In this document: positions 1 to 64,000 of the stretch, in pieces
Layout: every line of letters begins with the position of its first letter
Position numbering within the stretch: the stretch's first letter is position 1
DNA from: Convolutriloba macropyga
Lineage: Eukaryota
Assembly (NCBI RefSeq): GCF_964194025.1
Contig: NC_134468.1
Coordinates: 59,272,001-59,336,000 of the forward strand
Direction: 5' to 3'
Length of the DNA stretch: 64,000 nt
Program-made: the position numbers and the translations under genes
Notes under the pieces: model-generated
Databases searched by the model: none
Seen by the model: only the letters and a program-made list of their open reading frames with translations
Told to the model about the DNA's origin: nothing

Positions 1-1077
1 TTGGATTGCGTTCACCGTCTGATCAGTTGAGGTGTCCTCAACAGAGTTAACATTCCAGCGAGTGGGCTTATTTGATGAGGACTTCGGTTTTCGGCACACT
101 CGTGAAAAATGATTTTGTAAACCACAGTTATTGCAGGTCTTGCCCCTTGCAATACACTTGTCCTTGTGGTTTGCTGACCAAGTTAAACCACAATTTCTGC
201 ATAGTTGATTTGATGGTCGAGTGAAGCTGGAAGTATTTGGCCGTTGACTTGTTTGTCGAAAGGATCGTTGAGAAATTACCGCGTTAACATGCGATTTGGG
301 TTGCGCATTTGTGATTTGCAGTTGGTTTCTTTGTCCTAGTTCCATATTTATGGCCAAACCCAGAATTTGATCTGGTTCAAGAGTTTCTCGTAGTAACTCC
401 CTCTGAGTTTCTGGGTCTTGCATGTTTGCAATAAACAAGTCTCTAATCAGAGTGTCCTCTTGGCTTCCGAGTTCACAATTCTCGGATATTTCCTTCAGTT
501 TGCCGAACAAGTGCTCCATAGACTCTCCCTTCGACTGTTTGGTAGTGGGAAGCATATACCTATCAAAGGTAATATTTCGTTGGCGGATAAATGTTGCTTC
601 CATGATGTTCCAAAGTTCTACTGTTGATAAGATGTCCATCTTGAGGGGCGGATTCCTGCTACAAACAATTCGTCTTCCCTCGGTGCCCAAACTGAGATAT
701 AGCATCGACACAGTCTTTCGGTCTGCCTGTGCCCACGGTTTGTCCCCACACATGATTCCTATCTCCATTTGTTTCCGGCGGCGATTTTCCCAATTCATTT
801 TTAGTTGTGCGTTCCTTGCTAGTCTTTCCCTCTCCTATTGTGCCGACGATCCTGTTATTGTTTTCTCATAGATGGGTTCAAGTGGTAGTTGTACTGTTTC
901 GGGTTTCGGTTCCAGTAGAGTGTCTAGAGCAATATTTTCTTTCGCAAGGAGAGCCAATTTAGCCTGCATCTGCCACTTCTCCCACTTCAGTGGGGGATCA
1001 GCACTAGGTTTTTCCCAAAAGGGCTCAATGCCAAGTGGGGTCCGCTTTTGGGTTGCTGACTGCACCGTGTCGTACAC
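1..1077 (-). mobile_element. Gypsy-like LTR retrotransposon gag fragment, runs off the window start
   Basis: ORF 835-1077 (PLGIEPFWEKPSADPPLKWEKW) resembles a Gypsy gag N-terminus. The minus strand at ~90-204 encodes tandem zinc knuckles CRNCGLTWSANHKDKC and CNNCGLQNHFSRVC. A stop at 835-837 interrupts it. Confidence 0.8.
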
Positions 1078-2689
1078 AAATGAAATTATGTACTTGATTT
1101 TGAGTCATGAGTTACGATTACGTTTCCACTTTGCTAACTTGCGCGGCGGGTGCGCTTAGCACAGTTTATAAATGAATTCGCTTAGCGAATCGCTTGACAA
1201 ATACTTGTCTAGTTTACTTGACTAGTAAAGACGATTAGCGAAGAATAAGTTAATTATGCAACTGTTCGCGAAATGCAAAACTAAAAGAGTGATACTGAAA
1301 GTAAAATGATATCTCAGAAGTCACAACAAACATGAACAAAAATTTCCTGATGCGGGAATTAGGGTAACAGACTAGTGCATGAAATAACAATGAACTACAC
1401 TTGACTTCTACACATGCCCTTCAGGAATAAGTACACTAAAATAAAATAAGTACATCGTATAATAAATTTGCTGCACTAAATTAATTGATGATGTATGACA
1501 GTGGCTTTAACATCATGAACACACTAAACTTTTTTTTAAACGTCAAAAATGCTGACATTTAAAACGTTCACAAATGAATAGATCAATGTTATTTTTGAAG
1601 AATTCGATCTGTTCCGTACAATTGAGCAATTTGGAAAAAAATCAATTTAGAAATTGTCCTCCAAGGTTTCAGAGATACCCAGGATGAGGTCCCAGACAGA
1701 AAGTTATCAGATTTTTGCTTAAAAGCAGATAAAAAATTTTTATGTCTATACGTGCAGCTGTTATCAAATTTCTGAATTAGAAAAAGTAAGATAAATTTTA
1801 CAATTGGAACTGAAAAGTTAAAACCTTTACAAGCTCAAAATTTTAAATATGAGGAAAATAAAAATTTTTTCTTTTCCTTGATTTGAAATATCTGCTAATT
1901 TTGGCAGATTTTGCTTGATTTTAGAAATTAAGAAAATACAAAAAAAGCTTGACGAGCACAAACAAGGTACCTTGGTTTTGGAATTCTCTTTGATGTGAGA
2001 ATTTGTTCATTCTAGCTATCAATTCCAAAATGTTTTTCAACTTGACAAAAACTGTTTCTTAGTGTTTTGTTAGTCAGTAAAAAGTTTAAATAATTTTACT
2101 TGGCGTTGTTGTTTTTACGTAGAGGTAGGGCGGCTCTACCGTCAGAGACAAATAAAATTTTACACTGTGCTGTTCGTTTAGTGGTCTTAAATCTGTCCGG
2201 ATATTACGTTTTTGCTGTTCACTTTTGTGAACTGTAATATCCGCTATATAGTAGATTACCGTGTCATTACTTTATCATCAATTAATCCGAATAACTAACC
2301 GTTCACCTCTGCTGTTCAACGACTTCGTTTTGCTCAGATTAAATATTAATTCAAATCGAACAATCAAGTTCTGCTTGAGTTTTGGTTAATATCTCAAGTT
2401 ATAAAAGCATAATCCCAAATGCCAAGCCCTAGAATTTTGTCCTAGCCACTGGTTAGGCAGATAATTTCTATGGCCGAAATAAAATTTTACGAAAAGCTTT
2501 TGTTCAAATAAAGTTAACAAATCTATTAAAAACTGCACTTTGTGCTGTTCAGTGCTTTCAGTTGCTCGAAAACGCAATTAATCATTTATGCTAGTCTTCG
2601 TTAAAGCTAGTAAGAGAAACTAACTTGATGTTTTCAACAATGATTCTTTTACGTAGGAACTTTGTTCCTCAAAATGAAAGTTTGAGAAA

Positions 2690-5280
2690 ATTAAAGTTAG
2701 TTCGTTTTTAACTGGTCAGAGTTAGTTTAATTGTGCAATTACTAACATGATTTACAGAAACGAAAATCAATAACAAGAAAATTACCGCTTAATGAAATTC
2801 GCTTCAATACTCACTGTACGTCTGCCTAAAATAAGCAAAATTGGAATATTCAACTGTTAGCAACCAACTGATATTGATAATACTCATGCTATTTACACTG
2901 CCATACATGTCAATTCTGAACTGTAGATTGGGTCGAGATAAGTATGTGGTACGAATCTTTAAATACTCTGAGTTCGGGTTCCCCGCAGTTTCTGAATTGG
3001 TATACATTTCACAAAAAAGTCTGAAATTGGCATGCCAAATTTGGTACGTCGTACTACCTTTGAGCTTAATTCGTTGTAAAAATAGATTTGAATCCGTAAT
3101 TCAAGAAGTGCGCCAATGATGATTTACTGATATTGAGGTTGTTCAAGTTCGAATATCAGTTCATGTTTGAGAATCACGTACTAATAACTGCTACATAACA
3201 TAAATGTTGACAAAGATGACCAAATCAATTTGGCTTCGATAAAACTTGTCATGCTAATCTATGTTTATGGCAGCGGCCGTATCAGTCTTTTCTTCTAACG
3301 GGAAAACATCAATTTCTAGTAGCACAGGAGCAAGCGTCACTACTGGTCTCTTATAAACTATTCGTTCGAAGTATCGCTGATCAAATCTCAACGACAGACC
3401 CGTCGATTGTCTCCGTAGCGCGACCCATATTCAAATATCCACGCTTTTTGCTGTTTTTAAGCAACCAAACAAGATTGCATCTTCTCTTTTCAGGTTTTCG
3501 TTTGCCTTAGATTGCCATTTCTGCCGAATAGTCACAATTGAAAAACACTCTTTTTGAAATCAGTCCTAAAAGAAATTTGTATAAACTTGAGTTTGTAGAA
3601 ACAGTTTTCGATTTTCGTTAAATTTTTTTGCGCATTGCTGGGTCAGCATAAGTTCTTTTTGTTAAGAACGAAGATATGGGGTGTTACTGCATCTAAGTCA
3701 TTAGGGTCTGAACTGACTGGAGGCAACGGTCTTGCGTTCAATGTTTGCTCTACAAAAACATCGCAGTTGAAAGAACATCCTCAGTGACTGATCTGTTCCC
3801 CAACACTGCATTCCTTGCTTTTTGCAAGTTCTGGCCAACCGTTACCATACTCCTCTATAATGAGGTGCTGCGGGCGGTTTGAATTTTCATGTAATTCCTC
3901 ACTGAGTTAGATGATCTTCAACCCTTTCTGTGTTTCAGACTTCCCCGTACTCTTCAAACTCTCGCTTAACTCCAACAGAGATGTTCGTTGTTGCTCATGA
4001 TTGTACTTGGTTTGCTTCTTCGCTCAATAATTCGCATAAAAGCATGAAGTGCCCAACTTGTGTAACACTTCTATATGCACCGCTCTCTTAGTTAGACAAG
4101 TGAGCAGATAACAACATCGCTTTTCGTTTTTTCGCACAGGAGTTCTAAAAGTTTTGGTTGCATCTAATTGCTCTTCGATTAGATCGGCTTTTACTGGTGT
4201 TATCGTTTTTGCTCTGCCTTTTCCGCAAGTAACACACTTGTTCTTGATTCATCGTAAGATCTTTGTTTGCCTAGGATCCGCATCTTCTGGTGAATTATGT
4301 TTCTTACGTGCTCTGTGCCATTGTGCTGATTGTTCCTGTGTTCGTTTCACAAGAATAATTCAAATGCATGACGTTTCCAATGTAGAAATAATGGATGCTT
4401 TGCATTCATTTCTAATTCACTTTTGCCTATTCCGCCTTTGGGCCGAATATGTCCTTCTTCATCAACAAACGTTTTGATGTGCGTTTTTTGCAACTTTTTG
4501 GAATTTCTCTTTCACCTTTAAAAGACTTCATCTCTTACCCCCAACGCTTCTCGCAGTAGTAGCTTGAAGATGATTGCTTTCGCTTTTTTTGTCTTCAACG
4601 CTTACTGAAAATGTACATTTCAGTACATTCAATTGCTCAGAAATGCTATTAGTGATCTATGATAGGCTTGTAAAAGCGTGGGAAGAAACTGAAATTATGC
4701 TTTCTACCAAGTTTTTTTTACTTAGAAATTTTGTTTCTCAAAAGAAAAGTTTGAGTAGATTAAATATAATTCTCTTTTTACTATACACAGTTATTGAAAG
4801 CGTGCAATCACTAATATGTTCTACAGAAAGCAGACTCAATAACAGGAAAACTACCACTCAAGTAATTGCGCTTCAATGCACACTGTATGTTAGCTTAATG
4901 TAAGCAAAATTTTTAGCAAAATTGAGCAAAATATCTTCCACTGTTAGCAACCATCTGGTTTTGATAATACTCAAGATATTTGTAATGCCGCACATGTCGA
5001 TTCTGAACTGATGATTGAATCAAGATAACTATGTCGTAAAATTCTTTAAACACACTGAGTTCGAGGTTCGGGTTACTTTAAAGAGTGCCAAAGTTCACTG
5101 TATTCGGCAAAGTAACTTCTTTATCTCGTACTCATTTGAGCTCAACTCAAATTCTTGTAAAAATAGGATCGATTTCGTTATTCAAGAAAACGTGGCAAAG
5201 ATGATTTCCTTATATTTACGTAATTCGAGTTTCAGTTTCAGTTCATGTTAAATAATCATGTACTGATAGCCACTAAATAT
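2690..5280 (-). mobile_element. Internally deleted, degenerate BEL/Pao LTR element with diverged flanking direct repeats (~2690-3200 and ~4750-5280)
   Basis: The minus strand at 3300-3900 gives BEL integrase-region motifs KFKPPAAPHYRGVW, LNARPLPPVSSDPNDLDAVTP and DUF5641-like VYKRPVVTLAPVL. The flanks share ~500 bp of diverged direct repeat. Boundaries are approximate. Confidence 0.7.
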
Positions 5281-6919
5281 AAATTCTCTAATTTCATGGT
5301 TTTCTAATTTCACTGTTCGGTTTGGTCTGGAATTAATCTGGTTAGTAATTAATTGCAGCCAACGTAGATAAGCGCAATTTTATTTTGATAAGCACTATTT
5401 GTCAAAGAATTTATTTTGCTCTAACACTGCCCAATACTCAAAATATCTAAAAGAGTAGATCAATAAACTCATCTGAAAACTATATATCCATCTTGAAATA
5501 GTTTTCATTCCAAAGATCTTTTTCAAATGGTGTACTTGTTAAATGTGCATGGAAACATTTTCCAATTTGTTCTAAAAAATTTTTTTGAACACGTAAATAA
5601 CTGCATATTTCTTCACAGTTGTCCATGTTGAAGCATATCAAGACAATTTTTTCATCGGAGACATTTTAGTTTTACAAAAATTCTGGTGCTGAGCGCTCTG
5701 TCTCTGTGATATGATCTCTTGTGGTACAGTAATTTCCCGGAAAAAAATACTTTTCTTTTAATTAGTTTGTTGTTTTGAAAATTGCAATTTTTTCCCGATA
5801 ATTTTTATGAAAAAAAACTAAAACATTCGGATAGCACTTAGATTTAACAGAGAAAAGTTTTCGTTTTCAAAGGAACTTGAAGCAGATCTTGTAAATTGAC
5901 ACAATTGCAGAACCATGTTCTCACCGGAAAGAATTCTGTTGATAGATAACACAAACAGTTCTCGTTAAATTATATACCCCAATATCTACAACACAACTGA
6001 GATATTATTAGATCCCTGTAATTTAGTTGAAGTAGCTTCAAAAGTGCTGCGTAGAAAGAAAAGCAAATTAAATCCTTGGTAGTTCGTTCGGAGCAAACTT
6101 TATTTTTTTGATAGAAATTTATATAAATCCAAAATTATCTTCACTTTTTCAATAGAATTTTCTTTTTCCGACAGACGGCAACCAAAACATTGAGTCAACA
6201 AATTGAGTCTTTTTAACTCTTATGTCAATGCTTTCCAAAAACTATTTTTGTAGAAATTGAACTGAAAGTCTAAAACTGTCAAGTGAAATACACCATTATT
6301 GCTCTAGCTAAGGAAGGAATAGCATCTAGTTCTTCTCTTTATCCATTTGATAGCATTCGATAGGGCAACAACTTATGCAATCAATTTTACCGCACCTGAA
6401 AAATCGGTAGAACGTGAATTGAACTCGAATTAGCCGGAAGGTGGATTGCTTTACTGCATTCACTAATGCCAGATTGTAGCTCAGCTCTTTTTTTTCAACT
6501 TGCATAGCTTACTCAAAAAAGGCCGATACTGCACCCAGCATATCTGACTTGGCGTTGTGAACGGAACAAATAACTGAATACATTTCTGGTGTTACCGGTG
6601 TGAATTTGATATTGCAATAATATCGGTTACACACAAACCTCTGTATACACCTTTGAAACACAAAATTAGAAGGGCAACAACCAAAAAAAAACAGTTAGTT
6701 CTGTTAAAACGATCAAAAAATTTGGAAATCGATGAGTCATATAAATGCGTTCAAACTAAATTAGCTAATGATATGCGAAAACACCGATGTTCAAGAAGTT
6801 GTAGGACTTCTACTGAGTGCATTACAGACCACTCAATTTGCACCTATGCTGGTTAAATGTCTCGTTCTTGTTGCCTTCTCGATAAGACTCAAAGATATTA
6901 AACTATTATTAAATTTCAG

Positions 6920-7276
6920 TTGTCCAGATATAACAGTCTAATTACGTTTTTAAGAAATTTTTGGGAGCTATTTTCAGTGAAGTGGGTAAAATCTGCTATT
7001 TATAACAGTTCGTGCCGTATTATTCGTTTTGATAAAGCGCCTAAGATGCAAGTTCATCTGGGCAAATCAATCCTGCAACATAAACAGTCCGTCGAAGATC
7101 TTGGTCTTACTGTGCAAAGCGATTTAACTTGGATCCAGCACGCAGAAGCCAGAATTGAACTTTCCAACAATTTTTTCCATCAAATTAAAAGAAACTTTTC
7201 AAGTAACCTCACAATCTCGGAAATTCTTGACTTAAATTATGTTTTTGCCTATATAATTTTACTAGAAAAATTTTGA
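6920..7276 (+). mobile_element. LINE (CR1/L2-like) reverse transcriptase C-terminal remnant
   Basis: VEDLGLTVQSDLTWIQHAEARIELSNNFFHQIKRNF matches the post-RT motif (kDLGv.id..L.w..Hi) typical of CR1/L2-group LINEs. Confidence 0.6.
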
Positions 7277-7741
7277 TATAAAATTATGTAAAATAGTACA
7301 GGTTATGAGCTCTGCGTGAGGTCACTTTTGGCCAAACACGACTTACTATACTGATGGGACTATACTATATACCTTTAAACTGCTTCAAGGCATGACAAGA
7401 CTAGGCTTCTTTGCAGCCTGTTGATGACCTGTTGGAACTGAGTAATAAGTTTGTGCTGAGTGGATAACATGTCCTTAGCTCCCGAAAACCAATTTATATC
7501 AAAAGTTTAGCACTGAAGTACTCAAAAGACTCTTAATTTCCTAAAACAGAAAAAAAGTTATACTTAAACATCAAAGAAATGGGAAACAAATACAAATTCA
7601 AGAAATGAGAGTCGACTTCATTACTGGGGTTTTTCCCATTATAACCGTCAACCTCAATCTCTTCTCTATAAATAGAATTCCATAAAAGTAAATTTCGAAG
7701 CAGTTGGTATGTTCCTTAGTTTCATGACTATATCTAATGTA

Positions 7742-8169
7742 TTAACGCGCAGAACTCGTGTTTGTGCTTGAATTCACTAATAAAGAATTTTTTGCGTCAA
7801 CAATCCAGTGGTAGAAATGTGGTATGTTTGTAAAGTAACTTCCGGCGTTACAAAACTTTCCAGTCCCGACAGATACTACAGCTGAGGATACACCGTACAA
7901 ACATTTCACTTTTCCGCCTTTCACTGCGTACAGAGGACCCCCGGAATCACCCATGCAGGTGCTTTTTTCTGTTACTACTGGGCAAATTCTATCAGCTCTG
8001 CACTCAGATGAGTTCTGGGGTTCTTCAAATGTGGTTTCCATTAGAATTTTAGAGCTTTTGATGGGGTATTGGGTAACAGTCAACCCAATCCCGCATGCTC
8101 TCAGGTCGGTTCCCGCTGGTTCCTTTTCCTTGCATAATGGTATTATTCGATTTCTGGGGAGCATGCCGT
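7742..8169 (-). CDS. Serine protease exon 3 (catalytic Ser)
   Basis: IIPLC...STCMGDSGGPL...YGVSS...FTNIPHFYHWI, stop at 7742. Confidence 0.88.
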
Positions 8170-9087
8170 CTGTTTTGGAATCTTTTTTGCTTCCAATAAC
8201 CTTAATTTTTTGCGCACTTGATCAAGCAAACAAATTATAGCCCCCACCCCTCATTTTGGTATTATTACAGAATTGAGGGTAATTATAGGATATCAACGCT
8301 AAGCTGGGGAGGGGTATATTGCGAAATGCCGTTTTTATTATAACCCCCTTCTACCCTCAAAAAAGAAAACCCCCCATTAGGTTATGTTAACTGTTATTTG
8401 GTGGTAGTGAATTTAATAAGAAATATTCTAAAGGCTACTTCAAAAAAGTACAAAAACAAGGCGATGGGTGGATAAATCTTGTTTGCTAAACCCTTGTAAA
8501 TAAAAGAGACCCAGTTTTAAAAATCTAAAATTAGAATTGTAAATCTAAAAAACAAAAAAGATGCCTGTTTTGATTACGGCCACGTCATTTAAAAGAGAAT
8601 CACGGACAAACCCCTCGTTAACTCGGACAGCTGTCGTTTCTAGAGTCACTCGCCAGCCCTCCCGAGAAGTGAAATCACCATACTGTACAGTGATTGAAGT
8701 ATTGGGATAGATACAATGGGCTGCAGTTAAAATTATGTTCTCGCCTATTATGCTACCACCGCAGTACTTCCATCCAAAGGTCAATCTCACGTAAAATAAC
8801 CGATTCACAGACTTGTACCCGTTTATTATTGCTCTCTCTTCTACATTTCTGCTCACATCTGGGGGCAGGTCTTTCCCATTATAGCCAAACCCCAACCCCT
8901 CGATAATGCACCCCCCTTAAGGTTTAATTATGGAAATTAAGTGGCTATACGTTATATGAGGGGGGGGGGGGGGTTCTATACGTTATGGGGGGAGCTACGC
9001 TATATGGGAATTACCTGATCTTTCAACATTTTGCACAACATTGCTGTGCATGAACGAGAGAAAGGTCAAAACAAAAATTTTACTCAT
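7742..9087 (-). CDS. Secreted S1A (chymotrypsin/elastase-like) serine protease, ~264 aa. Exons 9015-9087, 8565-8858 (or 8870), 7742-8169
   Basis: Signal-like MSKIFVLTFLSFM, mature N-terminus IING, and an intact triad LTAAHC / NDVAV / GDSGGP. Ser at the S1 position (KSTCMGDSGGP). The exons join in frame through two phase-1 introns; the splice model is inferred. Confidence 0.8.
8178..8564. mobile_element. TIR element with 8-bp TSD forming protease intron 2 (Introner-like)
   Basis: TSD CTGTTTTG at 8170-8177 and 8565-8572. Ends GAATCTTTTTTG / CAAAAAAGATGC are an 11/12 inverted match. Confidence 0.8.
8565..8858 (-). CDS. Serine protease exon 2 (His and Asp of the triad)
   Basis: IINGY...CGGSIIGENIILTAAHC...LNDVAVIKT. 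Confidence 0.85.
8866..9017. mobile_element. MITE occupying protease intron 1
   Basis: Ends CAGGTCTTTCCCATTATAGC / GCTATATGGGAATTACCTG. Same TIR family as 9925-10044. Confidence 0.75.
9015..9087 (-). CDS. Serine protease exon 1 (signal/propeptide)
   Basis: ATG at 9087, MSKIFVLTFLSFMHSNVVQNVERS, donor CAG|GTAATT. Confidence 0.65.
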
Positions 9088-9714
9088 AGCAGATGCTAGT
9101 GGATCTGTTGATTGTCAAGTTAGTGTTTTGTATGACAAATGCTATGGAAAGGAAGTAATTAATTCACGAGAACTTTTCCCGCTCTTTTTGACCAGCACTT
9201 GTTCTCACGAAATAAACATAGTTATTTTCTAGCGGTAGAACTAATTAAGATTAAAACACTCACGTGCACATTTTAAAATGCCGAAAGTCTGCAGTGCCCG
9301 AAGTCAAAATGCCAGAAGTTGCTACTTAGCCAGAAGTTGAATTTCGTTGACTTTCGTCATTTCAAAACGTGCGTGTTTCGTGTTTTAAGCATGGTTGAGT
9401 GACTCTGCAGAAGTCACTTCGAAATTCTAACTTAATATCTCGGACAGTTTCGCGGTTCTCGATAAACGTCAGAAGTTCTCAGTGACTTCAAGCAGAGTCA
9501 CTTAACTATTACTTAAAAGTGAGTCAAAAATCAGGGTGAAATGTCAAAAAGAATATTACCACACGGTTGTTATCGCTCCCGAGAAGATATCCAACTCCAA
9601 GGCGAAACCGAGGTGTTATGATAACTTCGAGGACGATAACAACCGTGTGGTATTTTTTTCAATCAACACCTGTTGCGATCATTCCAAAATTGAACACAAT
9701 TTTATTGATTTTTC

Positions 9715-9874
9715 GGATCTATTCTGTTTCGGCCCCTCAGTGTTTTTTATGACCCCCAGTTACAAATTGTATCTTGTTATATAGCACGTTACTATGTAAC
9801 AAAATAGCACGTGCACCTGGGGGTCATAAAAAATTTATGCTCACTAAGCGGGGGGGGGGAAACAGAATAGATCC
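9715..9874. mobile_element. Merlin-like MITE
   Basis: Perfect TIR GGATCTATTCTGTTTC / GAAACAGAATAGATCC. Perfect 8-bp TSD GATTTTTC (9707-9714, 9875-9882). Confidence 0.85.
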
Positions 9875-9924
9875 GATTTTTCAATTTTATTTTTTCTGGA
9901 TAATTACATTTTCAAAGGTCAGTG

Positions 9925-10044
9925 GGGTATTTCCCATTATAGCTCCCCCATGAAATTATAACACCCTATTATGGTATAGTTACCATGATTGGGGGGCTAT
10001 AGGTTACATGCCCATTAAGCTGGGGGCTATAATGGGAAAGACCC
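9925..10044. mobile_element. Merlin-like MITE (second TIR family)
   Basis: TIR GGGTATTTCCCATTATAGC / GCTATAATGGGAAAGACCC. TSD GGTCAGTG / GGTAAGTG. The paralogous empty site (single GGAAAGTG) is on the minus strand near 11930. Confidence 0.8.
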
Positions 10045-10094
10045 GGTAAGTGATACTTCGGATCTGTTCTTCGTTTTGTCCTCATGCGCCCCCC

Positions 10095-11876
10095 ACACAT
10101 ATATACACACAGACACCGACACACGCACATACATACAAACACACACACTTTCACACACACGCACACACACACTTAAACACACTTACACACACACAAACAC
10201 ACACACACATACACCAATACACACACACCCACGCACGCACGCAGAAACACACACTCACCACAAACAATGCATACACCGCACCCAACACACCTCTTACTCA
10301 CTCTACACAAACACCATACACCACATACACACACCACACACATAACACACACACACACATGCAAACCACACACACACACACCCACACACACACGCACACA
10401 CTCGCACACTCATACGCGCGCACATGCAAACAGACACACCCACTCAAAAGCTCGCAAGCACGCAAGCACACACACTGACACACGCANNNNNNNNNNNNNN
10501 NNNNNNNNNNNNNNNNNNNNNNNNNNNNNNNNNNNNNNNNNNNNNNNNNNNNNNNNNNNNNNNNNNNNNNNNNNNNNNNNNNNNNNNNNNNNNNNNNNNN
10601 NNNNNNNNNNNNNNNNNNNNNNNNNNNNNNNNNNNNNNNNNNNNNNNNNNNNNNNNNNNNNNNNNNNNNNNNNNNNNNNNNNNNNNNNNNNNNNNNNNNN
10701 NNNNNNNNNNNNNNNNNNNNNNNNNNNNNNNNNNNNNNNNNNNNNNNNNNNNNNNNNNNNNNNNNNNNNNNNNNNNNNNNNNNNNNNNNNNNNNNNNNNN
10801 NNNNNNNNNNNNNNNNCACACAAGACACGCACCACACTCACACCGCACATATCCCACACAAACCACAAACAATCACCGCACACACACCACCCACACCACA
10901 CACCACACACAACGCACATCACACACCACACACGTTTTTTAATCAACACCTGTTGCGATAGTTAGTCAACACCAGTTAAATAAACTGCCAGTGTAATAAA
11001 TTTTAGTGCCCGATCGACACTGGAAAAACACGTCAGCATTAGACTGCGAGTTTATCACACTCTTTTATCGCCACTGTTACTAAACAAACATTGGCGATAA
11101 AAGAGTGGTGATAAACTCGTACTCTAATGATGGAAACAGTTTGATAGACGTGTAGTCTAAAAAAACTTGTGNNNNNNNNNNNNNNNNNNNNNNNNNNNNN
11201 NNNNNNNNNNNNNNNNNNNNNNNNNNNNNNNNNNNNNNNNNNNNNNNNNNNNNNNNNNNNNNNNNNNNNNNNNNNNNNNNNNNNNNNNNNNNNNNNNNNN
11301 NNNNNNNNNNNNNNNNNNNNGTGTGTTTGCGTTTGTGTATGTTTGTGTGTGTGTATGTGTGCGTGGGTGGGTGTTTGCATGTGTGCTTTGATAAACTTGT
11401 AGTCTAAAAATACTTGTGTGGCGTGTGTGTTGTTTGTGTGGTATGTGTGTGTGCGGTGTGTGCGTGTCGTTTGTGTGTCTCTGTGTGGTGTGCTTGTGTT
11501 GTGTGTTTGTGGGTGTGTGTGCGCGCGTATGTGTGTGTGTGCGTGTGTGTGTTTGCGTGTGTTTGTGCGTGAGCGTGTGNNNNNNNNNNNNNNNNNNNNN
11601 NNNNNNNNNNNNNNNNNNNNNNNNNNNNNNNNNNNNNNNNNNNNNNNNNNNNNNNNNNNNNNNNNNNNNNNNNNNNNNNNNNNNNNNNNNNNNNNNNNNN
11701 NNNNNNNNNNNNNNNNNNNNNNNNNNNNNNNNNNNNNNNNNNNNNNNNNNNNNNNNNNNNNNNNNNNNNNNNNNNNNNNNNNNNNNNNNTACGTCCTTTT
11801 GCGTGTGTGTTTGTGTGGATGTGTGTCTGTGTGTGTGCAAGTGTGTGTGCGCGTGTGCATGTGTGTGTGTGTGTGA
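10095..11876. repeat. Degenerate (CA)n then (TG)n microsatellite tracts with three N runs, inside a fold-back structure spanning ~9550-12335
   Basis: CA-rich 10095-10933 and TG-rich 11320-11876. Inverted homology between 9551-10085 and 11893-12117, and between 10940-11160 and 12118-12333. Confidence 0.9.
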
Positions 11877-12616
11877 GAGGGAGGGGGGTCACAAGAGGAC
11901 AAAATGAAGAACAGATCCGAAGATATATCACTTTCCTTTTAAAATGCAATTGTCCACAAAAAATACAAATTAAAAACCAATAAAACTGTTCAATTTTGAA
12001 ATGATCGCAACAGGTGTTGATTAAAAAAATTACCACACGGTTGTTATCGCCCTCGATGTTATTCACCTCGGAGTTTGATAACTTCTCGGTGGCGATAACA
12101 ACCGTGTGGTAATATTCATTAGACTACAATTTCAACAAACTGTTTTCATCATTAGACTACGAGGTTTATCACCACTCTTTTATCGCCACTATTTACTTAG
12201 TAACAGTGGCGATAAAAGAGTGTGATAAGTTCGTAGTCTACTGCTGAAGTGTTTTTCCAGTGTCGATCGGGCATTAAATTCTATTACATTAGCATTTTAT
12301 TTAACTGCTTTTATTGCAACAGGTGTTGACTAAAATTTTGAGTCAAGGCTTGAGCATCAGTTCTTTTATACAAATTAGACCTCAATTTCGCTGTTAAAGA
12401 AAATCAACAAAAAAGTTAGGCTCGTTACAAGTGAAAGAATTGGAATTGTAATGCGGCGCTGTCTTATTTTAAAACCAGTCTACACATTTTTATGACTTGA
12501 AAGAGCGCTATGGCTTTCTAGGTTTTTTAAAAAATGTGAGTGAGCTCAGGAACCGAAATTTCAGGGAGTGAAAAATGTCTATAAAAGTCTTTGGTGAATA
12601 TATTCCAAGAGCTGAG

Positions 12617-12619
<3 letters not shown>

Positions 12620-12701
<82 letters not shown>
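12620..12701. repeat. (GA)n microsatellite
   Basis: About 40 GA units, directly visible. Confidence 0.97.
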
Positions 12702-12703
<2 letters not shown>

Positions 12704-13129
12704 CTATTTCACAGAATCTTTTCAAACAGAGTTAAAATGTAGGTGTGACAAAGTCATCTAATCAAGGAAATTTTTTCGTTCGCGTGCGGCTTTTTCACGC
12801 TATATGTTGGTTTTGAAGACTGAGGTGAAGATATTCGGTTTCTTTCTAGCGGGACAATCGCTCGTGAACACAAACAACTACAGAGAAAACGAACTTTTTT
12901 GTTAAAGCACCGATTTGTTTCAACCTTAAAATTAGAAAGCACAAAATTTACGCTGTAAACAACCTGTTTTTTCCTTCCACTTCGTGTTTCGGCGTGACCA
13001 AAATCATCACATCAAATCGACTTCAAAAATCATGAGCATAGCCGGAACAATTCCCCAAACGGCTTGAATTTGTCAGCGTCAGTACTTCAAAGTAACCAGT
13101 ATTTGATGACAAAGCGTATAAAATATTTA

Positions 13130-13618
13130 CGTCACGTAACGATTTTCTGGAGAGATATTACCGCTAGAAAACAAAATAAATGTCGTTCTTTCGCCAGTAG
13201 TTTTTGTTCAAATTCATTTTCTGGCTAGTAGTTTTTTTTCACATGATGATATTTGGTTTCATTCAAAAGTTTCCAGGATTTATAATAAATAAAGGAAGTT
13301 TTAAAGGCTATTGTAGCGATATTTTATCCATTGTTTTGTTTTATGATTTTTATCAATTTTCACTTTTCATCAAACATTTTGATTCAAATCTTATGAGAAA
13401 AAGAATAAATCAAAACAATGGATAAAATATTGCTATAATAGCCTGAAAAACATCCTTTAACTATCAAAAAGCCTGAAAACCATTGAAAGAAGCCGTATAC
13501 CATCATTTGAACAAAAACTACTGGCGAAAAAAAGGAATTTGAACAAAAACTACAGGCGATAGAATGACTTTTGATTTCTTTTTCAGCAGGAACTTCGCTA
13601 GAAAATCGTTACGAGACG
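13130..13618. mobile_element. TA-flanked palindromic MITE (Tc1/mariner-type), nested in an older TIR element (~13078-13828)
   Basis: TA|CGTCACGTAACGATTTTCT ... AGAAAATCGTTACGAGACG|TA, with arms inverted nearly to the centre. Outer inverted repeat: AGTACTTCAAAGTAACC...ATGACAAAGCGTATAAAA versus TTTTATGCGCTTTGTCAT...GGTTACTTTGAAATACT. Confidence 0.8.
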
Positions 13619-14652
13619 TAGAAGTTTGTTCACAAACCGAACAGTACTACCGAGCAACGTTTAAAAAATGACACTCTTGTGCAATAAGTGCATTTAGAGT
13701 AAGTGGATTCAAAAGATGCCAAATATTAAAATAATTATTTCTTTTGTTTTGTTTGGCTTTTAAGATTGTTTTTTTCGCTGCTTTTATGCGCTTTGTCATT
13801 AGGAACAGGTTACTTTGAAATACTGGCAGTCACGAATTCGATCGGTTTCCAGATTTGAATGGCTAGCAGCAACAGCTGAGTCCTAATGGACAGAAAAAAC
13901 TAATCAAACGTATAATAAAACGGAAAGAAGAGTATTAAGCCTCTTCAACCGTCCATAGAACTTCAAAATAACTTCCACAAAACTAATTACAATACCTTCA
14001 AAATAGTAATGATATTTTTACAATAAGAAAATCTATCCTGGCAAAAACAGATGTGCCTTACCATGCAGAAATAGAATTTAATTTTACAGCTTGTGCTTCA
14101 AGAATTTGTATTGAATAAAAAGAACAGTTTTGGTAAACACAATATTATATTTTGCTGTTCTCTGTATCACAGTTGTTAAGCTGCGACTGTCGGAAATCAT
14201 ATTGCTGATTTATGGTTGGCAAGTTAATTTATGGTGGTCAACCGGAAAAGCGTGCTTCTGAGGTTTTTTGACGTTTGTGAAGATCATCGACAATACCTTG
14301 TCACATTTTCTCATTTTGTATTGTTTCTCAGCATGAAAATCATTACGTTAACAGGGAAAACTAACCCAAAGTTTTATTGCTCACATTTGCGACTTCTTGA
14401 TTTGAGACACATTTCAGACATTTAATTTATCGTAAGAGTCATGATCGGTGTTTCTATAAAACGGCTAAATCTCTTCTTAATGCAAATTTAATATTTCGGA
14501 GGTTTTCTATTCATTTTTTCTCCAAATAGGCTTTTTTCCTTTATATCTTATTGATGGCGTTGACTATATGCGGATAACAGTAATGCTGAGCGTGCATAAT
14601 AGCGATTGTACGATGCTTATCACTCGCTCAAAATTAGGCAAATTTGAAATCC

Positions 14653-17335
14653 AACAAGACGGATCGGTAATGTGCAATGGCACATAAGGCTCCGACCCCG
14701 CCCATCCACAGTTTTGGCATAATTGTCTACCAAATGAGGAACAGATAGAAAAACCCAAAAATTATTTTTTGCGAATCCCAAAAAAGCCCAAGTCTTTTTC
14801 AAAAAATTCTGTATGAACGATAAGATAACCTCCAAAACAAATAACTCAGTGGAGTAAAAATTGATGCATTAGATTGCTGTAATATGTCAATATTAAGAAA
14901 GCGAGTCAAAACGAACAGCAAAATCAAACAACAACAACAACAACAAACATTAATTACATCAAAAAAATTATGTCCCTCTTAAAAACTAAATTTAATAACA
15001 AAGTCAACATACCGTCAGATAAACCTGAAACTAAGCAAAAATAACTTATAAATCACCAGAAAACATAAGCGACCAGTCCATAAAAAGGTTTGGTAACAAT
15101 TATACAAAAAAGAACAAAAACAGAGAAGTAAAAAAAATTAACTTATTTTTTGAAACAATTAACTTCAAAGTAATAAATACCATTAGGAATCAATTAATAT
15201 TACCACAAGTTTGGGATTACCACTGCTTCTATAGAAGGGCATTAGGACCTGACCTTATTCATTTTTTAGAGCGGCTAAAAAGAACAACAAAGAACAAACA
15301 AAATTTCAATTGAAACTTGCCAGAAAACGCTGTCAAAACCGTCAAGCCAAATTTTGGCACTCAAAATATATTTGATTGCGCCTTCTTCAAACAGCTATAA
15401 TGTAGTACGTGGCCATTCATTAGTAAGACTAGGTCACAAGTAGACAAAAAAGCGAAGTGCTAAAGTATGTAATACTTTCAATTTTTTTTTCGAAACAAAA
15501 TTACATTCAATGTCATGAAAGGCATTAATTACAAAAAGAGCTATTTAAATATCGTCGTTTTTTCATGAAAAGGAAACCCTCGAGAACTGTAATTATCCAG
15601 AATATTTCTTCTTGCATCTACAAAAAGAACGTCAAATATGACAAAAATCAAATTAATTTAATTTTTTTTTGTGAAAAAGCGGTGTCGAAGCCAGTAAGGT
15701 CATAACAAAATCTTTAAAAAAAAGATTTTGGGACACCAATCCCTTTTTCCCCTTGACACCCATAATGTCATATTTGACCTGTAATCAACTAACGAGATTA
15801 GGTAACAAAAAGAAACATAAAAAGAACAAAATTGCGAAATTAAAAAAGTTTTTTTTTTTAATTTTGGAAAACGATGGGTTTGAAAGTCATAAAAGCCATC
15901 AGCTATCTGCTAATATCAGAATATCGGTTTTTCTATTCTTCCATGAAAAGCCAATGAAAGCTATCACTATACAGGAAATTTCATACGACCGAAACGACAA
16001 AGTATAAATGACAGTTAAGACAAAATTAAAAAATTCACTTGATTTCTTCAAAAAAGAGGCGTCGAGGCCATTAAAACGATGATTTATATATTTTAGGATT
16101 TTGATATGTTCAATTGTGCTTTAATTTGAATGCTAACAAGGTGACATGAGAACTGTCAATAATGTGATAATGTGACAAAATTAGAAAACGTGAAAAACTG
16201 GCAAATATCAAAACAAACAAAAATCTAAAATCTTGTAGTATCAAAGCCAGAAAACAATAATTTCAGGCTTAAAACTGCAACCGAGAATAAATGTTAACTC
16301 AGTAGAAAGAGGAAGCAGTCTTTTTTTGCTGACACTAGCTGGAAGTTGAACAAATTAAGAAAAAAATAGAGGAAAACTTAATTAAGCCATTATTTATTGA
16401 AAAGTCAATTATTTTTAAAAAAGAAACGATCATAAAATTTCAATTAAAAAACTAAATGCATTAGCCTGGAGCTGTTTAGCAAGCGAATTGTTTGGACCTA
16501 TCACTCCTGAGCTTTGATTTGATATGTTCTGTTCTTTATTATTAAAAAAAAAGTCTTTTTTTTAAAAAAAAAAAGACCGACTGATTACAACCCGATTTTT
16601 TTTGGATTGTAACAGTCCAAGAATGGCCCAAAACTACCCCTGTTAATACTTATTGTCCGTGAAGAACAATTGATTTTTCGAATGTTGTAGATATAGATAA
16701 CTTCTGAGTTGAAACTCAAAATAAATTTTGCATTTTTGATAATCAACGAGTAAAGTTAGCAAAAAACGGCAAAGTTTTAACTACAAGGCACTCTCTGCGG
16801 ACTCTGAAGTAGAAATAGCCCCCCTCTGAGTCTACAAAGATTGTATGAGTGTTGTTTGGGGGTGTACTGTAGGCAAATTTATTCAAAGTGGACTAAAGTA
16901 GCTTATTTCGTGCTGTTGTTGATAATAAAGGCTAAATTTTGAAATGTTTATCCAGATTTTTTGACCAAAAAATTAAATCAAAACAATCAAAAATGCTTGT
17001 TCGTCTTCAAAAATAAAATCAGCGACACTATTCTTAAAAATTATAACAAATTTTAGCAAAATTGACGAAAATTTAGGCAAAAATTCCGGAAAATGTGAAT
17101 AAAAACAACGTGAATTCACTCTTCTTTTCTCAGAAGTTTAAGCCTCGATAACTCCCTGTAGAAAACGAAAATTAAAAAAATCTTTTTAATTCCATATTCT
17201 ACGCTGGACGAGCTTTCTTATGATACCAGTCTCAACTCTCTACGATGAATATATCGAGCGGCGAAAATTCACGGAACAAAAAAAAACCCAGTTGAGTATA
17301 TAGTTCCTCCCCCCTCAAGAGGGTCGGAACAATAA
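14653..17335 (-). mobile_element. DINE-1/Helentron-like non-autonomous element, family A, copy 1 (~2.7 kb)
   Basis: Reverse-complement match along its length to 55924-58606. Sub-TIRs GTTCCGACCC / GGGTCGGA(G/A)C, a 3' stem-loop and a terminal CTTGTT. Confidence 0.8.
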
Positions 17336-19169
17336 TAACAAGCATAATCTTGAAACACCCTTCCTAAAAAGTGCTGAAAAAAAGCCTATCGAATTTACTG
17401 GATAAAATTGTATTTGTAAAATCGTTTTGCGAGTTAATGGTTGAGCCCCCAAAACGTTGGGCAATTTGAAAACGGTCGCTGTATTTGCTATCCCCTGCTC
17501 ATACTTTTGGCTGTTTTTTTACTCAATTGGTTAACATAATCCAGTTCAAAATAAAGCAGCTCTGAAATCAACACTAACCTTTTATATATACTCATGCAGA
17601 ATTGATCAAGACGTCGAAAGAGATCCTAAGACGCAGTCGAAGTAATCTTCTTACGTTTTAAAACCGTCGAAAACCGTCGCTTCTTACCTTTAATTACGGA
17701 TCAAAACGACGAAAAAAACGTAAGGGCTTTGATCGGTTTCGGCGAAGATGTTTGAATCCGATGAAGTTCTCAATACAGGAGTTTAAATTCACAAGAGTCA
17801 GAAAGAGGAGAATGATCAAACTAACCTCAGAGAAATAGTCGATTCCAGTTTTTTCCGGATGACATCCAAATTCCATTCACTGACTCCCAGAGAGCTAATT
17901 TAAAAATCTGTCAATCTGGACGGTTGACTGGTATAAATGTTTCATAGGAAAGCAATTAAACTAAAATCCAGTTGACTGAGAGAGAGAAAAAGTTGAGTCG
18001 AATATTCAAAAGCAATTAAATATGCATGGCCTAAATAATCACACACCATAGCGTTCAACTTTTAATTGACAACACGAACGAAAAAAAGCAAATAATATCG
18101 GTTAAATCTACTGTAAAGCTTTTAAGCGGCAGAAATGGCTGATGCAAATGACAAAACACGACGAATTAAGTTGATAAAGTATTTTGAACAGTATAGTAGA
18201 TTTTTGGTAAGAAGCTTTACCATTGTACTTGAGGTTGGTAGATAATATATTGCGTGTGTGTGATTGAGTTAAGCGGATGCTCAACTTTTTTTATCCGCAA
18301 AATTATCTTCACCTGGTTCAAACTATGCTGTGTTTAAATGTGGCGATTGTTTGATCGATCATTGTTGTATATTCAAATTTGTGCGCTTTTTGACTGCTGT
18401 TCAATGAAGTCAAGAACAGGTCAAGTGGTTGTTTGTTTATTTTTCAAAATCATCAAAAAAACCTCAAGACTGGTCGAATGGCGATAGAGTTCAAAAAACG
18501 AAAGGACAGGAAAATGCATTTTGCAGTATCCTGCAAACGATAGAGTTTATATATCATTTCATTTCACTCAGTTTAATAATTTTGGGTATTCAGAACACTG
18601 CTTTTCTTGGAATAGAGATTACTTTTCATTTAAGTGCTTTTTTGAAATTATAGAAAAAGATTCATGGCCAATTCATTGATTGGTGTTCATCGGAGTTCAG
18701 CATTCGAATTCATTATTATTAACTTTGACAGTTGCCTCTTTTAAAGAAACTTGATATCAGATTTATAGCTACTGACAACTCCAGGTTGCAAGAATCTTGC
18801 AAGTTATGAAAACTGGTCAAATAAATAGGCCTTTTAATGCTCTTCTGATTTGGAAACAGAATTATGATTTTTAGACAGGTTCCGCTATTCTTGTAACATT
18901 TTGAATTCACAAAAATGGTAGTCCCTTTTTAGGATAAAAGGGCGGCTGAAAATGAAGTTTTAAACAAGCTTGTTGATCTCTAAAAAAGGAAGAACATTGA
19001 CTGCTGTGGAAAGAAAATTTTTTGCAAGAACCTTGCAAGATCCTGGCAGCATATTCTCTGATATATCGCAAAGATCAGAACTTAGAGTATAGGTTAAAAC
19101 TTTGAGATAAACAAAATTTTCTTAATTGATGTTGATGAAGTAAATTTATCTAATGGCTACTAAATTCAT

Positions 19170-22100
19170 CCGATTCGTTGCTTCAAATTTATTCGACACA
19201 CAAGTTTATCAGTGTACATAAACCATAAATTTGAGCAATTAGATGGACCTTCCCACCATCAGTGATGACCATAAACCGACCCAATGATCCTCCCTGTAGA
19301 TATCAATGACACGTTCTCAGGTTAGGAAAACAATGTGTTAAGTTCAAAAAACTGCACTAATACTTGCCATATACGGCAAGGTGAAAAACTTGTTCCCACT
19401 TAAGGTGTCAATTAACCAATAACAGTTTATCTATATCTAGACGGTTCTGTAAATTTTCATAATGATAGCAACTATAAACACCTGTGATTTTATGTACTTT
19501 CAGGCCATTTTGAATTCAATTTTTAAAATAAAAAAGCTCTTGTTACTATCGTGTCCAGAACACCGACTGACCGACAATTTTCGGATCTGCAAAATGCTGA
19601 ATCCTGTACTGCGTGTATTTTTTTGTGGCGAAATGTTGCGCAGAGAAAAAAGAAAACAAAGTCAACACCGACTGTACAATTTTGAACCTACAGGTAACAA
19701 ATCGCATTCTCGGTATGTGCAGACAAGGAGAATTTCTGAAAATTAGGAGCTTTATGAGCCTTACAAACTATCAAACACTCATTTTAAAAAGTTCAGACTA
19801 GTAATTCGAAACTGTATTTCTCCAAAGAGAGAGTGTAAAAACGGCAGAAGGTGCTAAACTTATGTGACTCCGATGATGATTTTGTAGCGCGCCTAAGATA
19901 AGACGCACGCTTTTGTGACTTCTAGACACTAAGAGCAGTGACCAATCCCGAAGAGGAGTTGGTAAAATTAAAGTTCATCTCAAGTTTGAGAGTCCTTGAA
20001 ATAAATTTAAGACTATTAGACGGCATCAAAGCCAAACCAACGTTGACTCGTTCTAAAAGGACAGAGTCTAAAGTTCAGCAGTCAAGCAATGGCTTTTCGG
20101 GTTCTTCAACGGGTAATAAACCGGTTATAGTGAAGGAAGAAATGAGATACCACTTCAAAAAGACCTTCAAAAAACTGACTGAAAAATTTACTGGTGAAAA
20201 AGGCAATGGTCACTTGTGCAACAGATGTGGAGGTAAGCCGCACAATAGCAAGCCTTGTCCTGCATTGAACAAAAAATTTAACGCTTGTGAAAAGGTGGGG
20301 CACTTTGCGAAAATGTGCAAAAGTAAAACCCAGCCTAGTTCAGGTCTGTCCGACCAGCACAACTACTTCTGCGAGCAAGAGGGTAGGTTTTGTGGTCAAA
20401 CATCTTCCGAAAAAAAGCTGGGAATGTACTATACACGCAAAATTGTGTTCAAGATGTCAGCGACATGGTAGTGCATTACAATAAACGAACAAAAACTAAA
20501 AATGAAAATTGATACAGTTGCTGATAGTACAGTGATACCATCATTCATCAGGACTGAGCTTGGTAAATCTCACTTAGATGGGAGAATCAGACGTCTTGAG
20601 GCCTATGATGGTCGTCAATTGACGCTTCGGAGATCACTAACTTAAGATGTTGAGTTGAACGGAAGTACTTATATGCAGCAACTTGCAGTTGTGCAATCCG
20701 ACAAAGAATTTTGATTTTTTGGGAGAGACATATTACCCCAAGGAGGCTTCAACACATTGCGTGATGAAAAATTACCTGAAGCCAAAGGATACAAAGCGCA
20801 TTTGAAACTCATACCGGGATCACAGACGATGTTCTGCAAGACTAGAGAGATACTCTACCTCTACAAGACAGGGTCAAGGAAAAATTTGTGACGATGGTGA
20901 AAGAGGGCAACCTGGAGCCAGTGCAACCAGGTGGGGTCACAAATGCATCACCAGTAGTTTGAGAGCGGAACAAAAATGGAGCTCTAAGAATATGCGTGGA
21001 CCTGAAAAATCACATTAACCTTAAAGTTATGGACAAGGATTGTCCAAAACCAGACATGGAGACCATATTCCATAATCTCCATGGGATCTCTTGCTTTGGC
21101 AAAAATGATTTATTAGACAAAGATTATAAGATAAATTTAGACGAGGTTGCAAAAAAAGTTGTACAATCAACACATCGCCAGTATTGTTCAAGATATGCAG
21201 GCTACCTCCGAGCTTAAAGAAGTTTTCATTCATCTTCCAGAATTGCACCAATTCAATTCTCAAATGTATCAAGGGTATGACTTTTTTTCTGGATGATGTA
21301 CTAGTTTAAGGAACAACAAAAGGGCAAAACGAGAATTGAATGCTTGCGGTCAAAAGTCGACAACGTAACGTGAGAATAATTTCAACGTCAATGAAAAGAA
21401 ATCCAACTCAAAACTAGTCTCATGCGTTAGTGTTCTTAGTTCTTCAGTTTCAAAGGCAGGATTAGCAACCAATCCTAAACACGTTGAAACAATCAAAAAC
21501 GCAAAACCACCATCAAATATGAAACAACTCGAGTCTTCTATGGACCAAAGACACCAGATTTTGCTTAAAAAAATGTTACATTTGAAAAAAAATTTGAAAA
21601 GAAGACTCCAGATGGGAGAAAGCAAAACAGACCGCTATCGAAAACATAAAAAATGAGTTATGTGCTTACCCAATAGTTAAGCCTTACAGGTTGATGAAAG
21701 AAGCAACCGTGACAACAGACGCCTCTAAGTAATCAAAAGGCGGGTTCCTCTCACAGGAAGGACAGCTTGTGATCTATGTCTCAAGGAAGTTGTCAAAAGC
21801 CGAACAACATCACTCCGAATTTGTGCGAGAGGCTTTGCAATCACAAGATGGAAACAAATCCTGCTCAGAAGGAGGTTCAATGTAAAAACGGACCAATAGC
21901 CTCTGAAATATCTCTTTGCACAAGACGATAATATTCCTAAACTGGCATCAGCAAGAACCACAAGAGGGGCTATAGCGCTGATGGGATTCAGTTTTGAGTT
22001 GAAAATTACACCCGGTGAGCATATCCCCCACGCTGATGCTTTGAGCAGACTAGATTTTGATGACGACGATGACAATGATTGAGTATGCTTTGCTCTTGAC

Positions 22101-23729
22101 AATACCTATTTTGTTCAACTCAACCTGGTGACCCAGTCAGACATCAGAACTGAACTGGGATTCGACTCTTCCAAGATATCATCAAAAGATTGAAAAGCGG
22201 AAAACAAAAACAGTGCTCAGAAGCAGAGACAGGTTTCGAACAACATAAAAACGCATAAACTATTCACAATGGAATCATCTTTCGAGGAGTTATGCCCTTC
22301 ACTCCACAAAAACTAAGACATGTGATGATGGCCAAAGCTCACGAGGCACACCCATGCGAAAAAAGCAACTAAAACAGCAGTTTGATTGATTGCATTGTGT
22401 CAAGGCATCAGTCAAGATGTTCTTCGATATGTTAATAAATGAATGGAATGCCAAGAAAACAGGCCCAGCCTGGCAAAAACAGTATCTACTGGGCCAGAAG
22501 CAGAAAATTGGGAAAAACTTCATATGGACTGTTGTTACGATAAGGACCAAGGTAATATCTTAGTAATAGTAGACGCGAGGTCGGGCTAGATAGAAGCTTT
22601 CCCTGTGGGAAATAGAGCCTCACAGAGAGTGAAAGTGTACTTAAGTCAAATCCTTGCAAGATTTGGGATACTAAAAACGTTAGTATCAGACAATGGTCCC
22701 GAGTTTGTCAGTGGTGACATAAAAAACTGGTGTGATTTAAAAAGACGGAGTCAACCTTCTACCATACAAGAGCAAATTGACTTGCCGAGCGAGCAGTCCA
22801 AACAGTGAAACGGGCTCTTCTAGACGAGTCGAAATCTGAATGCGTCATTTGGCGCTTTCCTACAGCGGGCTCTGATTTCACACCGGAACACTTCCAAGAC
22901 GCGGGGCAAAACTCCTGTGGAACTAGTGCTAGGAAGGAAAATGAAACCTCCAGCAGTCACCGAGTTTCATCTATGTGAACTAGTCTTCTTCAAACAAAGA
23001 GCTCATAATCAACAATTGCAGTTACATTCATCATACGTAAGGGAATGAAAACTTCATTCGTCCAGCAAAAGATTTCAAACAACACAGTGCCCGTTAGTGA
23101 AAGCGAAATTGCACTGCTGGCACCTGATGACGTTAAGACTGAATTTACTGATCAGCAATCTACTGACTCAAAATCTGAGAAAAGAAGGGACACAATAGAC
23201 CTGGCATCAACAGACTCCAATGCAGAAATTTCAGTAACTGAAAGAGATCAGCCTTCAAAGGCTACGAGAATTTCTAGCAGAAATAAAAAAACAGCCAAAA
23301 AAATTTGGAGAAGCTATTCCTACAGACTTGCTTAAAAAGAGGGAGGATGTGATATATCACAGAAATCGGAACTTTCGAATCATTGCTTCAAAATTGTTCG
23401 TACCACCAGTTTATAAGAGCTCATAAACCATAAGTTTGAGCAATTAACTCGACCTTCCTACCATCAGTGATGATTATAAACCCACTCAATGATCCTCCCT
23501 GTAGATATCAATGACATGTTCTCAAGTTAGGAGAACATTGTGTTAAGTGCAAAAAACTGAATTAAAACTTGCCATATACCGCAAGGAGAAAACTTGTTCA
23601 TAATTAATGTGTAAATTAACTAATATCACTTTATTTGTATCTAGACGGTTCTGTAAATTTTCATACTAATAGCAACTCTAAATACCTATAAATTTGTGTA
23701 CTTTTCGGCCGTTTTGTTTTTAAAATACA
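19170..23729 (+). mobile_element. Degenerate near-full-length Ty3/Gypsy LTR retrotransposon
   Basis: LTR copies at ~19170-19512 and 23348-23729 (TGT...ACA), with polypurine tract AAAAAGAGGGAGGA before the 3' LTR. Domains in Gypsy order: gag knuckles (CNRCGGKPHNSKPC, CEKVGHFAKMC), protease KIDTVAD ~20505, RT FLDD ~21290, RNase H, integrase VSDNGPEF. Many stops and frameshifts. Confidence 0.92.
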
Positions 23730-24077
23730 ATGCACGTGCGTCCGGTTGATCTCTCAAATCGAACGAGCAAAACAAGAACTGAGAAAAATTTACATTTGAA
23801 ATTTGAATCTTTAGCACCCAAGATTGAACCTACCACATTTTTAAATCAGTGGCTGTTATCTAAAAGAAGTCGACAAAGCAGAGTGTTGCTGTGGGGGGCC
23901 GAAGTTCCACCGGTTGGAACAACTCTATCAGTCTCAAGTTGCAGATTCCCCGGTGAGATAATTCCATTTTTTAGTACTGTGGTAGTCTATAAAGAGGAGA
24001 TGTGGTATATTGTTTTCTTTTGAACAGTTATTGGCGCGATCGAAAATGAAGTACAATTTAAGAACAAAAAAGAAGCT

Positions 24078-27000
24078 TTGACAATTGAAAATTCACCTAG
24101 GACAGACATTTGTTCCGAGACTGAGGTAAATCCAGACCCAAGCAGTGGTCTAACTCAACAGATGTCCAACCATACAATTGAAAATAAGTTTCACATTTCA
24201 CCTGGCTCTATTTTATTTATTCCCGACACCGCCGACAAATTATATAATATCCAGGTATTAGAACATCTTTCGGAAGAAACGAAAGTTGGATGCATTGCAT
24301 GGGGCCCTGATTACGACTCATGGATCAACTCAAAATCAATATGGTCCTATTGGTGTTTCAAAAAACATTTAGGTAAATTGAAAAGAATCTCCAAGGAACT
24401 ATCAGACCAAGTCGACGATCTGCTAATGACGATCAGCTTATATGAACTCCGAAAGAATTAGAACAGACGGTAACCTTCCAGAAATAAAAACGTTGCTGCA
24501 CGCTAAAGTCCCCACTATCCGCTATATCCCTATCAAAGTACGGTACAAATTGTCTGAGCTTTTCTCTGACGTAATTACTCAATGCATTGAAGATCCTAAT
24601 ACAGAACTAAACTGGAGAAAACTCTTCAGATTATCTAAATGCGTTTTACGTGCCAGTAACAGAGGAGGGCAAAAACACAGGAGGAACAACGACCAAAGAA
24701 TTCTGGAAAGAAATAATCCCTGGAACAGCGGAGACTTTGGAGGGCTATGGAACGAAGCTTGCTCTTTGAAACAATCAAAACGATCGAACAATACAAACTC
24801 TGAAGAGATTATCAAACGTGCAAAAAATTTGTGTTTCCAGGGTCAATATGGCAGAGCAGCAAAAATTTTGGCTTCTGATGGTTTTGCACCAGTCAACAAG
24901 GCAGCTCTCGATAAATTGAAAAAATTGCATCCCCCTGAAGAAAAGCCTATTGTAGTCCAAAATATTTTATCACAAGCCTATCAAATCAGTGAGGAAAATA
25001 TTTCGGAGCAGCTGAACTCGTTTTCAAGATTTACAGCAGCTGGTCCTTCAAAAAAGTTTCCGAACATCTTTGCAAGCTGTACAGTGTACCGCTTCAGATC
25101 AGTCACAAATTGCTTTGAGAGTTTTGACTAAGCTCGTAAACATAAGCTGCCGTGGGGAACTTCGCGAATTTGTTTCACAAGCTCTTTGTAGTGCATCGTT
25201 AGCAGCTTTGATGAAAAAGAAAGGCGGTATTCAACCTATTGCAGTCGGAGAAGTCTTGAGGCGGTTAATAGCTAAATGTTTAGCTAAGGAAGCAAATTAA
25301 GAAGCAAAAGAACTTTTCCAAATCCTGCAAATGGGTGTCGGAGTGAAGGGAGGAGAGGAAGCCACTATATATTCGACTAAGCTTTCTTAAAATACTCACC
25401 TCGTCCAGTTCCTCGGCTATTTTGCAAATTGACTTTTGCAATGCATTCAATTCGATAAAACGCAGTGAAATGCTGAAAACCATTGCCAGTTCAATGCCTG
25501 GCATTGCCGCTTTTACCAATTCCTGCTTTTCACAACACAGCCAATTATTCTATGACAAATTTGTTAGTAGTTGTGAAAGCGGCATCCAACAAGGCGACCC
25601 ATTGGGCCCTTTGCTTTTCTCTCTGACGCTCTGGCCCATTATAGAGAAAATTCAGTAAATCTTCGCCAGAGCTTCAACATTATTCCTGGTATCTGGATGA
25701 TGGTGTCTTGGTGGGCTCAGAGGACGATCTCATTAGATCTTGGGATCTTCTATTCCAGCTCGGAACTGATCGCGGCCTCCACGTCAGGGTCGATAAGTGC
25801 GAACTGTGGTCCACGGTAGATTTAGATAGACTGGATATAAGAACAAAACGAAATGATATTTCGGGCCTTGAGGTTCTTGGAGCTGCGTTAGAAACCCCAG
25901 AGTTTGTCTGCTTGAAATTTAACGAAAGAATAGGGAAAATAAGGGAATTTTTCGAAAAATTGGACTATCTTGATGACCCTCAGTGCGCCCTAGGTATCAT
26001 ACGCCACTGCATTGGGTCCCACAAAATGGTGTATTCTTTACGTTGTCAAACGCCCACAAGTCCAGTTATTAAATCCCTAAAAGAATTTGATGCCCAACAG
26101 CGCGAAAACTTGAGAACATTCTTAGAACTGTTCTTCCAGAAGAATCCTGGACTCAAGTAACCCTGCCCAAAACCCTTTTAGGGTTGGGTGTTCGCCAATG
26201 TCAAGACCAGTATAAAGCATCATACGTTGGTTCTGTTCTCTCCTCTGAAGATCTTGCTCCGAAAATAACCGGTGGAAGCCCAAAAAACTGCCACGTTTTT
26301 CAGTATCTTTATTCCAGTATAGCACAACTGGACATTTCAAACCTCTCGCAAAAGACGATCCAGCATGCTTTCGATAATGAAAAGTTTCATGGTCTCAAAG
26401 AGAATCTAGCTTGTGAGAGAGAATCCGCCCGACTTCTCTCATTGTCTGTTCGACATGCTGGAGCTTGGTTGTCTGCTCCCCCCATTTCAGCTCTTGGGCT
26501 TCATATGGCACCAACTGAGTTTCGAATTAGTGCAAAGTACAGGTTTGGTGTCCCTGTCTACGACGCCGAAAGGAAGTGCCCGTTTTGTAAAGCAGGAGTT
26601 CTTGACATCTATGGGGATCTTGCCATAGCGTGTCACGGTCGAGGACGCCCAATTGCAAGACATGACCGGATTCAAGATAAAATAGTTTCTGCTTGCTCAT
26701 CTGCGAATCTCTCACCAGTAGTGGAAAAAAAGAACCTAATTCCAGAAAGCCAATCACGCCCCGGAGACATCTTTGTCCCGACTTGGAAAACAAGGAAACC
26801 TGCTGCATTTGATGTAACTGTTACTTCGTCGCTGCAATCCAACTCTCTCACTAATGCGGCTACAAAGGCAGGATACGCGCTTGATGAAGCAATTGAAAGA
26901 AAATATTGCCTCCACGACGAAAACTACGCAAAAATGGGAATCACCTTTGTTCCACTTGCAATTGAAATCCTTGGCGGAATATCGGCAACCTTCAGAAAAA

Positions 27001-27144
27001 ACACTCAGGCGGTTGCCTGTGTTAAGTGACAACCGTTTTTTCCAAGCGCAGGGGTTGTCTGTAGCTTTCTGTAAACTGATGCAATCCTTGTCAGTCACGG
27101 CTATTTGGGGATCAGCGGCAATGTTGCTGGCACGGGCTCCCTAG
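24078..27144 (+). mobile_element. CRE-clade non-LTR retrotransposon (RT plus C-terminal restriction-like endonuclease), frameshifted
   Basis: RT motifs KKKGGIQPIAVGEVLRRL, IDFCNAFNSI, GIQQGDPLGPLLFSL and WYLDDG. HAGAWL, a zinc-finger remnant CPFC..D.YGD.AIAC, RHD, and RLE motif RPGD...AFDVTV...K...FVPLAIE. Confidence 0.9.
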
Positions 27145-30100
27145 TGAACTATTTTGCTTTTTGGGTGCTCGATCGCTCGGAGGGGAGATGGTTGAGCCAG
27201 TACTGTTGCAGTCATTGTCGACAGATATGATCAAGGGGTCTGCCTCAATGATTTTGTCTCGCTCTTTTTGGCCAGATTTAACCAATTCAGAATAAGAAGA
27301 GTCCAGATTGGTCCTTTTATGATGAGCCACCAAAACGATTGCAGCAAACGGGAGCCTTATCAATGTGCAGTTCTAAAATTTTTATTCTTACCTGACCAAA
27401 GTGGGGAGAATAAAAACAAACATTTTACATGTGAAAAACTAAAAAATGCCGATGAAATGAGATTCATAAACTGTTGATATGTTGTATTGATAACCACCGT
27501 TTTGTTAACCAAGTTTTGTTTAGATATCCAGCTAATTGCAATGAGTGTATGTAAAAGAAGAAGGCGAAATGTGTAAATAAGTTCTTCAAGCTTAATAATA
27601 AATTTGTTTGAGAGATTTGCGGAGCCAAAAAAATATTTTAATTTTTCCAAATAATAAAACTCTTGTTACTCGTGCTCGAGATCAGGACTTGCTCAATTCC
27701 TGCATAATTCTTCAAAACGTAATCAGAGAAAAGATAGACATCAAGAACCAACATAAATGTCGAAAGCTCCACGACGAGAATGAAAGCGGAGAAGGGTAAC
27801 CACAAAAAGAATACATGAAAAATCGCAAAAGCTTGTTTCAAGTTTGTTAGCTATTTAGTTTTAGTCACTGATGTCTTCAGCTCAACTGATATTCTCGTTC
27901 AATCAGGAAAGACAAAAGGAGCACAACAAAATACTGCACGATTTTTGCCAGAAAAGTGAGAGATTTATGTAGTTCCTTGCAAATTTCTCGCAAGATTCTT
28001 TGTTTTTTGATATCAGCGTTTTTGTTTTTTTAAAGTCAATGATGGGCATTTTTGACAAATGAATGCGTCATTTTTCAAGTTAGATGATCTGTCAAATGAA
28101 CGGCAAGCAACAGAAACACTAATCGCAAAGTTACCAGGTTTGCGATCAATAAAACTAAAAAACAGCCGACATTTGTGCAGATGTAAACAAATTTCCAGTT
28201 CTTCAAACACAAATCGATTGAAAGAATTAAAAGTCAAGTTTTTGATTCAGTGCATTTAATTTGCTGGGATTATCACTTCTCAGCCTTCTCAACCTCAACC
28301 TTGAGATGAAATAGGCTCGTTCCTTAAATATTTCCTTATATGGAGTCTAAGCATTGTTTTATTCAGATAACAGTAGCATCCAGAGAAATCTTTTTCTGAT
28401 GTTTAAAGGTATTATTAAGGGCTGGAGTTATGCTGTGTTTAAGATTAAACAAATTTGTTGTTTAAGGAATTAGGTGAAGATTCTGGGAATACCCATAACA
28501 AAGTTAAACAAGAAAAAAAACAACATTGTTTATACGCTAAACCAAATTTACTCTTTTTCTTTTTCTAAAACCGATGAATTTTTAATAATTAGTCTATTTA
28601 TTCCTCTTGACAATCGATTTGGTTTCTTATTCACTTGATTTTTAGTTATCATATTGACTGATATTGATTTGATATACTAGAGACAAATAACAAACAAAGG
28701 TTCAATGATTTAAAAATGGGATTTCTAGAAGGTTGCTAGACAAGAATTTCAGCTCACTGTTTTTAATAAACAGGGAATGCATTATTTGGTGGTCTAATAG
28801 AAGACTAAATCAATCATAATTTCATTTTGTATTATGTAGTTTTAAAAAAAAGAGGAGACAAATTTTTGATACGGTAAAGTTTTCAATTCTTTAAGTTAAT
28901 CTGGAATTTTTGAAAACAGGTGGCACAAGATATCAATCTTGTTTTTGTCATGATTGTCATTAAAAATTAATTTCTTTTGACAAATAGCTTTTATAATTCT
29001 CCGCTGTAATTTTAAAAATTTGACTAAATATGTTTTTGTTTTAATTGTAGGTTAGTATACCCTATTGTATATCTGCCTTAGCAAACGCATGATAAAAACA
29101 AAGCAATTGATGTTTAGGAAAACAGAAACTTGCCTCAATACTATCCCACAGAACGATGCTAATTTGTTTGTAACTGTGGTAATGAGCTCAGAAAACTATT
29201 GAGAAAAACTATTTGCGTTTGCCAACTTCCTAAAAGTATTTTCAAACCCTAGCAGCTCCATTTTCACAATAAAAACTATCTAATTAAAGGTGTCGACGGC
29301 TTTTTCAAACTCAACAAAACAATTCTAGGCACTTTTTTATACAAAACTTTTCTCAGAAATTCAGTCAATCTTGTTAGCGCTTGAACACTGGACCAACATA
29401 GTTTTATATTTTCCTTTCTAAAGGACCAGATGCGTTTAGAGAGCAATTTTTCAAACGAATGACAAATAAACCTGAGAAGACTAATGGTTTTGTAGTAAGC
29501 GGGTTCTTGGGCTCAGCAAAAAACAGACAATTTTAAAATTTTAATCTTTGTGCCATCATGGCCAAGGGAAGATTAACTTTTCAATACTTTGTAACGTTTG
29601 TGACCTCCTGAAGTAAAAAAAATAATTCATGTACAAATTAATTGCCTATTCCTTTGACCTGCAAACAAACTGTGTAGTCAAGGTTTTATGAAAGATTCAT
29701 CGGACTGTTGTAAAAGAATTGTTTATTTCATTTTCTTCAATCGATATTTCTAATCGATTTGTTCCTGCCAAAAATTGCCTGTAAGCTTGGAATAAGCTTT
29801 AGAACTTTTTAGGGAGAAAAAAATTGTCGTAAAATTGTTTCGCTTTCCGAGTAAACTTTTGTAGAAGGTTCCTCGCTTGATCGCTTCGTTTTTGATTGAA
29901 GAGCGTTTTGGTGTCAATTATTAGTGGATAATGATTGAAAACGTTAGTTTTTATGTTTATAATTTCTGATGCGACGCTTGAGAAGACATGATCAAAACGT
30001 GGTATAAGTTTCCGTTGCTCGGTTTGGATCTGTTTTGAACGGCAAAACAAAAAGTTTGAAAAAGTTGGGCGTTTTCTTGCCAACGCGTAGTTCTTTCAGA

Positions 30101-31987
30101 AGTCAATTTTAACATCACCACAGAATAAGGCCTCTGAAATGCTTGCAATCATGCTTTCAAGGTTTTTTTGTTCATCATGTCAACAGCAAAGATCTCGATA
30201 TCCATTTTGACCTTTAGTACTTAGAACTCGATACTGTTGCAAATATAAATTGCACAACCTCCGCTGCGTTTGTTTCTTCATTTCTTCGATCTATAATCAT
30301 GCTACCTTTTCACATATACATAACAATAAACAGTGTGTCGCATAGCAAGGTCTCACGTAGGCAACTTGCCATCGGTTCTACAAGAAAACTAGTCTTAAAC
30401 GCCCCTAACTGGTCATAAGTCAATTTTATTGTGAATTTAAACCCTTCCCTTAAAACATTACCAAAATCAATTTGACTAATTTGAGAACGCATATGAATAC
30501 ACTGTTTTGTTTCAGCAAGTAAATCTTTTTTTGCCTAAGTCTTGCAGAAATGTATCAAAACTTATTTGATTTTGTTGAGTAGTAACAAATTTTCCGTAGT
30601 GGTGAGTTTCTCATCCTTTTGGTGAAATCCAAACATTTTTTGTCATTGTCCATAACTCCTTTCAATTTAGGAATAACATACAAAAACAACCTGAACCGGA
30701 CTTCTGACAAACGCTTTTTTCATGGCCCGGTTTTATGTAGCTAGTAATAGCAACAATTTCATTGGCTCATTGTTTTAAATGTCTGTTAGATAAATCGTTT
30801 TTTCGAAACGATTTTTTCCGTTCTTTTAAATCGCTTTTGTTTTTCTCTATTACTCCTCCCCCTAAGCTGCTAAATCACCAACGTCTTTTTACTGAAAATA
30901 GTATGGAGCTGGAGTTGTCCATTGTCAGTTTTTAAAATTTGTGGGTTCGAGTTGTTAGAAGTAACTTTGAAATATTGATCCCTAGAATAATCATGCAGTT
31001 CTTAATCCACCTTACTTCAGCAGTCTTCAGCACTGATTTTTGGTTCAACAGATTCAAAATAACTTTGCAGCAGATTGACTTTCCTAACACCTAGCCCCGA
31101 GATCTAACACCTAGCCCCGTTGTGCGCCTCGGGTTGTTGATTTGAAACAATACATGGCAGCTAACCAAGTCGTGATGTCCAATGGTATCAAGTAAACCCG
31201 ATTTACAAAGTACAAATCAAGCAACATCTTCAGTATTTTTTGAGACTGCCAAATTTCTTAATATAATGCGATCTTTAGACTGATAGCTCTTAATTTCGTT
31301 TATTGTTTGCTTCAATTATTTCAGCTGTAATTGTACTTCAAGCATCTGGGTGTTTTGATACAGTTCAAGCTCTACTAAAAATTTGGTTGGGGAAGGAGGA
31401 ACGTTTTCATCACGGGAAATTAGAAGCGTTGTGTAGCTGAGTTTTGAGTTTACGAATTGAATTCAGTTCAATGCTAAAGCGCACCAAGCAAGCGACTTTT
31501 CTCTACCTAGCCATTTTCCTGGCTGAACAAAAATTTCCAATGTCATTCCGCAGAAAAACAAATTGTAATGTAGTAAATTTACTCGATTTAATAATTATTG
31601 CTGATTTTTCGTATTTGATTTCTGTTTAAGGAAAATATAAATTTAAAAATGACTCTTCCATTGTTTTTGTGAAATACTCTCAAAATTAAAGATGGTTCTT
31701 AAATGTTTTTTCATCTTTTTGCGTTAAAAAATTTTGATAGTAATTTCATGTTTATATTTTTGAAGCTGATACTCCTATAATAATGAAACACTGAAATGAT
31801 GTCATCAACAGAATGATGATACATTAAATAATGCAGTTCTCAATAAAGTGATCTCGTCACTTATTGCATCAACTCTATTGTGCGTAGTCCTCTCACGTGA
31901 CAAAAATAAATTTCTCTTGAGCTTCTCATTTAACATTTGCGAAAGTTCTATAATAGCAGAAAATCGCAATTTAGTGCATAATCGAAA

Positions 31988-32190
31988 AACATAGCTGGCA
32001 GATTGCCAGAAAATAGCAGCAATAGCTTCGTAGAACTGCAGTCTCAAAAAGATCGTAACAAAACAGACCAAAAAAACTTTAAAATGCCGAGTTGTTTTAA
32101 GAATATATTTAACTCATTGCTGATTCTATTAGCTTCCCTTAAATACCCTTCACTTAGAGTGACAGACATTAATTTGATCTTTTCTCTTTG
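31988..32190 (-). mobile_element. Truncated DINE-1/Helentron-like family B 3' end just downstream of the IQCB1 stop
   Basis: AACATAGCTGGCAGATTGCCAGAAAATAGCAGC, homologous to 58787-59010. Confidence 0.65.
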
Positions 32191-32219
32191 AATCATAATT
32201 TCTATTCCAAGTAACACAA

Positions 32220-32633
32220 TCAGTATTTAACAACTTTATCAATCTGCCTTTCGATGTTTGTCCTAATAGAGTATGTATCTTCGAAATCAACTTCTGCATT
32301 TGTATCTAGTTTTTTGTACCAGGGCAACTTCTCATTAGCTAATGTATTCAAATGAGCATTCTTTGCACTGAGTGCCACTGTAGGAAGTGGGTTCAAATAT
32401 CTATCGATGACGTCATCACTCAAATCATCGTCCAGAGAAGGCGCATCCCTGATGAGCTGGGAATCAACTTTCAGTTTGGCTAGCAGCGTGTCTCTTCGTA
32501 TATCTGCCTTAGCCCTCACTCGGCTCATTTGGATCTGACGCTTGAGCATGTCTTGCGCTTTGTTGAAATGGAACTCGTCCTCGGGTCTGGTTCTTGGTTT
32601 CAGGTACAGTCGCTCTCGGAACTCCTCAATTTG
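32220..32633 (-). CDS. IQCB1: IQCB1 exon 7 (last)
   Basis: tttttag|QIEEFRER...DAPSL...PWYKKL...stop. Confidence 0.9.
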   Translation of the reverse strand, partial: QIEEFRERLYLKPRTRPEDEFHFNKAQDMLKRQIQMSRVRAKADIRRDTLLAKLKVDSQLIRDAPSLDDDLSDDVIDRYLNPLPTVALSAKNAHLNTLANEKLPWYKKLDTNAEVDFEDTYSIRTNIERQIDKVVKY

Positions 32634-35600
32634 CTAAAAACGATACGTACATCAAAAATTATTTGAAAATATTAAAGAAAATACATTTGCACTCTCAATC
32701 AGTCTGTACAATCATTTATATCCACAAGTAATTGGATGATTCATTAGAATAGCCTTATTATGAATACGTTACAACAGTAACCTTTTTCTATTTTATCTGA
32801 ACACTATGCTAGGCAGGAACTTAGATTGTGAATAAATTGCTGCCCCTAATAGAAGAGATGAGGATAAAACATACCCGGCATATTGCCGGAAAATAGCCGC
32901 CGTTGATTCCAATAAGCATGATTGGGATTGAAAGAAGAGAAGATATTGAAAAAAAAATTTTTTGTTCAAAAACATTTTTTAAGTCGGATTTATTTTGATG
33001 TCATTTCTTTGTAGTTGAACATACTTCTGTTTCTCTCAGAGAGAGTCTACAGGGGCTACAATCAATACCAATAAGCATAAGAGATGGTAACTAAGACTTA
33101 TAGGACGACGTTCAAATAGCGGGCATCTAAAATTGGGCTTTATGGGTTTATCCCGTTTCTATTTGGACTTCAATTTATTATACTGACTCTGTTCATTTTG
33201 AATTGCTTTGGTGAGCTACTGATGTTCAAATTCACTTTTAGCAGAATGAGACAAGAGAGAACCTAGCCTAGTCCGAAAGATTTCACGCAAAATGTCGAAA
33301 AAGCGGCAAAATGGTAAAGCGAAAAAAAAGTTCGACGAAGTAAAAAAACATAGCAGGACAAGTCCTGACGTACAATTCAAAAAATTTTCATAGACTACAA
33401 AAAATACTCGACCTAGAACGGACTATGAGTGAAATGGCAAAATCATTTCCAAAAAAATCAGATCAAAAAATTTAAAAAAAAACAGAAAATCAGTGTCAAA
33501 ATACGCATGTGAACAAAAAAACCACTAGCGAGAAGTTGAAATTTAATTCAAACAAAAAAACTAGGCCTAGAATGAGCTGTGAATGGATTGGGAAAGTCAT
33601 TTAGAAAAAAGCCGACCCAAAAAATTGAAAAAAAACAGTAAAAATCAGAGTGAAATTGCCGCATGTGAACAAAAAACCACTACCGAGAAACCGAATTTTT
33701 GTTCAAACATCGTTTTCTCACTACTTAAAATTAGCGCGAAAAAATTTCACGCCACAAAACCACTCGCTTTTTCGCTCCATTTCCTGTTTCGGCGTGACCA
33801 AAATCACTACTCCAATTTGACTTCAAAAATCATGAAAATGTGTGAACAGATCTTAAAAAAAAGACAGCGCCCCAAAACAATTCAAATTATTTGAATTGTA
33901 AAAAACATAGCAGGACAAGTCCTGACGTACAGTTCAAAGAATTTTCATTGACTAAACAGAAAAACTATACCTAGAATGGACTATGAGTGAATTGAGAAAA
34001 CCATGTTAGGAAAAAATCAGATAAAAAAATAAGAAAAAACAGAAAATCAATGTCAAAATAACGCATGTGAACCAAAAAAACCTCCAGCGAGAAATGAAGA
34101 ATTAATTCAAACAAAAAACTAGGTCCAGAATGAGCTGTGAATTGATTGGGAAAACTATTTAGGAAACATCCGATCCAAAAAATCGAAAAAAAACAGGAAA
34201 TCAGAGTGAAATTGCCGCATGTGAACAAAAAACCACTACCGAGAAACCGAATTTTTGTTCAAACACCGTTTTCTCACTCTACTTTAAAATTAGAGCGAAA
34301 AAAATTCACGGCGCAAAACCACTAGTTTTTTTGCTCCACTTCCTGTTTCAGCGTGACCAAAATCACTACTCCAATTTGACTTCAAAAATCATGAACATGT
34401 GTGAACAGATCTTAAAAAAAAACATAGCAGGACAAGTCCTGAAGTACAATTCAAAGAACTTTCATTGACTAAACAGAAAACTGGACCTATAACGGACTAT
34501 GAATAGATTGTAAAAACCATTTAGAAAAAAAATCCGATCCAAAAAATCGAAAAAACAGTAAAAATCAAAGTGAAATTGCCGCATGTGAACAAAAAACCAC
34601 TAGCGAAAAAGCGAATTTTTGTTCAAACACCGTTTTCTCACTCTACTTTAAATTTACAGCGAAAAAATTTCACGCCGCAAAACCACTCGTTTTTTCGCTC
34701 CACTTCCTGTTTCAGCGTGACCAAAATCACTACTCCAATTTGACTTCAGAAATCATGAAAATGTGTGAACAGATCTTAAAAAAAACATAGCCGGAAGAAT
34801 TCCGGAAACGACTCGAAGTGGAAATTCACTTAAATGCCATTCAACTACTCATCAGACAAAACGTGCCTCCACTAATTTAGGATTATCTTGAAACAAAACC
34901 ATAAAAGAAAAAAAAGAAAAAAAAATTAAATCCATTAAAATACGATCAAAAATCAGATAAAAATTTGTCATCAATTGAGACCCCGAAATAACTATCTCTG
35001 TCAAAATTACATCACCAACACAACTAGTAATTACTAAAACCACATATGAGAAGTTTTAAAAATACTTGATGCCAAATCATGAAAAAATAAGCTCTTACAA
35101 ACAACTTTGACTGAAAAACTGGAAAAAGTTAATAAATTTTTTAATATTACAAAAACACATAAATCCAAAGAAAATTTCTTTTCAGCCAATAGGGTATCCA
35201 GATGATCGCAAAACAATAGGCAAGTCATAATAGGCAAAGAAATTTATCTAGAGACAAAGAAAAACGAAAAACTGCAAAAAAATTAAGAAAAATAGTTCAA
35301 ATTTTCGCTATTTTTCGTCATATTTCTCAATAAAAAATCGCTTCATATCCACAAAACTGCAATTATTTGTTAACTAAAAATTGCTCAATTAATATGGGAG
35401 TTTCAATGCCCGTTTGAGAGAGTAAAACAAAACAACAGCCAAAAAATCGCAAAAATTAGCCCAAAAATCAGCAAAATACATGAAAAACCTCCGATTTAGC
35501 ATCAAATTCATATAAATATCAAGAAACCTTCAAACCACTACCAACACCAGCCTAAAATGAAAAGAAAATCATAATCAAACCTGTTAACCAAAAAAATTGG

Positions 35601-38600
35601 AAAAAAAAACGCTTTAAAATGCCGCACGTGAACAAAAAATTTCACTCGCTTAGAGAAAATTTTTTCACACATCAATTTCTCGCTCTCTCAAAAACAGCGG
35701 TATGAACAAAAACCACTCTCTTTTCGCTCCGCTCTTCACTTTTGTTCAGCACAAAAACCACTCCAAATTTTTTCACGTGTTTCATTTCCCGCTTCAAAAT
35801 TCACTCCAATAAAATTGATTTAAAAAAAGGACTTCTCCAATACTCCTCTTCGAGTCGTAAAAAGACAGCGCCCCAATACAATTCAAATTCTTTGAATTGT
35901 AAAAAATAGGAGCGCTATAATAGCCGGCTGAGAAAATGAGGGCGGCTATTTAAAAAAAATAGGAGCGCTATAATAGCCGGCTGAGAAGATGAGGGCGGCT
36001 ATTAAACACTCAACTAATATGGGACCGATTGCACTTGAAAAGCTTTACCTGTTGAAGTTCCGCTCTCCTAGCCTCAGAAATGCCCTCTGCTGACCAAAAT
36101 CTTTTTCCTCTCAGTGCCCTCTTCTGGTCCACTTTGGCCAGACATCGTCTACTCCACCTTAAAAGAAAATGCATTTCAGCTTACCAGAACTCAACAGATC
36201 AACTTTCGAATCTAAACTACCTGGAGAATATTAATACATTTTCTGCCTCACCAAAAAGTAATTAAAGAGCTATATAAAAATAGTTATACAAGAAACCAGA
36301 AGGCCTCCACAATGCGATTTAAATAGCTTGAAAGGCTAATAGTCACTTTTGCGATCACTTTTCAAGGTTGCATGGGAAGACGGTGGTCATTAAAAATGAG
36401 ACCTTGACTAAATGAGTCTCTGGCATCAATCAGAGTCGGATACCCTGAAGAGTAGAAACGTTAATTTCTGTTGGATTTCAGACAGAATAATGTCGAAAAA
36501 TTCGTCAATGAGGAGTTCTGGACATAATTCAGTCAATATCTGATTAGTTTTATAGAGAGTAGTGAGATTGTACCTCTGGAGCGTGATGATGGCTTTCAAC
36601 CTCTTCATGCCTTGTCTCTGCTGGTCGAACTGCTTCTTGGTATGGTAACCCCTCCACTGGGTCTGGATCTTCAAAGCAGCCTGTGTCTCTATCTGCTGCA
36701 GATACTTGTCAACTACCTTAGCTGGGGTCTCTTTAGTTAGGAAAAGGCGTTTCTCACGAGCTTCTCGTTCGTTTCGGTGTCTAAAATAACAAACATACCC
36801 GGCAGATTGCCGGAAAATAGCCGCCATTGATTCCAATAAGCATGATTGGGATTGAAATCACAGAAGATATTGAAAAAAAAAGATTTTTGTACAAAAACAT
36901 TTTTTTAAGTCCAATTTATTTTGATGGCATTTCGTAGTTGAACATACTTCTGTTTCTTAGAGAGAGGCTACAGGGGCTACTATCAATAACAATAAGCATT
37001 AGAGAGAGGTAACTAATATTTATAGGAACGACGTTCAAATAGCGGGCATCTAAAATAGGGCTTTATGGGTTTATCCCGTTTCTATTTCTGACTTCAATTT
37101 TTTATACTGACTCTGTTCATTTTGAATTGCTTTGCGGAGCAACTGATGTTCAAAATCACTTTTAGCAGAATGAGAGAAGAGAGAAACTAGCCTAGAGAAG
37201 TCAAAAAGATTTCACGCAAAATGTTGAAAAGGCGGCAAAATGAGGTAAAGCGAAACTTTTTTTATTCGACGAAGTAAAAAAAAAAAAAAATAGGAGCGCT
37301 ATAATAGCCGGCTGAGAAGATGAGGGCGGCTATTAAAAACTGTCACGATTTATAACAGCGTCATTGAAATAACCTTTTCAAATCCATGCATCGTCTGTTT
37401 TTCGGTAGCACTTTTTTCTGATTGCCTTTCTTCACAAAAAGACTTCACTGAAACTTGAGAAGTTCGTTGACAAAAAAGATCACCTGTTGATCTGCATTTG
37501 CAATCTGAGATCCTTCTCCTCCAACTCTCTCCTCCTTTCCCGTTCCCTATTCTCACTCTCTTCCTTTTGCTGTACCTCGTTCTGCTTCCGACTCACTTTC
37601 ATCTCAGCCAGCTGTCTCCTGGCCCTGAACCCCCTGTACATCCTCTGGATACTGCTGGCCGCCCTGTGGAACCTCTCCATCTCCTTCATGTGTCTCACTT
37701 GGGACTCCAGGAAGTTCAGCAACTTCTGCTGTTCTTGGCCGAATCCCTTACCAGTCCAGCGGGTGATTATGAATCGAATACCTAAAAAATGAAGACAAAC
37801 AATTAAAAATAATAGCCCCAGCTATCGCTGTGCGGCTATTAAAAACATCGAGAAACTTGTCAATCATCCAGCTGGACCTCAACTAGTAATAATTTTATGA
37901 TCGGCTCGAACTAAGATCTTTGTGAGGTGTCTGTCAATCTTTGTCTTCAGTATGAAATGCCACTAACCCATATGTATTCATAACATAGCCGGCAGATTGC
38001 CTGAAAATAAAATAGCCGCGATAGTTAGATTTGGGGTGTAATTTTTATACAGAAAAAAAGCTATGCCAGAATATAGCACTGCTAAAATTACTCTTCGAGT
38101 TGAAAAGTTCAAAGCCTCTAATCATCAAAATAAGATGACTATACCACACAACTAGTTGATGGGTATGGGGGCAAAGATCAACTATTCAAAGAAATTTAAA
38201 CAAACTGACCACAAAAAAAACCCGTTGGTGGAATTTGTTTCAGTGCAATTGAGGCGCTCTACTTCTTAAATTGCCAGCACTCAATCAGTTTCAGGATTTC
38301 CGAAAGTCAGAGCTGTCTTAAGAAGGAAGCTACAATTAAAAGCCTACCTTTGAAACAATTAAATGTCTACCTTTGTATCTGGTGAAAAAGGCGTCCCCTG
38401 TCTTTGGGTAGATGTACGTCAGTTCAACCAGTGTCCTGCACACTGCTGCAGCCACAGAGACGGCCGACTCAAACTCTGACAACTTGTAAACCTGTAAAAA
38501 GACATTAACAAATTCACAACAAAATTGAAAGAGCGCCACAACTTTACACGCAAGTCTCATTTCTCTTCACAGGGATTTAAAAAATTACGTATCAAACAGA

Positions 38601-41600
38601 TTCCTTTTCAAAACACAAATTGCCGTCTTTATGGCCAAATGTTTAATATCATATGAAGCAGGCACCTTTAATTATTGTAAGCAAACTTCTTTTTTAGTGG
38701 GTTCATATTATTTGCAACCACCCAAAAGCACGTGCAATATTTTTATATAATGATTTATATTATGTAATGGCTTGTGTTGTAACTGGGGGTGCATAACGCA
38801 CTGGGGGTAAAAACGGAAAAGATCCGAAATTAGAAGTTGAACAGCCTCACGTGAACAGCCTGACGCTCATTGAAAAATTATCGAAACGAGGGAACAGGTC
38901 TTGGAAGACAGCACCCCAATCAAATTCTTTGAATTGTAACAAGACAAAAATTTTAACACCTACGTAGCAACACATCAGAACAAAAAGAAAAGACGCCACT
39001 ACAAAACCATCCTTTACATGAAGTCAAAACCCTTCAACACAAGGAAACTGGCAAAGATCTGTCAACTAATAGAAACTGTCAATCGTAAAAGAACAGAAAA
39101 AAAATAAAAACATAACCAAAAAACGTCCGACGAATTGCTCTCAAACGAGGACTGGGGGTGGGTTGAATAGGAAGGGAGGAGTGTAGAGGAGAGCGTTGCA
39201 ATTTGGGGACTGAGGGGTCAAAGCGAAAATTGGTCAGGAGAAAAAATCGCATTAAAAAACGACCACATGACTAATATAATTGCTACAAACGTCGTTTGGG
39301 AGCAATTAATTAGGAAGCTCGTGACTGAATACATCAAAGAAACATGGCAACATCAACTCAATTTGCTCCAGTTCAAACTACTTAAAACAAAAACGTTTCG
39401 CCTTTATATGTCAATTTGTTTGCAATATGTATTTTTTATGAACCATTGAATTTATCGTTAACAACTTTTTGAATACGCACAGAATGTTAAAAAGGCCAAA
39501 TTTTGTTCTAAACCCTTTCGGCTTGATGAGATATCAAGGTGCCGAGAAAGCTAATAACACATGGCTTTGAGATCGGCCAGAACTGGAACCGTACAACTAC
39601 TCGATTGCCATACTAGATAGACGCTGCGTTTTCACTGACCAACCACTCAGATCAATTGCTCATTTAGGCAAGAATGCCACACAGTCCAATCACGCCCCAA
39701 AATTCCTGTTTAAACACGGGTCAACCACTATTAAAACATAGGACTGTAAAGTCCTGAATCAAAATTCAAAAAAAATTGACAAACCGAACACTCACTCAAC
39801 CCTTGACTTGCCATCGAATAAAATCTTAAATCATTAGCAACTACCAAAAACTCGAAAAATGATTATACAAGTTGAGTGGTCCCAAAAATAAAAACCTTTG
39901 AACACCATTTTCTCGCACCACTTTGAATTTACTTCGTAACTTGTCTTGATCAGAACAAACACAATTTTTTCAAGAAACCATCAAAATGATTGAAAAATCT
40001 ACAAAAAAAAACAGCATTTGAAAACAATACAATATAGGTGAACTATAAAAACATGGGGAAAGTCCCGAAGACTCTCATTGAAAAAATAGACATTGACACA
40101 TCTATGGATGCCCCTTTGAAATCCATTAGACAACCTGTCGTCCGTGAACAAGCACTCTTGACAATGTTTTCTCACTTCATAACATAGCCGGAATAGCTGC
40201 GAAAGAATAGACCTGCGTGCCATATAATAGAGATAGAAACAGATATAGATCTAAATTGAAAAAAAAAATCGACGCCGCTCAAAAAACTAGGTAAAAAATC
40301 ATTCAGCGATAAATTAATAAAGCTTGTTAAAATTCATTCCGCAGAGGCCTCCTATTAAGGACCTTTACTGCACATATGAGTTCCTTTGACCTTAAACAAA
40401 TTCAAACTACACTTAAGTTTAGTGCAGAAGTCATTTTATTGAGTGAGGTAAGTCACGTATGATCAAAATCTAATCACGCAAATAACCTAAAAAACTTTTG
40501 CTAAAACGAGTGAGAAATGACGTCACGCGTGCAAATGCCGTTAGTGAGAGGAAGAAGTCATTCAGAAATTTGACTTTTTCAGCTTTGCTGTGTGAACAAA
40601 TGTAAAACGAAAAAAGAGCGTCAGACGACGAAACAAAAAAACATAGCAGGACAAGACCTGACGTACAATTCAAAGAATTTAAATTGACGAAACAGAAAAC
40701 TAGACCTCAAACGGACTATGAATGGATTGGAAAAACCATTTAGAAAAAAATCCGATCCAAAAAATCGAAAAAACAGTAAACATCAAAGTGAAATTGCCGC
40801 ATGTGAACAAAAAACCACTAGCGAGAAAGCGAATTTTTGCGAATTTTTGTTCAAACACCGTATTCTCACTCTAGTTTAAAATTAGAGCGAAAATTTCGGC
40901 GTGACCAAAATCACTACTCCAATTTGACTTCAAAAATCATGAAAATGTGCGAACAGATCTTAAAAAAAAACAGCGCCCCAATACAATTCAAATTCTTTGA
41001 ATTGTAAAAAACCAAGAGCACCGCAATATAGCTTCGCTCAGCTTACAGCTTCGCAGCTATAAAAACAAAAAACAAATTCACTCCTCCAAACTAAAAATGA
41101 AAACGTGGAAAACTGTCGATTTCTATATAAGCTTTCAAATGGAACACCTAAAGATACATTCATGTCCCATAAGAGAGCCAACAAGAACAGTCATTATTGA
41201 GAGACATCGAAAAAGAACAGTAGTACCAGAAAAGTATCGGAAAGTGTTCTACTGAGCTCCGCAATTTCATGAAATTCATTTAACGTGGCCAATTCAGCCT
41301 CAAAGTGAGAGGACAAAAACCAAGTTTTAACATATTAACCTAGTGCACCGGCTTATCGGTTTATCCTATTTCATATAATTTCGCCTTTTGACCTTGAACG
41401 CATTCACGTAAACTGTTGAATGAATTCTATATTCCGCTCAGTTGAAACACAGTGAGGAAGTCAGAGGTCAAAGGTATAAATGACGACTCATGTAAAACAA
41501 AGAAGAGCAGAAAGAAATTAGGAATTAAAATAGCCTTAAAATAGCCGTTTGAGTAGCTGATAGCGGATATTAAAAAGTTATTACTATTTTTTTGAAACAA

Positions 41601-44600
41601 ATAGTATCAATGTCACATTGTTTGCCCATTGAAGGTTTCAGCTCATTGCATCATACCAAAACATTTGGGAGAAAATGAAAACAGAAGGAATTCAATTCAA
41701 TGGACCCCATTCGCCAATTCCTTGAGAAGTTGCAAAAATAGTGCAAACCATTTCATCGAGAAGGGCATATATTTTGTCTTCGGGGATGGTTGAGAATTGT
41801 TCGCGACCACACTGTCTAGTGACACGACAGATGAAGTCCAACAGTAGAGTGAGAGTGTCCGGTTCTTCACTGAACAGCATCTTAAGGAGATAGTTGCTCT
41901 CCAACACACTGCGAGCCATTACACTACTTCTCTCAACTATCTAAACAATGCCAACTTTTTTTATAGCAGAGATAATCACACAGAAAATTAACACTAGGAA
42001 AAATGCTTCTGAGCAACTAAAACTCAAATCTTAAAACACAAAATCAATTACCCATCGTAACAATAGCAAATATAAAGTATTCAAGGTATGCAAAAAACCA
42101 CATTAACAAAATTTATTAGCTTTAGAATCTCATTATTAATTCGAGTAGTGCCTCATATAAAAGCTTTAGGATAAAAAACGTGTATTTGAGGCTAGAAAAT
42201 GTTTGCAGAACCAAGCAGGCAAGCTGTTTGTTGAACAAATAAACTAATCCAAGCTTCAGTAAACACATTATTAATGTAGTCCTATGCACTAATTAATGTA
42301 AAAACAAATAGTTATTATTAATTCAGAAACAAAGTTTATAACTTTCTTCGAAAGGCTAACAACTTGAGTTTGACGAAGAGACTATTCTATTCAAACGGTA
42401 AATAATGACCCTTAAAAGATATGGTATATCTGAACGCTTACGACGCGCGACTGTTTTCGAAGTTTGTACTCTTAGATTATCGGTATATTGAGATCTGGTT
42501 CCTTTATCAGCTCGAAAAATTAACGAATCAAACTATCCTGGAACTTTTTCAGGCTGAAGAACTATTCGATGACCAAATAAAAAGATTAAAAGGAAAATGT
42601 TTTCAATGGGCAGTCAGTGCAGCTCTCGGCCAAAATATGAAATAGGACTACTTTGCGACCACCGAAAACAAACGAGTTCAGAATACTTTTTAGCTTCTGT
42701 TTCTTAGCTGGGAAGTCCATAGCAAGTGAATGACAGTAATCACAACCGAATTGAAATTGACTAGTTTGTTAAGCATCGATGCTAGCGTAAAGGATTCAGT
42801 CTCGCAACACTGTACAGCCCTTACTGAAGCAACAAATGGGATGCGCCCACTCATTGAGTGGGCGCGGAGGAGTAGAATTCTCCAACTAACAACCGCGTGT
42901 TCCACCATAAAAATTTCGCCTCGAAACAGTTTTGGTGAATCGCATTCTTAGAGACTAGTTGGGCGTTAGGCTCCAGGAGAACTTAATCCCCTCTGAGCGT
43001 TAGCTGTTTGTCCCGTTTTTGAGAACGAAAAGTCAAATGGATCAGAAGAAAAATCGGTCAAGCAAATAATAGCATTAACACAGGACGAAAAGAATAGCTA
43101 CAAACTTTGTTTGAGAGCAATTAATAGAAAACTAGCAACATAAACCGAAAAACATGGTACAAATCGCTCTCAAGCGAGAGGGGCAATTTAATTCAGCGGT
43201 AGCCAGATTATCATTGTAACAAAAAATTCCAACTAGTGAGGACCCGCCACCTCCGCCGAGCCATCTGAAGCATAAACCAATCGGCTATCATCCCTTGAGA
43301 TTTCTTAATTTACAATTGACCATTTCAGCAACAGACTTAACTTCTGAAATAGAGCAATTTAGAGCACGCAAAAACTAGGAAGTCAAGCGTGACAAATTCA
43401 CTCGAGAATCAAAGATGTTCTAGAAGAAAACCTCCAAGCAAAAATATTGCGTAAAAAGATAAAATAACAATAACTGCTTCAAAATTTGTTTGAGAGCAAT
43501 TAATTACATCAAGTGTAAAAGCGAATTAAAATAACAATTCCTTTTTTAAAAACTTACTCAAAAATATTTGCTTTTCCTGTCATACAACAGCGCTTTTCTG
43601 TCACTGCCTTATCCTGGTTGCATTTTCCTGCTGTGCGTCTATCATTGCACAAAACGAGAAGTCTTCTTTTGAACTGTTAAAAGCATTTTATCTCTGTAAA
43701 GGAACCAACTTCCTCTAAACTTTCTCTTCCAAAAACACATTTTCCTCTCCCACATACATTTGCGTCCTCCCATGCCCCTTAATTTCCTGATTTCCATTCC
43801 CCCAACCTATTTCCATTAGTGCGCTTTAAATTTGTTGATTTTTTAGAAGAATTCAGAAGCTGTCGACATTCACTTCCAATATTATTTGTAGTAGGCGATT
43901 TCCCGTTTTTGACCATAACTTGTGTCCCAGTGGCGCGAATTGTAATGTATATATAGAGCTTCATTTGCTACCATGAGTGAAACTCTCAGAAAAAGATATA
44001 ATTTGAAAGTTGTCTGGGTATGCAAGACATAGGCCGAAGTGCATGAACATTTTTGGCATATCCTAGGGTCAAAACGTACCTTGAAACTTGCTCAACTCAG
44101 ACTAAAATTTTTGATTTTATGTAGGCGGAACTTAGACATCTGACACTTAAGCACTTTTTAAGCTCTGGTTTTGATAACTTCACAGACTTCAAAAACATCA
44201 CACTCACAAAAGATCCAAGTGTTTTTTAATTTGTCCCTAGAAGTGAGACTGAGACAAGAGTCCTCCTGAGAAGAATGCTTGCGTGGGATGCCTGAACAAG
44301 AAACGAAAAATGGGCTAGCCTCACTTGCAGATTTGAAAGTCTCAATTCGAAGGCTGGATTTTAATAGGCGTCTAGCTATCGTTGGATCAATGCAGTTATC
44401 TTTTATTCCGCATTAGTTATTCCGAAAGAAACGAGTAGGTCTGCTCTAGATTCAACCTTTAAGCACTACCCATACACACACGCACGCACGCACGCACACA
44501 CACACACACACACACACATTGAATGAGGATTAGATGCAAGGACTGGTATTCCCTTGCCTCAGTAAGTTTTATAGCAACGAAGGTTTCCTCCACCAAAGTC

Positions 44601-47600
44601 AGTAGACACACAAACGTATATCAAAAGTTGGCCACCACAGGTTAGGGTTGTTTCTGTCGCGCTCGAGAAACAAATAGACAATCGGACAAACATCACATTT
44701 ATTTAAGTTTGTGCGAGCTTCACTGATTAGTGAAAAGATTTAACTCGATAGTATACACCTTCTAAATTGGGTAAAGCATCACATCTGTATCAAACATCTC
44801 TAATTAGGACAAGCACTAAGATAGCAGGAAAGCATTGAACAAAAGCATTAGGTAAGCACAAAAAGAAACAAACTCATTTGAATATGTGTAACATAACAAA
44901 ATCAAAAATAGGAATGTTAGAAGGAAACAGTGCAGTAACAGTGCTGTATAAACTCTGAAAAATAAGACTGTCTTCGAACACAGTCAACATACCAAGCAAG
45001 CAAGTCCGAAGCATCGTCAACAGCAAAGAACAGCCTCAAGCAAAAACTTTGGCTAAAGATAAGAGTTGAACGCAGTAAAATAACTCTTCGAGCAACAAAG
45101 CAACTGTAACGAAGGGCTATGCATACTAAGCAAAACTTTGAACTCTCGAGGTCACCGAAAGAGCGCTTAGACTGAAGTTGCAATGAACTCATGAGCTACA
45201 GCTAACAAGTGAAGAGTTGGCAACACTTGCTAATGATCTGCCGAAGGAAACAATCATGCTAAGATGTAAACAAAGCAAAAGCAAACAAAGGGACGCAAGT
45301 GACACTGAATCTGCTCTTAACAAATCAGCAGCGCCTTCCCCTAATCTACAGAGAAAACAGTACCCTTTACGCAATGAAGCAATGAGAAACATCAGTTGGC
45401 AAGCCGCAGCAATCAGTAGACAAACACCGCTGTCTCTTCCAACTCAGAAGACCCTGATAATTATCAACTCATTCTGAACATTGAAGAGAGAGGAAAGAAC
45501 AGGGATATTTTCTCAGGGGCACTGAGAAGATAAAGGCTGGCAAAACTCAAGTCAATCGAGGGAAGAGTATCATGTTCGAGGACAGATTGATTTTTGATTT
45601 GTCCCTAGAAGTGAGACCGAGACGAGAGTTCTCCTGAGAAGGATGATTGCGTGGGATGCCTGAACATGAAAGTAAAAATGGGCTAGCCTCACTTGCAGAT
45701 TTGAAAGTCTCAATTCGAAGGCTGGATTTTAATAGGCGTCTAGCTATCGTTGGATCAATGCAGTTATCTTTTATTCCGCATTAGTTATTCCGAAAAAAAA
45801 CGAGTAGGTCTGCTCTAGGTTCAACCTTGAAGCACCACACACACACACACAAACACACACACATTGAATGAGGATTAGATGCAAGGACTGGTATTCCCAT
45901 TCCTCAGTAAGTTTTATAGCAACGAAGTTATCCACCACCAAAGTCAGTAGACACACACAAACTAATATCAAAAGTTGGCCAACACAGGTTAGGGTTGTTT
46001 CTGTCGCGCTCGAGAAACAAATAGGCAATCGGACAAACATCACATTTAATTAGGTTTGTACGAACTTCACTGATTAGTGAAAAGATTTAACTCGACACTA
46101 TACACCTTCTAAATTGGGTAAAGCATCACATCTGTATCAAACATCTCTAATTGCGACAAGCACTAAGATAGCAGGAAAGCATTGAACAAAAGCATTAGGT
46201 AAGCACAATAAGAAATAAACTCATTTGAATATGTGTAACATAACAAAATCAAAAATAGGGATGTTAGAAGGAAACAGTGCAATAACAGTGCTGTATGAAC
46301 TTTGAAAAATAAGACTGTCTTCTAACACAGTCAACATGCCAAGCAAGCAGGTCCAAAGCATCGTCAACAGCAAAGAACAGCCTCAAGCAACAACTTTAGC
46401 TAAAGAGAAGAGTGGAACGCAGTAAAATAACTCTTCGAGCAACTGTAACGAAGGGCTATGCATACTAAGCAAAACTTTGGAACTCTTGAGGTCACCGAAG
46501 GAGCGCTTAGACAGAAGTTGCAATGAACTCATGAGCTACAGCTAACAAGTGAAGAGTTGGCATCACTTGCTAATGATCTGCCGAAGGGACGCAACTGACA
46601 CTGAATCTGCTCTTAACAAATCAGCAGCGCCTTCCCCTAATCTACAGAGAAAACAGTACCCTTTACGCAATGAAGCAATGAAACATCAGTTGGCAAGCCG
46701 CCGCAATCAGTAGACGAACACCGCTGTCTCCTCCAACTCAGAAGAACCTGATAATTATCAACCCATTCTGAACATTGAAGAGAGGAAAGAACAGGGATAT
46801 TCTCTCAGGGGCACTGAGAAGATAAAGGCTGGCAAAACTCAAGTCGATCGAGGGAAGAGTATCATGTTCGAGGACAGAGCCGACATGAGAGTGAAGAGAG
46901 CAGAGCAGCGCAATCCCAACAACCAGGTTGTTTTCCCAATAGCCGAGCTGGTCCAACCATGAGCCATAGTTACATACCCCGAAACAATCAACAACCACTG
47001 CACAATTGTTCCGGACCTGGTGGACGCTATATCAACGACTAAAACAATGACTTCCTGCATGGCGATCTCTACAATGGCTTCCTGAGTTATAAATAAGACT
47101 GTATTCAACACTAAACACTGATGTTCCAGAACACATTGTGTTTGCCTAATATATCAATCGATAATTTCACAGCTGAACCTTTCGAATGGCACCAGTGGTT
47201 CAGTTTCTTCAAAACAACCATTCACATCAACGGTGGCTTTTCAAACACCCAAAAAATGACTTATCTCCAAAACTCTGTAACTAATAAAGCAAGAGATTCC
47301 ATAAATGGATAATCCTACAATGAGGACTACAACCATGAAGCCATTGCTGAACTGACCAGAAAATTTGGCAAACCACAGCATATTGTCAATGAATATTAGA
47401 CGAACCAAACACTTCTGTGAGATTCTCATCTTTCTTGAAGAGACTGGTACAAACCTTCCGGCTTCACAACTTCGAAGCTGATCTCAAGTCTTCAGCAGTC
47501 TTGAGACTGGCCAGAGACAAATTGAACGCTACCATCATAATCAGATGAAATCAGCACACAAGAATCCAAGCCTTGTTGCAACCTTACCTTACCCGCTTTG

Positions 47601-50600
47601 CTGATTGCAATGAATCTTAAAAAGAAGCGTGCGAGGACATCTCCCCACAACGGAACCAGAGTAAAGAATTCCTATAGAAGTGGGCCAACGGTTGTGTCCT
47701 GACAGTTCTGCTCACAAAACCACAACCTTGGTCGATGTCCCGAATACATGTAAAAGTCAGTGTATGACCGACAGGGTTGTGTGAGGAAGTTCAATCTCTG
47801 CCCTAACTGCCTAAGACCTCAAAAGGGCCTCTGTCAATCAAAAACAAGATGCTTAGTGGACAGATGCAATGGCTTCCATCAGTTTACACTCCATAGGACA
47901 GATGTAAGGCAGCAGCAACAAAATGCACAACCAAGTGGGAACTCGAATCAAATCTCACAAAACATCTTCGGAAACCAAACAAACCAAAACCAGTCAAACT
48001 ATGCAGGTAACTTTAACAATGCAAAACAAAGACAGCAGACAAGTTTGAACTACATTCAACGAAAGAAAACCAGAACCAAAAAGGTGAGTTTCACAAAGGG
48101 CAACTGAAATAAAAACGTTTTTCACCCTCGGCCGATGAACACGCAGAACAACAAAAACAACAGACACTAGAATATTAACGAACTGTAGCCCAACAGCAGG
48201 CAACTAATCCGCAACAAAACTACACTTGCAGCAACCAACAGGAAACTTCTGGAATCAGACCTCATACAGTTGCAAGCATTGCTGTTGCTTACCAGTGATC
48301 AGAATCTCTGTGTAAGCAACAGCAATGGAGGAGTTTTGGAAGCCAAGAGTTCGAATTGAAATGTTGAATGAGATCAGCAGAGACCACTCTCACCTCCAGA
48401 ACATAAGATTTCCAACAACCAGGGACAACCAGATAGCAATACTGATTGGGGCAGATGCATTTACAGCAAAAGTTCCCAGACAGTTCACATCTGGACCAGC
48501 TAGCACCCCATATTGAGGCAACACTCTGCTTGGTTGGACACTGACAGAGCCTGTTCCTCGGAGTTACAGAGAGAAGCAGGCCGGCTAATCAACCAACACA
48601 AACGTGGCAACTTTCAATCACATCAGAAGGCAAAAATCGATCCACATGAAGATCTTCTCAAACTTTTTTGACAATTGAGGGAGGGAACTTCATTTAGTAC
48701 TCTTCCAAGGGAAGAACTTCAGTTGACAAAGAAGCTGTCTATCCTCAGTCTATCTACATTGGTGACAGATAACAGATCGGAATTCCTTGGAAGAAAGACA
48801 TCAGACTCCCTAACAACTACTTCATGGCCAAATTTCAGTTGCAGGCTCTGCAACAAATTGGACAAGGAAACCAACTTGAGACACCGCTACGAGGAAACAA
48901 TCGAAACAAATCAGGATAAAAACAAGATCACAACTGCAGACCCCAGTTGAAGACGCTCCTTTTGGTACCTTCAGAGTCAAACGCTGCTACAAAGTATAAG
49001 GGAATCTTACTCAACAATGCATTGCTGACAGGGCCGGCCCTACTTTGTGGCCTGTATGGCCTCCTCTACTTTAGACAGTACTCAGAAGCAGTTACAGCGC
49101 ACATTGAGGCATCCAACCACAAGACCAGGAAAATGAAAGTTTTCTGGGACAGATGATGGCAATGAGAAGATCTTCAAATACAATCGATTTATTTTTGGAG
49201 CCACATGTTCACCTTGTGCAATCTTTGTTCTGCAGAAAAGTGCAAATGACCACAAACAAGAGCATCCAGAGGCGTACACATCAATCATGCAGCAGTTCTA
49301 CATTGATGATTTTCTGCAGACCTACACTTCTGAAAATGAGGCCCGCAGATGTACAAAGGAGACCAAAACTGTTCTGCAGATAGGAAGATTCAATTTGAAA
49401 GAAAACTCCTCAACAACAAAAGAACCGCATTAGAAAACCTACTGGCAGAAGACCAGGCAGACATGAAAATTCAAAGGAACCTTAGTCAGACGTGGGACCC
49501 CAAGACGGCCAAGCTGATGTTCGCAAAACTAAAGCTTCTTCACACAGGACAACAACTAAATTGAAGTGAGGCGCTATCAATGGCAGCTTCTCTGTTCGGT
49601 CCAGTTGCAATGACTTCACCGTTTGCCATCAGAATTATTTGCATTCTGCAGAAAATTGTTAGAGGGAAGAAACTGGGATCAACCATTGGCAGAACAATAC
49701 CAACAGGAACAGCAAGAGTGGATGGAGGAATTCAACGGCATGACTTCAATGCATATTCCTAGATGCATGATTCCCAAAATCAACCAAAGTCATCAACTTC
49801 ACAAGTTCACTGACGCATCAATGAGTGCCATTGCTGCCATAGTGTAGGTGAGGTCAACCAACGCCGATGGATCTTCCGCATCCCGATATGTATTAATCAA
49901 AATAAAAGTGTCACCGATAACGCAGCTGAGCATTCCAAAACTAGAATTTGAAGCGGCAGCCCTTGCAGCAAAACTAGATGGGTTCTGTGAGACCGAGATG
50001 ACAACAACTTAAAGTTTGAAGCATTTTTGGACAGACAGCACAGCTATTCTTGAATGGATCCAACTTATGCAAAAACAGTTGATGTATATTGCCAACACAT
50101 TGAACAAAATTCACGAGAATTCCAACCCAGACAACTGTAGCCATAACTCCGTTAAGATGAATCCGGCTGACCATGGCACACGAGGCCTCACCCCACCAGA
50201 CATCCCGAAGCTGTGGCTTGAACCACCGGACTTTCTCAGCGCACCTCAAGATTCCCGGATCTTTGCCGAGGACAGCGCTCCCCACATATGCGCTACAAAA
50301 GCGACAGAACTTCAGACGCCTGTCATTGAGGTTGAAAATTTTTCAACACGGAGACCACGACTCAACTCTTCTAGAATGGTGATCCAGGCAAAAAGGAGAG
50401 TCTAAACAAAAATCCGAACGAGAAGACAAAACAAAACATCTGAGACGTTCAAAACTGATGATTTTGGAACAAATGAGACCAGGGCAAGGAACTTCCATCA
50501 CAAGGTCCCAAAACAAGTTTCTCTAGGAAAAATTTCTTCACTGTTGCAGGGAAGCAACCTTGAGAAGGGAGACAAACAGATGCCTTCACTCGCATTCTAG

Positions 50601-53214
50601 AAGACAACGTACTCTAGAGGGCAGCCAGAAGACTCAAGGCACCACTAAACTACAGTGCGAAGCATCCCCTCGTTTTCAATAGCAGGAGCAAAATTACAAG
50701 ACTGCTGATTAAAAACACACCATGACTGTGGTCATCAGTGCGTAGAAAAGGTGAAAGCTCACCTGCAACAAACTTTCCTGATGATTGGATTGAGAAAAGT
50801 GCTGAGAAGTCTGCGGAAATACTGTTTCATTTGCAGATGATGGAGGGCAGACAACGTAGACCGAAGATGGCTGATCTGCCTGAACTCATATTTCCAGTTG
50901 TAAACAAGCAGTACCCTTCCGTCAATACACGAATGGACATGTTTGGATCTTTCTACACTGAGGACCAGAGGGAGGGCACTCAGGTGCACTACGTCTGCTT
51001 GTCCACACGCCTGATTACCGGAGCAGTGCACATAGAAGTATGCCTGACCTCTCAACCGCTTGTCTTCTCATAGCCATCCGCAGGTTTGTATCACGACTTT
51101 GTTACCCGGGCCTCATTTTGAGTAACAATTAGCAAAGACTTCATTGGAGCCAACCAAGCAAGGAAGTTGAAATTCCACAGAAATTACCAGCCAGACAATG
51201 AGTACACAAGCCTACAATTGGCTCATCAGAACATTCAGTGGACTTTCATTCCATCATTGGCACCACCCTACGGAGAAGTCTGGGAGAGGCTGATCAGACC
51301 GCAAAGAGGAGTCCACTAATAGTGCTGGGCAGTCGGAAAATAACACTCAAGTTTTCCAGACAGTTGTGGCAGAGGCCAGGGCAATTTTGAACAACAGGCC
51401 ATTAACTCATGTGGGCTGCAGCATCTCAGATGAGGGATCACTTATACCTAATCATTTTCTACTTCGCAGACCTCACATGATTTTTAAACCTCTTGTGGAC
51501 AACAACAAGCGGTTCTTCACTAAGGAAATTAAGTTGACGCAGACACTACTTGATCACTACTAGAGCAGGCTGCTAAAAGAATATGCTCCTGAGCTCAACA
51601 AGAGACGGAAGTGGCACAATCAAATGATGAGCAGGACGAAAGTGGAATTGTGTGGGTGCTCAAGGACTTCACACCCTCGAGGAATCTGGCCTCTTGGGAA
51701 GATTGTAAAAGCACACAGAGGTTCAAATGTAACAGCAAGGAGCTTCGACATCCAGACGGCTACAGGAATAGTCCAAAGACCAGCAAAAACGCTAAGCAGT
51801 GTATTCCCACAAGTGTCAAGTGCTCCTGAGGGTCACTGAAACAAGTTCATTGAAAGACCCTGAACTTGTTTCAGAGTCACTGAAACAAGTTCACTGAAAC
51901 AAGTTCATTGAAAGTTCACTGAAACAAGTTCTTTTATACTTTCTCTTCTCCACAGACACACACATCTTCCTCCCACCACATACATTTTCGTCCTCCCAAA
52001 CCCTTTCATTTCCTGGTTTCCATTTCCCCAACCTATATTCATTGATGCGCTTTATATTAGTTGATTTTATTGAAGACCTCAGAAGTGGTTAACATTCACT
52101 TCCAATATTATTTATTTATAGTAAAGGATTTCCCGTTTTTGACCATAACTTGTGTGCCAATGGCGCGTAATGTAATGTGGATCTTTTCTGTTTGTGCTCC
52201 CCCAGTAGGTTATGCTCCCCCAGTTACAGAGCACTTGCCATTACAGTAAATCTTTGTAAAAATATGGCACATGCGCCTGGGGGGGGGGGGGTTCAATTAA
52301 TATGCGCCCACAAAGCTGGGGGAGGAGGAACGGAAAAGATTCGGATTTTTCTTACCAAATTTCCAAAAATAGCAGAACGCGATAGCAGGGCCATTGGGGG
52401 CTTGTCTGCGAGAACATACTTAGCTTAGTAAAAAGAGGGAAGTGGAAATTTCAAAGACTTTTGTTTTTATCTTCCAAAATTATTAGAAACTCAATTTACA
52501 ATTTCTGCAGGTATCTGCAAAGTCTGCAGGTGTCCTGTCCGTTTTAATGAACTTTTGATTTTCTTAAAATCAGGGAAACTATTCAAACGCGATATTTTAA
52601 TGACTGATAAGCTCGTTACGGTGATACTATTAATTCTAGCCCCATATTTTTCTACTCTTTTAGGTGCAAAAAAACGGACAACCTCCTTTTTAATCCTCAG
52701 TTTAAACCACGCCTACCTTCTCAATTGTTTCGATGACAGACTTGAATGCGTTGATCAGAGTGTTCTTCTGTTGAGAAACGCTGATTGCAATCATCTCATA
52801 TCTAGTCTGAATCCTCCGGCATAATAACAAACTGTTTTGCACCAATTCGGGCACCAACTTGTCACTGATCCCTTTTTCCTCATCTTGTGAACTTGTGTAA
52901 TTGCGAGCGGTTGTTAAAAACTGGTGCAAAAACTTTGTCAGATCTGCTGCTAAACTCCAACTTCCGACGACTTTTGAGTAATCGCAGTTTAAACATGTTA
53001 GGCAGGCAGGGATCAATTCGCTTTCCCATATTTTCTGAATTATAAATGATACATGGGTACTGCTCTTGTGCTTGTTGAACAAATCAGCTAACTCGGAAAG
53101 AATGGGGGGAATTTCAGTCTCTGCTTTAGCATCAGCTGCGTCTGAAGTTATAGTAAATATCTTACGAGAAAGGTGATCGTGAATTTGGTTCTCTATTGAT
53201 ATTTGCGCAGCCAT
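32220..53214 (-). CDS. IQCB1: IQ calmodulin-binding motif-containing protein 1 (nephrocystin-5), 7 exons, 1839 nt / 612 aa
   Basis: Exons 52717-53214, 41749-41940, 38371-38491, 37484-37781, 36574-36780, 36049-36157 and 32220-32633, all GT-AG with matching phases (0,0,1,2,2,0). Colinear with vertebrate NPHP5 as I recall it: DYSKVVGSW, LLLCRRIQT, IYALLDEMVYKL, IQ motifs IQRMYRGFRAR and IQTQWRGYHTK, SEARRAEL, APSL, AKNAHLNTL...PWYKKL. Confidence 0.92.
32868..36003 (-). mobile_element. Composite DINE-1/Helentron-like family B element with an internal tandem array, in IQCB1 intron 6
   Basis: Same termini as 36792-37334. Three ~0.4-0.55 kb tandem units start AAAAACATAGCAGGACAAGTCCTGA (~33345, ~33901, ~34418). 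The terminal motif is duplicated at 35905-36003. Confidence 0.75.
36049..36157 (-). CDS. IQCB1: IQCB1 exon 6
   Basis: ttttaag|WSRRCLAK...GISEARRAELQQ|gtaaag. Not in the supplied ORF track. Confidence 0.85.
36574..36780 (-). CDS. IQCB1: IQCB1 exon 5 (IQ motif)
   Basis: HRNEREAREK...AALKIQTQWRGYHTKK...AIITLQR. Confidence 0.9.
36792..37334 (-). mobile_element. DINE-1/Helentron-like family B element in IQCB1 intron 4
   Basis: On the minus strand: 5' AATAGCCGC...CGGCTATT, 3' sub-TIR GCGGCTATT, hairpin CCGGCA-ATC-TGCCGG and TATGTT. Confidence 0.8.
37484..37781 (-). CDS. IQCB1: IQCB1 exon 4 (IQ motif and coiled coil)
   Basis: GIRFIITRWTGKGFGQE...AASSIQRMYRGFRARR...QMQINR. Confidence 0.9.
38371..38491 (-). 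CDS. IQCB1: IQCB1 exon 3
   Basis: tttacag|VYKLSEFES...FFTRYK G|gtagac. Confidence 0.85.
40400..41062 (-). mobile_element. Family B element fragment in IQCB1 intron 2
   Basis: Homologous to ~59030-59690, including the CATAGCAGGACAAG module. Confidence 0.7.
41749..41940 (-). CDS. IQCB1: IQCB1 exon 2
   Basis: tttag|IVERSSVMARSVLES...IYALLDEM|gtttgc. Confidence 0.85.
43720..52178 (+). mobile_element. Degenerate BEL/Pao LTR retrotransposon in IQCB1 intron 1, antisense to the gene
   Basis: Direct repeats at ~43720-43948 and ~51940-52178. Gag WHQWFSFFKTTIH...QKMTYL, BEL Cys-His CPNCL...C...C.GFH..TLH, RT FYIDD, RNase H FTDAS / WTDS / NPADHGTRG, integrase EARAILNNRPL, DUF5641 PRGIWPLGKI. Confidence 0.92.
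44231..46877 (+). repeat. ~1.3-1.4 kb tandem duplication inside the BEL element
   Basis: Both units begin TGTCCCTAGAAGTGAGAC (44231, 45600) and end GAGTATCATGTTCGAGGACAGA (45586, 46878). Each contains a CA microsatellite. Confidence 0.92.
52179..52342. mobile_element. GGATCT-family MITE abutting the BEL 3' repeat
   Basis: GGATCTTTTCTGTT / AACGGAAAAGATTC. No clear TSD. Confidence 0.6.
52717..53214 (-). CDS. IQCB1: IQCB1 exon 1
   Basis: MAAQISIENQ...IETIEK, donor AAG|GTAGGC. Confidence 0.9.
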
Positions 53215-54738
53215 ATTACTAAATGCTGCAGCAATAGAAAAATTACAATTGCTCTAAGCGTACGTTTCAGATTTATACAACGCACCTATGTTTAAGCATT
53301 GATGGCCAATATATAAGCGTTTCATTCTATGCGTTTTGATTTTCATGTAATAAATAAGAGGCTAAAATTTTGCACGAGCTCCTTTGCAGAAAAGCCTTTT
53401 CTAATGTTTAATCTTCATTGAAATTGAATAGTCTTTGGACGAAAAGCGGAATTCTTTCTTTTCCCCCAATCCCCTTCTTCCAAGACTTTTTTATGAGTAA
53501 TGTTTTTGTTTTCATAAGCCTGCTCAAACTAATGACTTTTTGCACTAATCCACTAATCATGGTTTGCATCGCCTATAACAGGCCAGACTAGCCATTATTT
53601 AATCAGTTAAAAATTTATAAATCAGTTAATTAATATAAAACCTTATAAAGGTGTAAACAATGTCAATGATAGCTCGAAAAACATCAAAATTGCCCCAAGC
53701 TTGATTTTGAAGTTGGATAAGTTAATTTTTGGAAAATTGCAGTTTTAATCATTAATTATTTTCTAACTGATTTTGGAAAATTCGAAATTTCAAAAAGGAA
53801 CAAGATGTCTATGCGAGGAACAGGGCTCACTGAACAACAAAGTATTGTCACTAAAAGAACGGTCTCAAATGCGCGAATTAAGAGGACAACTAAAATTAGT
53901 CTTCTGATAAAGGCACTTTCCTTTGGTCTGGCACTGATCTAATGCAATTCTTCAGAATTACAAATATTATTAAAACTGCTGGGGGAAAAGCAACCAGCCA
54001 TGTCCAACGAATGTGCAATCAGCCATGTGCAACAAAGCAACGGGAACTTCATTCGTAGAAACACTCGCTAGAATACGTTAGCTTCTACTGCAACAAATAC
54101 TCTTTCGACAAAAGCATTGTTCCAAATATAATGGAAAAGTTTTAATTCGTTTTAGGTATTAAAAAGTGTAAACAAAAATAAAGCTCCTTTATTACAAAAA
54201 TGGCTATATTAGGAAGCACCATATTTCAATAGAGATGAATAAGTGTAAAGAGATATGATTCTCAGCTATACAGAGATAGAACTAAAGTTAAATTTTCTTA
54301 CCAGCACTAAAAAAAGTAGCGAAGGCAACTATCTTGTCAAATTATTGTACTATGCAACTAGATGATACGCCATCAGTTCCGATAACTCATGGCGAGCAAT
54401 AAAGGTACATTATTCTGTATGTCTTGCTGATTGACATGGAACTCAGTTCATGTATAGATTACGTCACTCCGATGAATTAAGAGAGAAAATCAGGCATTAA
54501 TCAGGAATCGCTGTTTATAAGACAGATTCGCAAGATATAGGACAGAATTTCAAAATGCAAGAAGTTTTAAAATGTGGCACTGTATAAAGGAAAATCGATA
54601 TTAATCATGTTTAAAGAAATACTATCAGATCTATACGCTTGCAACATCTTTCATTTTACAACCCAAATGTACGTCAGTAATATTTCCTCAAATCTGGTAA
54701 ATTACATTCTACTACAGGTACTTCGAAACTATTCAAAT

Positions 54739-55876
54739 CTAATCACTTTCCGCAAACTGTTCCAGAATATCTTCCAAACATTTCACGTGGTTTTCATTCA
54801 ACTCAAACAGAGGTGAATATCCGGCCACGCCTTTAAAGATCTTATCCCAAGCCAACTTGAGAATTTCACTTTCGACTATTTCCTCACCAAAGAAATGCAG
54901 CCAAAATGCGAGAATAGCTTTTCTAGTCGAATCACTATACACGCCCAATTCCTGCTCAACAATGTCATACCCATATTTGGTCAACAACTCCTGCGCTTTT
55001 GTTCCTTCTTCTGTAAGCTTTTTTCCGGTTTCTGAAAACGGAATAACAATTTTCGGGTCCTTTACTAGACACAAATTGGCCTTCCTTGGAAATATGCCGA
55101 AATCTTGTGTGATGTTTAAACCGGTGAACATCTCATCCTTCGACGCGTTCGCTAGTACACCCCATGGGAAGTAAGGATTCGGATCAATTTTTCGGCCAGG
55201 AGACCAATCGCTATGACCAATCATTTTTTGAGCTTCAATTGTTGGGAACTCATTCATAAGTTGTTCACATAACAGGACGTTGGCACGCATTTGTGCTTTC
55301 GAGTATGGTTCATTTCCGTTGTTTATATTTTCGATTCCAATGGACCAACTATTCATGTTGTCCTTCATGCCCGAATAATCGCCGAATAGAAGTTCTGAGC
55401 CATTAGAGAAATTGCCGACACCAGCATGGTATGCTCTAAAATCCCTATGAACAAATTCATAAACAGTGCCGTCTTTGTCAATCACAAAATGGGCAGAAAC
55501 TTTTCCCTTGGTAAAAATATCGACTGTTCGTGAAAAATTTGCAACTGTATTATGCTGCACAATATACACTGGATATGCTTCTTGGTAAAATCTCTCTCCG
55601 TCGACCAGTTTAAACCTGTAGTTGAAATTATTACATTTTCCCGGTTGAGGGTTGACGATCTCACCGCTTTCTCCCGGTTCCAGTGGATATTTTTGCATGT
55701 CTCGCAAATACGTGGTATTGTACTCCATAATAACAGGATGGTTTTGCTCCTCAAACTTCGTACTCTCTGCAATAGTATTTTCTCTCAGGGTAACTATATA
55801 TTTGGTCTCACTACCTTGAATCGACACGAATATAACGACGAGAAATAGTAAAAGAAATTTTGAAGTTCTTCTGCTG
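54739..55876 (-). CDS. AmiD/AmpD-type N-acetylmuramoyl-L-alanine amidase (Amidase_2 plus C-terminal peptidoglycan-binding-like domain), main exon
   Basis: IVQHNT (Zn His), VSAHFVIDKDG, RAYHAGV, NSWSIGIE (catalytic Glu), IGHSD (Zn His), PGRKIDP (Zn Asp), FPW, and C-terminal LLTKYGYD...AILAFWLHF. The frame is open upstream of the GTG through the hydrophobic stretch KFLLLFLVVIFVSIQG to an acceptor at 55877. Confidence 0.93.
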
Positions 55877-55923
55877 CTAACACAGATGAAGACAGGTAAT
55901 TAAAATTATTCAAAACATGGCTT

Positions 55924-58606
55924 TTATTGTTCCGACCCTCTTGAGGGGGGAGGAACTATATACTCAAATGGGTTTTTTTTTGTTCCGTGAATTTCCGCCG
56001 ATCGATATATTCATCGTAGAGAGTTGAGACTGGTATCATTAGAAATTTTGTCCGGCGTAGAATATGGAATAAAAAAGATTTTTTTTAATTTTCGTTTTCT
56101 AAAGGGAGTTATCGAGGTTTAAACTTCTGAGAAAAGTAGAATTCACGTTGTTTTTATTCACATTTTCCGGAATTTTTGCCTAAATTTTCGTCAGTTTTGC
56201 TAAAATTTGCTATAATTTTTAAGAATAGTGTCGTTTATTTTATTTTTGAAGACGAACAAGCATTGTTGATTGTTTTAATTTAATTTTTTGGTCAAAAAAT
56301 CTGGATAAACATTTCAAAATTTAGACTTTTTCATCAAAAACAGCATGAAATAAGCTACTTTAGTCCACTTTGATTAAATTTGCCGACAGTACAACCCCCA
56401 ACAACACTCATACAATCTTTGTAGACTCAGAGGGGGGGCATTTCTACTTCAGAGTCCGCTGAGAGTGCTCTGTAGTTAAAACTTTGCCTTTTTTGCTAAC
56501 TTTACTCGTTGATTATCAAAAATGCAGAATTTATTTTGAGTTTTCAACTAACAAATTATCTATATCTACATAATTCGAAAAACCAATTGTTCCTAACGGA
56601 CAAAAAGCTTTAGCAAGGATAGTTTTGGGCCATTCTTGGACTGTTACAATCCAAAAAAAATCGGGTTGTAATCAGTCGGTCTTTTTTTTAAAAAAGACCT
56701 TTTTTTAATAATAAAGAACGGAACATATCAAATCAAAGCTCAGGAGTGATAGGTCCAACCAATTCGCTTACTAAGCAGCTCGAAGCTAATGCATTTAGTT
56801 TTTTACTTGAAAGTTTATGGTCGTTTCTTTTTTTAAAATAATTACTTTTCAATAAATAATGGCTTAATTAACTTTTCCTCTATTTTTTTCTTAATTTGTT
56901 CAACTTCCAGCTTAGTTTCAGCAAAGAAAGAATGCTTCTTCTTTCTACTGATTTAACATTTATTCTAGGTTGCAGTTTTAAGCCTGAAGTTATTGTTTTC
57001 TGGCTTTGATTGTACAAGATTTCAGATTTTTGTTTGTTTTGATATTTGCCAGTTTTTCACGTTTTCTAATTTTGTCACATTATCACATTATCACAGTTCT
57101 CATGTCACGTTATTAGCGTTCAGAATAAGGCACATATTGAAATCGTGAAAGATATACATCATCGTTTTAACGGCCTCGACGCCTCTTTCTTGAAGAAATC
57201 AATTGAATTTTAAAAATTTTGTCTAACTGTCATTTATACTTTATCGTTTCGGTCGTATGAAATTTCCTGTATAGTGATAGCTTTCATTGGCTTTTCATGG
57301 AAAAATAGAAGAACCGATATTCTGATATTAGTAGATAGCTGATGGCTTTCATGACTTTGAAAACAATCGTTCTCCAAAATTAAAAAAAAACTTTTCAATT
57401 TCGCAATTTTGTTCTTTTTATGTTTCTTTTTGTTACCTAATCTCGCTGGTTAATTACAGGTCAAATATGGTATTATGGGTGTCAAGAGAATAAAAGGGAT
57501 TGGAGTCCCAAAATCTTCTTTTAAAGAATTTGTTATGACGTTACTGGTTTTAAAGAATTTGTTATGACCTTACTGGCTTCGACACCGGTTTTTCACAAAA
57601 AAAAGTAAATTAATTTGATTTTTGTCATATTTGACGTTCTTTTTGTAGATGCAAGAAATATTCTGGATAATTGCAGGTCTCGAGGGCTTCTTTTTCATGA
57701 CTAAACGACGCTATTTAAATACTTCTTTTTGTAATTAATGCCTTTCATGACATTGAATGTAATTTTGTTTCGCAAAAAAAATTAAAAGTATTACTTTAGC
57801 ACTTCGCTTTTTTGTCTACTTGTTACTTAGTCTTACTAATGAATGGCCACGTAATACATTATAGCTGTTTGAAGAAGGCGCAATCGAATATATTTTGAGG
57901 GCCAAAATATGGCTTGACGATTTTGACAGCGTTTTCTGGCAAGTTTCAATTGAAATTTTGTTTGTTTTTTTTTGTTGTTCTTTTTAGCCGCTTTAAAAAA
58001 TGAATAAGGACAGGTCCTAATGCCCTTCTATAGAAACATTGGTAATCGTAAATTTGTAGTAATATTAATTGATTCATAATGGTATTTATTACTTTGTAGT
58101 TAACTGTTTTAAAAAAGTAAGTTAATTTTTTTACTTTACTGTTTTTGTTCTTTTTTGTATAATTGCTACCAAACCTTTTTATGGACTGGTCGCATATGTT
58201 TTCTGGTGACTTATAAGTTATTTTTGTTTAGTTTTAGGTTTATCTGACGGTATGTTGACTTTTTTATTAAATTTAGTTTTTAAGAGGGACATAAATTTTT
58301 TGATGTAATTAATGTTTGTTGTTGTTGTTGTTTGATTTTGCTGTTCGTCTTGACTCGCTTTCTTAATATTGACATATTACAGCAATCTAATGCATCAATT
58401 TTTACTCAACTGAGTTATTTGCTTTGGAGGATATCTCATCGTTCATACAGAATTTTTTGAAAAAGACTTGGACTTTTTTGGGATTCGCAAAAAATATTTT
58501 TTGGGTTTTTCTATCTGTTCCTCATTTGGTAGACAATTATGCCAAAATTGTGGATGGGCGGGGTCGGAACCTTATGTGCCATCGCACATTATCGAGCCGC
58601 CTTGTT
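55924..58606 (+). mobile_element. DINE-1/Helentron-like element, family A, copy 2
   Basis: TTATT-GTTCCGACCC (55929-55938) ... GGGTCGGAAC (58561-58570), stem-loop ATGTGC-CATC-GCACAT, terminal CTTGTT. Confidence 0.82.
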
Positions 58607-58786
58607 CTGCTTCAGATTCTTCTTTACTAATTTATCGGTTTCTTCTGTTATAACTGATAGTAAGAGCAGAAGAGTACTTAATTCGTTTTCTTCAACACTT
58701 TGTTGATCACGATACAACATTGCGTACATCAATGAGTTAACTGTACTCATAACTGTCTTAATTAACTGCCTAACGAGCTTAAACCA

Positions 58787-59690
58787 AACATAGCTGGCAG
58801 ATTGCCAGAAAATAGCCGCAAAAGATTCGTAGATCGGCAGTCTAAAAAAACAGTAAAAAAGACAGACCAAAAAAATTCGTCTTTTCATTGAAGGCTGATC
58901 TGTTCTATTTTGATTAAAAATCTGTATAAGTTATTGCTGCCTCTATTAGCTGATCTCAAATAACCTTCATTTACAGTGACACACACCCATTTGACCTTAT
59001 CTCTTTGAATTAAAGTAAACAAAAGTCAATTTCAAATTGAGGAAGTCATTTTTGAGAGTGAGGTAAGTCAAGTGTGACCAAAAATTTAATCACGCGCATG
59101 AACAAAAAAACTCGCTCCACTAAGAGCGAAAAATGACGTCACACATGCAATTCAGTTGAAATTGCATGAACGAATGAACAAAAAGTGGCTGTGACGTCAT
59201 ATGGTCGTAACAAAAATCATGACGACGAAATAAAAAAACATAGCAGGACAAGTCCTGACGTACAATTCAAAGAATTTTCATTGACTAAAAAAACTAGACC
59301 TAAAACGGACTATGAATGGATTGGAATAACCATTTAGAAAAAAATCCTATCCAAAAAATCGAAAAAAGAGTAAAAATCAAAGTGAAATTGCCGCATGTGA
59401 ACAAAAAACCACTAGCGAGAAAGCGAATTTTTGCTCAAACACCATTTTCTCACTCTACTTTAAATTTAGAGCAAAAAAATTTCACGCCGCAAAACCACTC
59501 GCTTTTTCGCTCCATTTCCTGTTTCGGCGTGACCAAAATCACCACTCCAATTTGACTTCAAAAATCATGAAAATGTGTGAACAGATCTTAAAAAAAAAGA
59601 CAGCGCCCCAATACAATTCAAATTCTTTGAATTGTAAAAAACCAAGCGAAGGCCAATAATAGCCCCAGCTATCGCTGTGCGGCTATTAAA
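58787..59690 (-). mobile_element. DINE-1/Helentron-like family B element, both termini present
   Basis: AACATAGCTGGCAGATTGCCAGAAAATAGCCGC ... AATAGCCCCAGCTATCGCTGTGCGGCTATT. Confidence 0.8.
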
Positions 59691-59902
59691 AAAGACCCCA
59701 ACTTTACTCGGTCAATTTCACGACTCTTGCTATTAGACAACTTGATTAATCTGTAAGGTTAAATTACACACTTAAATGCTTTTTGCCATGTTTACCGAAG
59801 ACCAGCTTTCTTTACAATGGGTACCGTGAGAAAATCATTTTACATTTACTCGTTGATTATTGATAACAGACTCGTGCAAGTCTGCGCATGCAGTGAACTT
59901 AC

Positions 59903-59946
59903 CAAGTGAAAGTCCGCGATGGATATGGGTTCAATGAGCGCCCCAT
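59903..59946 (-). CDS. Candidate first coding exon of the amidase (MGRSLNPYPSRTFT)
   Basis: ATG at 59946 and a strong donor TG|GTAAGT. Phase 2 matches the acceptor at 55877. An acceptor-like TTCTTTTTTCAG precedes it at 59961. Confidence 0.45.
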
Positions 59947-62249
59947 TATGAAACAGAATTCTGAAAAAAGAACTTTGTGTAAATTCAACCAGTAAGCTCG
60001 CATTGTTCTATGCGTGCCGCAGAAAAGCCCACATTGGCATTGAAAAGCCTATATTCAATACATGTAAGTACCAAATCTGAAATGATGCCGCCGAAAAGTT
60101 TGCCTTGATTTCGCTTCAGTTCATATCGTCTTCCTTTAAAACTTTTAACGGTAAAAAATTAAAGGACATTAACAATTTCACGTTCCTTTTGAGCGACACC
60201 CAACTTACAGTGAACTGTGTTTGATAATGCGTGCTTCTAACAGGAATTTCATTGTGGTCAAAAATAATAAATCACCAGAGAAATAATGAACACTGAAAAA
60301 ACTGGAACAGCCCAATTGTGACAGAGCTAAAACTATTAAAAGAATTGGACGCCGAACTCAAAACTCCTCAATAAATCTTAGAAGAGAAATTATCAATGTT
60401 GTTAATCTTAGATTGACTTCTACTTCAAGTTGAAAGCCACTGACACTCTGCTTTCCGCAAGCAGTACAATAACACAAAAAAACTTGAAATTTGGTCTTGA
60501 AATTTAAAAAACATTAAAAACATGTTTTGCGTTCTGTATCCTGAAAATCATCAAAACTAATTTTCAAACTTCCCCTGCATTATGTCAACCTTTCTCATCA
60601 GAGCATATTTAAAGCCCGGAAAATCCGCTTCAAGGATTCAATTGCTTTCCAATTATTTGTCTTGTTTTGATTTTGGCTAAAGCCACCAGCCTGGCAACAA
60701 ACTTGACCGTTCGCCTGCCACTTGTTTGCCGCGCAAAAAGATAAAAAGAATAATAATTAGAACGAAGTAAACAAAAAACCTATAGAGATGAGAATAACTT
60801 CACGGGAAGAACGGAAAGAAAGATTCAACAAAAAATGACAACAAAAAAAATTGCGCAATTACAATTCAACCAATTCAATAAACCGCAGATATGGATCTCA
60901 GGCAGATTTGATTAAAGGAGATGTTTTCTTCTAAATAAAGCAGTTGAACGTTCGTGTTGAATTAATAATAAAAATATGAGTTATGAAACTAACAAAATAA
61001 GAGCTCTAGGAAAAACACAAAAAACCCAAAGTAAATTAACTCACGACAAAGCAACTGGAGTTAGAACAGTAATGATAGAAAAGAATAGCAAATTCAAAGA
61101 GGCTTTGGGAAGGAATTGTGTTGAACTTTTTCAAAGACTAAAATTTAACACAACAGAAAACAATCTCTACAACCATAGACCATACTGATTCATTTATGCA
61201 ATTTAGAGAAAAATTACTGATGTCAAAAGTTCTCGCAGAAAAACTTGAGGAACTCCAGAAATCAAAGTTTTTTTGAACAAACAGATTTCGCAAATGTCGG
61301 AGCCGTGAGCTTTGGGTAAAAACAGAAGAGCAGTTACATTCGAAGATAGCGATAAAGATTTTCAAATATTGTTTTTGAAAAAAAAAGGGAAATACGGAAG
61401 TCTCGAACATCAAACTCACTTTTTAAAAACATACGCAAAAGTTCATTTTGAGAACAAATAATGTCGAAATTACAACAAATCGTGCAGACGAAACAATGAC
61501 GTCTCAATTAATTCCAACAAAGACAAAGGAGATTCAAAAATGCTATGGAGGAACAGCAAAGAAACAGGGGACAACAGCTGCGGTCAAATTCAGAATATAA
61601 ATAAATTAAGTCAATATTCGCCCAGTTAGTTAAAAGCTTCGACTATTTGGCGATTGATATGTCGATTGGCATCATGACAAAATACACTAGACTCGCCATT
61701 TTTATACTACGGCAGATCATCAAATGGAAATACGAACAGGCGCATAACTAAAACATTTTCTTAAAATCACATCAACGTCAATAAAATATCACAATCTCAA
61801 CAAATAATTTGTTCAAGCGCAACCAGGAATCAAAAACATTTTTCGATCGACTGCTTCTTAATAACAGTCGCAAACAAATCAGTAACAGTGAAAAAAAGAA
61901 CACGACAAAAAGTTATTCCGAAAACCTGTTTTCTCTATCACTTCTAAAAAAGGATTTCATTACCTGTGCCTACAAATTTTTCTAACATCTGAGCTGCTCT
62001 AGCGCGAATAAAAAGATTCTGCAAATTTAACTTCAAAATATCTTTCAAAATCAAAATGTATCCGCAGATCTTTAAACAGGAGGAGGTCCAAATAAGACCC
62101 AATTTCTATGAGAAGTAAAACGAGAAGCTTTATAAATGCATACGTAGATGCTCTGCGCTGCTGAAAACTTTTGTTCACTGGTTGAACAAAACTAATTAGC
62201 AAGAAACAACAAAATCAAGGCTGAAGAATAATTGGTCAAACTCAAATAA

Positions 62250-63590
62250 CGGTTTGGGGGGGGGGGGGTTGGGCACGTAACTCAAGTTGGTCCAGTTCGA
62301 ACCGAACCACTTTGTGCAAAAACACTTTGCCTTTATTTGATGTCAATTTGTATGCAAGATTTATTTTCAGGAACAATTAAGTTTATCGTTTACAACTTTT
62401 CCTGAATTAACAAACACTACACCCTAGACCTTGAATTGCCAACGAATGTAATCTTTAATTCTTGAAAAATCATTAGCATTTATCAAAAACTCGAAAAATG
62501 TTTAACAAAGGACGTTGCACAGAAAATTCTTGAACACCGTTTTCTCGCACCACTTTTAATCCACTTTTGTCTTGACCAAAACTACAACAATTTGTTTTTC
62601 AAAAAGCATCAAAATTTGTATGGGAAGCATGGGAAAAGTCATTGAAATAAACTAGACATTGACGCTCCTAGAAATACCCTTTGAAATCCATTAGTCGAAC
62701 TGCCATCCATGAACAAGCACTCTTGACATGCATTGAAAAAGAAGTGAAATGAAATGGAAATAACGATCGAAATTGACCGAACGAAGTAAAAAACTGCTTC
62801 GAATTCTGAGCCAAAATTTTGGCGTCAAAACAAAAACAGCAGCACAAGTTCTAAAATACAATCCAAAGATATATGGTTCACTCTAACAAAAAAATCAGAA
62901 CTTTAAAGGACTGGGGAAAACTTGCAACCATTAATCAATAACCATTCCTACCGCAAATCCGACAAAAAAAACTAGAAGTTGAAGAGCTGCACGTGAAAAA
63001 TTTTCGAAAACCGCTCAATTAATCAAAGATCATATTCCCACTTTCAGTAGGAAAATTTTTGCTCCAGAAAACGACTCACTTTTTTCTCTTTATACTACTT
63101 CGGCGTGACAAAAATCAGCAGTCCAATTTTATTTTGCGCTTACCACAAAAATCATCAAAAAGTGGGAGCAGGTCTTTAAAGACAGCATCTCAATCAAAGA
63201 CTTTAAATTGCAGAAAGACAAAAATTACAACACTTAATAAGCTACACAGCAGAAAAAGAAAAGACGCCACTACAAAACCTGCGTATACATGAAGTGGAAA
63301 CCGTTCAACATTAGGAAACTGGAAAGATTAAGATTTGCCCTTCACAACATCAAATCGTCTCGTCGAAACAGTTTTGGTGAATCACATACTTAGAGTCTAA
63401 GGAACCAAAAGGCTCCAAGTGAACTTAATGCCCTCTGGGCCTTACCTGTTTCTTGTTTATCATCCCTTTTTGAGGACCAAAGTTAAGAGAGTCAGGCGAA
63501 AAATCTATCCGGAGAAAAATTGCATAAAAACACAACACGACTGATATTATTGCTACAAATTTTGTTCAAGAGCAACTAAACAACTGATTT
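62250..63590. repeat. Patchwork of diverged dispersed-repeat modules
   Basis: Similar to 38830-40180 and 42890-43125, e.g. CATCCATGAACAAGCACTCTTGACA and GAAACAGTTTTGGTGAATC. Confidence 0.6.
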
Positions 63591-64000
63591 GTATCAAATG
63601 TCGTCAAACGTTACGCCAAATTAAAAACTTCTGAAAAAGCAATTTTCCAAAGTTCTATTTGTAAAGAAATTTTATGCAGAGTACAGATCTATAATTTGCC
63701 AGCACAAATGTCAGTATGGGATGCCGTCAAAGAAGTGTCTGAACAAAAAACAAGTGATGCTGGTATAAAGTACTTAATTTTTTGTAAGAAAATATTGAAT
63801 ATTTCAATCTGCTCATAGCTTTGATTTTATTCCTGAAAGGCAGTCATCGCGAAGCCAGCAGCTGCCACCAAAGTCAAATCTATGAAGTTCCGCAAATTTG
63901 AGGAAAATAGGGCTTACAAAAAATATCATCAAATATCGAGGCGTAAATAAGAAATATATTACTAACTGATCAACCCAATCGTATCTTCTTAATTTGAGGT

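Follow-up and report, generated by a model that had tools for sequence, protein, structure and literature searches.

In the acoel Convolutriloba macropyga, a MITE has very probably inserted into a coding exon of a trypsin-like protease gene, where it now serves as an intron whose donor GT comes from the terminal repeat of the element itself. The gene is a three-exon S1A protease gene on the minus strand of the chromosome 1 window 59,272,001-59,336,000 (the window being the whole stretch of 64,000 nucleotides that was analyzed, in whose positions all gene and element coordinates are given). The genome of C. macropyga, txConMacr16.3, comprises 1,175.98 Mb in 4,694 scaffolds (PMC13650328), and genome-wide counts refer to the assembly of 1,175,981,408 bp. 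The spliced product of 264 aa contains the triad motifs TAAHC, NDVAV and GDSGGP and matches the Pfam Trypsin domain (PF00089) at 2.2e-25 over residues 37-245; with its Trypsin domain, its His/Asp/Ser triad and an N-terminal signal peptide, the last judged by eye, it has the features of an S1A protease. The layout of the gene given in the initial annotation stands, whereas its coordinates needed corrections of one or two bases and the element measures 150 nt instead of 152 (Table 1).

Table 1. Features of the protease gene and of the two MITE copies discussed, in positions of the window (slashes mark splice junctions).
Feature	Position	Strand	Description
Exon 1	9087..9015	-	ATG start, signal peptide MSKIFVLTFLSFMHSNVVQNVERS and first base of the following codon; ends TCAG
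Intron 1	9014..8859	-	156 nt, phase 1, GTAATT...CCCCCAG; GT..AG
Exon 2	8858..8565	-	Propeptide; protease domain from its IING start, with catalytic His (TAAHC) and Asp (NDVAV)
Intron 2	8564..8170	-	395 nt, GC..AG, with the 8-bp direct repeat CAAAACAG on either side
Exon 3	8169..7742	-	Remaining protease domain, catalytic Ser (GDSGGP), stop codon
Decayed MITE copy	8867..9016		150 nt, homologous to the ~128-bp family
Left terminal repeat, diverged	8997..9016	-	AGGTAATTCCCAT-ATAGCG versus GGGTCTTTCCCATTATAGCC; holds the donor GT (9014-9013)
Right terminal repeat	8867..8886	-	19/19 versus the family core; last base T for C; holds the acceptor AAAG/
Eight non-MITE bases	8859..8866	-	GCCCCCAG; close intron 1 and carry the main AG; coding in isoform X1
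Canonical MITE copy	9925..10044		120 nt, 92% identity to the consensus, TSD CACT[T/G]ACC, ~0.9 kb upstream of the gene

Intron 1 is almost wholly MITE (148 of its 156 nt), as had been claimed from the first reading of the sequence, and the element as delimited by the family termini additionally overlaps the last two bases of exon 1 (9016-9015, AG). Its inverted arms lie at 8866-8879 and 9004-9017. When the intron copy was aligned globally to the consensus of the family, the z-score was 9.9, and it was 5.0 for the interior alone, in a comparison with 2,000 shuffles of which none reached the observed score. In the aligned blocks the copy is 87.5% identical to the consensus, and it has accumulated many indels, among them an insertion of 23 nt. 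A DNA search of the genome with the whole element returned the element itself as the sole match, and the genome contains no second occurrence of its interior or of its left-end variant. Since both are unique, the differences from the consensus are taken as private changes made after the insertion. A distinct "splice-ready" subfamily was considered and rejected, as the interior and the left-end variant have no relatives in the genome. Read depth at ≥90% likeness in the genomic runs is only ~3-4x single-copy over 8804-8975, while the young repeats at 9234-10150 reach 10^4-10^5x.

The family to which this copy belongs is large. The 19-mer from its right end has 6,531 matches in the genome with at most one mismatch, versus 0 for the reversed control, and these matches often form inverted pairs ~105-120 bp apart. 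Within the window, the 13-mer TTCCCATTATAGC occurs four times versus 0.04 expected, two of these occurrences being the ends of the element at 9925-10044, which the initial annotation had rightly assigned to the same TIR family and which turned out to be a canonical copy. The alignment of 19 full copies yielded a consensus of ~128 bp with the structure GGGTCTTTCCCATTATAGCC(C)n...(G)nGGCTATAATGGGAAAGACCC, its ends being GGGTCTTTCCCATTATAGCC...GGCTATAATGGGAAAGACCC, and with clean 8-bp TSDs. Typical copies are 93-99% identical to this consensus. A TSD matching at seven or more of eight positions was found in 31 of the 42 copies sampled, and the target preference is palindromic (S-A-A-W-W-T-T-S).

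By its ends and its target sites, the family is probably of Merlin type. Members of the Merlin superfamily encode an IS1016/IS1595-like DDE transposase, generate TSDs of 8-9 bp and have defining termini; the present family combines an 8-bp TSD with short TIRs and GG...CC ends. The genome also holds at least 18 IS1595-type (Merlin-like) DDE domains above the Pfam cut-off, two of which lie ~0.7 kb from listed variants of the repeat end (C10:57,552,502-57,552,870 and C6:37,922,230-37,922,550, as judged from the coordinates only), where a rough estimate gives ~0.004 such proximities by chance. The Merlin affiliation is supported by this proximity together with the 8-bp TSD.

Elsewhere in the genome, the family gives the impression of ordinary mobile DNA. 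When the element and one TSD copy were removed in silico from each of the 42 sampled copies, the reading frames across the excision joints had a median length of 18.5 aa versus 19 aa at random joints, in what is a small sample, and the longest of them reached 62 aa versus a 99th percentile of 69 aa in the control. As these 42 copies act as ordinary non-coding insertions, the family is not a specialized introner, and the copy in the protease gene is an exception.

The donor site can be traced to the terminal repeat base by base. In the alignment to the consensus, the GT of intron 1 corresponds to positions 3-4 of the family terminal repeat GGGTCTTTCCC, and the same applies to GGGTCTTT; the AG that closes exon 1 aligns with repeat positions 1-2. 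The proposal that the TIR supplies the donor is borne out by this alignment. The element furthermore contains the alternative acceptor AAAG/ in its right repeat. Within the first eight bases of the repeat, the intron copy differs from the family by three changes (G1A, C5A and T6A), all of which lead toward CAG/GTAAGT and raise the match to the donor consensus from 5/9 in the canonical repeat to 8/9; G1A, which turns TCG into TCA, is a synonymous change. RNA folding predicts a long hairpin (-44.8 kcal/mol) between the repeats, in which the donor comes to lie no more than about ten bases from the acceptor and the two new A's are left unpaired at the hairpin base. According to this model, the changes may both improve pairing with U1 and free the donor from the hairpin. 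Donor-like ends of this sort are uncommon across the family: a purine stands at repeat position 5 in 127 copies, and the double change to GTAATT is present in three of 100 copies among those listed. The one of these three that was read, L071, proved to be an ordinary insertion flanked by its TSD. Recurrent donor repair within the family was considered as well, and these copies show no sign of it.

Intron 1 has two acceptors in frame with each other and 12 nt apart, the AG at 8860-8859 (CCCCCAG/) and the AG at 8872-8871 (AAAG/), and both, as predicted from the letters of the sequence, are used in RefSeq models. Isoform X2 (XP_075258100.1, named trypsin-like, 264 aa), which was found by a profile search with the paralogs and the exons of the protease gene, is identical residue for residue to the translation across the junction of 9015 with 8858. 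Its cluster mate, isoform X1 (XP_075258098.1, 268 aa), is in the same way identical to the translation across the junction of 9015 with 8870, the choice of acceptor accounting for a difference of four residues. Splicing of intron 1 is suggested by this annotation and by an intact and constrained reading frame. The NCBI pipeline normally emits alternative isoforms and GC-AG introns only with transcript support, and two isoforms separated by an acceptor shift of 12 nt are atypical of an ab initio predictor. Public poly(A) RNA-seq exists for C. macropyga (PMC13650328).

The opposite explanation would be that the insert is not an intron at all but disrupts the gene, which would then be a young pseudogene or use another start, with the RefSeq models as computational bridges. 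Reading through intron 1 does encounter three in-frame stops, and the GC donor of intron 2 is non-canonical. Such a disruption is nevertheless improbable. No downstream in-frame ATG would preserve a signal peptide, and the 795-nt CDS is free of stops and frameshifts and retains the H/D/S triad despite ~12.5% private substitutions and many indels in the element; in a neutral simulation at the divergence of the element, the reading frame stayed open in 1% of trials, counting substitutions alone and leaving indels aside. The dN/dS ratios of 0.39 (versus the paralog L033) and 0.40 (versus L034) point in the same direction, as averages over the whole time since duplication and not just since the insertion, and the three changes in the donor region that all approach the consensus also speak against a dead gene. 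Since the CDS has remained intact while the element decayed, selection appears to have acted on the gene while it carried the insert, and the insert must therefore leave the mRNA. Searches for RNA runs with the whole gene and with exon 3 returned genomic DNA runs only, all of them from a single study. At the genomic level, one contig runs unbroken from 7929 to 9278 in each of four genomic DNA runs, with poly-G length variation at 8959 as the only difference, and no spliced or empty-site form was found among the joints listed in these runs.

Whether the MITE created the intron or settled in an older one was addressed through the paralogs. A search with exon 2 located 47 paralogous exons in the genome, the closest being L033 (35 kb off on the same strand, 64% identity), L034 (58%) and L035 (44%). 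In each of these three, the start codon, the signal peptide, RAIING and TAAHC all lie in one open frame, and in 16 of the 20 paralogs examined the frame that holds the I(I/V)NG motif also encodes, on its upstream side, a hydrophobic leader and a methionine. With the paralogs uninterrupted, intron 1 was gained by this gene alone, after its separation from L033 and L034, from both of which the gene is separated by a dS of ~0.75. A protein search with exon 3 for orthologs retrieved only a fragment with 63% identity, and the ENA contigs contained only variants of the paralogs.

In animal S1A genes, the signal peptide is commonly followed by a phase-1 intron, and the initial annotation had raised the possibility that the MITE landed inside such an ancestral intron and later filled it. 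This general frequency, and the fact that the intron copy has no TSD, would be in favor of a takeover. It has become very hard to maintain, since neither the nearest three paralogs nor 16 of the 20 have an intron at the site, and no paralog among those examined was seen to share a MITE-free intron with the same boundaries. Moreover, the eight nucleotides of intron 1 that are not MITE are not enough for a prior intron, and even the donor GT has its counterpart in the terminal repeat of the family. The de novo origin of intron 1 from an insertion into coding sequence consequently remains the preferred reading.

The acceptor side is less clear. As had been stated at the outset, an intact TSD is absent at intron 1: none survives, and the flanks GAAAGATC and GCCCCCAG agree at 3/8 positions. 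This absence, in contrast to 31 of the 42 sampled copies, counts against the reading and makes classical transposition into this exact site a presumed step. On a target-site matrix for which the real TSDs of the family average +2.9, the left flank GAAAGATC scores +2.1, whereas the right flank GCCCCCAG scores -7.7, under all 31 real TSDs. The stretch GCCCCCAGAT resembles the coding sequence GCC TCA GAT of the paralogs, with the eight bases GCCCCCAG most likely homologous to GCC TCA G, and exact excision of the element leaves a reading frame that is colinear with L033 up to the Asp. From these comparisons, the acceptor is most likely derived from former C-rich coding sequence. Isoform X2 would in that case drop two old codons, while isoform X1 would keep both of them and add two more.

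The main acceptor AG, on the other hand, stands exactly 8 nt beyond the right repeat, and 8 nt is the length of the TSD. This suggests a different origin, in which an 8-bp TSD AAGATCAG ending in CAG gave the exon end CAG/ with its left copy and the AG with its right copy (GCCCCCAG). Splicing would then restore the ancestral mRNA exactly, and the intron would first have begun with GG, turning into a GT-AG intron after the G-run lost two bases. The empty site implied is ...GAAAGATCAGATGTG..., whereas the contiguous flanks ...GAAAGATCGCCCCCAGAT... belong to the derivation from coding sequence. Besides the spacing, CAG closes both flanks; the junction of X2 (AGATCAGA, AGA TCA GA(T)) equals the AGA TCA GA(A) of L035 at the same place; the length ahead of the protease domain in X2 (32 aa) is that of L035, gapless; and intron 2 of the protease gene has that very geometry, with its TSD CAAAACAG and its GG/GC start. 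Even so, an acceptor supplied by the TSD is rather unlikely. Only three of the eight TSD positions match, and they are exactly those which splicing would preserve; the right copy would need five changes side by side, far more than the ~12.5% divergence of the element predicts. On the target matrix, AAGATCAG scores -0.9 versus +2.1 for the register GAAAGATC, with GCCCCCAG at -7.7, and the right flank looks like paralog coding sequence. Origin from former coding sequence is estimated to be roughly twice as probable, and the proposed steps on acceptor origin and lost TSD, taken jointly, have about an even chance of being correct.

In the history that we propose, a MITE copy would have entered the propeptide-coding part of an uninterrupted first exon after the split from the nearest paralogs, at GAAAGATC, a favorable target site. 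The donor first offered by the canonical end of the repeat would have been the weak G/GTCTTT, possibly helped by a hairpin in which the pairing of the repeats brings the splice sites near each other. The private changes G1A, C5A and T6A would have followed later, turning the donor into AG/GTAATT and opening the hairpin base. The acceptor CCCCCAG/ may have been recruited from C-rich former coding sequence 8 nt past the right repeat, and the right copy of the TSD may have been lost through a small deletion within the new intron. AAAG/ in the right repeat would act as a second acceptor which adds four residues (isoform X1), and the gene would have been functional ever since the insertion.

Intron 2 may tell a related story at an earlier date. 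L033 and L034 share it, in a form that begins with GG and is accompanied by the repeat CAAAACAG, while L035 is without it. Judged by this distribution, it is an older transposon-born intron that would predate the split of these paralogs. The view of the initial annotation that both introns are built from transposons, of two TIR families, agrees with the TSD CAAAACAG at intron 2, with the addition that the families look related: the ends of the intron 2 element, GGATCTTTTT, resemble the ends of the intron 1 family, GGGTCTTTCC. The two introns have in common that they lie in the same gene, derive from elements with 8-bp TSDs and GG...CC ends, and represent gene- or clade-specific gains. In intron 2, a perfect TSD supplies the acceptor and the intron starts at base 1 of the element (GC/GG). 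Intron 1, in contrast, stems from another family, starts with GT at base 3 of its element, has lost the TSD, is found in one gene only and has two acceptors.

The creation of introns by MITE-like DNA transposons is known from the introners of Micromonas pusilla and Aureococcus (PMC11282704; PMC9860276, PMC12130899), in which one splice site comes from the element and its partner from the TSD or from adjacent host sequence (PMC11282704, PMC9860276). Intron 1 resembles them as a short non-autonomous TIR transposon that sits in coding sequence and is removed, here by annotation, as a spliceosomal intron, with the 5' GT carried by the end of the element and the other site located in adjoining host sequence. 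It differs in that introner families comprise many intron copies, whereas the 42 copies sampled here are ordinary insertions; in that the TSD is 8 bp instead of 3 bp and is lost at the intron 1 copy; in that the donor lies two bases inside the repeat and was strengthened by later changes; and in that the host is a bilaterian animal. A 2022 survey of 3,325 genomes detected introners in just two animal groups (PMC9860276). Acoels are not mentioned in the introner surveys PMC9860276 and PMC12130899, and no report of transposon-derived introns in acoels was found in the literature searched. Among animals, the tunicate Fritillaria borealis has lineage-specific, non-canonical introns derived from MITEs (PMC11282704). 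The resemblance consists in an animal genome with TIR/TSD elements serving as introns, and intron 2 and its counterparts in the paralogs start with GC or GG. Intron 1 of the protease gene is, however, a canonical GT-AG intron, and nothing points to an altered spliceosome.

The mechanism of intron 1 is therefore of a known, introner-like kind, a clear case and not an unprecedented one. What distinguishes it is that a canonical donor was rebuilt in the terminal repeat, that one of its two annotated acceptors lies in the repeat as well, that the TSD is gone and that the same gene carries another, older transposon intron. Few intron births have been documented in animals; in this one, the before-state is kept in the paralogs, the transposon family is still recognizable and the donor can be followed into the terminal repeat base by base. 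More tentatively, C. macropyga might be a bilaterian in which Merlin-type MITEs repeatedly generate introns, hairpin-ended insertions with weak or non-canonical donors being tolerated at first and then maturing toward GT-A-A. If this is true, the gene would record two independent events, one from each of two related families and each caught at a different stage, intron 2 as the old, TSD-based stage with its GC/GG start and intron 1 as the younger one, whose donor was remade within the repeat and whose two acceptors compete. The occurrence of both introns in one gene suggests acoels as a possible animal system for transposon-driven intron gain. The two acceptors, with isoforms four residues apart, also illustrate that the insertion of a transposon can add coding variation.

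The element that builds intron 2 of the protease gene (window 8170-8572) has the termini GGATCTTTTT...AAAAAGATCC in the paralogs L033 and L034. Its initial eight bases are identical at seven of eight positions to GGGTCTTT of the intron 1 MITE family, and the target site duplication (TSD) is 8 bp long in both cases. Because of this end match and the shared TSD length, the 'two families' to which the initial annotation had ascribed the introns may, judging from their sequences, have been mobilised by related transposases. For the MITE family, two loci of the C. macropyga genome encoding IS1595-type DDE domains are candidate autonomous Merlin-type partners; by coordinates only, the domains lie about 0.7 kb from the repeat ends at both loci.

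Features in the window and candidate transposase loci in the C. macropyga genome
Feature	Location	Remarks
Lone fragment GGGTTTTTCCCATTATAACC	window 7627-7650	similar to left end of intron 1 MITE family
Third small element	window 9715-9890	ends GGATCTATTCTGTTT...AAACAGAATAGATCC
Long microsatellite of imperfect (GT)n / (GTGTGC)n repeats	window 10100-10400	immediately past canonical MITE copy
IS1595-type DDE transposase domain	C10:57,552,502-57,553,575 (span of domain and repeat end)	near GGTATTTCCCATTATAGCC repeat ends
IS1595-type DDE transposase domain	C6:37,921,487-37,922,550 (span of domain and repeat end)	near GGTATTTCCCATTATAGCC repeat ends

In the decayed MITE copy that fills intron 1, each terminal repeat carries A/T at its outermost position (8867 and 9016; AGGT...ACCT), where the family has G/C. 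This state could have arisen by two independent transitions, or it could have been inherited from a source copy whose GG...CC ends were shorter; the change is symmetrical between the two repeats. The same copy contains a poly-C/G run at 8959 whose length differs by 2-3 bases between the read sets of two sequenced specimens, a difference that is due to homopolymer slippage or sequencing error. Apart from the length of this run, no polymorphism was found across 7929-9278 in these read sets.

In paralog L034, a canonical copy of the intron 1 MITE family located about 10 bp past the stop codon is flanked by the perfect 8-bp TSD AGAGAATC, and the protease gene family has therefore received at least two insertions of this MITE family. 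The lone fragment in the window, for which no right end was observed, lies past the stop codon of the protease gene at a distance of about 100 bp. Besides the microsatellite in the table, a (GT)n run is expanded within the MITE copy at another locus, L071.

The third small element is extremely abundant, with a contig depth of 10^4-10^5 times single copy in genomic DNA reads, and a nested copy of it is found in intron 2 of L034. A near-identical variant of paralog L033, present in a contig from another assembly (L068, ENA ERZ25071359), lacks about 1.4 kb and passes from mid-exon directly to downstream sequence (protein P0003). This contig may represent a haplotype with a deleted paralog. The variant adjoins a retrotransposon pol gene.

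Follow-up and report, generated by a model that had tools for sequence, protein, structure and literature searches.

Bacterial genes for cell-wall enzymes have been acquired by aphids, mealybugs, ticks and ladybirds, and the AmiD proteins of aphids and mealybugs have been proposed to manage bacterial associates. For E. coli AmiD and P. aeruginosa AmpDh2 and AmpDh3, cleavage of stem peptides is established and substrate-bound structures exist. Animal catalytic PGRPs (e.g. Drosophila PGRP-LB/SC) and T7 lysozyme have the Amidase_2 superfamily fold and the cleaved bond in common with these enzymes, and use Cys as the third zinc ligand. The aphid gene, ACYPI006531 of Acyrthosiphon pisum, has two exons and one long intron, and encodes an Amidase_2 protein that derives from an Orientia/Amoebophilus-like lineage of intracellular symbionts and has the His/His/Asp ligands and a C-terminal tail (PMC2829048). 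Here we describe a gene of the acoel Convolutriloba macropyga that resembles the aphid gene in being a bacterial Amidase_2 gene gained, in all probability, by an animal from an intracellular-symbiont lineage, and in having two exons with a long intron. By contrast, whereas aphid AmiD is a canonical ortholog with 41% identity to E. coli AmiD (PMC2829048), the acoel protein, at 28%, is a member of another subfamily, and its host is a marine animal without a known bacteriome. The published identity of 41%, as against 28% here, argues for a different lineage, and the acoel transfer is likely to have been independent of that of aphid and mealybug amiD.

The gene lies on the minus strand of the 64-kb stretch of DNA that we analysed (the window; Table 1). 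The frame between 54739 and ~55900 is open and lacks an in-frame ATG; the listed ORF (54739..55827) specifies 362 aa from a GTG. An earlier note on this DNA had described an intact ORF with a set of motifs, all of which we found: QHNT (with His122), YHAGVG, SIGIE (with Glu196), GHSDW (with His235), RKIDP (with Asp245), LLTKYGYD and AILAFWLHF. The open exon (54739-55873/55876) comprises 377 codons and encodes an Amidase_2 enzyme that matches the C. macropyga RefSeq proteins XP_075247913.1/XP_075247905.1, annotated as "AmiD-like" on an 89 Mb chromosome, at 100%. Residue numbers given here follow RefSeq protein P0001 (392 aa). A six-frame search located the N-terminus of P0001 at 59903-59946, where the boundary reads ...ACT TG/GTAAGT. 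The acceptor is a NAGNAG (tag/cag), with the AG at 55878-55877 giving isoform X1 and the AG at 55875-55874 giving isoform X2; P0001 and P0122 (393 aa, with one added Ser) map exactly onto both acceptors. Position 55876, which the earlier note gave as its upper coordinate, is the first base of exon 2 in isoform X1. Splicing and expression of the gene are taken from the RefSeq model and the canonical splice sites; a search confined to RNA-Seq libraries listed no run with the ORF.

Table 1. Predicted features of the C. macropyga amidase gene, in window coordinates.
Feature	Position	Strand	Details
Exon 1, coding part	59903..59946	-	44 nt: 14 codons (MGRSLNPYPSRTFT) plus 2 nt of codon 15; ATG at 59946-59944
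Spliceosomal intron	55874..59902	-	4,029 nt, canonical GT-AG; donor GTAAGT at 59902
Exon 2, coding part (isoform X2)	54739..55873	-	Third base of codon 15 to residue 392; TAG stop at 54741-54739
Predicted signal peptide or signal anchor, hydrophobic core	55819..55857	-	FLLLFLVVIFVSI, residues 21-33; preceded by RRTSK, followed by QG/SE
Family-specific N-terminal segment	55579..55728	-	Residues 64-113, MEYNTTYLRDM...GKCNNFNYR; also in bacterial relatives
Amidase_2 catalytic domain	55174..55572	-	Residues 116-248; Pfam PF01510
C-terminal helical module	54742..55140	-	Residues 260-392; AmiD/AmpDh2/3-like, related to PG_binding_1

Exon 2 is unique within the window, and the GC content of its ORF is host-like (40.2%, versus 40.7-44% for host exons). 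Repeats from elsewhere in the window match 89% of the intron, one element of 2.7 kb within it having 91% identity to 14653-17335, and word depth across the intron is 1e5-1e6 in the DNA runs. The earlier note had placed the ORF itself among such repeats; they occupy the intron but are not found in the ORF or its immediate flanks. Reading by eye, we found no canonical AATAAA downstream of the amidase stop. Further downstream on the same strand is a multi-exon gene, the first coding ORF of which (52702-53214) is 1.5 kb from the end of the amidase ORF. This neighbour had been called IQCB1; its distance and multi-exon structure are as described, and an IQ motif in a later exon (Pfam IQ, 2.2e-7) is the one clue to its name that we found.

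We observed a strong match of the protein to Pfam Amidase_2 (PF01510; E 2.9e-27, 96 bits versus a cut-off of 26, profile positions 5-131 of 131), and a sub-threshold match to PG_binding_1 (16.2 bits versus a cut-off of 23, E 0.012). Sequence matches in the PDB were to AmpDh2 (1e-18) and to AmiD and AmpD (1e-11 each). The predicted zinc ligands are His122 (55554-55552), His235 (55215-55213) and Asp245 (55185-55183), with catalytic Glu196 at 55332-55330 and Lys243 also present; all five residues are invariant in alignment A2, and GHSDWSPGRKIDP lines up with the ligand-bearing GHSDIAPGRKVDP of AmpDh2. The AF2 model has a pLDDT of 88 overall, falling below 50 for residues 1-54 and exceeding 90 for residues 64-113. 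Using VIA, residues 114-390 of the model aligned to chain positions 27-260 of AmiD (2bh7) with a Z of 23.2 and an rmsd of 2.3 Å. Values of Z were ~23 for AmpDh2/3, 19.8 for AmpD and ~13.8 (13-14) for PGRPs, which fell below AmpD and phage endolysins. In the predicted structure a C-terminal helical domain is included in the match, with the alignments to 2bh7, 4bj4 and 4bxj reaching residue 388-391 and the C-termini of the chains. The His/His/Asp triad and catalytic Glu are those of AmiD/AmpDh2/AmpDh3-type enzymes. Consistent with the proposal of the earlier note that this is a bacterial-type amidase and not a PGRP, these data support its assignment as a predicted AmiD/AmpDh-like (His/His/Asp) amidase.

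The protein shares with the periplasmic enzymes E. coli AmiD and P. aeruginosa AmpDh2/AmpDh3 (2bh7/3d2y, 4bj4, 4bxd) a predicted two-domain fold in which both domains are covered (Z 23, rmsd 2.3-3.7 Å over 214-222 residues), together with the zinc triad, the Glu general base and the Lys. However, identity to these proteins is just 27-33%, and the acoel protein differs in having a conserved YLRDM...CNNFNYR segment, a longer HAG-SIGIE loop, a C-terminal module of ~130 aa rather than ~80, and no lipobox. Unlike AmiD/AmpDh2/3, its family forms a clade of its own that is restricted to intracellular symbionts and eukaryotes. We rejected orthology to AmiD of the E. coli lineage (phmmer E 7.5e-12 over the catalytic domain only; structure-based identity 28%), the family being a well-supported clade apart from generic Amidase_2+PG_binding_1 proteins (100/99). 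The RefSeq name "AmiD-like" denotes resemblance only. AmpD, a single-domain cytosolic enzyme, was also rejected, the NCBIfam equivalog model NF008758 scoring 91.2 bits against a cut-off of 143 and the acoel protein differing in its additional C-terminal domain and in an N-terminus that resembles a signal. Membership of the animal PGRPs was rejected in turn, with Asp245 rather than Cys at the third-ligand position, the much lower VIA Z, no PGRP among the named sequence matches, and no C-terminal module in PGRPs.

An insertion after HAGVG and an N-terminal extension had been read as remodelling in the animal. Ahead of the Pfam domain there are indeed approximately 85 residues, and between HAGVG and SIGIE the spacer exceeds that of AmpDh2 by ~11 aa. 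However, the insertion and ~50 aa of the extension are conserved in bacterial relatives, indicating that the HAGVG insertion and the YLRDM...CNNFNYR segment are family traits rather than animal remodelling; R72, C95, N96, F98 and R101 are invariant or nearly so in alignments A1 and A2. As judged from these alignments, the changes on the animal side are limited to residues 1-63, that is, to the first exon, the intron and a hydrophobic signal-like segment. That segment was called on hydropathy alone (Kyte-Doolittle mean of 3.4 over the 13 residues 21-33), and its n-region of 20 aa is unusually long. The Cys of a bacterial lipobox is absent from the acoel N-terminus, which has a hydrophobic segment of eukaryotic type followed by QG/SE; hydrophobic N-termini were also seen by eye in the eukaryotic copies from stink bugs and from the P0009/P0020 clade. 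We infer that the amidase enters the secretory pathway; residues 21-33 could alternatively be a signal anchor, or translation could start at Met64 and yield a cytosolic protein.

In ML trees the acoel copy was nested among bacterial sequences, and its alien index was +50 (named matches), in agreement with the horizontal transfer that the earlier note had proposed. The acoel copy paired with a copy from a second eukaryotic assembly, ERZ25071366 (100/99), and the next to join were Tara contig protein P0002 and P0003 (95/85). This eukaryotic clade of four was sister to Amoebophilaceae/Cardinium (100/97; 100/98 for the whole clade), a node at which the tree alone leaves the direction of transfer unpolarised. 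Rickettsia, Tisiphia and Megaera formed the basal branches, and the outgroups were all bacterial. Full-length homologs of matching architecture occur in the nematode Aphelenchoides avenae and the stink bugs Nezara viridula and Halyomorpha halys, with 39-46% identity to the acoel protein; in A. avenae the copy is a host gene with introns, and in the stink bugs the proteins start with a hydrophobic stretch. These copies formed a separate clade (97/99), and joining them with the acoel group was rejected (AU p = 0.005), indicating that the acoel and nematode/stink-bug acquisitions were independent.

The amidases of Amoebophilaceae/Cardinium and Rickettsiaceae are full-length homologs over residues 64-390, with all domains and motifs in common. 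Identity to the acoel protein is 46-52% for Amoebophilaceae/Cardinium and R. tillamookensis, and 33-38% for other Rickettsiaceae. None of these bacterial genes has an intron; the Cardinium/Amoebophilaceae proteins have signal peptides that end in Cys (by eye), and those of Rickettsia have no signal. Compared with these relatives, the acoel copy is distinguished by its eukaryotic exon, its intron and the 63 residues newly gained at the N-terminus. Among 185,579 species-representative genomes, scanned with a 14-sequence alignment, the full-length architecture occurred only in Rickettsiaceae and Amoebophilaceae. Bacterial members adjoin core genes such as BamA, SurA, MraZ and MreB, and P0005, P0024, P0031 and P0036 sit in dense bacterial gene neighbourhoods. 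One Amoebophilaceae/Cardinium amidase is annotated on a plasmid. A viral vector was considered and rejected, IMG/VR having yielded only distant phage amidases with 26-27% identity over the catalytic domain alone.

The two nearest neighbours of the acoel copy in the tree are on eukaryotic or unassigned contigs. Tara Oceans contig L001 has three GT-AG introns in the gene beside the amidase, and the amidase of L013 has as neighbours ASF1 and a gene encoding two RNase III domains; a sequence search assigned ASF1 to Eukaryota at large, and one with a GMC fragment was uninformative as to taxon. In ERZ25071366, truncation or interruption affects most of the copies, and the conserved His of YHAG is missing from three; no canonical GT-AG intron fitted the interruption shared by L009 and L010. 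Neither of the two ERZ25071366 loci has repeats in common with the window, and we found in them no conserved host gene of use. Since the closest relatives are themselves on eukaryotic contigs, the transfer may be an old one, shared with other eukaryotes, and not specific to C. macropyga. The placement of the acoel copy inside a family that is otherwise of Amoebophilaceae/Cardinium and Rickettsiaceae, with PGRPs distant, supports horizontal transfer from a bacterium to the acoel. The donor was more probably a Cardinium-like symbiont of the Bacteroidota than a proteobacterium. The earlier note had recognised the architecture of proteobacterial AmiD, but the low identity to E. coli AmiD and the AmpD score show that the protein is not a canonical ortholog of it.

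Overall, the explanation that we favour, with a probability of roughly 0.8, is that this is a single-copy nuclear gene of the acoel that derives from a peptidoglycan amidase of intracellular bacteria and was given a new 5' exon, intron and signal-like segment. The ancestral enzyme would have belonged to an obligate intracellular bacterium, for which Amoebophilaceae/Cardinium is the nearest extant clade and Rickettsiaceae the wider family. The bacterial ORF probably began near the present Met64, and the ~63 upstream codons would have been gained after integration as a new ATG exon, a spliceosomal intron and the hydrophobic signal-like segment, the intron later swelling to 4 kb with host transposons. 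We predict that the mature protein has two domains and is a zinc-dependent N-acetylmuramoyl-L-alanine amidase of the AmiD/AmpDh2/AmpDh3 type. Zinc would be held by His122, His235 and Asp245, with Glu196 acting as the general base in hydrolysis of the amide that links the stem-peptide L-Ala to MurNAc (or anhydro-MurNAc), and the C-terminal helical domain may dock on glycan or peptide. As for animal PGRPs, which are secreted and act on peptidoglycan, we infer that the protein acts outside the cytosol on the bacterial cell wall. The site of action would be the digestive syncytium or phagosomes, mucus or epidermis, and the outcome would be that bacteria are killed or digested, or that immunostimulatory muropeptides are removed.

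An alternative explanation would be that a symbiont or contaminant contig was misjoined to acoel DNA during assembly, given that algae and bacteria form part of the holobiont specimen and that the named relatives outside C. macropyga are mostly bacterial. However, a GT-AG intron full of host repeats interrupts the coding sequence, and the depth of the ORF (~45x and ~66x) equals that of unique flanks in four DNA runs from two samples. A heterozygous bubble lies directly 3' of the amidase stop in these runs, which are genomic, with flat depth and contigs that cross the exon-intron boundary. Logan contigs extend from the ORF into host sequence on both sides, and the ORF is also present in two further assemblies, on 604 kb and 250 kb contigs, with the same downstream gene. 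We found no other bacterial-type ORFs near the amidase gene. Linkage to a host gene and host repeats, host-level depth and independent data thus agree that the gene is truly integrated in the C. macropyga chromosome, as the earlier note had held, and a misjoin or contamination is effectively refuted. It is also very improbable that this is an old, vertically inherited eukaryotic gene that Cardinium and Rickettsiaceae took from their hosts, with no transfer into the acoel. Eukaryote-like genes are known in Amoebophilaceae and Rickettsiaceae, and several members of the family are on eukaryotic contigs or in eukaryotes (L001, L013, the intron-bearing A. avenae gene and stink bugs). By contrast, the eukaryotic copies are patchy and non-monophyletic by the AU test given above, the basal branches and all outgroups are bacterial, and the substrate is the bacterial cell wall. 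The Cys-ending signal peptides and core-gene neighbours of the bacterial members likewise oppose a eukaryotic origin, as do the nearest solved folds, which are bacterial AmiD and AmpDh and not animal PGRPs.

A gene that is integrated but functionally inert, unexpressed or decaying would find a parallel in the truncated, interrupted or His-less copies of ERZ25071366, but we consider a relic of this kind unlikely. Exon 2 retains its 377 open codons, the catalytic residues and 46 family-invariant positions. Between two assemblies, the CDS differs at 4 of 1089 nt (0.37%) and the flank at 79 of 5801 nt (1.36%; Fisher p = 0.0035), so that CDS divergence is a quarter of flank divergence; the four CDS differences, two synonymous and two non-synonymous, make this a small comparison. 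Relative to the ERZ25071366 copy, dN (0.20-0.28) is far below dS, which is saturated and hence gives no dN/dS ratio. These comparisons indicate, with modest power, purifying selection after the transfer. RefSeq has two splice isoforms that differ solely at the NAGNAG acceptor, and RefSeq isoform models are usually built on RNA-seq alignments. With respect to role, the protein might be a muropeptide scavenger that tunes responses, in the manner of catalytic PGRP-LB/SC, or a manager of bacterial associates, a view that we regard as possible but hold only tentatively. It is suggested by the activity of AmiD/AmpDh-type amidases, which do not lyse cells outright but free the stem peptides of muropeptides and sacculi, by the upregulation of aphid AmiD in bacteriocytes (PMC2829048), and by the reported lack of conserved immune signalling pathways in acoels (PMC12849515). 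However, the literature that we searched documents no bacterial endosymbiont in C. macropyga. Its Tetraselmis symbionts are not known to have a peptidoglycan wall.

As a nuclear gene of intracellular-bacterial origin, the acoel amidase is one further case of an already known type of gene transfer into animals. We found no description of such a transfer in acoels, or in any xenacoelomorph, in the literature searched. Neither the genome note of C. macropyga, nor the paper on acoel immunity, nor the preprint on photosymbiosis mentions the gene, and amidase, PGRP and peptidoglycan are absent as terms from the immunity paper (main text and 20 supplementary files). A broader proposal, which we consider speculative and rather doubtful as a whole, is that the acoel gene is a branch of an old eukaryotic clade that includes C. 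macropyga, the multicopy second eukaryotic assembly and a eukaryote recurring in marine metagenomes, several of them from Tara Oceans. This clade would have been founded from an Amoebophilaceae-like endosymbiont and would since have been under purifying selection. On this proposal, an amidase family that is otherwise exclusive to obligate intracellular bacteria would have been captured at least two to three times by eukaryotes, with secretion signals repeatedly added, and would supply a principal anti-peptidoglycan effector in acoels. The presence of the family in unrelated eukaryotes, despite its narrow bacterial range, suggests that intracellular symbionts have repeatedly donated one particular enzyme. 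Since conserved immune signalling is reported to be missing from acoels, this amidase, bacterial in origin and predicted to be secreted, is a concrete candidate for an effector with which these animals handle bacteria.

The amidase reading frame proposed in the earlier note is intact: the minus-strand ORF encodes 362 aa from a GTG, contains all of the motifs quoted for it, and matches Pfam Amidase_2 (E 2.9e-27), with a weak Pfam match to PG_binding_1 in its C-terminal part. The NCBIfam AmpD equivalog model scored 91 bits on the ORF, under the cut-off of 143. Among solved structures, the best sequence match was P. aeruginosa AmpDh2 (1e-18), followed by E. coli AmiD, AmpD and AmpDh3 (~1e-11). 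The frame is open up to ~55900 and has no in-frame ATG; a small separate exon supplies the 15 N-terminal residues missing from the ORF. RefSeq, which names the gene "AmiD-like", lists two isoforms that differ by one Ser because the second exon has a tandem acceptor: the AG at 55878-55877 gives the 393-aa isoform with the extra Ser, and the AG at 55875-55874 gives the 392-aa isoform, whose residue numbers we use. The intron is 4,029 nt long, and repeats found in other parts of the window account for 89% of its length; by contrast, the ORF and the sequence directly flanking it occur only once in the window. The GC content of the ORF (40.2%) is like that of host exons (40.7-44%), with flanks at 33%.

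Positions of features in the window and of amidase homologs on other contigs
Feature	Position	Strand	Description
Exon 1, coding	59946-59903	minus	ATG, 14 codons and 2 nt; GTAAGT directly after
Exon 2 acceptor	55874-55878	minus	NAGNAG tandem acceptor, tag/cag
Amidase ORF	54739-55827	minus	
Repeat, ~2.7 kb	55924-58606; 14653-17335		91% identical, opposite orientation; the former fills most of the amidase intron
Short repeats	33333-34785; also 59223-59642, 40427-41083		Adjacent copies, ~200-370 bp, 82-94% identical to an amidase-intron segment; run at 33333-34785 inside the span of the neighboring IQ-motif gene
Low-complexity tract	10050-12066		Long, CA/TG-rich; ORFs read THTHTH or CVCVCV
N runs in this tract	10487-10816; 11172-11320; 11580-11789		
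Exon-like ORF	7742-8164	minus	Trypsin-like serine protease, C-terminal portion (GDSGGP; Pfam Trypsin 1.4e-7)
Series of long ORFs	19938-27029	plus	No Pfam matches; one with CCHC-like knuckle; resembles a degraded retroelement
Amidase copy, ERZ25071366	L009:6016-7365		One copy with both halves
Amidase copies, ERZ25071366	L010:6070-12126		Three tandem copies, N-terminal half only; ~2.8 kb spacing, 93-95% identical among themselves
Nearest metagenomic homolog	L001:1-5979		Tara Oceans PRJEB4352
P0010 homolog	L013:170-6983		Logan ERR14064713

The case for horizontal transfer into the acoel genome is solid. Four public runs from two samples contain 99% of the ORF words, and over 54300-60250 the runs show genomic-DNA behavior. 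ORF depth in the four runs (45, 66, 5.9 and 4.1) equals that of the unique sequence flanking it on either side, and the intron repeats reach depths of 1e5-1e6 in the DNA runs. One contig crosses the acceptor from the ORF into the intron, others extend into the 3' flank, and a two-allele bubble at 54550-54780 has each allele at about half depth. The same ORF is encoded on two more contigs from ENA assemblies, 604 kb and 250 kb long; the 604 kb contig is 98.3% identical to the window over 6.9 kb, including the first exon of the downstream gene. The candidate IQCB1 gene of the earlier note starts 1.5 kb downstream of the ORF on the same strand and has an IQ motif in one exon. The depth, the boundary-crossing contigs and the further assemblies effectively exclude contamination or a chimeric join.

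The closest homologs of the acoel protein were copies in ERZ25071366, an ENA eukaryotic assembly (62-70% identity), followed by the metagenome clusters P0002 and P0003 (52-54%), Amoebophilaceae MAGs and Cardinium (48-52%, one copy being annotated as plasmid-borne), Rickettsia tillamookensis (47%), the nematode Aphelenchoides avenae (46%), and the stink bugs Nezara and Halyomorpha (39-42%). P0002 has 40 members, and the contigs examined come from marine metagenome assemblies, several of them from Tara Oceans. The longest, L001, encodes a homolog with 54% identity as an intronless ORF with no signal peptide, and also has a GMC-oxidoreductase gene with three short canonical GT-AG introns, indicating that the source organism is a marine eukaryote. 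The A. avenae homolog has a gene span of 2.6 kb for 333 aa and adjoins a UDP-glucuronosyltransferase gene, and is therefore a host gene. P0010, from the P0009-P0020 clade, is on a compact contig of 30% GC beside genes for the histone chaperone ASF1 and for a protein of 911 aa that has two RNase III domains; the setting is eukaryote-like, the source is probably a protist, and the gene probably represents a further eukaryotic acquisition. P0005, P0024, P0031 and P0036 have dense bacterial neighborhoods that include MreB, MutL, BamA/OmpH/SurA, MraZ, UvrA and two-component systems. When GTDB was scanned with each species represented by one genome, the full-length architecture (query residues ~65-390) was found only in Amoebophilaceae/Cardinium and Rickettsiaceae (Rickettsia, Tisiphia, Megaera), although this search used two motif patterns and so may miss divergent members. 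Matches in every other bacterium of the scan were limited to the catalytic domain or the N-terminal part and lacked the C-terminal module. A search of IMG/VR returned distant phage amidases only.

We built a maximum likelihood tree (LG+C20+F+G4 PMSF, 58 rows, 344 columns, insect amiD sequences left out), in which support values are rough because the bootstrap correlation was 0.989 at the end of the search, against the 0.99 wanted. The acoel amidase paired with an ERZ25071366 copy (100/99), and P0002, which is on the eukaryotic Tara contig, and P0003 joined this pair next (95/85). The sister of the resulting group was the Amoebophilaceae/Cardinium clade (100/97), with 100/98 support for all nine rows as a unit. 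Once added, named Rickettsiaceae occupied the family's basal branches. A different clade (97/99) contained the nematode, the stink bugs and P0144; forcing the nematode/stink-bug clade together with the acoel group was 44 log-likelihood units worse (AU p = 0.005), a test somewhat weakened because the constrained group was named after the tree was seen. The tree thus supports the bacterial origin first suggested from the sequence. We read the family as bacterial in origin and as acquired by eukaryotes on at least two occasions, or on three should the P0010 clade prove truly eukaryotic, with the acoel copy derived from a lineage near present-day Amoebophilaceae/Cardinium. The acoel, ERZ25071366 and the Tara eukaryote may share one ancient acquisition. 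The alien index was +50 with named hits; it would go negative if the Tara eukaryote were a metazoan, and hence we did not rely on it.

All four ERZ25071366 copies at L009 and L010 are interrupted at the same codon, after NNGNEPY, and the ~40 nt directly after this break point are homologous between the two loci. The L009 coding sequence continues after 366 nt, and excising this piece as ...CAAG/GG...AAAAG/CT... gives the exact spacing of the family, with boundaries that are not GT-AG. The interruption may be a non-canonical intron, or it may be an old insertion that was later duplicated. The conserved His of YHAG is replaced in the L010 copies. These loci have no repeats in common with the window, which suggests that ERZ25071366 is another species; alternatively, the copies may be paralogs within Convolutriloba.

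The classic precedent for the acoel gene is aphid AmiD, which has a His/His/Asp triad, a C-terminal tail, one long intron, relatives in Orientia and Amoebophilus, and bacteriocyte-enriched expression, and which, at 41% identity to E. coli AmiD, is of the canonical type (PMC2829048). By contrast, identity to E. coli AmiD is 28% for the acoel protein, which falls in a separate, symbiont-restricted subfamily; judging from these sequence comparisons, the acoel transfer is likely to be independent of the aphid event. In the searchable literature, no paper discusses the acoel AmiD-like gene or any transfer into acoels; candidates in the Xenoturbella genome paper are given without names.

Family alignments of 41 and 14 members separate ancestral from acoel-specific parts of the protein. 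The segment YLRDM...GKCNNFNYR (residues 64-113), the long YHAG-SIGIE loop and the ~130-aa C-terminal module are common to bacterial relatives, and are therefore not animal remodeling. The earlier note had taken both an insertion in this loop and an N-terminal extension as suggesting remodeling; the loop is already present in bacteria, and for the extension this reading stands for residues 1-63 only. These residues are made up of the peptide from exon 1, a basic segment, the hydrophobic run FLLLFLVVIFVSI (Kyte-Doolittle 3.4) and a linker, with the whole region at pLDDT <50. In the alignment, Met64 coincides with the first residue of the Tara protein and is close to where the mature bacterial proteins begin; the transferred ORF plausibly started here originally. 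Judged by eye, the N-termini of the stink-bug and P0009/P0020 copies are hydrophobic, those of the Cardinium/Amoebophilaceae copies are signal peptides with a terminal Cys, and the Rickettsia copies lack a signal.

An AlphaFold2 model made with the family alignment had a pLDDT of 88, and from residue 61 on almost every block of 10 residues was at >90. The model matched E. coli AmiD (2bh7; Foldseek E 2e-14 to 5e-14; VIA Z 23.2; rmsd 2.3 A over 214 residues, model 114-390 against chain 27-260) and AmpDh2 and AmpDh3 (Foldseek E 3e-13 to 6e-12; VIA Z ~23); VIA Z was 19.8 for the single-domain AmpD, 15-17 for phage endolysins and ~13.8 for PGRPs. Close family members all share His122, His235, Asp245, Glu196 and Lys243, and by analogy with AmiD and AmpD the expected reaction would be zinc-activated hydrolysis at the amide bond linking MurNAc to L-Ala. 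Comparison of the window with the 604 kb contig gave 4 differences over 1089 nt of CDS (two synonymous, two conservative replacements) and 79 over 5801 nt of flanking sequence (Fisher p = 0.0035); between the acoel gene and the most complete ERZ25071366 copy, dN is 0.20-0.28 and dS is saturated. Both the CDS/flank contrast and the dN fit long-term purifying selection, neither being strong alone.

If the gene is expressed, we estimate a probability of roughly 0.65 that it encodes an active amidase, secreted or possibly membrane-anchored, that acts on bacterial cell walls, whether in the digestive syncytium, in phagosomes or at the surface. The main functional alternative is a role in muropeptide scavenging or immune tuning. 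Control of the Tetraselmis symbionts is unlikely, since these are not known to have a peptidoglycan wall. For the family as a whole, the restriction of the full-length architecture, among the GTDB genomes scanned, to two obligate intracellular bacterial families, together with the one plasmid-annotated Cardinium copy, suggests a gene of the symbiont mobilome.

Follow-up and report, generated by a model that had tools for sequence, protein, structure and literature searches.

Chromosome 1 of the acoel Convolutriloba macropyga carries a gene for an N-acetylmuramoyl-L-alanine amidase that, judging from its sequence affinities, was acquired horizontally from a bacterium. In the reading that we regard as likely, the amidase came from a Cardinium-like donor, is transcribed by the host and cis-spliced, is secreted, and has an intron swollen by rolling-circle elements. 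A host-side promoter would drive transcription of the gene. The ATG and 14 and two-thirds codons would come from a short 5' exon, cis-spliced with removal of an intron of 4026 nt to a NAGNAG acceptor that lies 48 nt upstream of the former GTG start, and the products would be 393 and 392 aa long. A basic n-region of 21 residues, a hydrophobic core of 13 and cleavage after Gly36 would then lead the enzyme into the endoplasmic reticulum (ER) and from there outside the cell or into a lumen, and the exported enzyme would cut stem peptides off peptidoglycan.

The gene model is already public in RefSeq, and we found no published description of the gene in literature searches. A search combining acoel, amidase and horizontal gene transfer gave no match. 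Neither amidase nor peptidoglycan is mentioned in the immune paper on C. macropyga with its 20 supplements, or in the main text of the C. macropyga symbiosis preprint, and the terms muramoyl and Amidase_2 are absent from the supplements of the C. longifissura paper.

Exon structure and reading frame of the amidase gene

The window analyzed is a stretch of 64,000 nt (contig NC_134468.1, positions 59,272,001 to 59,336,000 of the forward strand), and all coordinates below are positions within it. It belongs to an 89,262,563-bp contig on which the RefSeq isoform models also sit. Trypsin-like and IQ-motif ORFs are found elsewhere in the window. The parts of the gene and its surroundings that were read from the sequence are as follows.

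60209..60252, minus strand: second ATG stretch of 44 nt, in phase like exon 1 and likewise carrying a GTAAGT donor, which may serve as an alternative first exon (MKFLLEARIIKHSS...)
59961..59970, minus strand: acceptor-like cttttttcag, ending 14 nt 5' of the ATG (putative)
59903..59946, minus strand: coding part of exon 1, an ATG and 41 further nt that specify MGRSLNPYPSRTF, T and bases 1 and 2 of the Cys15 codon
59897..59902, minus strand: splice donor GTAAGT
55877..59902, minus strand: intron of isoform X1, 4026 nt, as the lengths of the two RefSeq proteins (393 and 392 aa) imply
55871..55879, minus strand: tandem acceptor TAG/CAG/CAG of the NAGNAG type, preceded by a pyrimidine-rich stretch
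54739..55876, minus strand: exon 2 coding sequence including the stop codon, covering leader, linker, amidase domain and C-terminal helical domain

The GTG-initiated ORF occupies 54739-55827 on the minus strand. Re-reading and recomputing its frame, we found, as the first-pass annotation had stated, that it is open upstream of the GTG (55827), where it reads ...SSRRTSKFLLLFLVVIFVSIQGS, as far as 55899 and runs into a TAA at 55900-55902 without passing an in-frame ATG. The tandem acceptor described in the same annotation is present, and the proposed 44-nt ATG exon with its GTAAGT donor does join in frame: splicing 59903 to 55876 gives 1182 nt and 393 aa, and splicing to 55873 gives 392 aa. The spliced translations are exactly RefSeq XP_075247905.1 (X1, 393 aa) and XP_075247913.1 (X2, 392 aa), whose sole difference is the choice made at the tandem acceptor; its first two sites account for the two isoforms, the X2 acceptor lying 3 nt further on. 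Exon 1 is identical to the N terminus of both isoforms, is unique in the genome and has an identical copy in the second haplotype.

A phase match alone is weak evidence, and the first-pass annotation had itself allowed it a 1-in-3 chance of being accidental. Our count agrees with that caution, since the 8 kb upstream contain only five GTRAGT donors on the gene strand, and an open ATG in the right phase (59946, 60252) goes with two of them. What raises the gene model above chance is its identity with RefSeq isoforms X1 and X2. Gnomon models are predictions, and the NCBI pipeline does not normally release an alternative isoform unless transcripts support it. From these RefSeq models we infer that the gene is transcribed and that exon 1 is cis-spliced over the 4026-nt intron to the tandem acceptor. 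A poly(A) RNA-seq run exists for C. macropyga (PMC13650328).

No RefSeq isoform in the 90% protein cluster starts at 60252, the ATG of the second 44-nt stretch. Closer to the start that RefSeq uses, the acceptor-like sequence at 59961-59970 is a candidate site for spliced-leader addition or for joining an upstream noncoding exon. Such a site would explain why the RefSeq proteins do not start at 60001-60003, where another ATG stands in frame upstream of the start they use.

What had earlier been proposed as intron gain is better described as a 5' start exon having been recruited in front of the transferred ORF. The part of the protein homologous to bacterial sequences begins near residue 68, and no intron lies within it. 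Capture of exon 1 from a duplicated host gene was considered and rejected, as exon 1 and the 650 nt upstream of it have no other copy in the genome.

Chromosomal integration and bacterial origin

The gene is integrated in the animal's chromosome 1. It is single-copy in the 1.18-Gb assembly, where DNA contig depth (run X1) is 44 to 53 over the gene and 42 to 48 over unique flank. The four sequencing runs analyzed, all from one study, consist of genomic DNA; their contigs are of uniform depth apart from very high values over the repeats, and no joint skips the intron between 59903 and 55876, so that they do not bear on splicing. The structure recurs in a second assembly or haplotype at 98.3% identity, without any difference in exon 1 or at either splice site, and host-specific high-copy repeats lie 47 nt from the acceptor. 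Contamination and misassembly were ruled out by the depth, the two haplotypes, the host repeats, the host genes and the 89-Mb scaffold; true integration, which the first-pass annotation had argued for, is thus borne out by host-level depth, by presence in both haplotypes and by flanking host repeats and genes.

For related reasons, we hold it very improbable that the bacterial insertion is silent or in decay, or that the locus is contamination of the assembly, with exon 1 matching by coincidence. Such a coincidence is what a 1-in-3 phase match would permit by itself, as would the finding of an in-phase ATG for two of five strong upstream donors, but it does not account for RefSeq isoforms that match the spliced model exactly, for a gene present in two haplotypes at host depth among host repeats and genes on a chromosome-scale scaffold, or for a 386-codon frame that has kept all catalytic residues at only 54% identity to its nearest relative. 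The haplotypes differ in coding sequence at only two synonymous and two nonsynonymous positions, and adjacent unique noncoding DNA shows equally low diversity. With only four coding differences against that background, a selection test from the haplotypes is uninformative.

In the phylogenetic tree, the protein falls into an eight-row clade with Cardinium/Amoebophilaceae amidases (SH-aLRT, 99), and no animal homologue is above 46% identity. The tree thereby points to horizontal acquisition of a bacterial N-acetylmuramoyl-L-alanine amidase and indicates a donor related to the intracellular Bacteroidota Cardinium/Amoebophilaceae. P0002 and P0003, the closest relatives from metagenomes, come from short marine-metagenome contigs that are AT-rich and ORF-poor, and neither has a leader.

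Catalytic domain and fold

Two domains of the encoded protein are recognizable.

55174..55572, minus strand: Amidase_2 catalytic domain (Pfam PF01510), X1 residues 117-249
54742..55023, minus strand: C-terminal helical domain, X1 residues about 300-393, with pLDDT >90, corresponding to the peptidoglycan-binding domain of AmiD and AmpDh2

The match to the PF01510 profile scores 95.8 bits against a cutoff of 26 (E = 3.3e-27), and 98.7 bits in the genome scan. Among 34 homologues, H236, K244 and D246 are invariant and H123 and E197 are at least 90% conserved; all five align to AmpDh2 motifs. We take them to be the zinc ligands (His, His, Asp) and the catalytic Glu/Lys, roles assigned from AmpD and AmiD. 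Matches of the domain in the PDB are to AmpDh2, AmiD and AmpD.

The structure model has a pLDDT of 88.5, rising above 90 over residues 60-393. Its best fold matches are AmiD, AmpDh2 and AmpDh3, with a target-normalized TM score of 0.73 for the whole chain against AmiD structures 3d2y and 2bh7. Alignments to these two span 304-312 columns, which supports the two-domain AmiD/AmpDh2 architecture. By sequence and model, then, the protein is an intact zinc amidase of the AmiD/AmpDh2 type, and it would be expected to cut stem peptides off peptidoglycan. The genome profile scan gave no other Amidase_2 match, PGRP-type included.

The N-terminal leader and possible alternative forms of the protein

Upstream of the bacterial-homologous part, exon 2 encodes one further feature.

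55819..55857, minus strand: hydrophobic core FLLLFLVVIFVSI of a putative signal peptide, X1 residues 22-34

The first-pass annotation had noticed a basic and then hydrophobic leader without a lipobox Cys, and the layout of the N terminus upholds this description. The n-region of 21 aa contains five K/R and no D/E, for a charge of +5; the h-region of 13 aa is the strongest hydrophobic window of the whole protein; and the small-residue motif SIQG/S that follows fits the -3/-1 rule, with cleavage favored after Gly36. A basic n-region, an h-region within 7-15 residues and small residues at -3/-1 are together what is expected of an ER signal peptide by a purely heuristic reading, although a 21-residue n-region is long for one. 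The lipobox is absent, since the leader ends in ...VSIQGS without Cys and Cys15 precedes the hydrophobic core, whereas bacterial members of the clade carry the lipobox L-G/S-x-A-C.

This leader would route the enzyme to the ER and thence outside the cell or into a lumen. The protein contains six N-glycosylation sequons. It had been proposed that ER targeting took the place of the AmiD lipoprotein signal. The targeting half of that claim is favored by the eukaryote-style n/h/c layout, the missing lipobox and the lipoboxes of the bacterial homologues. Replacement is uncertain, because exon 2 encodes the hydrophobic segment in direct continuation of the bacterial ORF, and the segment aligns position by position with the signal peptides of the donors. 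The leader may instead be the donor's own signal in remodeled form, without its lipobox and with a splice acceptor where the start codon had been.

Should the hydrophobic segment stay uncleaved, it would act as a type II signal anchor, and the product would be a membrane-tethered amidase with its catalytic domain toward the lumen or the outside, mimicking the outer-membrane tether of AmiD. The long basic n-region (21 aa, +5, no acidic residue) favors the N-in orientation that this requires, and the bacterial ancestors were membrane-tethered lipoproteins. We nevertheless think such an anchor quite unlikely, given that a core of 13 residues is short for a membrane span and is followed by the SIQG/S motif with its fit to the -3/-1 rule.

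The tandem acceptor offers another route to a different protein. If the main mRNA took the acoel spliced leader at 55871-55879, or started within the intron, translation from Met65 would yield a leaderless 329-aa cytosolic enzyme acting on soluble muropeptides, like AmpD, and this form may coexist with the secreted one (dual targeting). In Symsagittifera roscoffensis, of the same family, about 30% of genes are trans-spliced (PMC9911081). The 32-nt leader of that species occurs 2612 times in the C. macropyga genome at no more than three mismatches, against 0 for a control; the first 100 places among the matches listed are all exact, and the sequences that follow the leader vary, as they do in retro-copied trans-spliced mRNAs. 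Trans-splicing in the family and the abundance of the leader make the 329-aa form possible, and as the leader has no ATG, translation would begin at Met65 of X1, the first ATG in exon 2. The tandem acceptor is a strong AG behind a pyrimidine tract, and metagenomic relatives P0002 and P0003 are leaderless as well. Against this, the 90% RefSeq protein cluster, within which we compared isoforms, lists only two, both cis-spliced, and upstream of Met65 both the open frame and the hydrophobic segment have stayed intact and are the same in both haplotypes, which would be needless if they were untranslated. As an account of the main mRNA we therefore judge it improbable, and we retain the cis-spliced, secreted form as the preferred reading.

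Helentron/HINE-like elements within the intron

The intron and its contents divide as follows.

59694..59902, minus strand: 5' part of the intron with unique sequence, 209 nt, as far as the end of element B at 59693
58786..59693, minus strand: element B, 908 bp, noncoding, Helentron/HINE-like, in the same sense as the gene
59233..59648, minus strand: element C, nested inside B, about 402-410 bp, 45-57 nt within the 5' end of B
58607..58785, no strand assigned: spacer between A and B, 179 nt, bounded by the ends of their copies at 58606 (A) and 58786 (B)
55924..58606, plus strand: element A, 2683 bp, noncoding, Helentron/HINE-like, antisense to the gene
55877..55923, minus strand: unique 3' end of the intron with a pyrimidine-rich tract; the single-copy contig reaches 55948, and the sequence is the same in the second haplotype

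At the 5' side, a single-copy contig begins at about 59671, and 59694-59902 shows no haplotype differences. Two repeat families with sharp, reproducible ends make up 2683 + 908 = 3591 nt of the 4026-nt intron, a measurement that agrees with the earlier estimate of about 3.6 of 4.0 kb.

Element A is marked by TTGTTCCGACCC as its 5' repeat and GGGTCGGAAC as its 3' subterminal repeat, together with the hairpin ATGTGC-catc-GCACAT and a tail whose last letters are CCTTGTT. About 40 scored copies (from 8400 first-look candidates) share its ends at 90-96% identity, and a further copy lies at 14653-17335. In element B, the 5' inverted repeat is TAATAGCCGC and the 3' subterminal repeat GCGGCTATT; the hairpin reads CTGGCA-atc-TGCCAG and the tail CTATGTT, and more than 40 scored copies (from 7038 first-look candidates) have the same ends at 94-98% identity. 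Element C, with its 5' palindrome TACAATTCAAA-ttc-TTTGAATTGTA, 3' repeat CTTTGAATTGTA, hairpin CAGGAC-tt-GTCCTG and tail CTATGTT, is bounded by its inverted repeat in the window and by the 402-410 nt that contig joints skip in other genomic copies; tandem copies of it occur at 33333-34785. The first-pass annotation had counted two complete Helentron-like elements. Their hallmarks are present, but the second is a composite, B carrying a third, nested element of about 400 nt, so that the intron holds A plus B[C].

The hallmarks are those described for Helentrons and HINEs (PMC4067079). In A, B and C alike, the subterminal inverted repeat on the 5' side has its counterpart on the 3' side, and a short stem-loop comes after this second repeat, an arrangement in which they resemble HINE/DINE-1 elements (PMC4067079). 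They are also alike in being noncoding, in their very high copy number, in having an internal unit that occurs in tandem arrays as well, and in T-rich boundaries consistent with TT insertion: the ends of the elements are T-rich, a T follows eight of ten copies of A, and no duplication is evident. The likeness is drawn from nonautonomous copies alone and does not distinguish the Helentron from the Helitron2 type. Helitron_like_N Rep domains are found at at least 90 places in the genome.

The 179-nt spacer is probably original intron sequence. The intron would at first have been about 435 nt long and later inflated by A and by B carrying C, and these nonautonomous rolling-circle elements would be spliced out with it.

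Implications and comparison with known systems

Captured bacterial cell-wall enzymes are among the clearest cases of transferred genes gaining a host function, as with aphid amiD, ldcA and rlpA and tick dae2. The amidase would be such an enzyme in Xenacoelomorpha, a key lineage for early bilaterian evolution. The locus displays steps by which a bacterial ORF may become an animal gene: the bacterial start was lost, a splice acceptor lies near its position, a start exon was recruited, the lipobox was lost while the hydrophobic leader may have been kept, and the intron was later swollen by rolling-circle transposons. A bolder reading, which we put forward as doubtful, is that this Cardinium-derived amidase is the acoel's only protein of the Amidase_2/PGRP fold, that it stands in for other animals' catalytic PGRPs and that it may have two destinations, leaving the cell when exon 1 is cis-spliced on and staying in the cytosol when the same acceptor receives a spliced leader lacking an ATG. 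A single splice site would in that case set whether the enzyme digests walls or damps immunity outside the cell or clears muropeptides inside it. The Xenacoelomorpha lineage has been reported to lack conserved immune signaling pathways (PMC12849515).

In its domain plan, an Amidase_2 zinc domain followed by a C-terminal helical peptidoglycan-binding domain, the protein is like Escherichia coli AmiD (2BH7, 3D2Y) and Pseudomonas aeruginosa AmpDh2 and AmpDh3 (4BJ4, 4BXJ). The zinc ligands and the Glu/Lys pair are conserved, and these are the best folds (target-normalized TM, 0.67-0.73). It differs from them in sequence (20-28% identity in the fold alignments), in having no lipobox cysteine, in about 67 N-terminal residues without a bacterial counterpart, and in being encoded by a spliced, animal-borne gene.

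The nearest named relatives are the Cardinium/Amoebophilaceae lipoprotein amidases P0004, P0005, P0007 and P0016, at 48-52% identity over about 84% of the length; one of them is named as plasmid-borne in Cardinium. In contrast to the acoel protein, they start with a lipoprotein signal, and their linker before the YLRDM motif is about 17 residues shorter.

Catalytic animal PGRPs are secreted, act on peptidoglycan and carry out the same reaction as Amidase_2 enzymes. Those such as Drosophila PGRP-LB and PGRP-SC and mammalian PGLYRP2 share the Amidase_2/T7-lysozyme fold, and PGRP structures were weaker fold matches here. They are a different subfamily of vertical animal descent, whereas the acoel protein groups with bacterial AmiD-type enzymes.

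A close parallel among transferred genes is the peptidoglycan amidase amiD of the aphid Acyrthosiphon pisum, horizontally acquired, as were ldcA and rlpA1-5 (PMC8689515), in which, as here, a bacterial AmiD-type gene is fixed in an animal nuclear genome and annotated as an expressed host gene. At least one transferred aphid gene product, RlpA4, carries a eukaryotic signal peptide (PMC8689515). The acoel differs in its phylum, Xenacoelomorpha, in its Cardinium/Amoebophilaceae-like donor and in having no known bacteriocyte symbiosis, its symbionts being Tetraselmis algae, which have no such peptidoglycan wall. Judging from the differing hosts, and with a tree that contains no aphid sequence, the two transfers would be independent. 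The acoel amidase is a new case of an already known kind of transfer, comparable to aphid amiD.

The spliced gene model and its leader

On the minus strand, 54739-55827 holds a 362-codon ORF that starts with GTG. Upstream of the GTG, the frame encodes ...SSRRTSKFLLLFLVVIFVSIQGS and stays open, with no ATG, as far as a TAA at 55900-55902. The first-pass annotation had proposed that this frame is entered by splicing from a short ATG exon, and when the frame, acceptor, exon, donor and joined lengths were re-read and recomputed, all of its coordinates proved correct. The features concerned are as follows.

59946-59903, minus strand: exon 1, made up of the ATG and 41 further nt, with a GTAAGT donor immediately after it
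59902-55877, minus strand: intron of 4026 nt
55879-55871, minus strand: tandem acceptor TAG, CAG, CAG, preceded by a pyrimidine-rich stretch

Computed splicing of 59903 to 55876 gives a protein of 393 aa, and splicing to 55873 gives one of 392 aa. The top database match was the C. macropyga RefSeq protein "N-acetylmuramoyl-L-alanine amidase AmiD-like isoform X2" (99% identity, 392 aa), which begins MGRSLNPYPSRTFTC-RRTSKF. Its 90% cluster also contains isoform X1 (393 aa, XP_075247905.1), which has an additional Ser, along with three calls of prokaryote style (362 and 329 aa). Because both X1 and X2 are in RefSeq, the proposed model is exactly the existing NCBI annotation, including two of the three tandem acceptors, and is already public. 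The NCBI pipeline normally requires transcript support before alternative isoforms are issued. The genome note (PMC13650328) describes ERR13669978, a directional RNA-seq run on poly(A) RNA.

Residues 1 to 21 of X1 include five Arg/Lys residues and no acidic ones, and hydrophobicity along the protein peaks at residues 22 to 34 (FLLLFLVVIFVSI). The sequence SIQG|S is consistent with the −3/−1 rule, and six N-glycosylation sequons lie downstream of the leader. Heuristically, the 13-residue hydrophobic core would be a better fit to a cleavable signal than to a membrane anchor.

Detectable homology to bacterial proteins starts at the YLRDM motif, around X1 residue 70. In the alignment, the acoel hydrophobic core lies over the bacterial signal peptides and the tandem acceptor falls approximately at the bacterial start codon. 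Since hydrophobic segments align easily, this placement is only suggestive of a correspondence between the core and the donor signal peptide, but it makes a simple path plausible, in which the donor's own signal would have been retained, its lipobox Cys lost, and a start exon recruited that feeds a splice acceptor that took over from the start codon. The intron thus lies upstream of the transferred frame, outside the bacterial-homologous part. The claimed "intron gain" is therefore better described as start-exon recruitment. Similarly, the leader does lack a lipobox and has a signal-like layout, as had been noted, but rather than standing in place of the lipoprotein signal it may derive from it. 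The original interpretation was largely right, with expression predicted from the RefSeq models.

Possible alternative 5′ ends and the spliced leader

Upstream of the chosen start lies an in-frame ATG (60001-60003) with no intervening stop, and an acceptor-like cttttttcag (59961-59970) ends 14 nt upstream of the exon 1 ATG. Farther upstream, 60209-60252 is a further candidate first exon: it too is a 44-nt stretch opening with ATG, has a GTAAGT donor, and keeps the phase of exon 1. In Symsagittifera roscoffensis, which belongs to the same family, 30% of genes undergo spliced-leader trans-splicing (PMC9911081). The C. macropyga genome contains the 32-nt leader of that species at 2612 places when up to 3 mismatches are allowed, as against 0 for the reversed control; the first 100 listed are all exact. 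At the six loci that we read (L025-L030, leader at positions 1501-1532), varied ordinary sequence follows with no GT donor, and half of them have the common continuation gatgagccagcgaggcatg. These genomic copies look like retro-copied trans-spliced mRNAs or a leader-carrying retroelement.

The start of the RefSeq protein at MGRS would be accounted for if the leader were added at 59960. The leader contains no ATG; joined at the tandem acceptor, it would give a cytosolic, leaderless 329-aa enzyme starting at Met65. This less likely alternative draws on trans-splicing in the same family and on the abundance of the leader in the genome. Leader addition at either site would be missed by short-read annotation.

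Repeats within the intron

The intron had also been said to contain Helentron-like elements, and two of these bear the expected hallmarks.

55924-58606, antisense to the gene: element A, 2683 bp
58786-59693, same sense as the gene: element B, 908 bp

Both have T-rich boundaries, and a 5′ inverted repeat paired with a 3′ subterminal repeat, after which come a short hairpin and a brief tail whose last bases are TGTT, the layout of Helentron-associated nonautonomous elements (PMC4067079). Element B also holds a third element of the same layout, element C (~402 to 410 nt), nested 45 to 57 nt from its 5′ end and absent from other genomic copies (DNA contig joints; inverted repeat I3). For all three, "Helentron-like" is used as a structural label.

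Approximately 40 scored genomic copies of element A (from 8400 first-look candidates) are 90 to 96% identical and share both ends, and more than 40 scored copies of element B (from 7038 candidates) are 94 to 98% identical. Another full-length element A lies in the window at 14653-17335 in reverse orientation (91.6 to 93.3% identical); it has one copy fewer of a 29-bp tandem duplication found at 57519-57576. The element C unit (~370 bp) is tandemly arrayed at 33333-34785 and also at 40427-41016, as satellite-like DNA that stems from a Helentron-like element. Rep (Helitron_like_N) domains were found at at least 90 genomic places. Without its repeats, the intron would measure ~435 nt (47 + 179 + 209). 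Element A contains, at 56498-56518, a 21-nt motif with the core ACTCGTTGAT or ACTCGGTCAA plus flanks, which is present again at 59700-59720 and 59842-59862, within the intron's unique 5′ portion.

Integration in the host chromosome

Four sequencing runs from one study, compared over 54350-60300, behave as genomic DNA and support integration. Depth is even over the gene and 59723-60300 (~45 to 75 in three runs, 5 to 7 in the fourth) and enormous across 55943-59722, and unique contigs stop at 55948 and restart at 59671. These contigs contain no 59903-to-55876 joint; being genomic DNA, they are silent on splicing.

The gene is present in one copy in the 1.18-Gb assembly. A 604-kb ENA contig from a second C. 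macropyga assembly, which probably represents the other haplotype, runs collinear with this locus for 12 kb (98.3% identity) and carries the same intron repeats. The two agree throughout exon 1, the donor, the acceptor, and the two unique ends of the intron, whereas their coding sequences differ at four places: two changes are synonymous and the others are D153E and E384Q (386-codon frame numbering). Elsewhere in the window, host-type sequences include one trypsin-like exon and an ORF with an IQ motif. Contamination was excluded on the basis of the read depth, the collinear second assembly, the host repeats, and these two host-type sequences. Directly 3′ of the stop codon (54600-54738), the assemblies differ strongly, by 19 substitutions and 76 indel columns in 139 nt, and the DNA runs carry heterozygous variants at 54580, 54587, and 54600.

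Origin, enzyme, and parallels

A maximum-likelihood tree of 60 sequences places the amidase from the acoel in an 8-row clade (SH-aLRT, 99) with Cardinium, one Amoebophilaceae MAG, and metagenomic relatives; one of the Cardinium copies is named as plasmid borne. The bacterial members begin with lipoprotein signals (…LGTAC, …LSVAC, …LGIAC). The sisters of the acoel protein are two marine-metagenome sequences (54% and 52% identity) that have no signal peptide and lie on AT-rich contigs of 1300 bp (L002) and 2334 bp (L003) whose flanks contain no credible ORFs, a setting that may point to other marine eukaryotes or degenerate symbionts as their source rather than typical bacteria. Proteins labeled as Aphelenchoides avenae (P0014) and Nezara viridula (P0029) form a separate clade (SH-aLRT, 96) and may reflect independent transfers or contamination by symbionts; the N. 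viridula protein has a eukaryote-style hydrophobic N terminus with no lipobox.

The protein matches Pfam Amidase_2 at 95.8 bits, with the NCBIfam AmpD match below threshold, and its PDB sequence matches are AmpDh2, AmiD, AmpD, and AmpDh3. Among 34 aligned homologues, H236, K244, and D246 never vary, and conservation of H123 and E197 is at least 90%; in this family, as in AmpD and AmiD, these five positions supply the zinc ligands and the Glu and Lys of catalysis. The AlphaFold model (mean pLDDT, 88.5) is confident over residues 60 to 393 and unstructured over 1 to 54.

When the 1.18-Gb genome was scanned in six frames, this horizontally acquired gene was the sole Amidase_2 (PF01510) match, and so no PGRP-type gene was detected by a scan that short exons could escape. 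A study of acoel immunity considered neither PGRPs nor the acoel amidase gene, and we found no published description of this transfer in the literature. Structurally, the model is matched best, over both domains, by E. coli AmiD and P. aeruginosa AmpDh2/AmpDh3 (target-normalized TM, 0.67 to 0.73), whereas animal PGRPs match weakly. The closest parallel is aphid amiD (PMC8689515), which makes this a kind of event that is already known.
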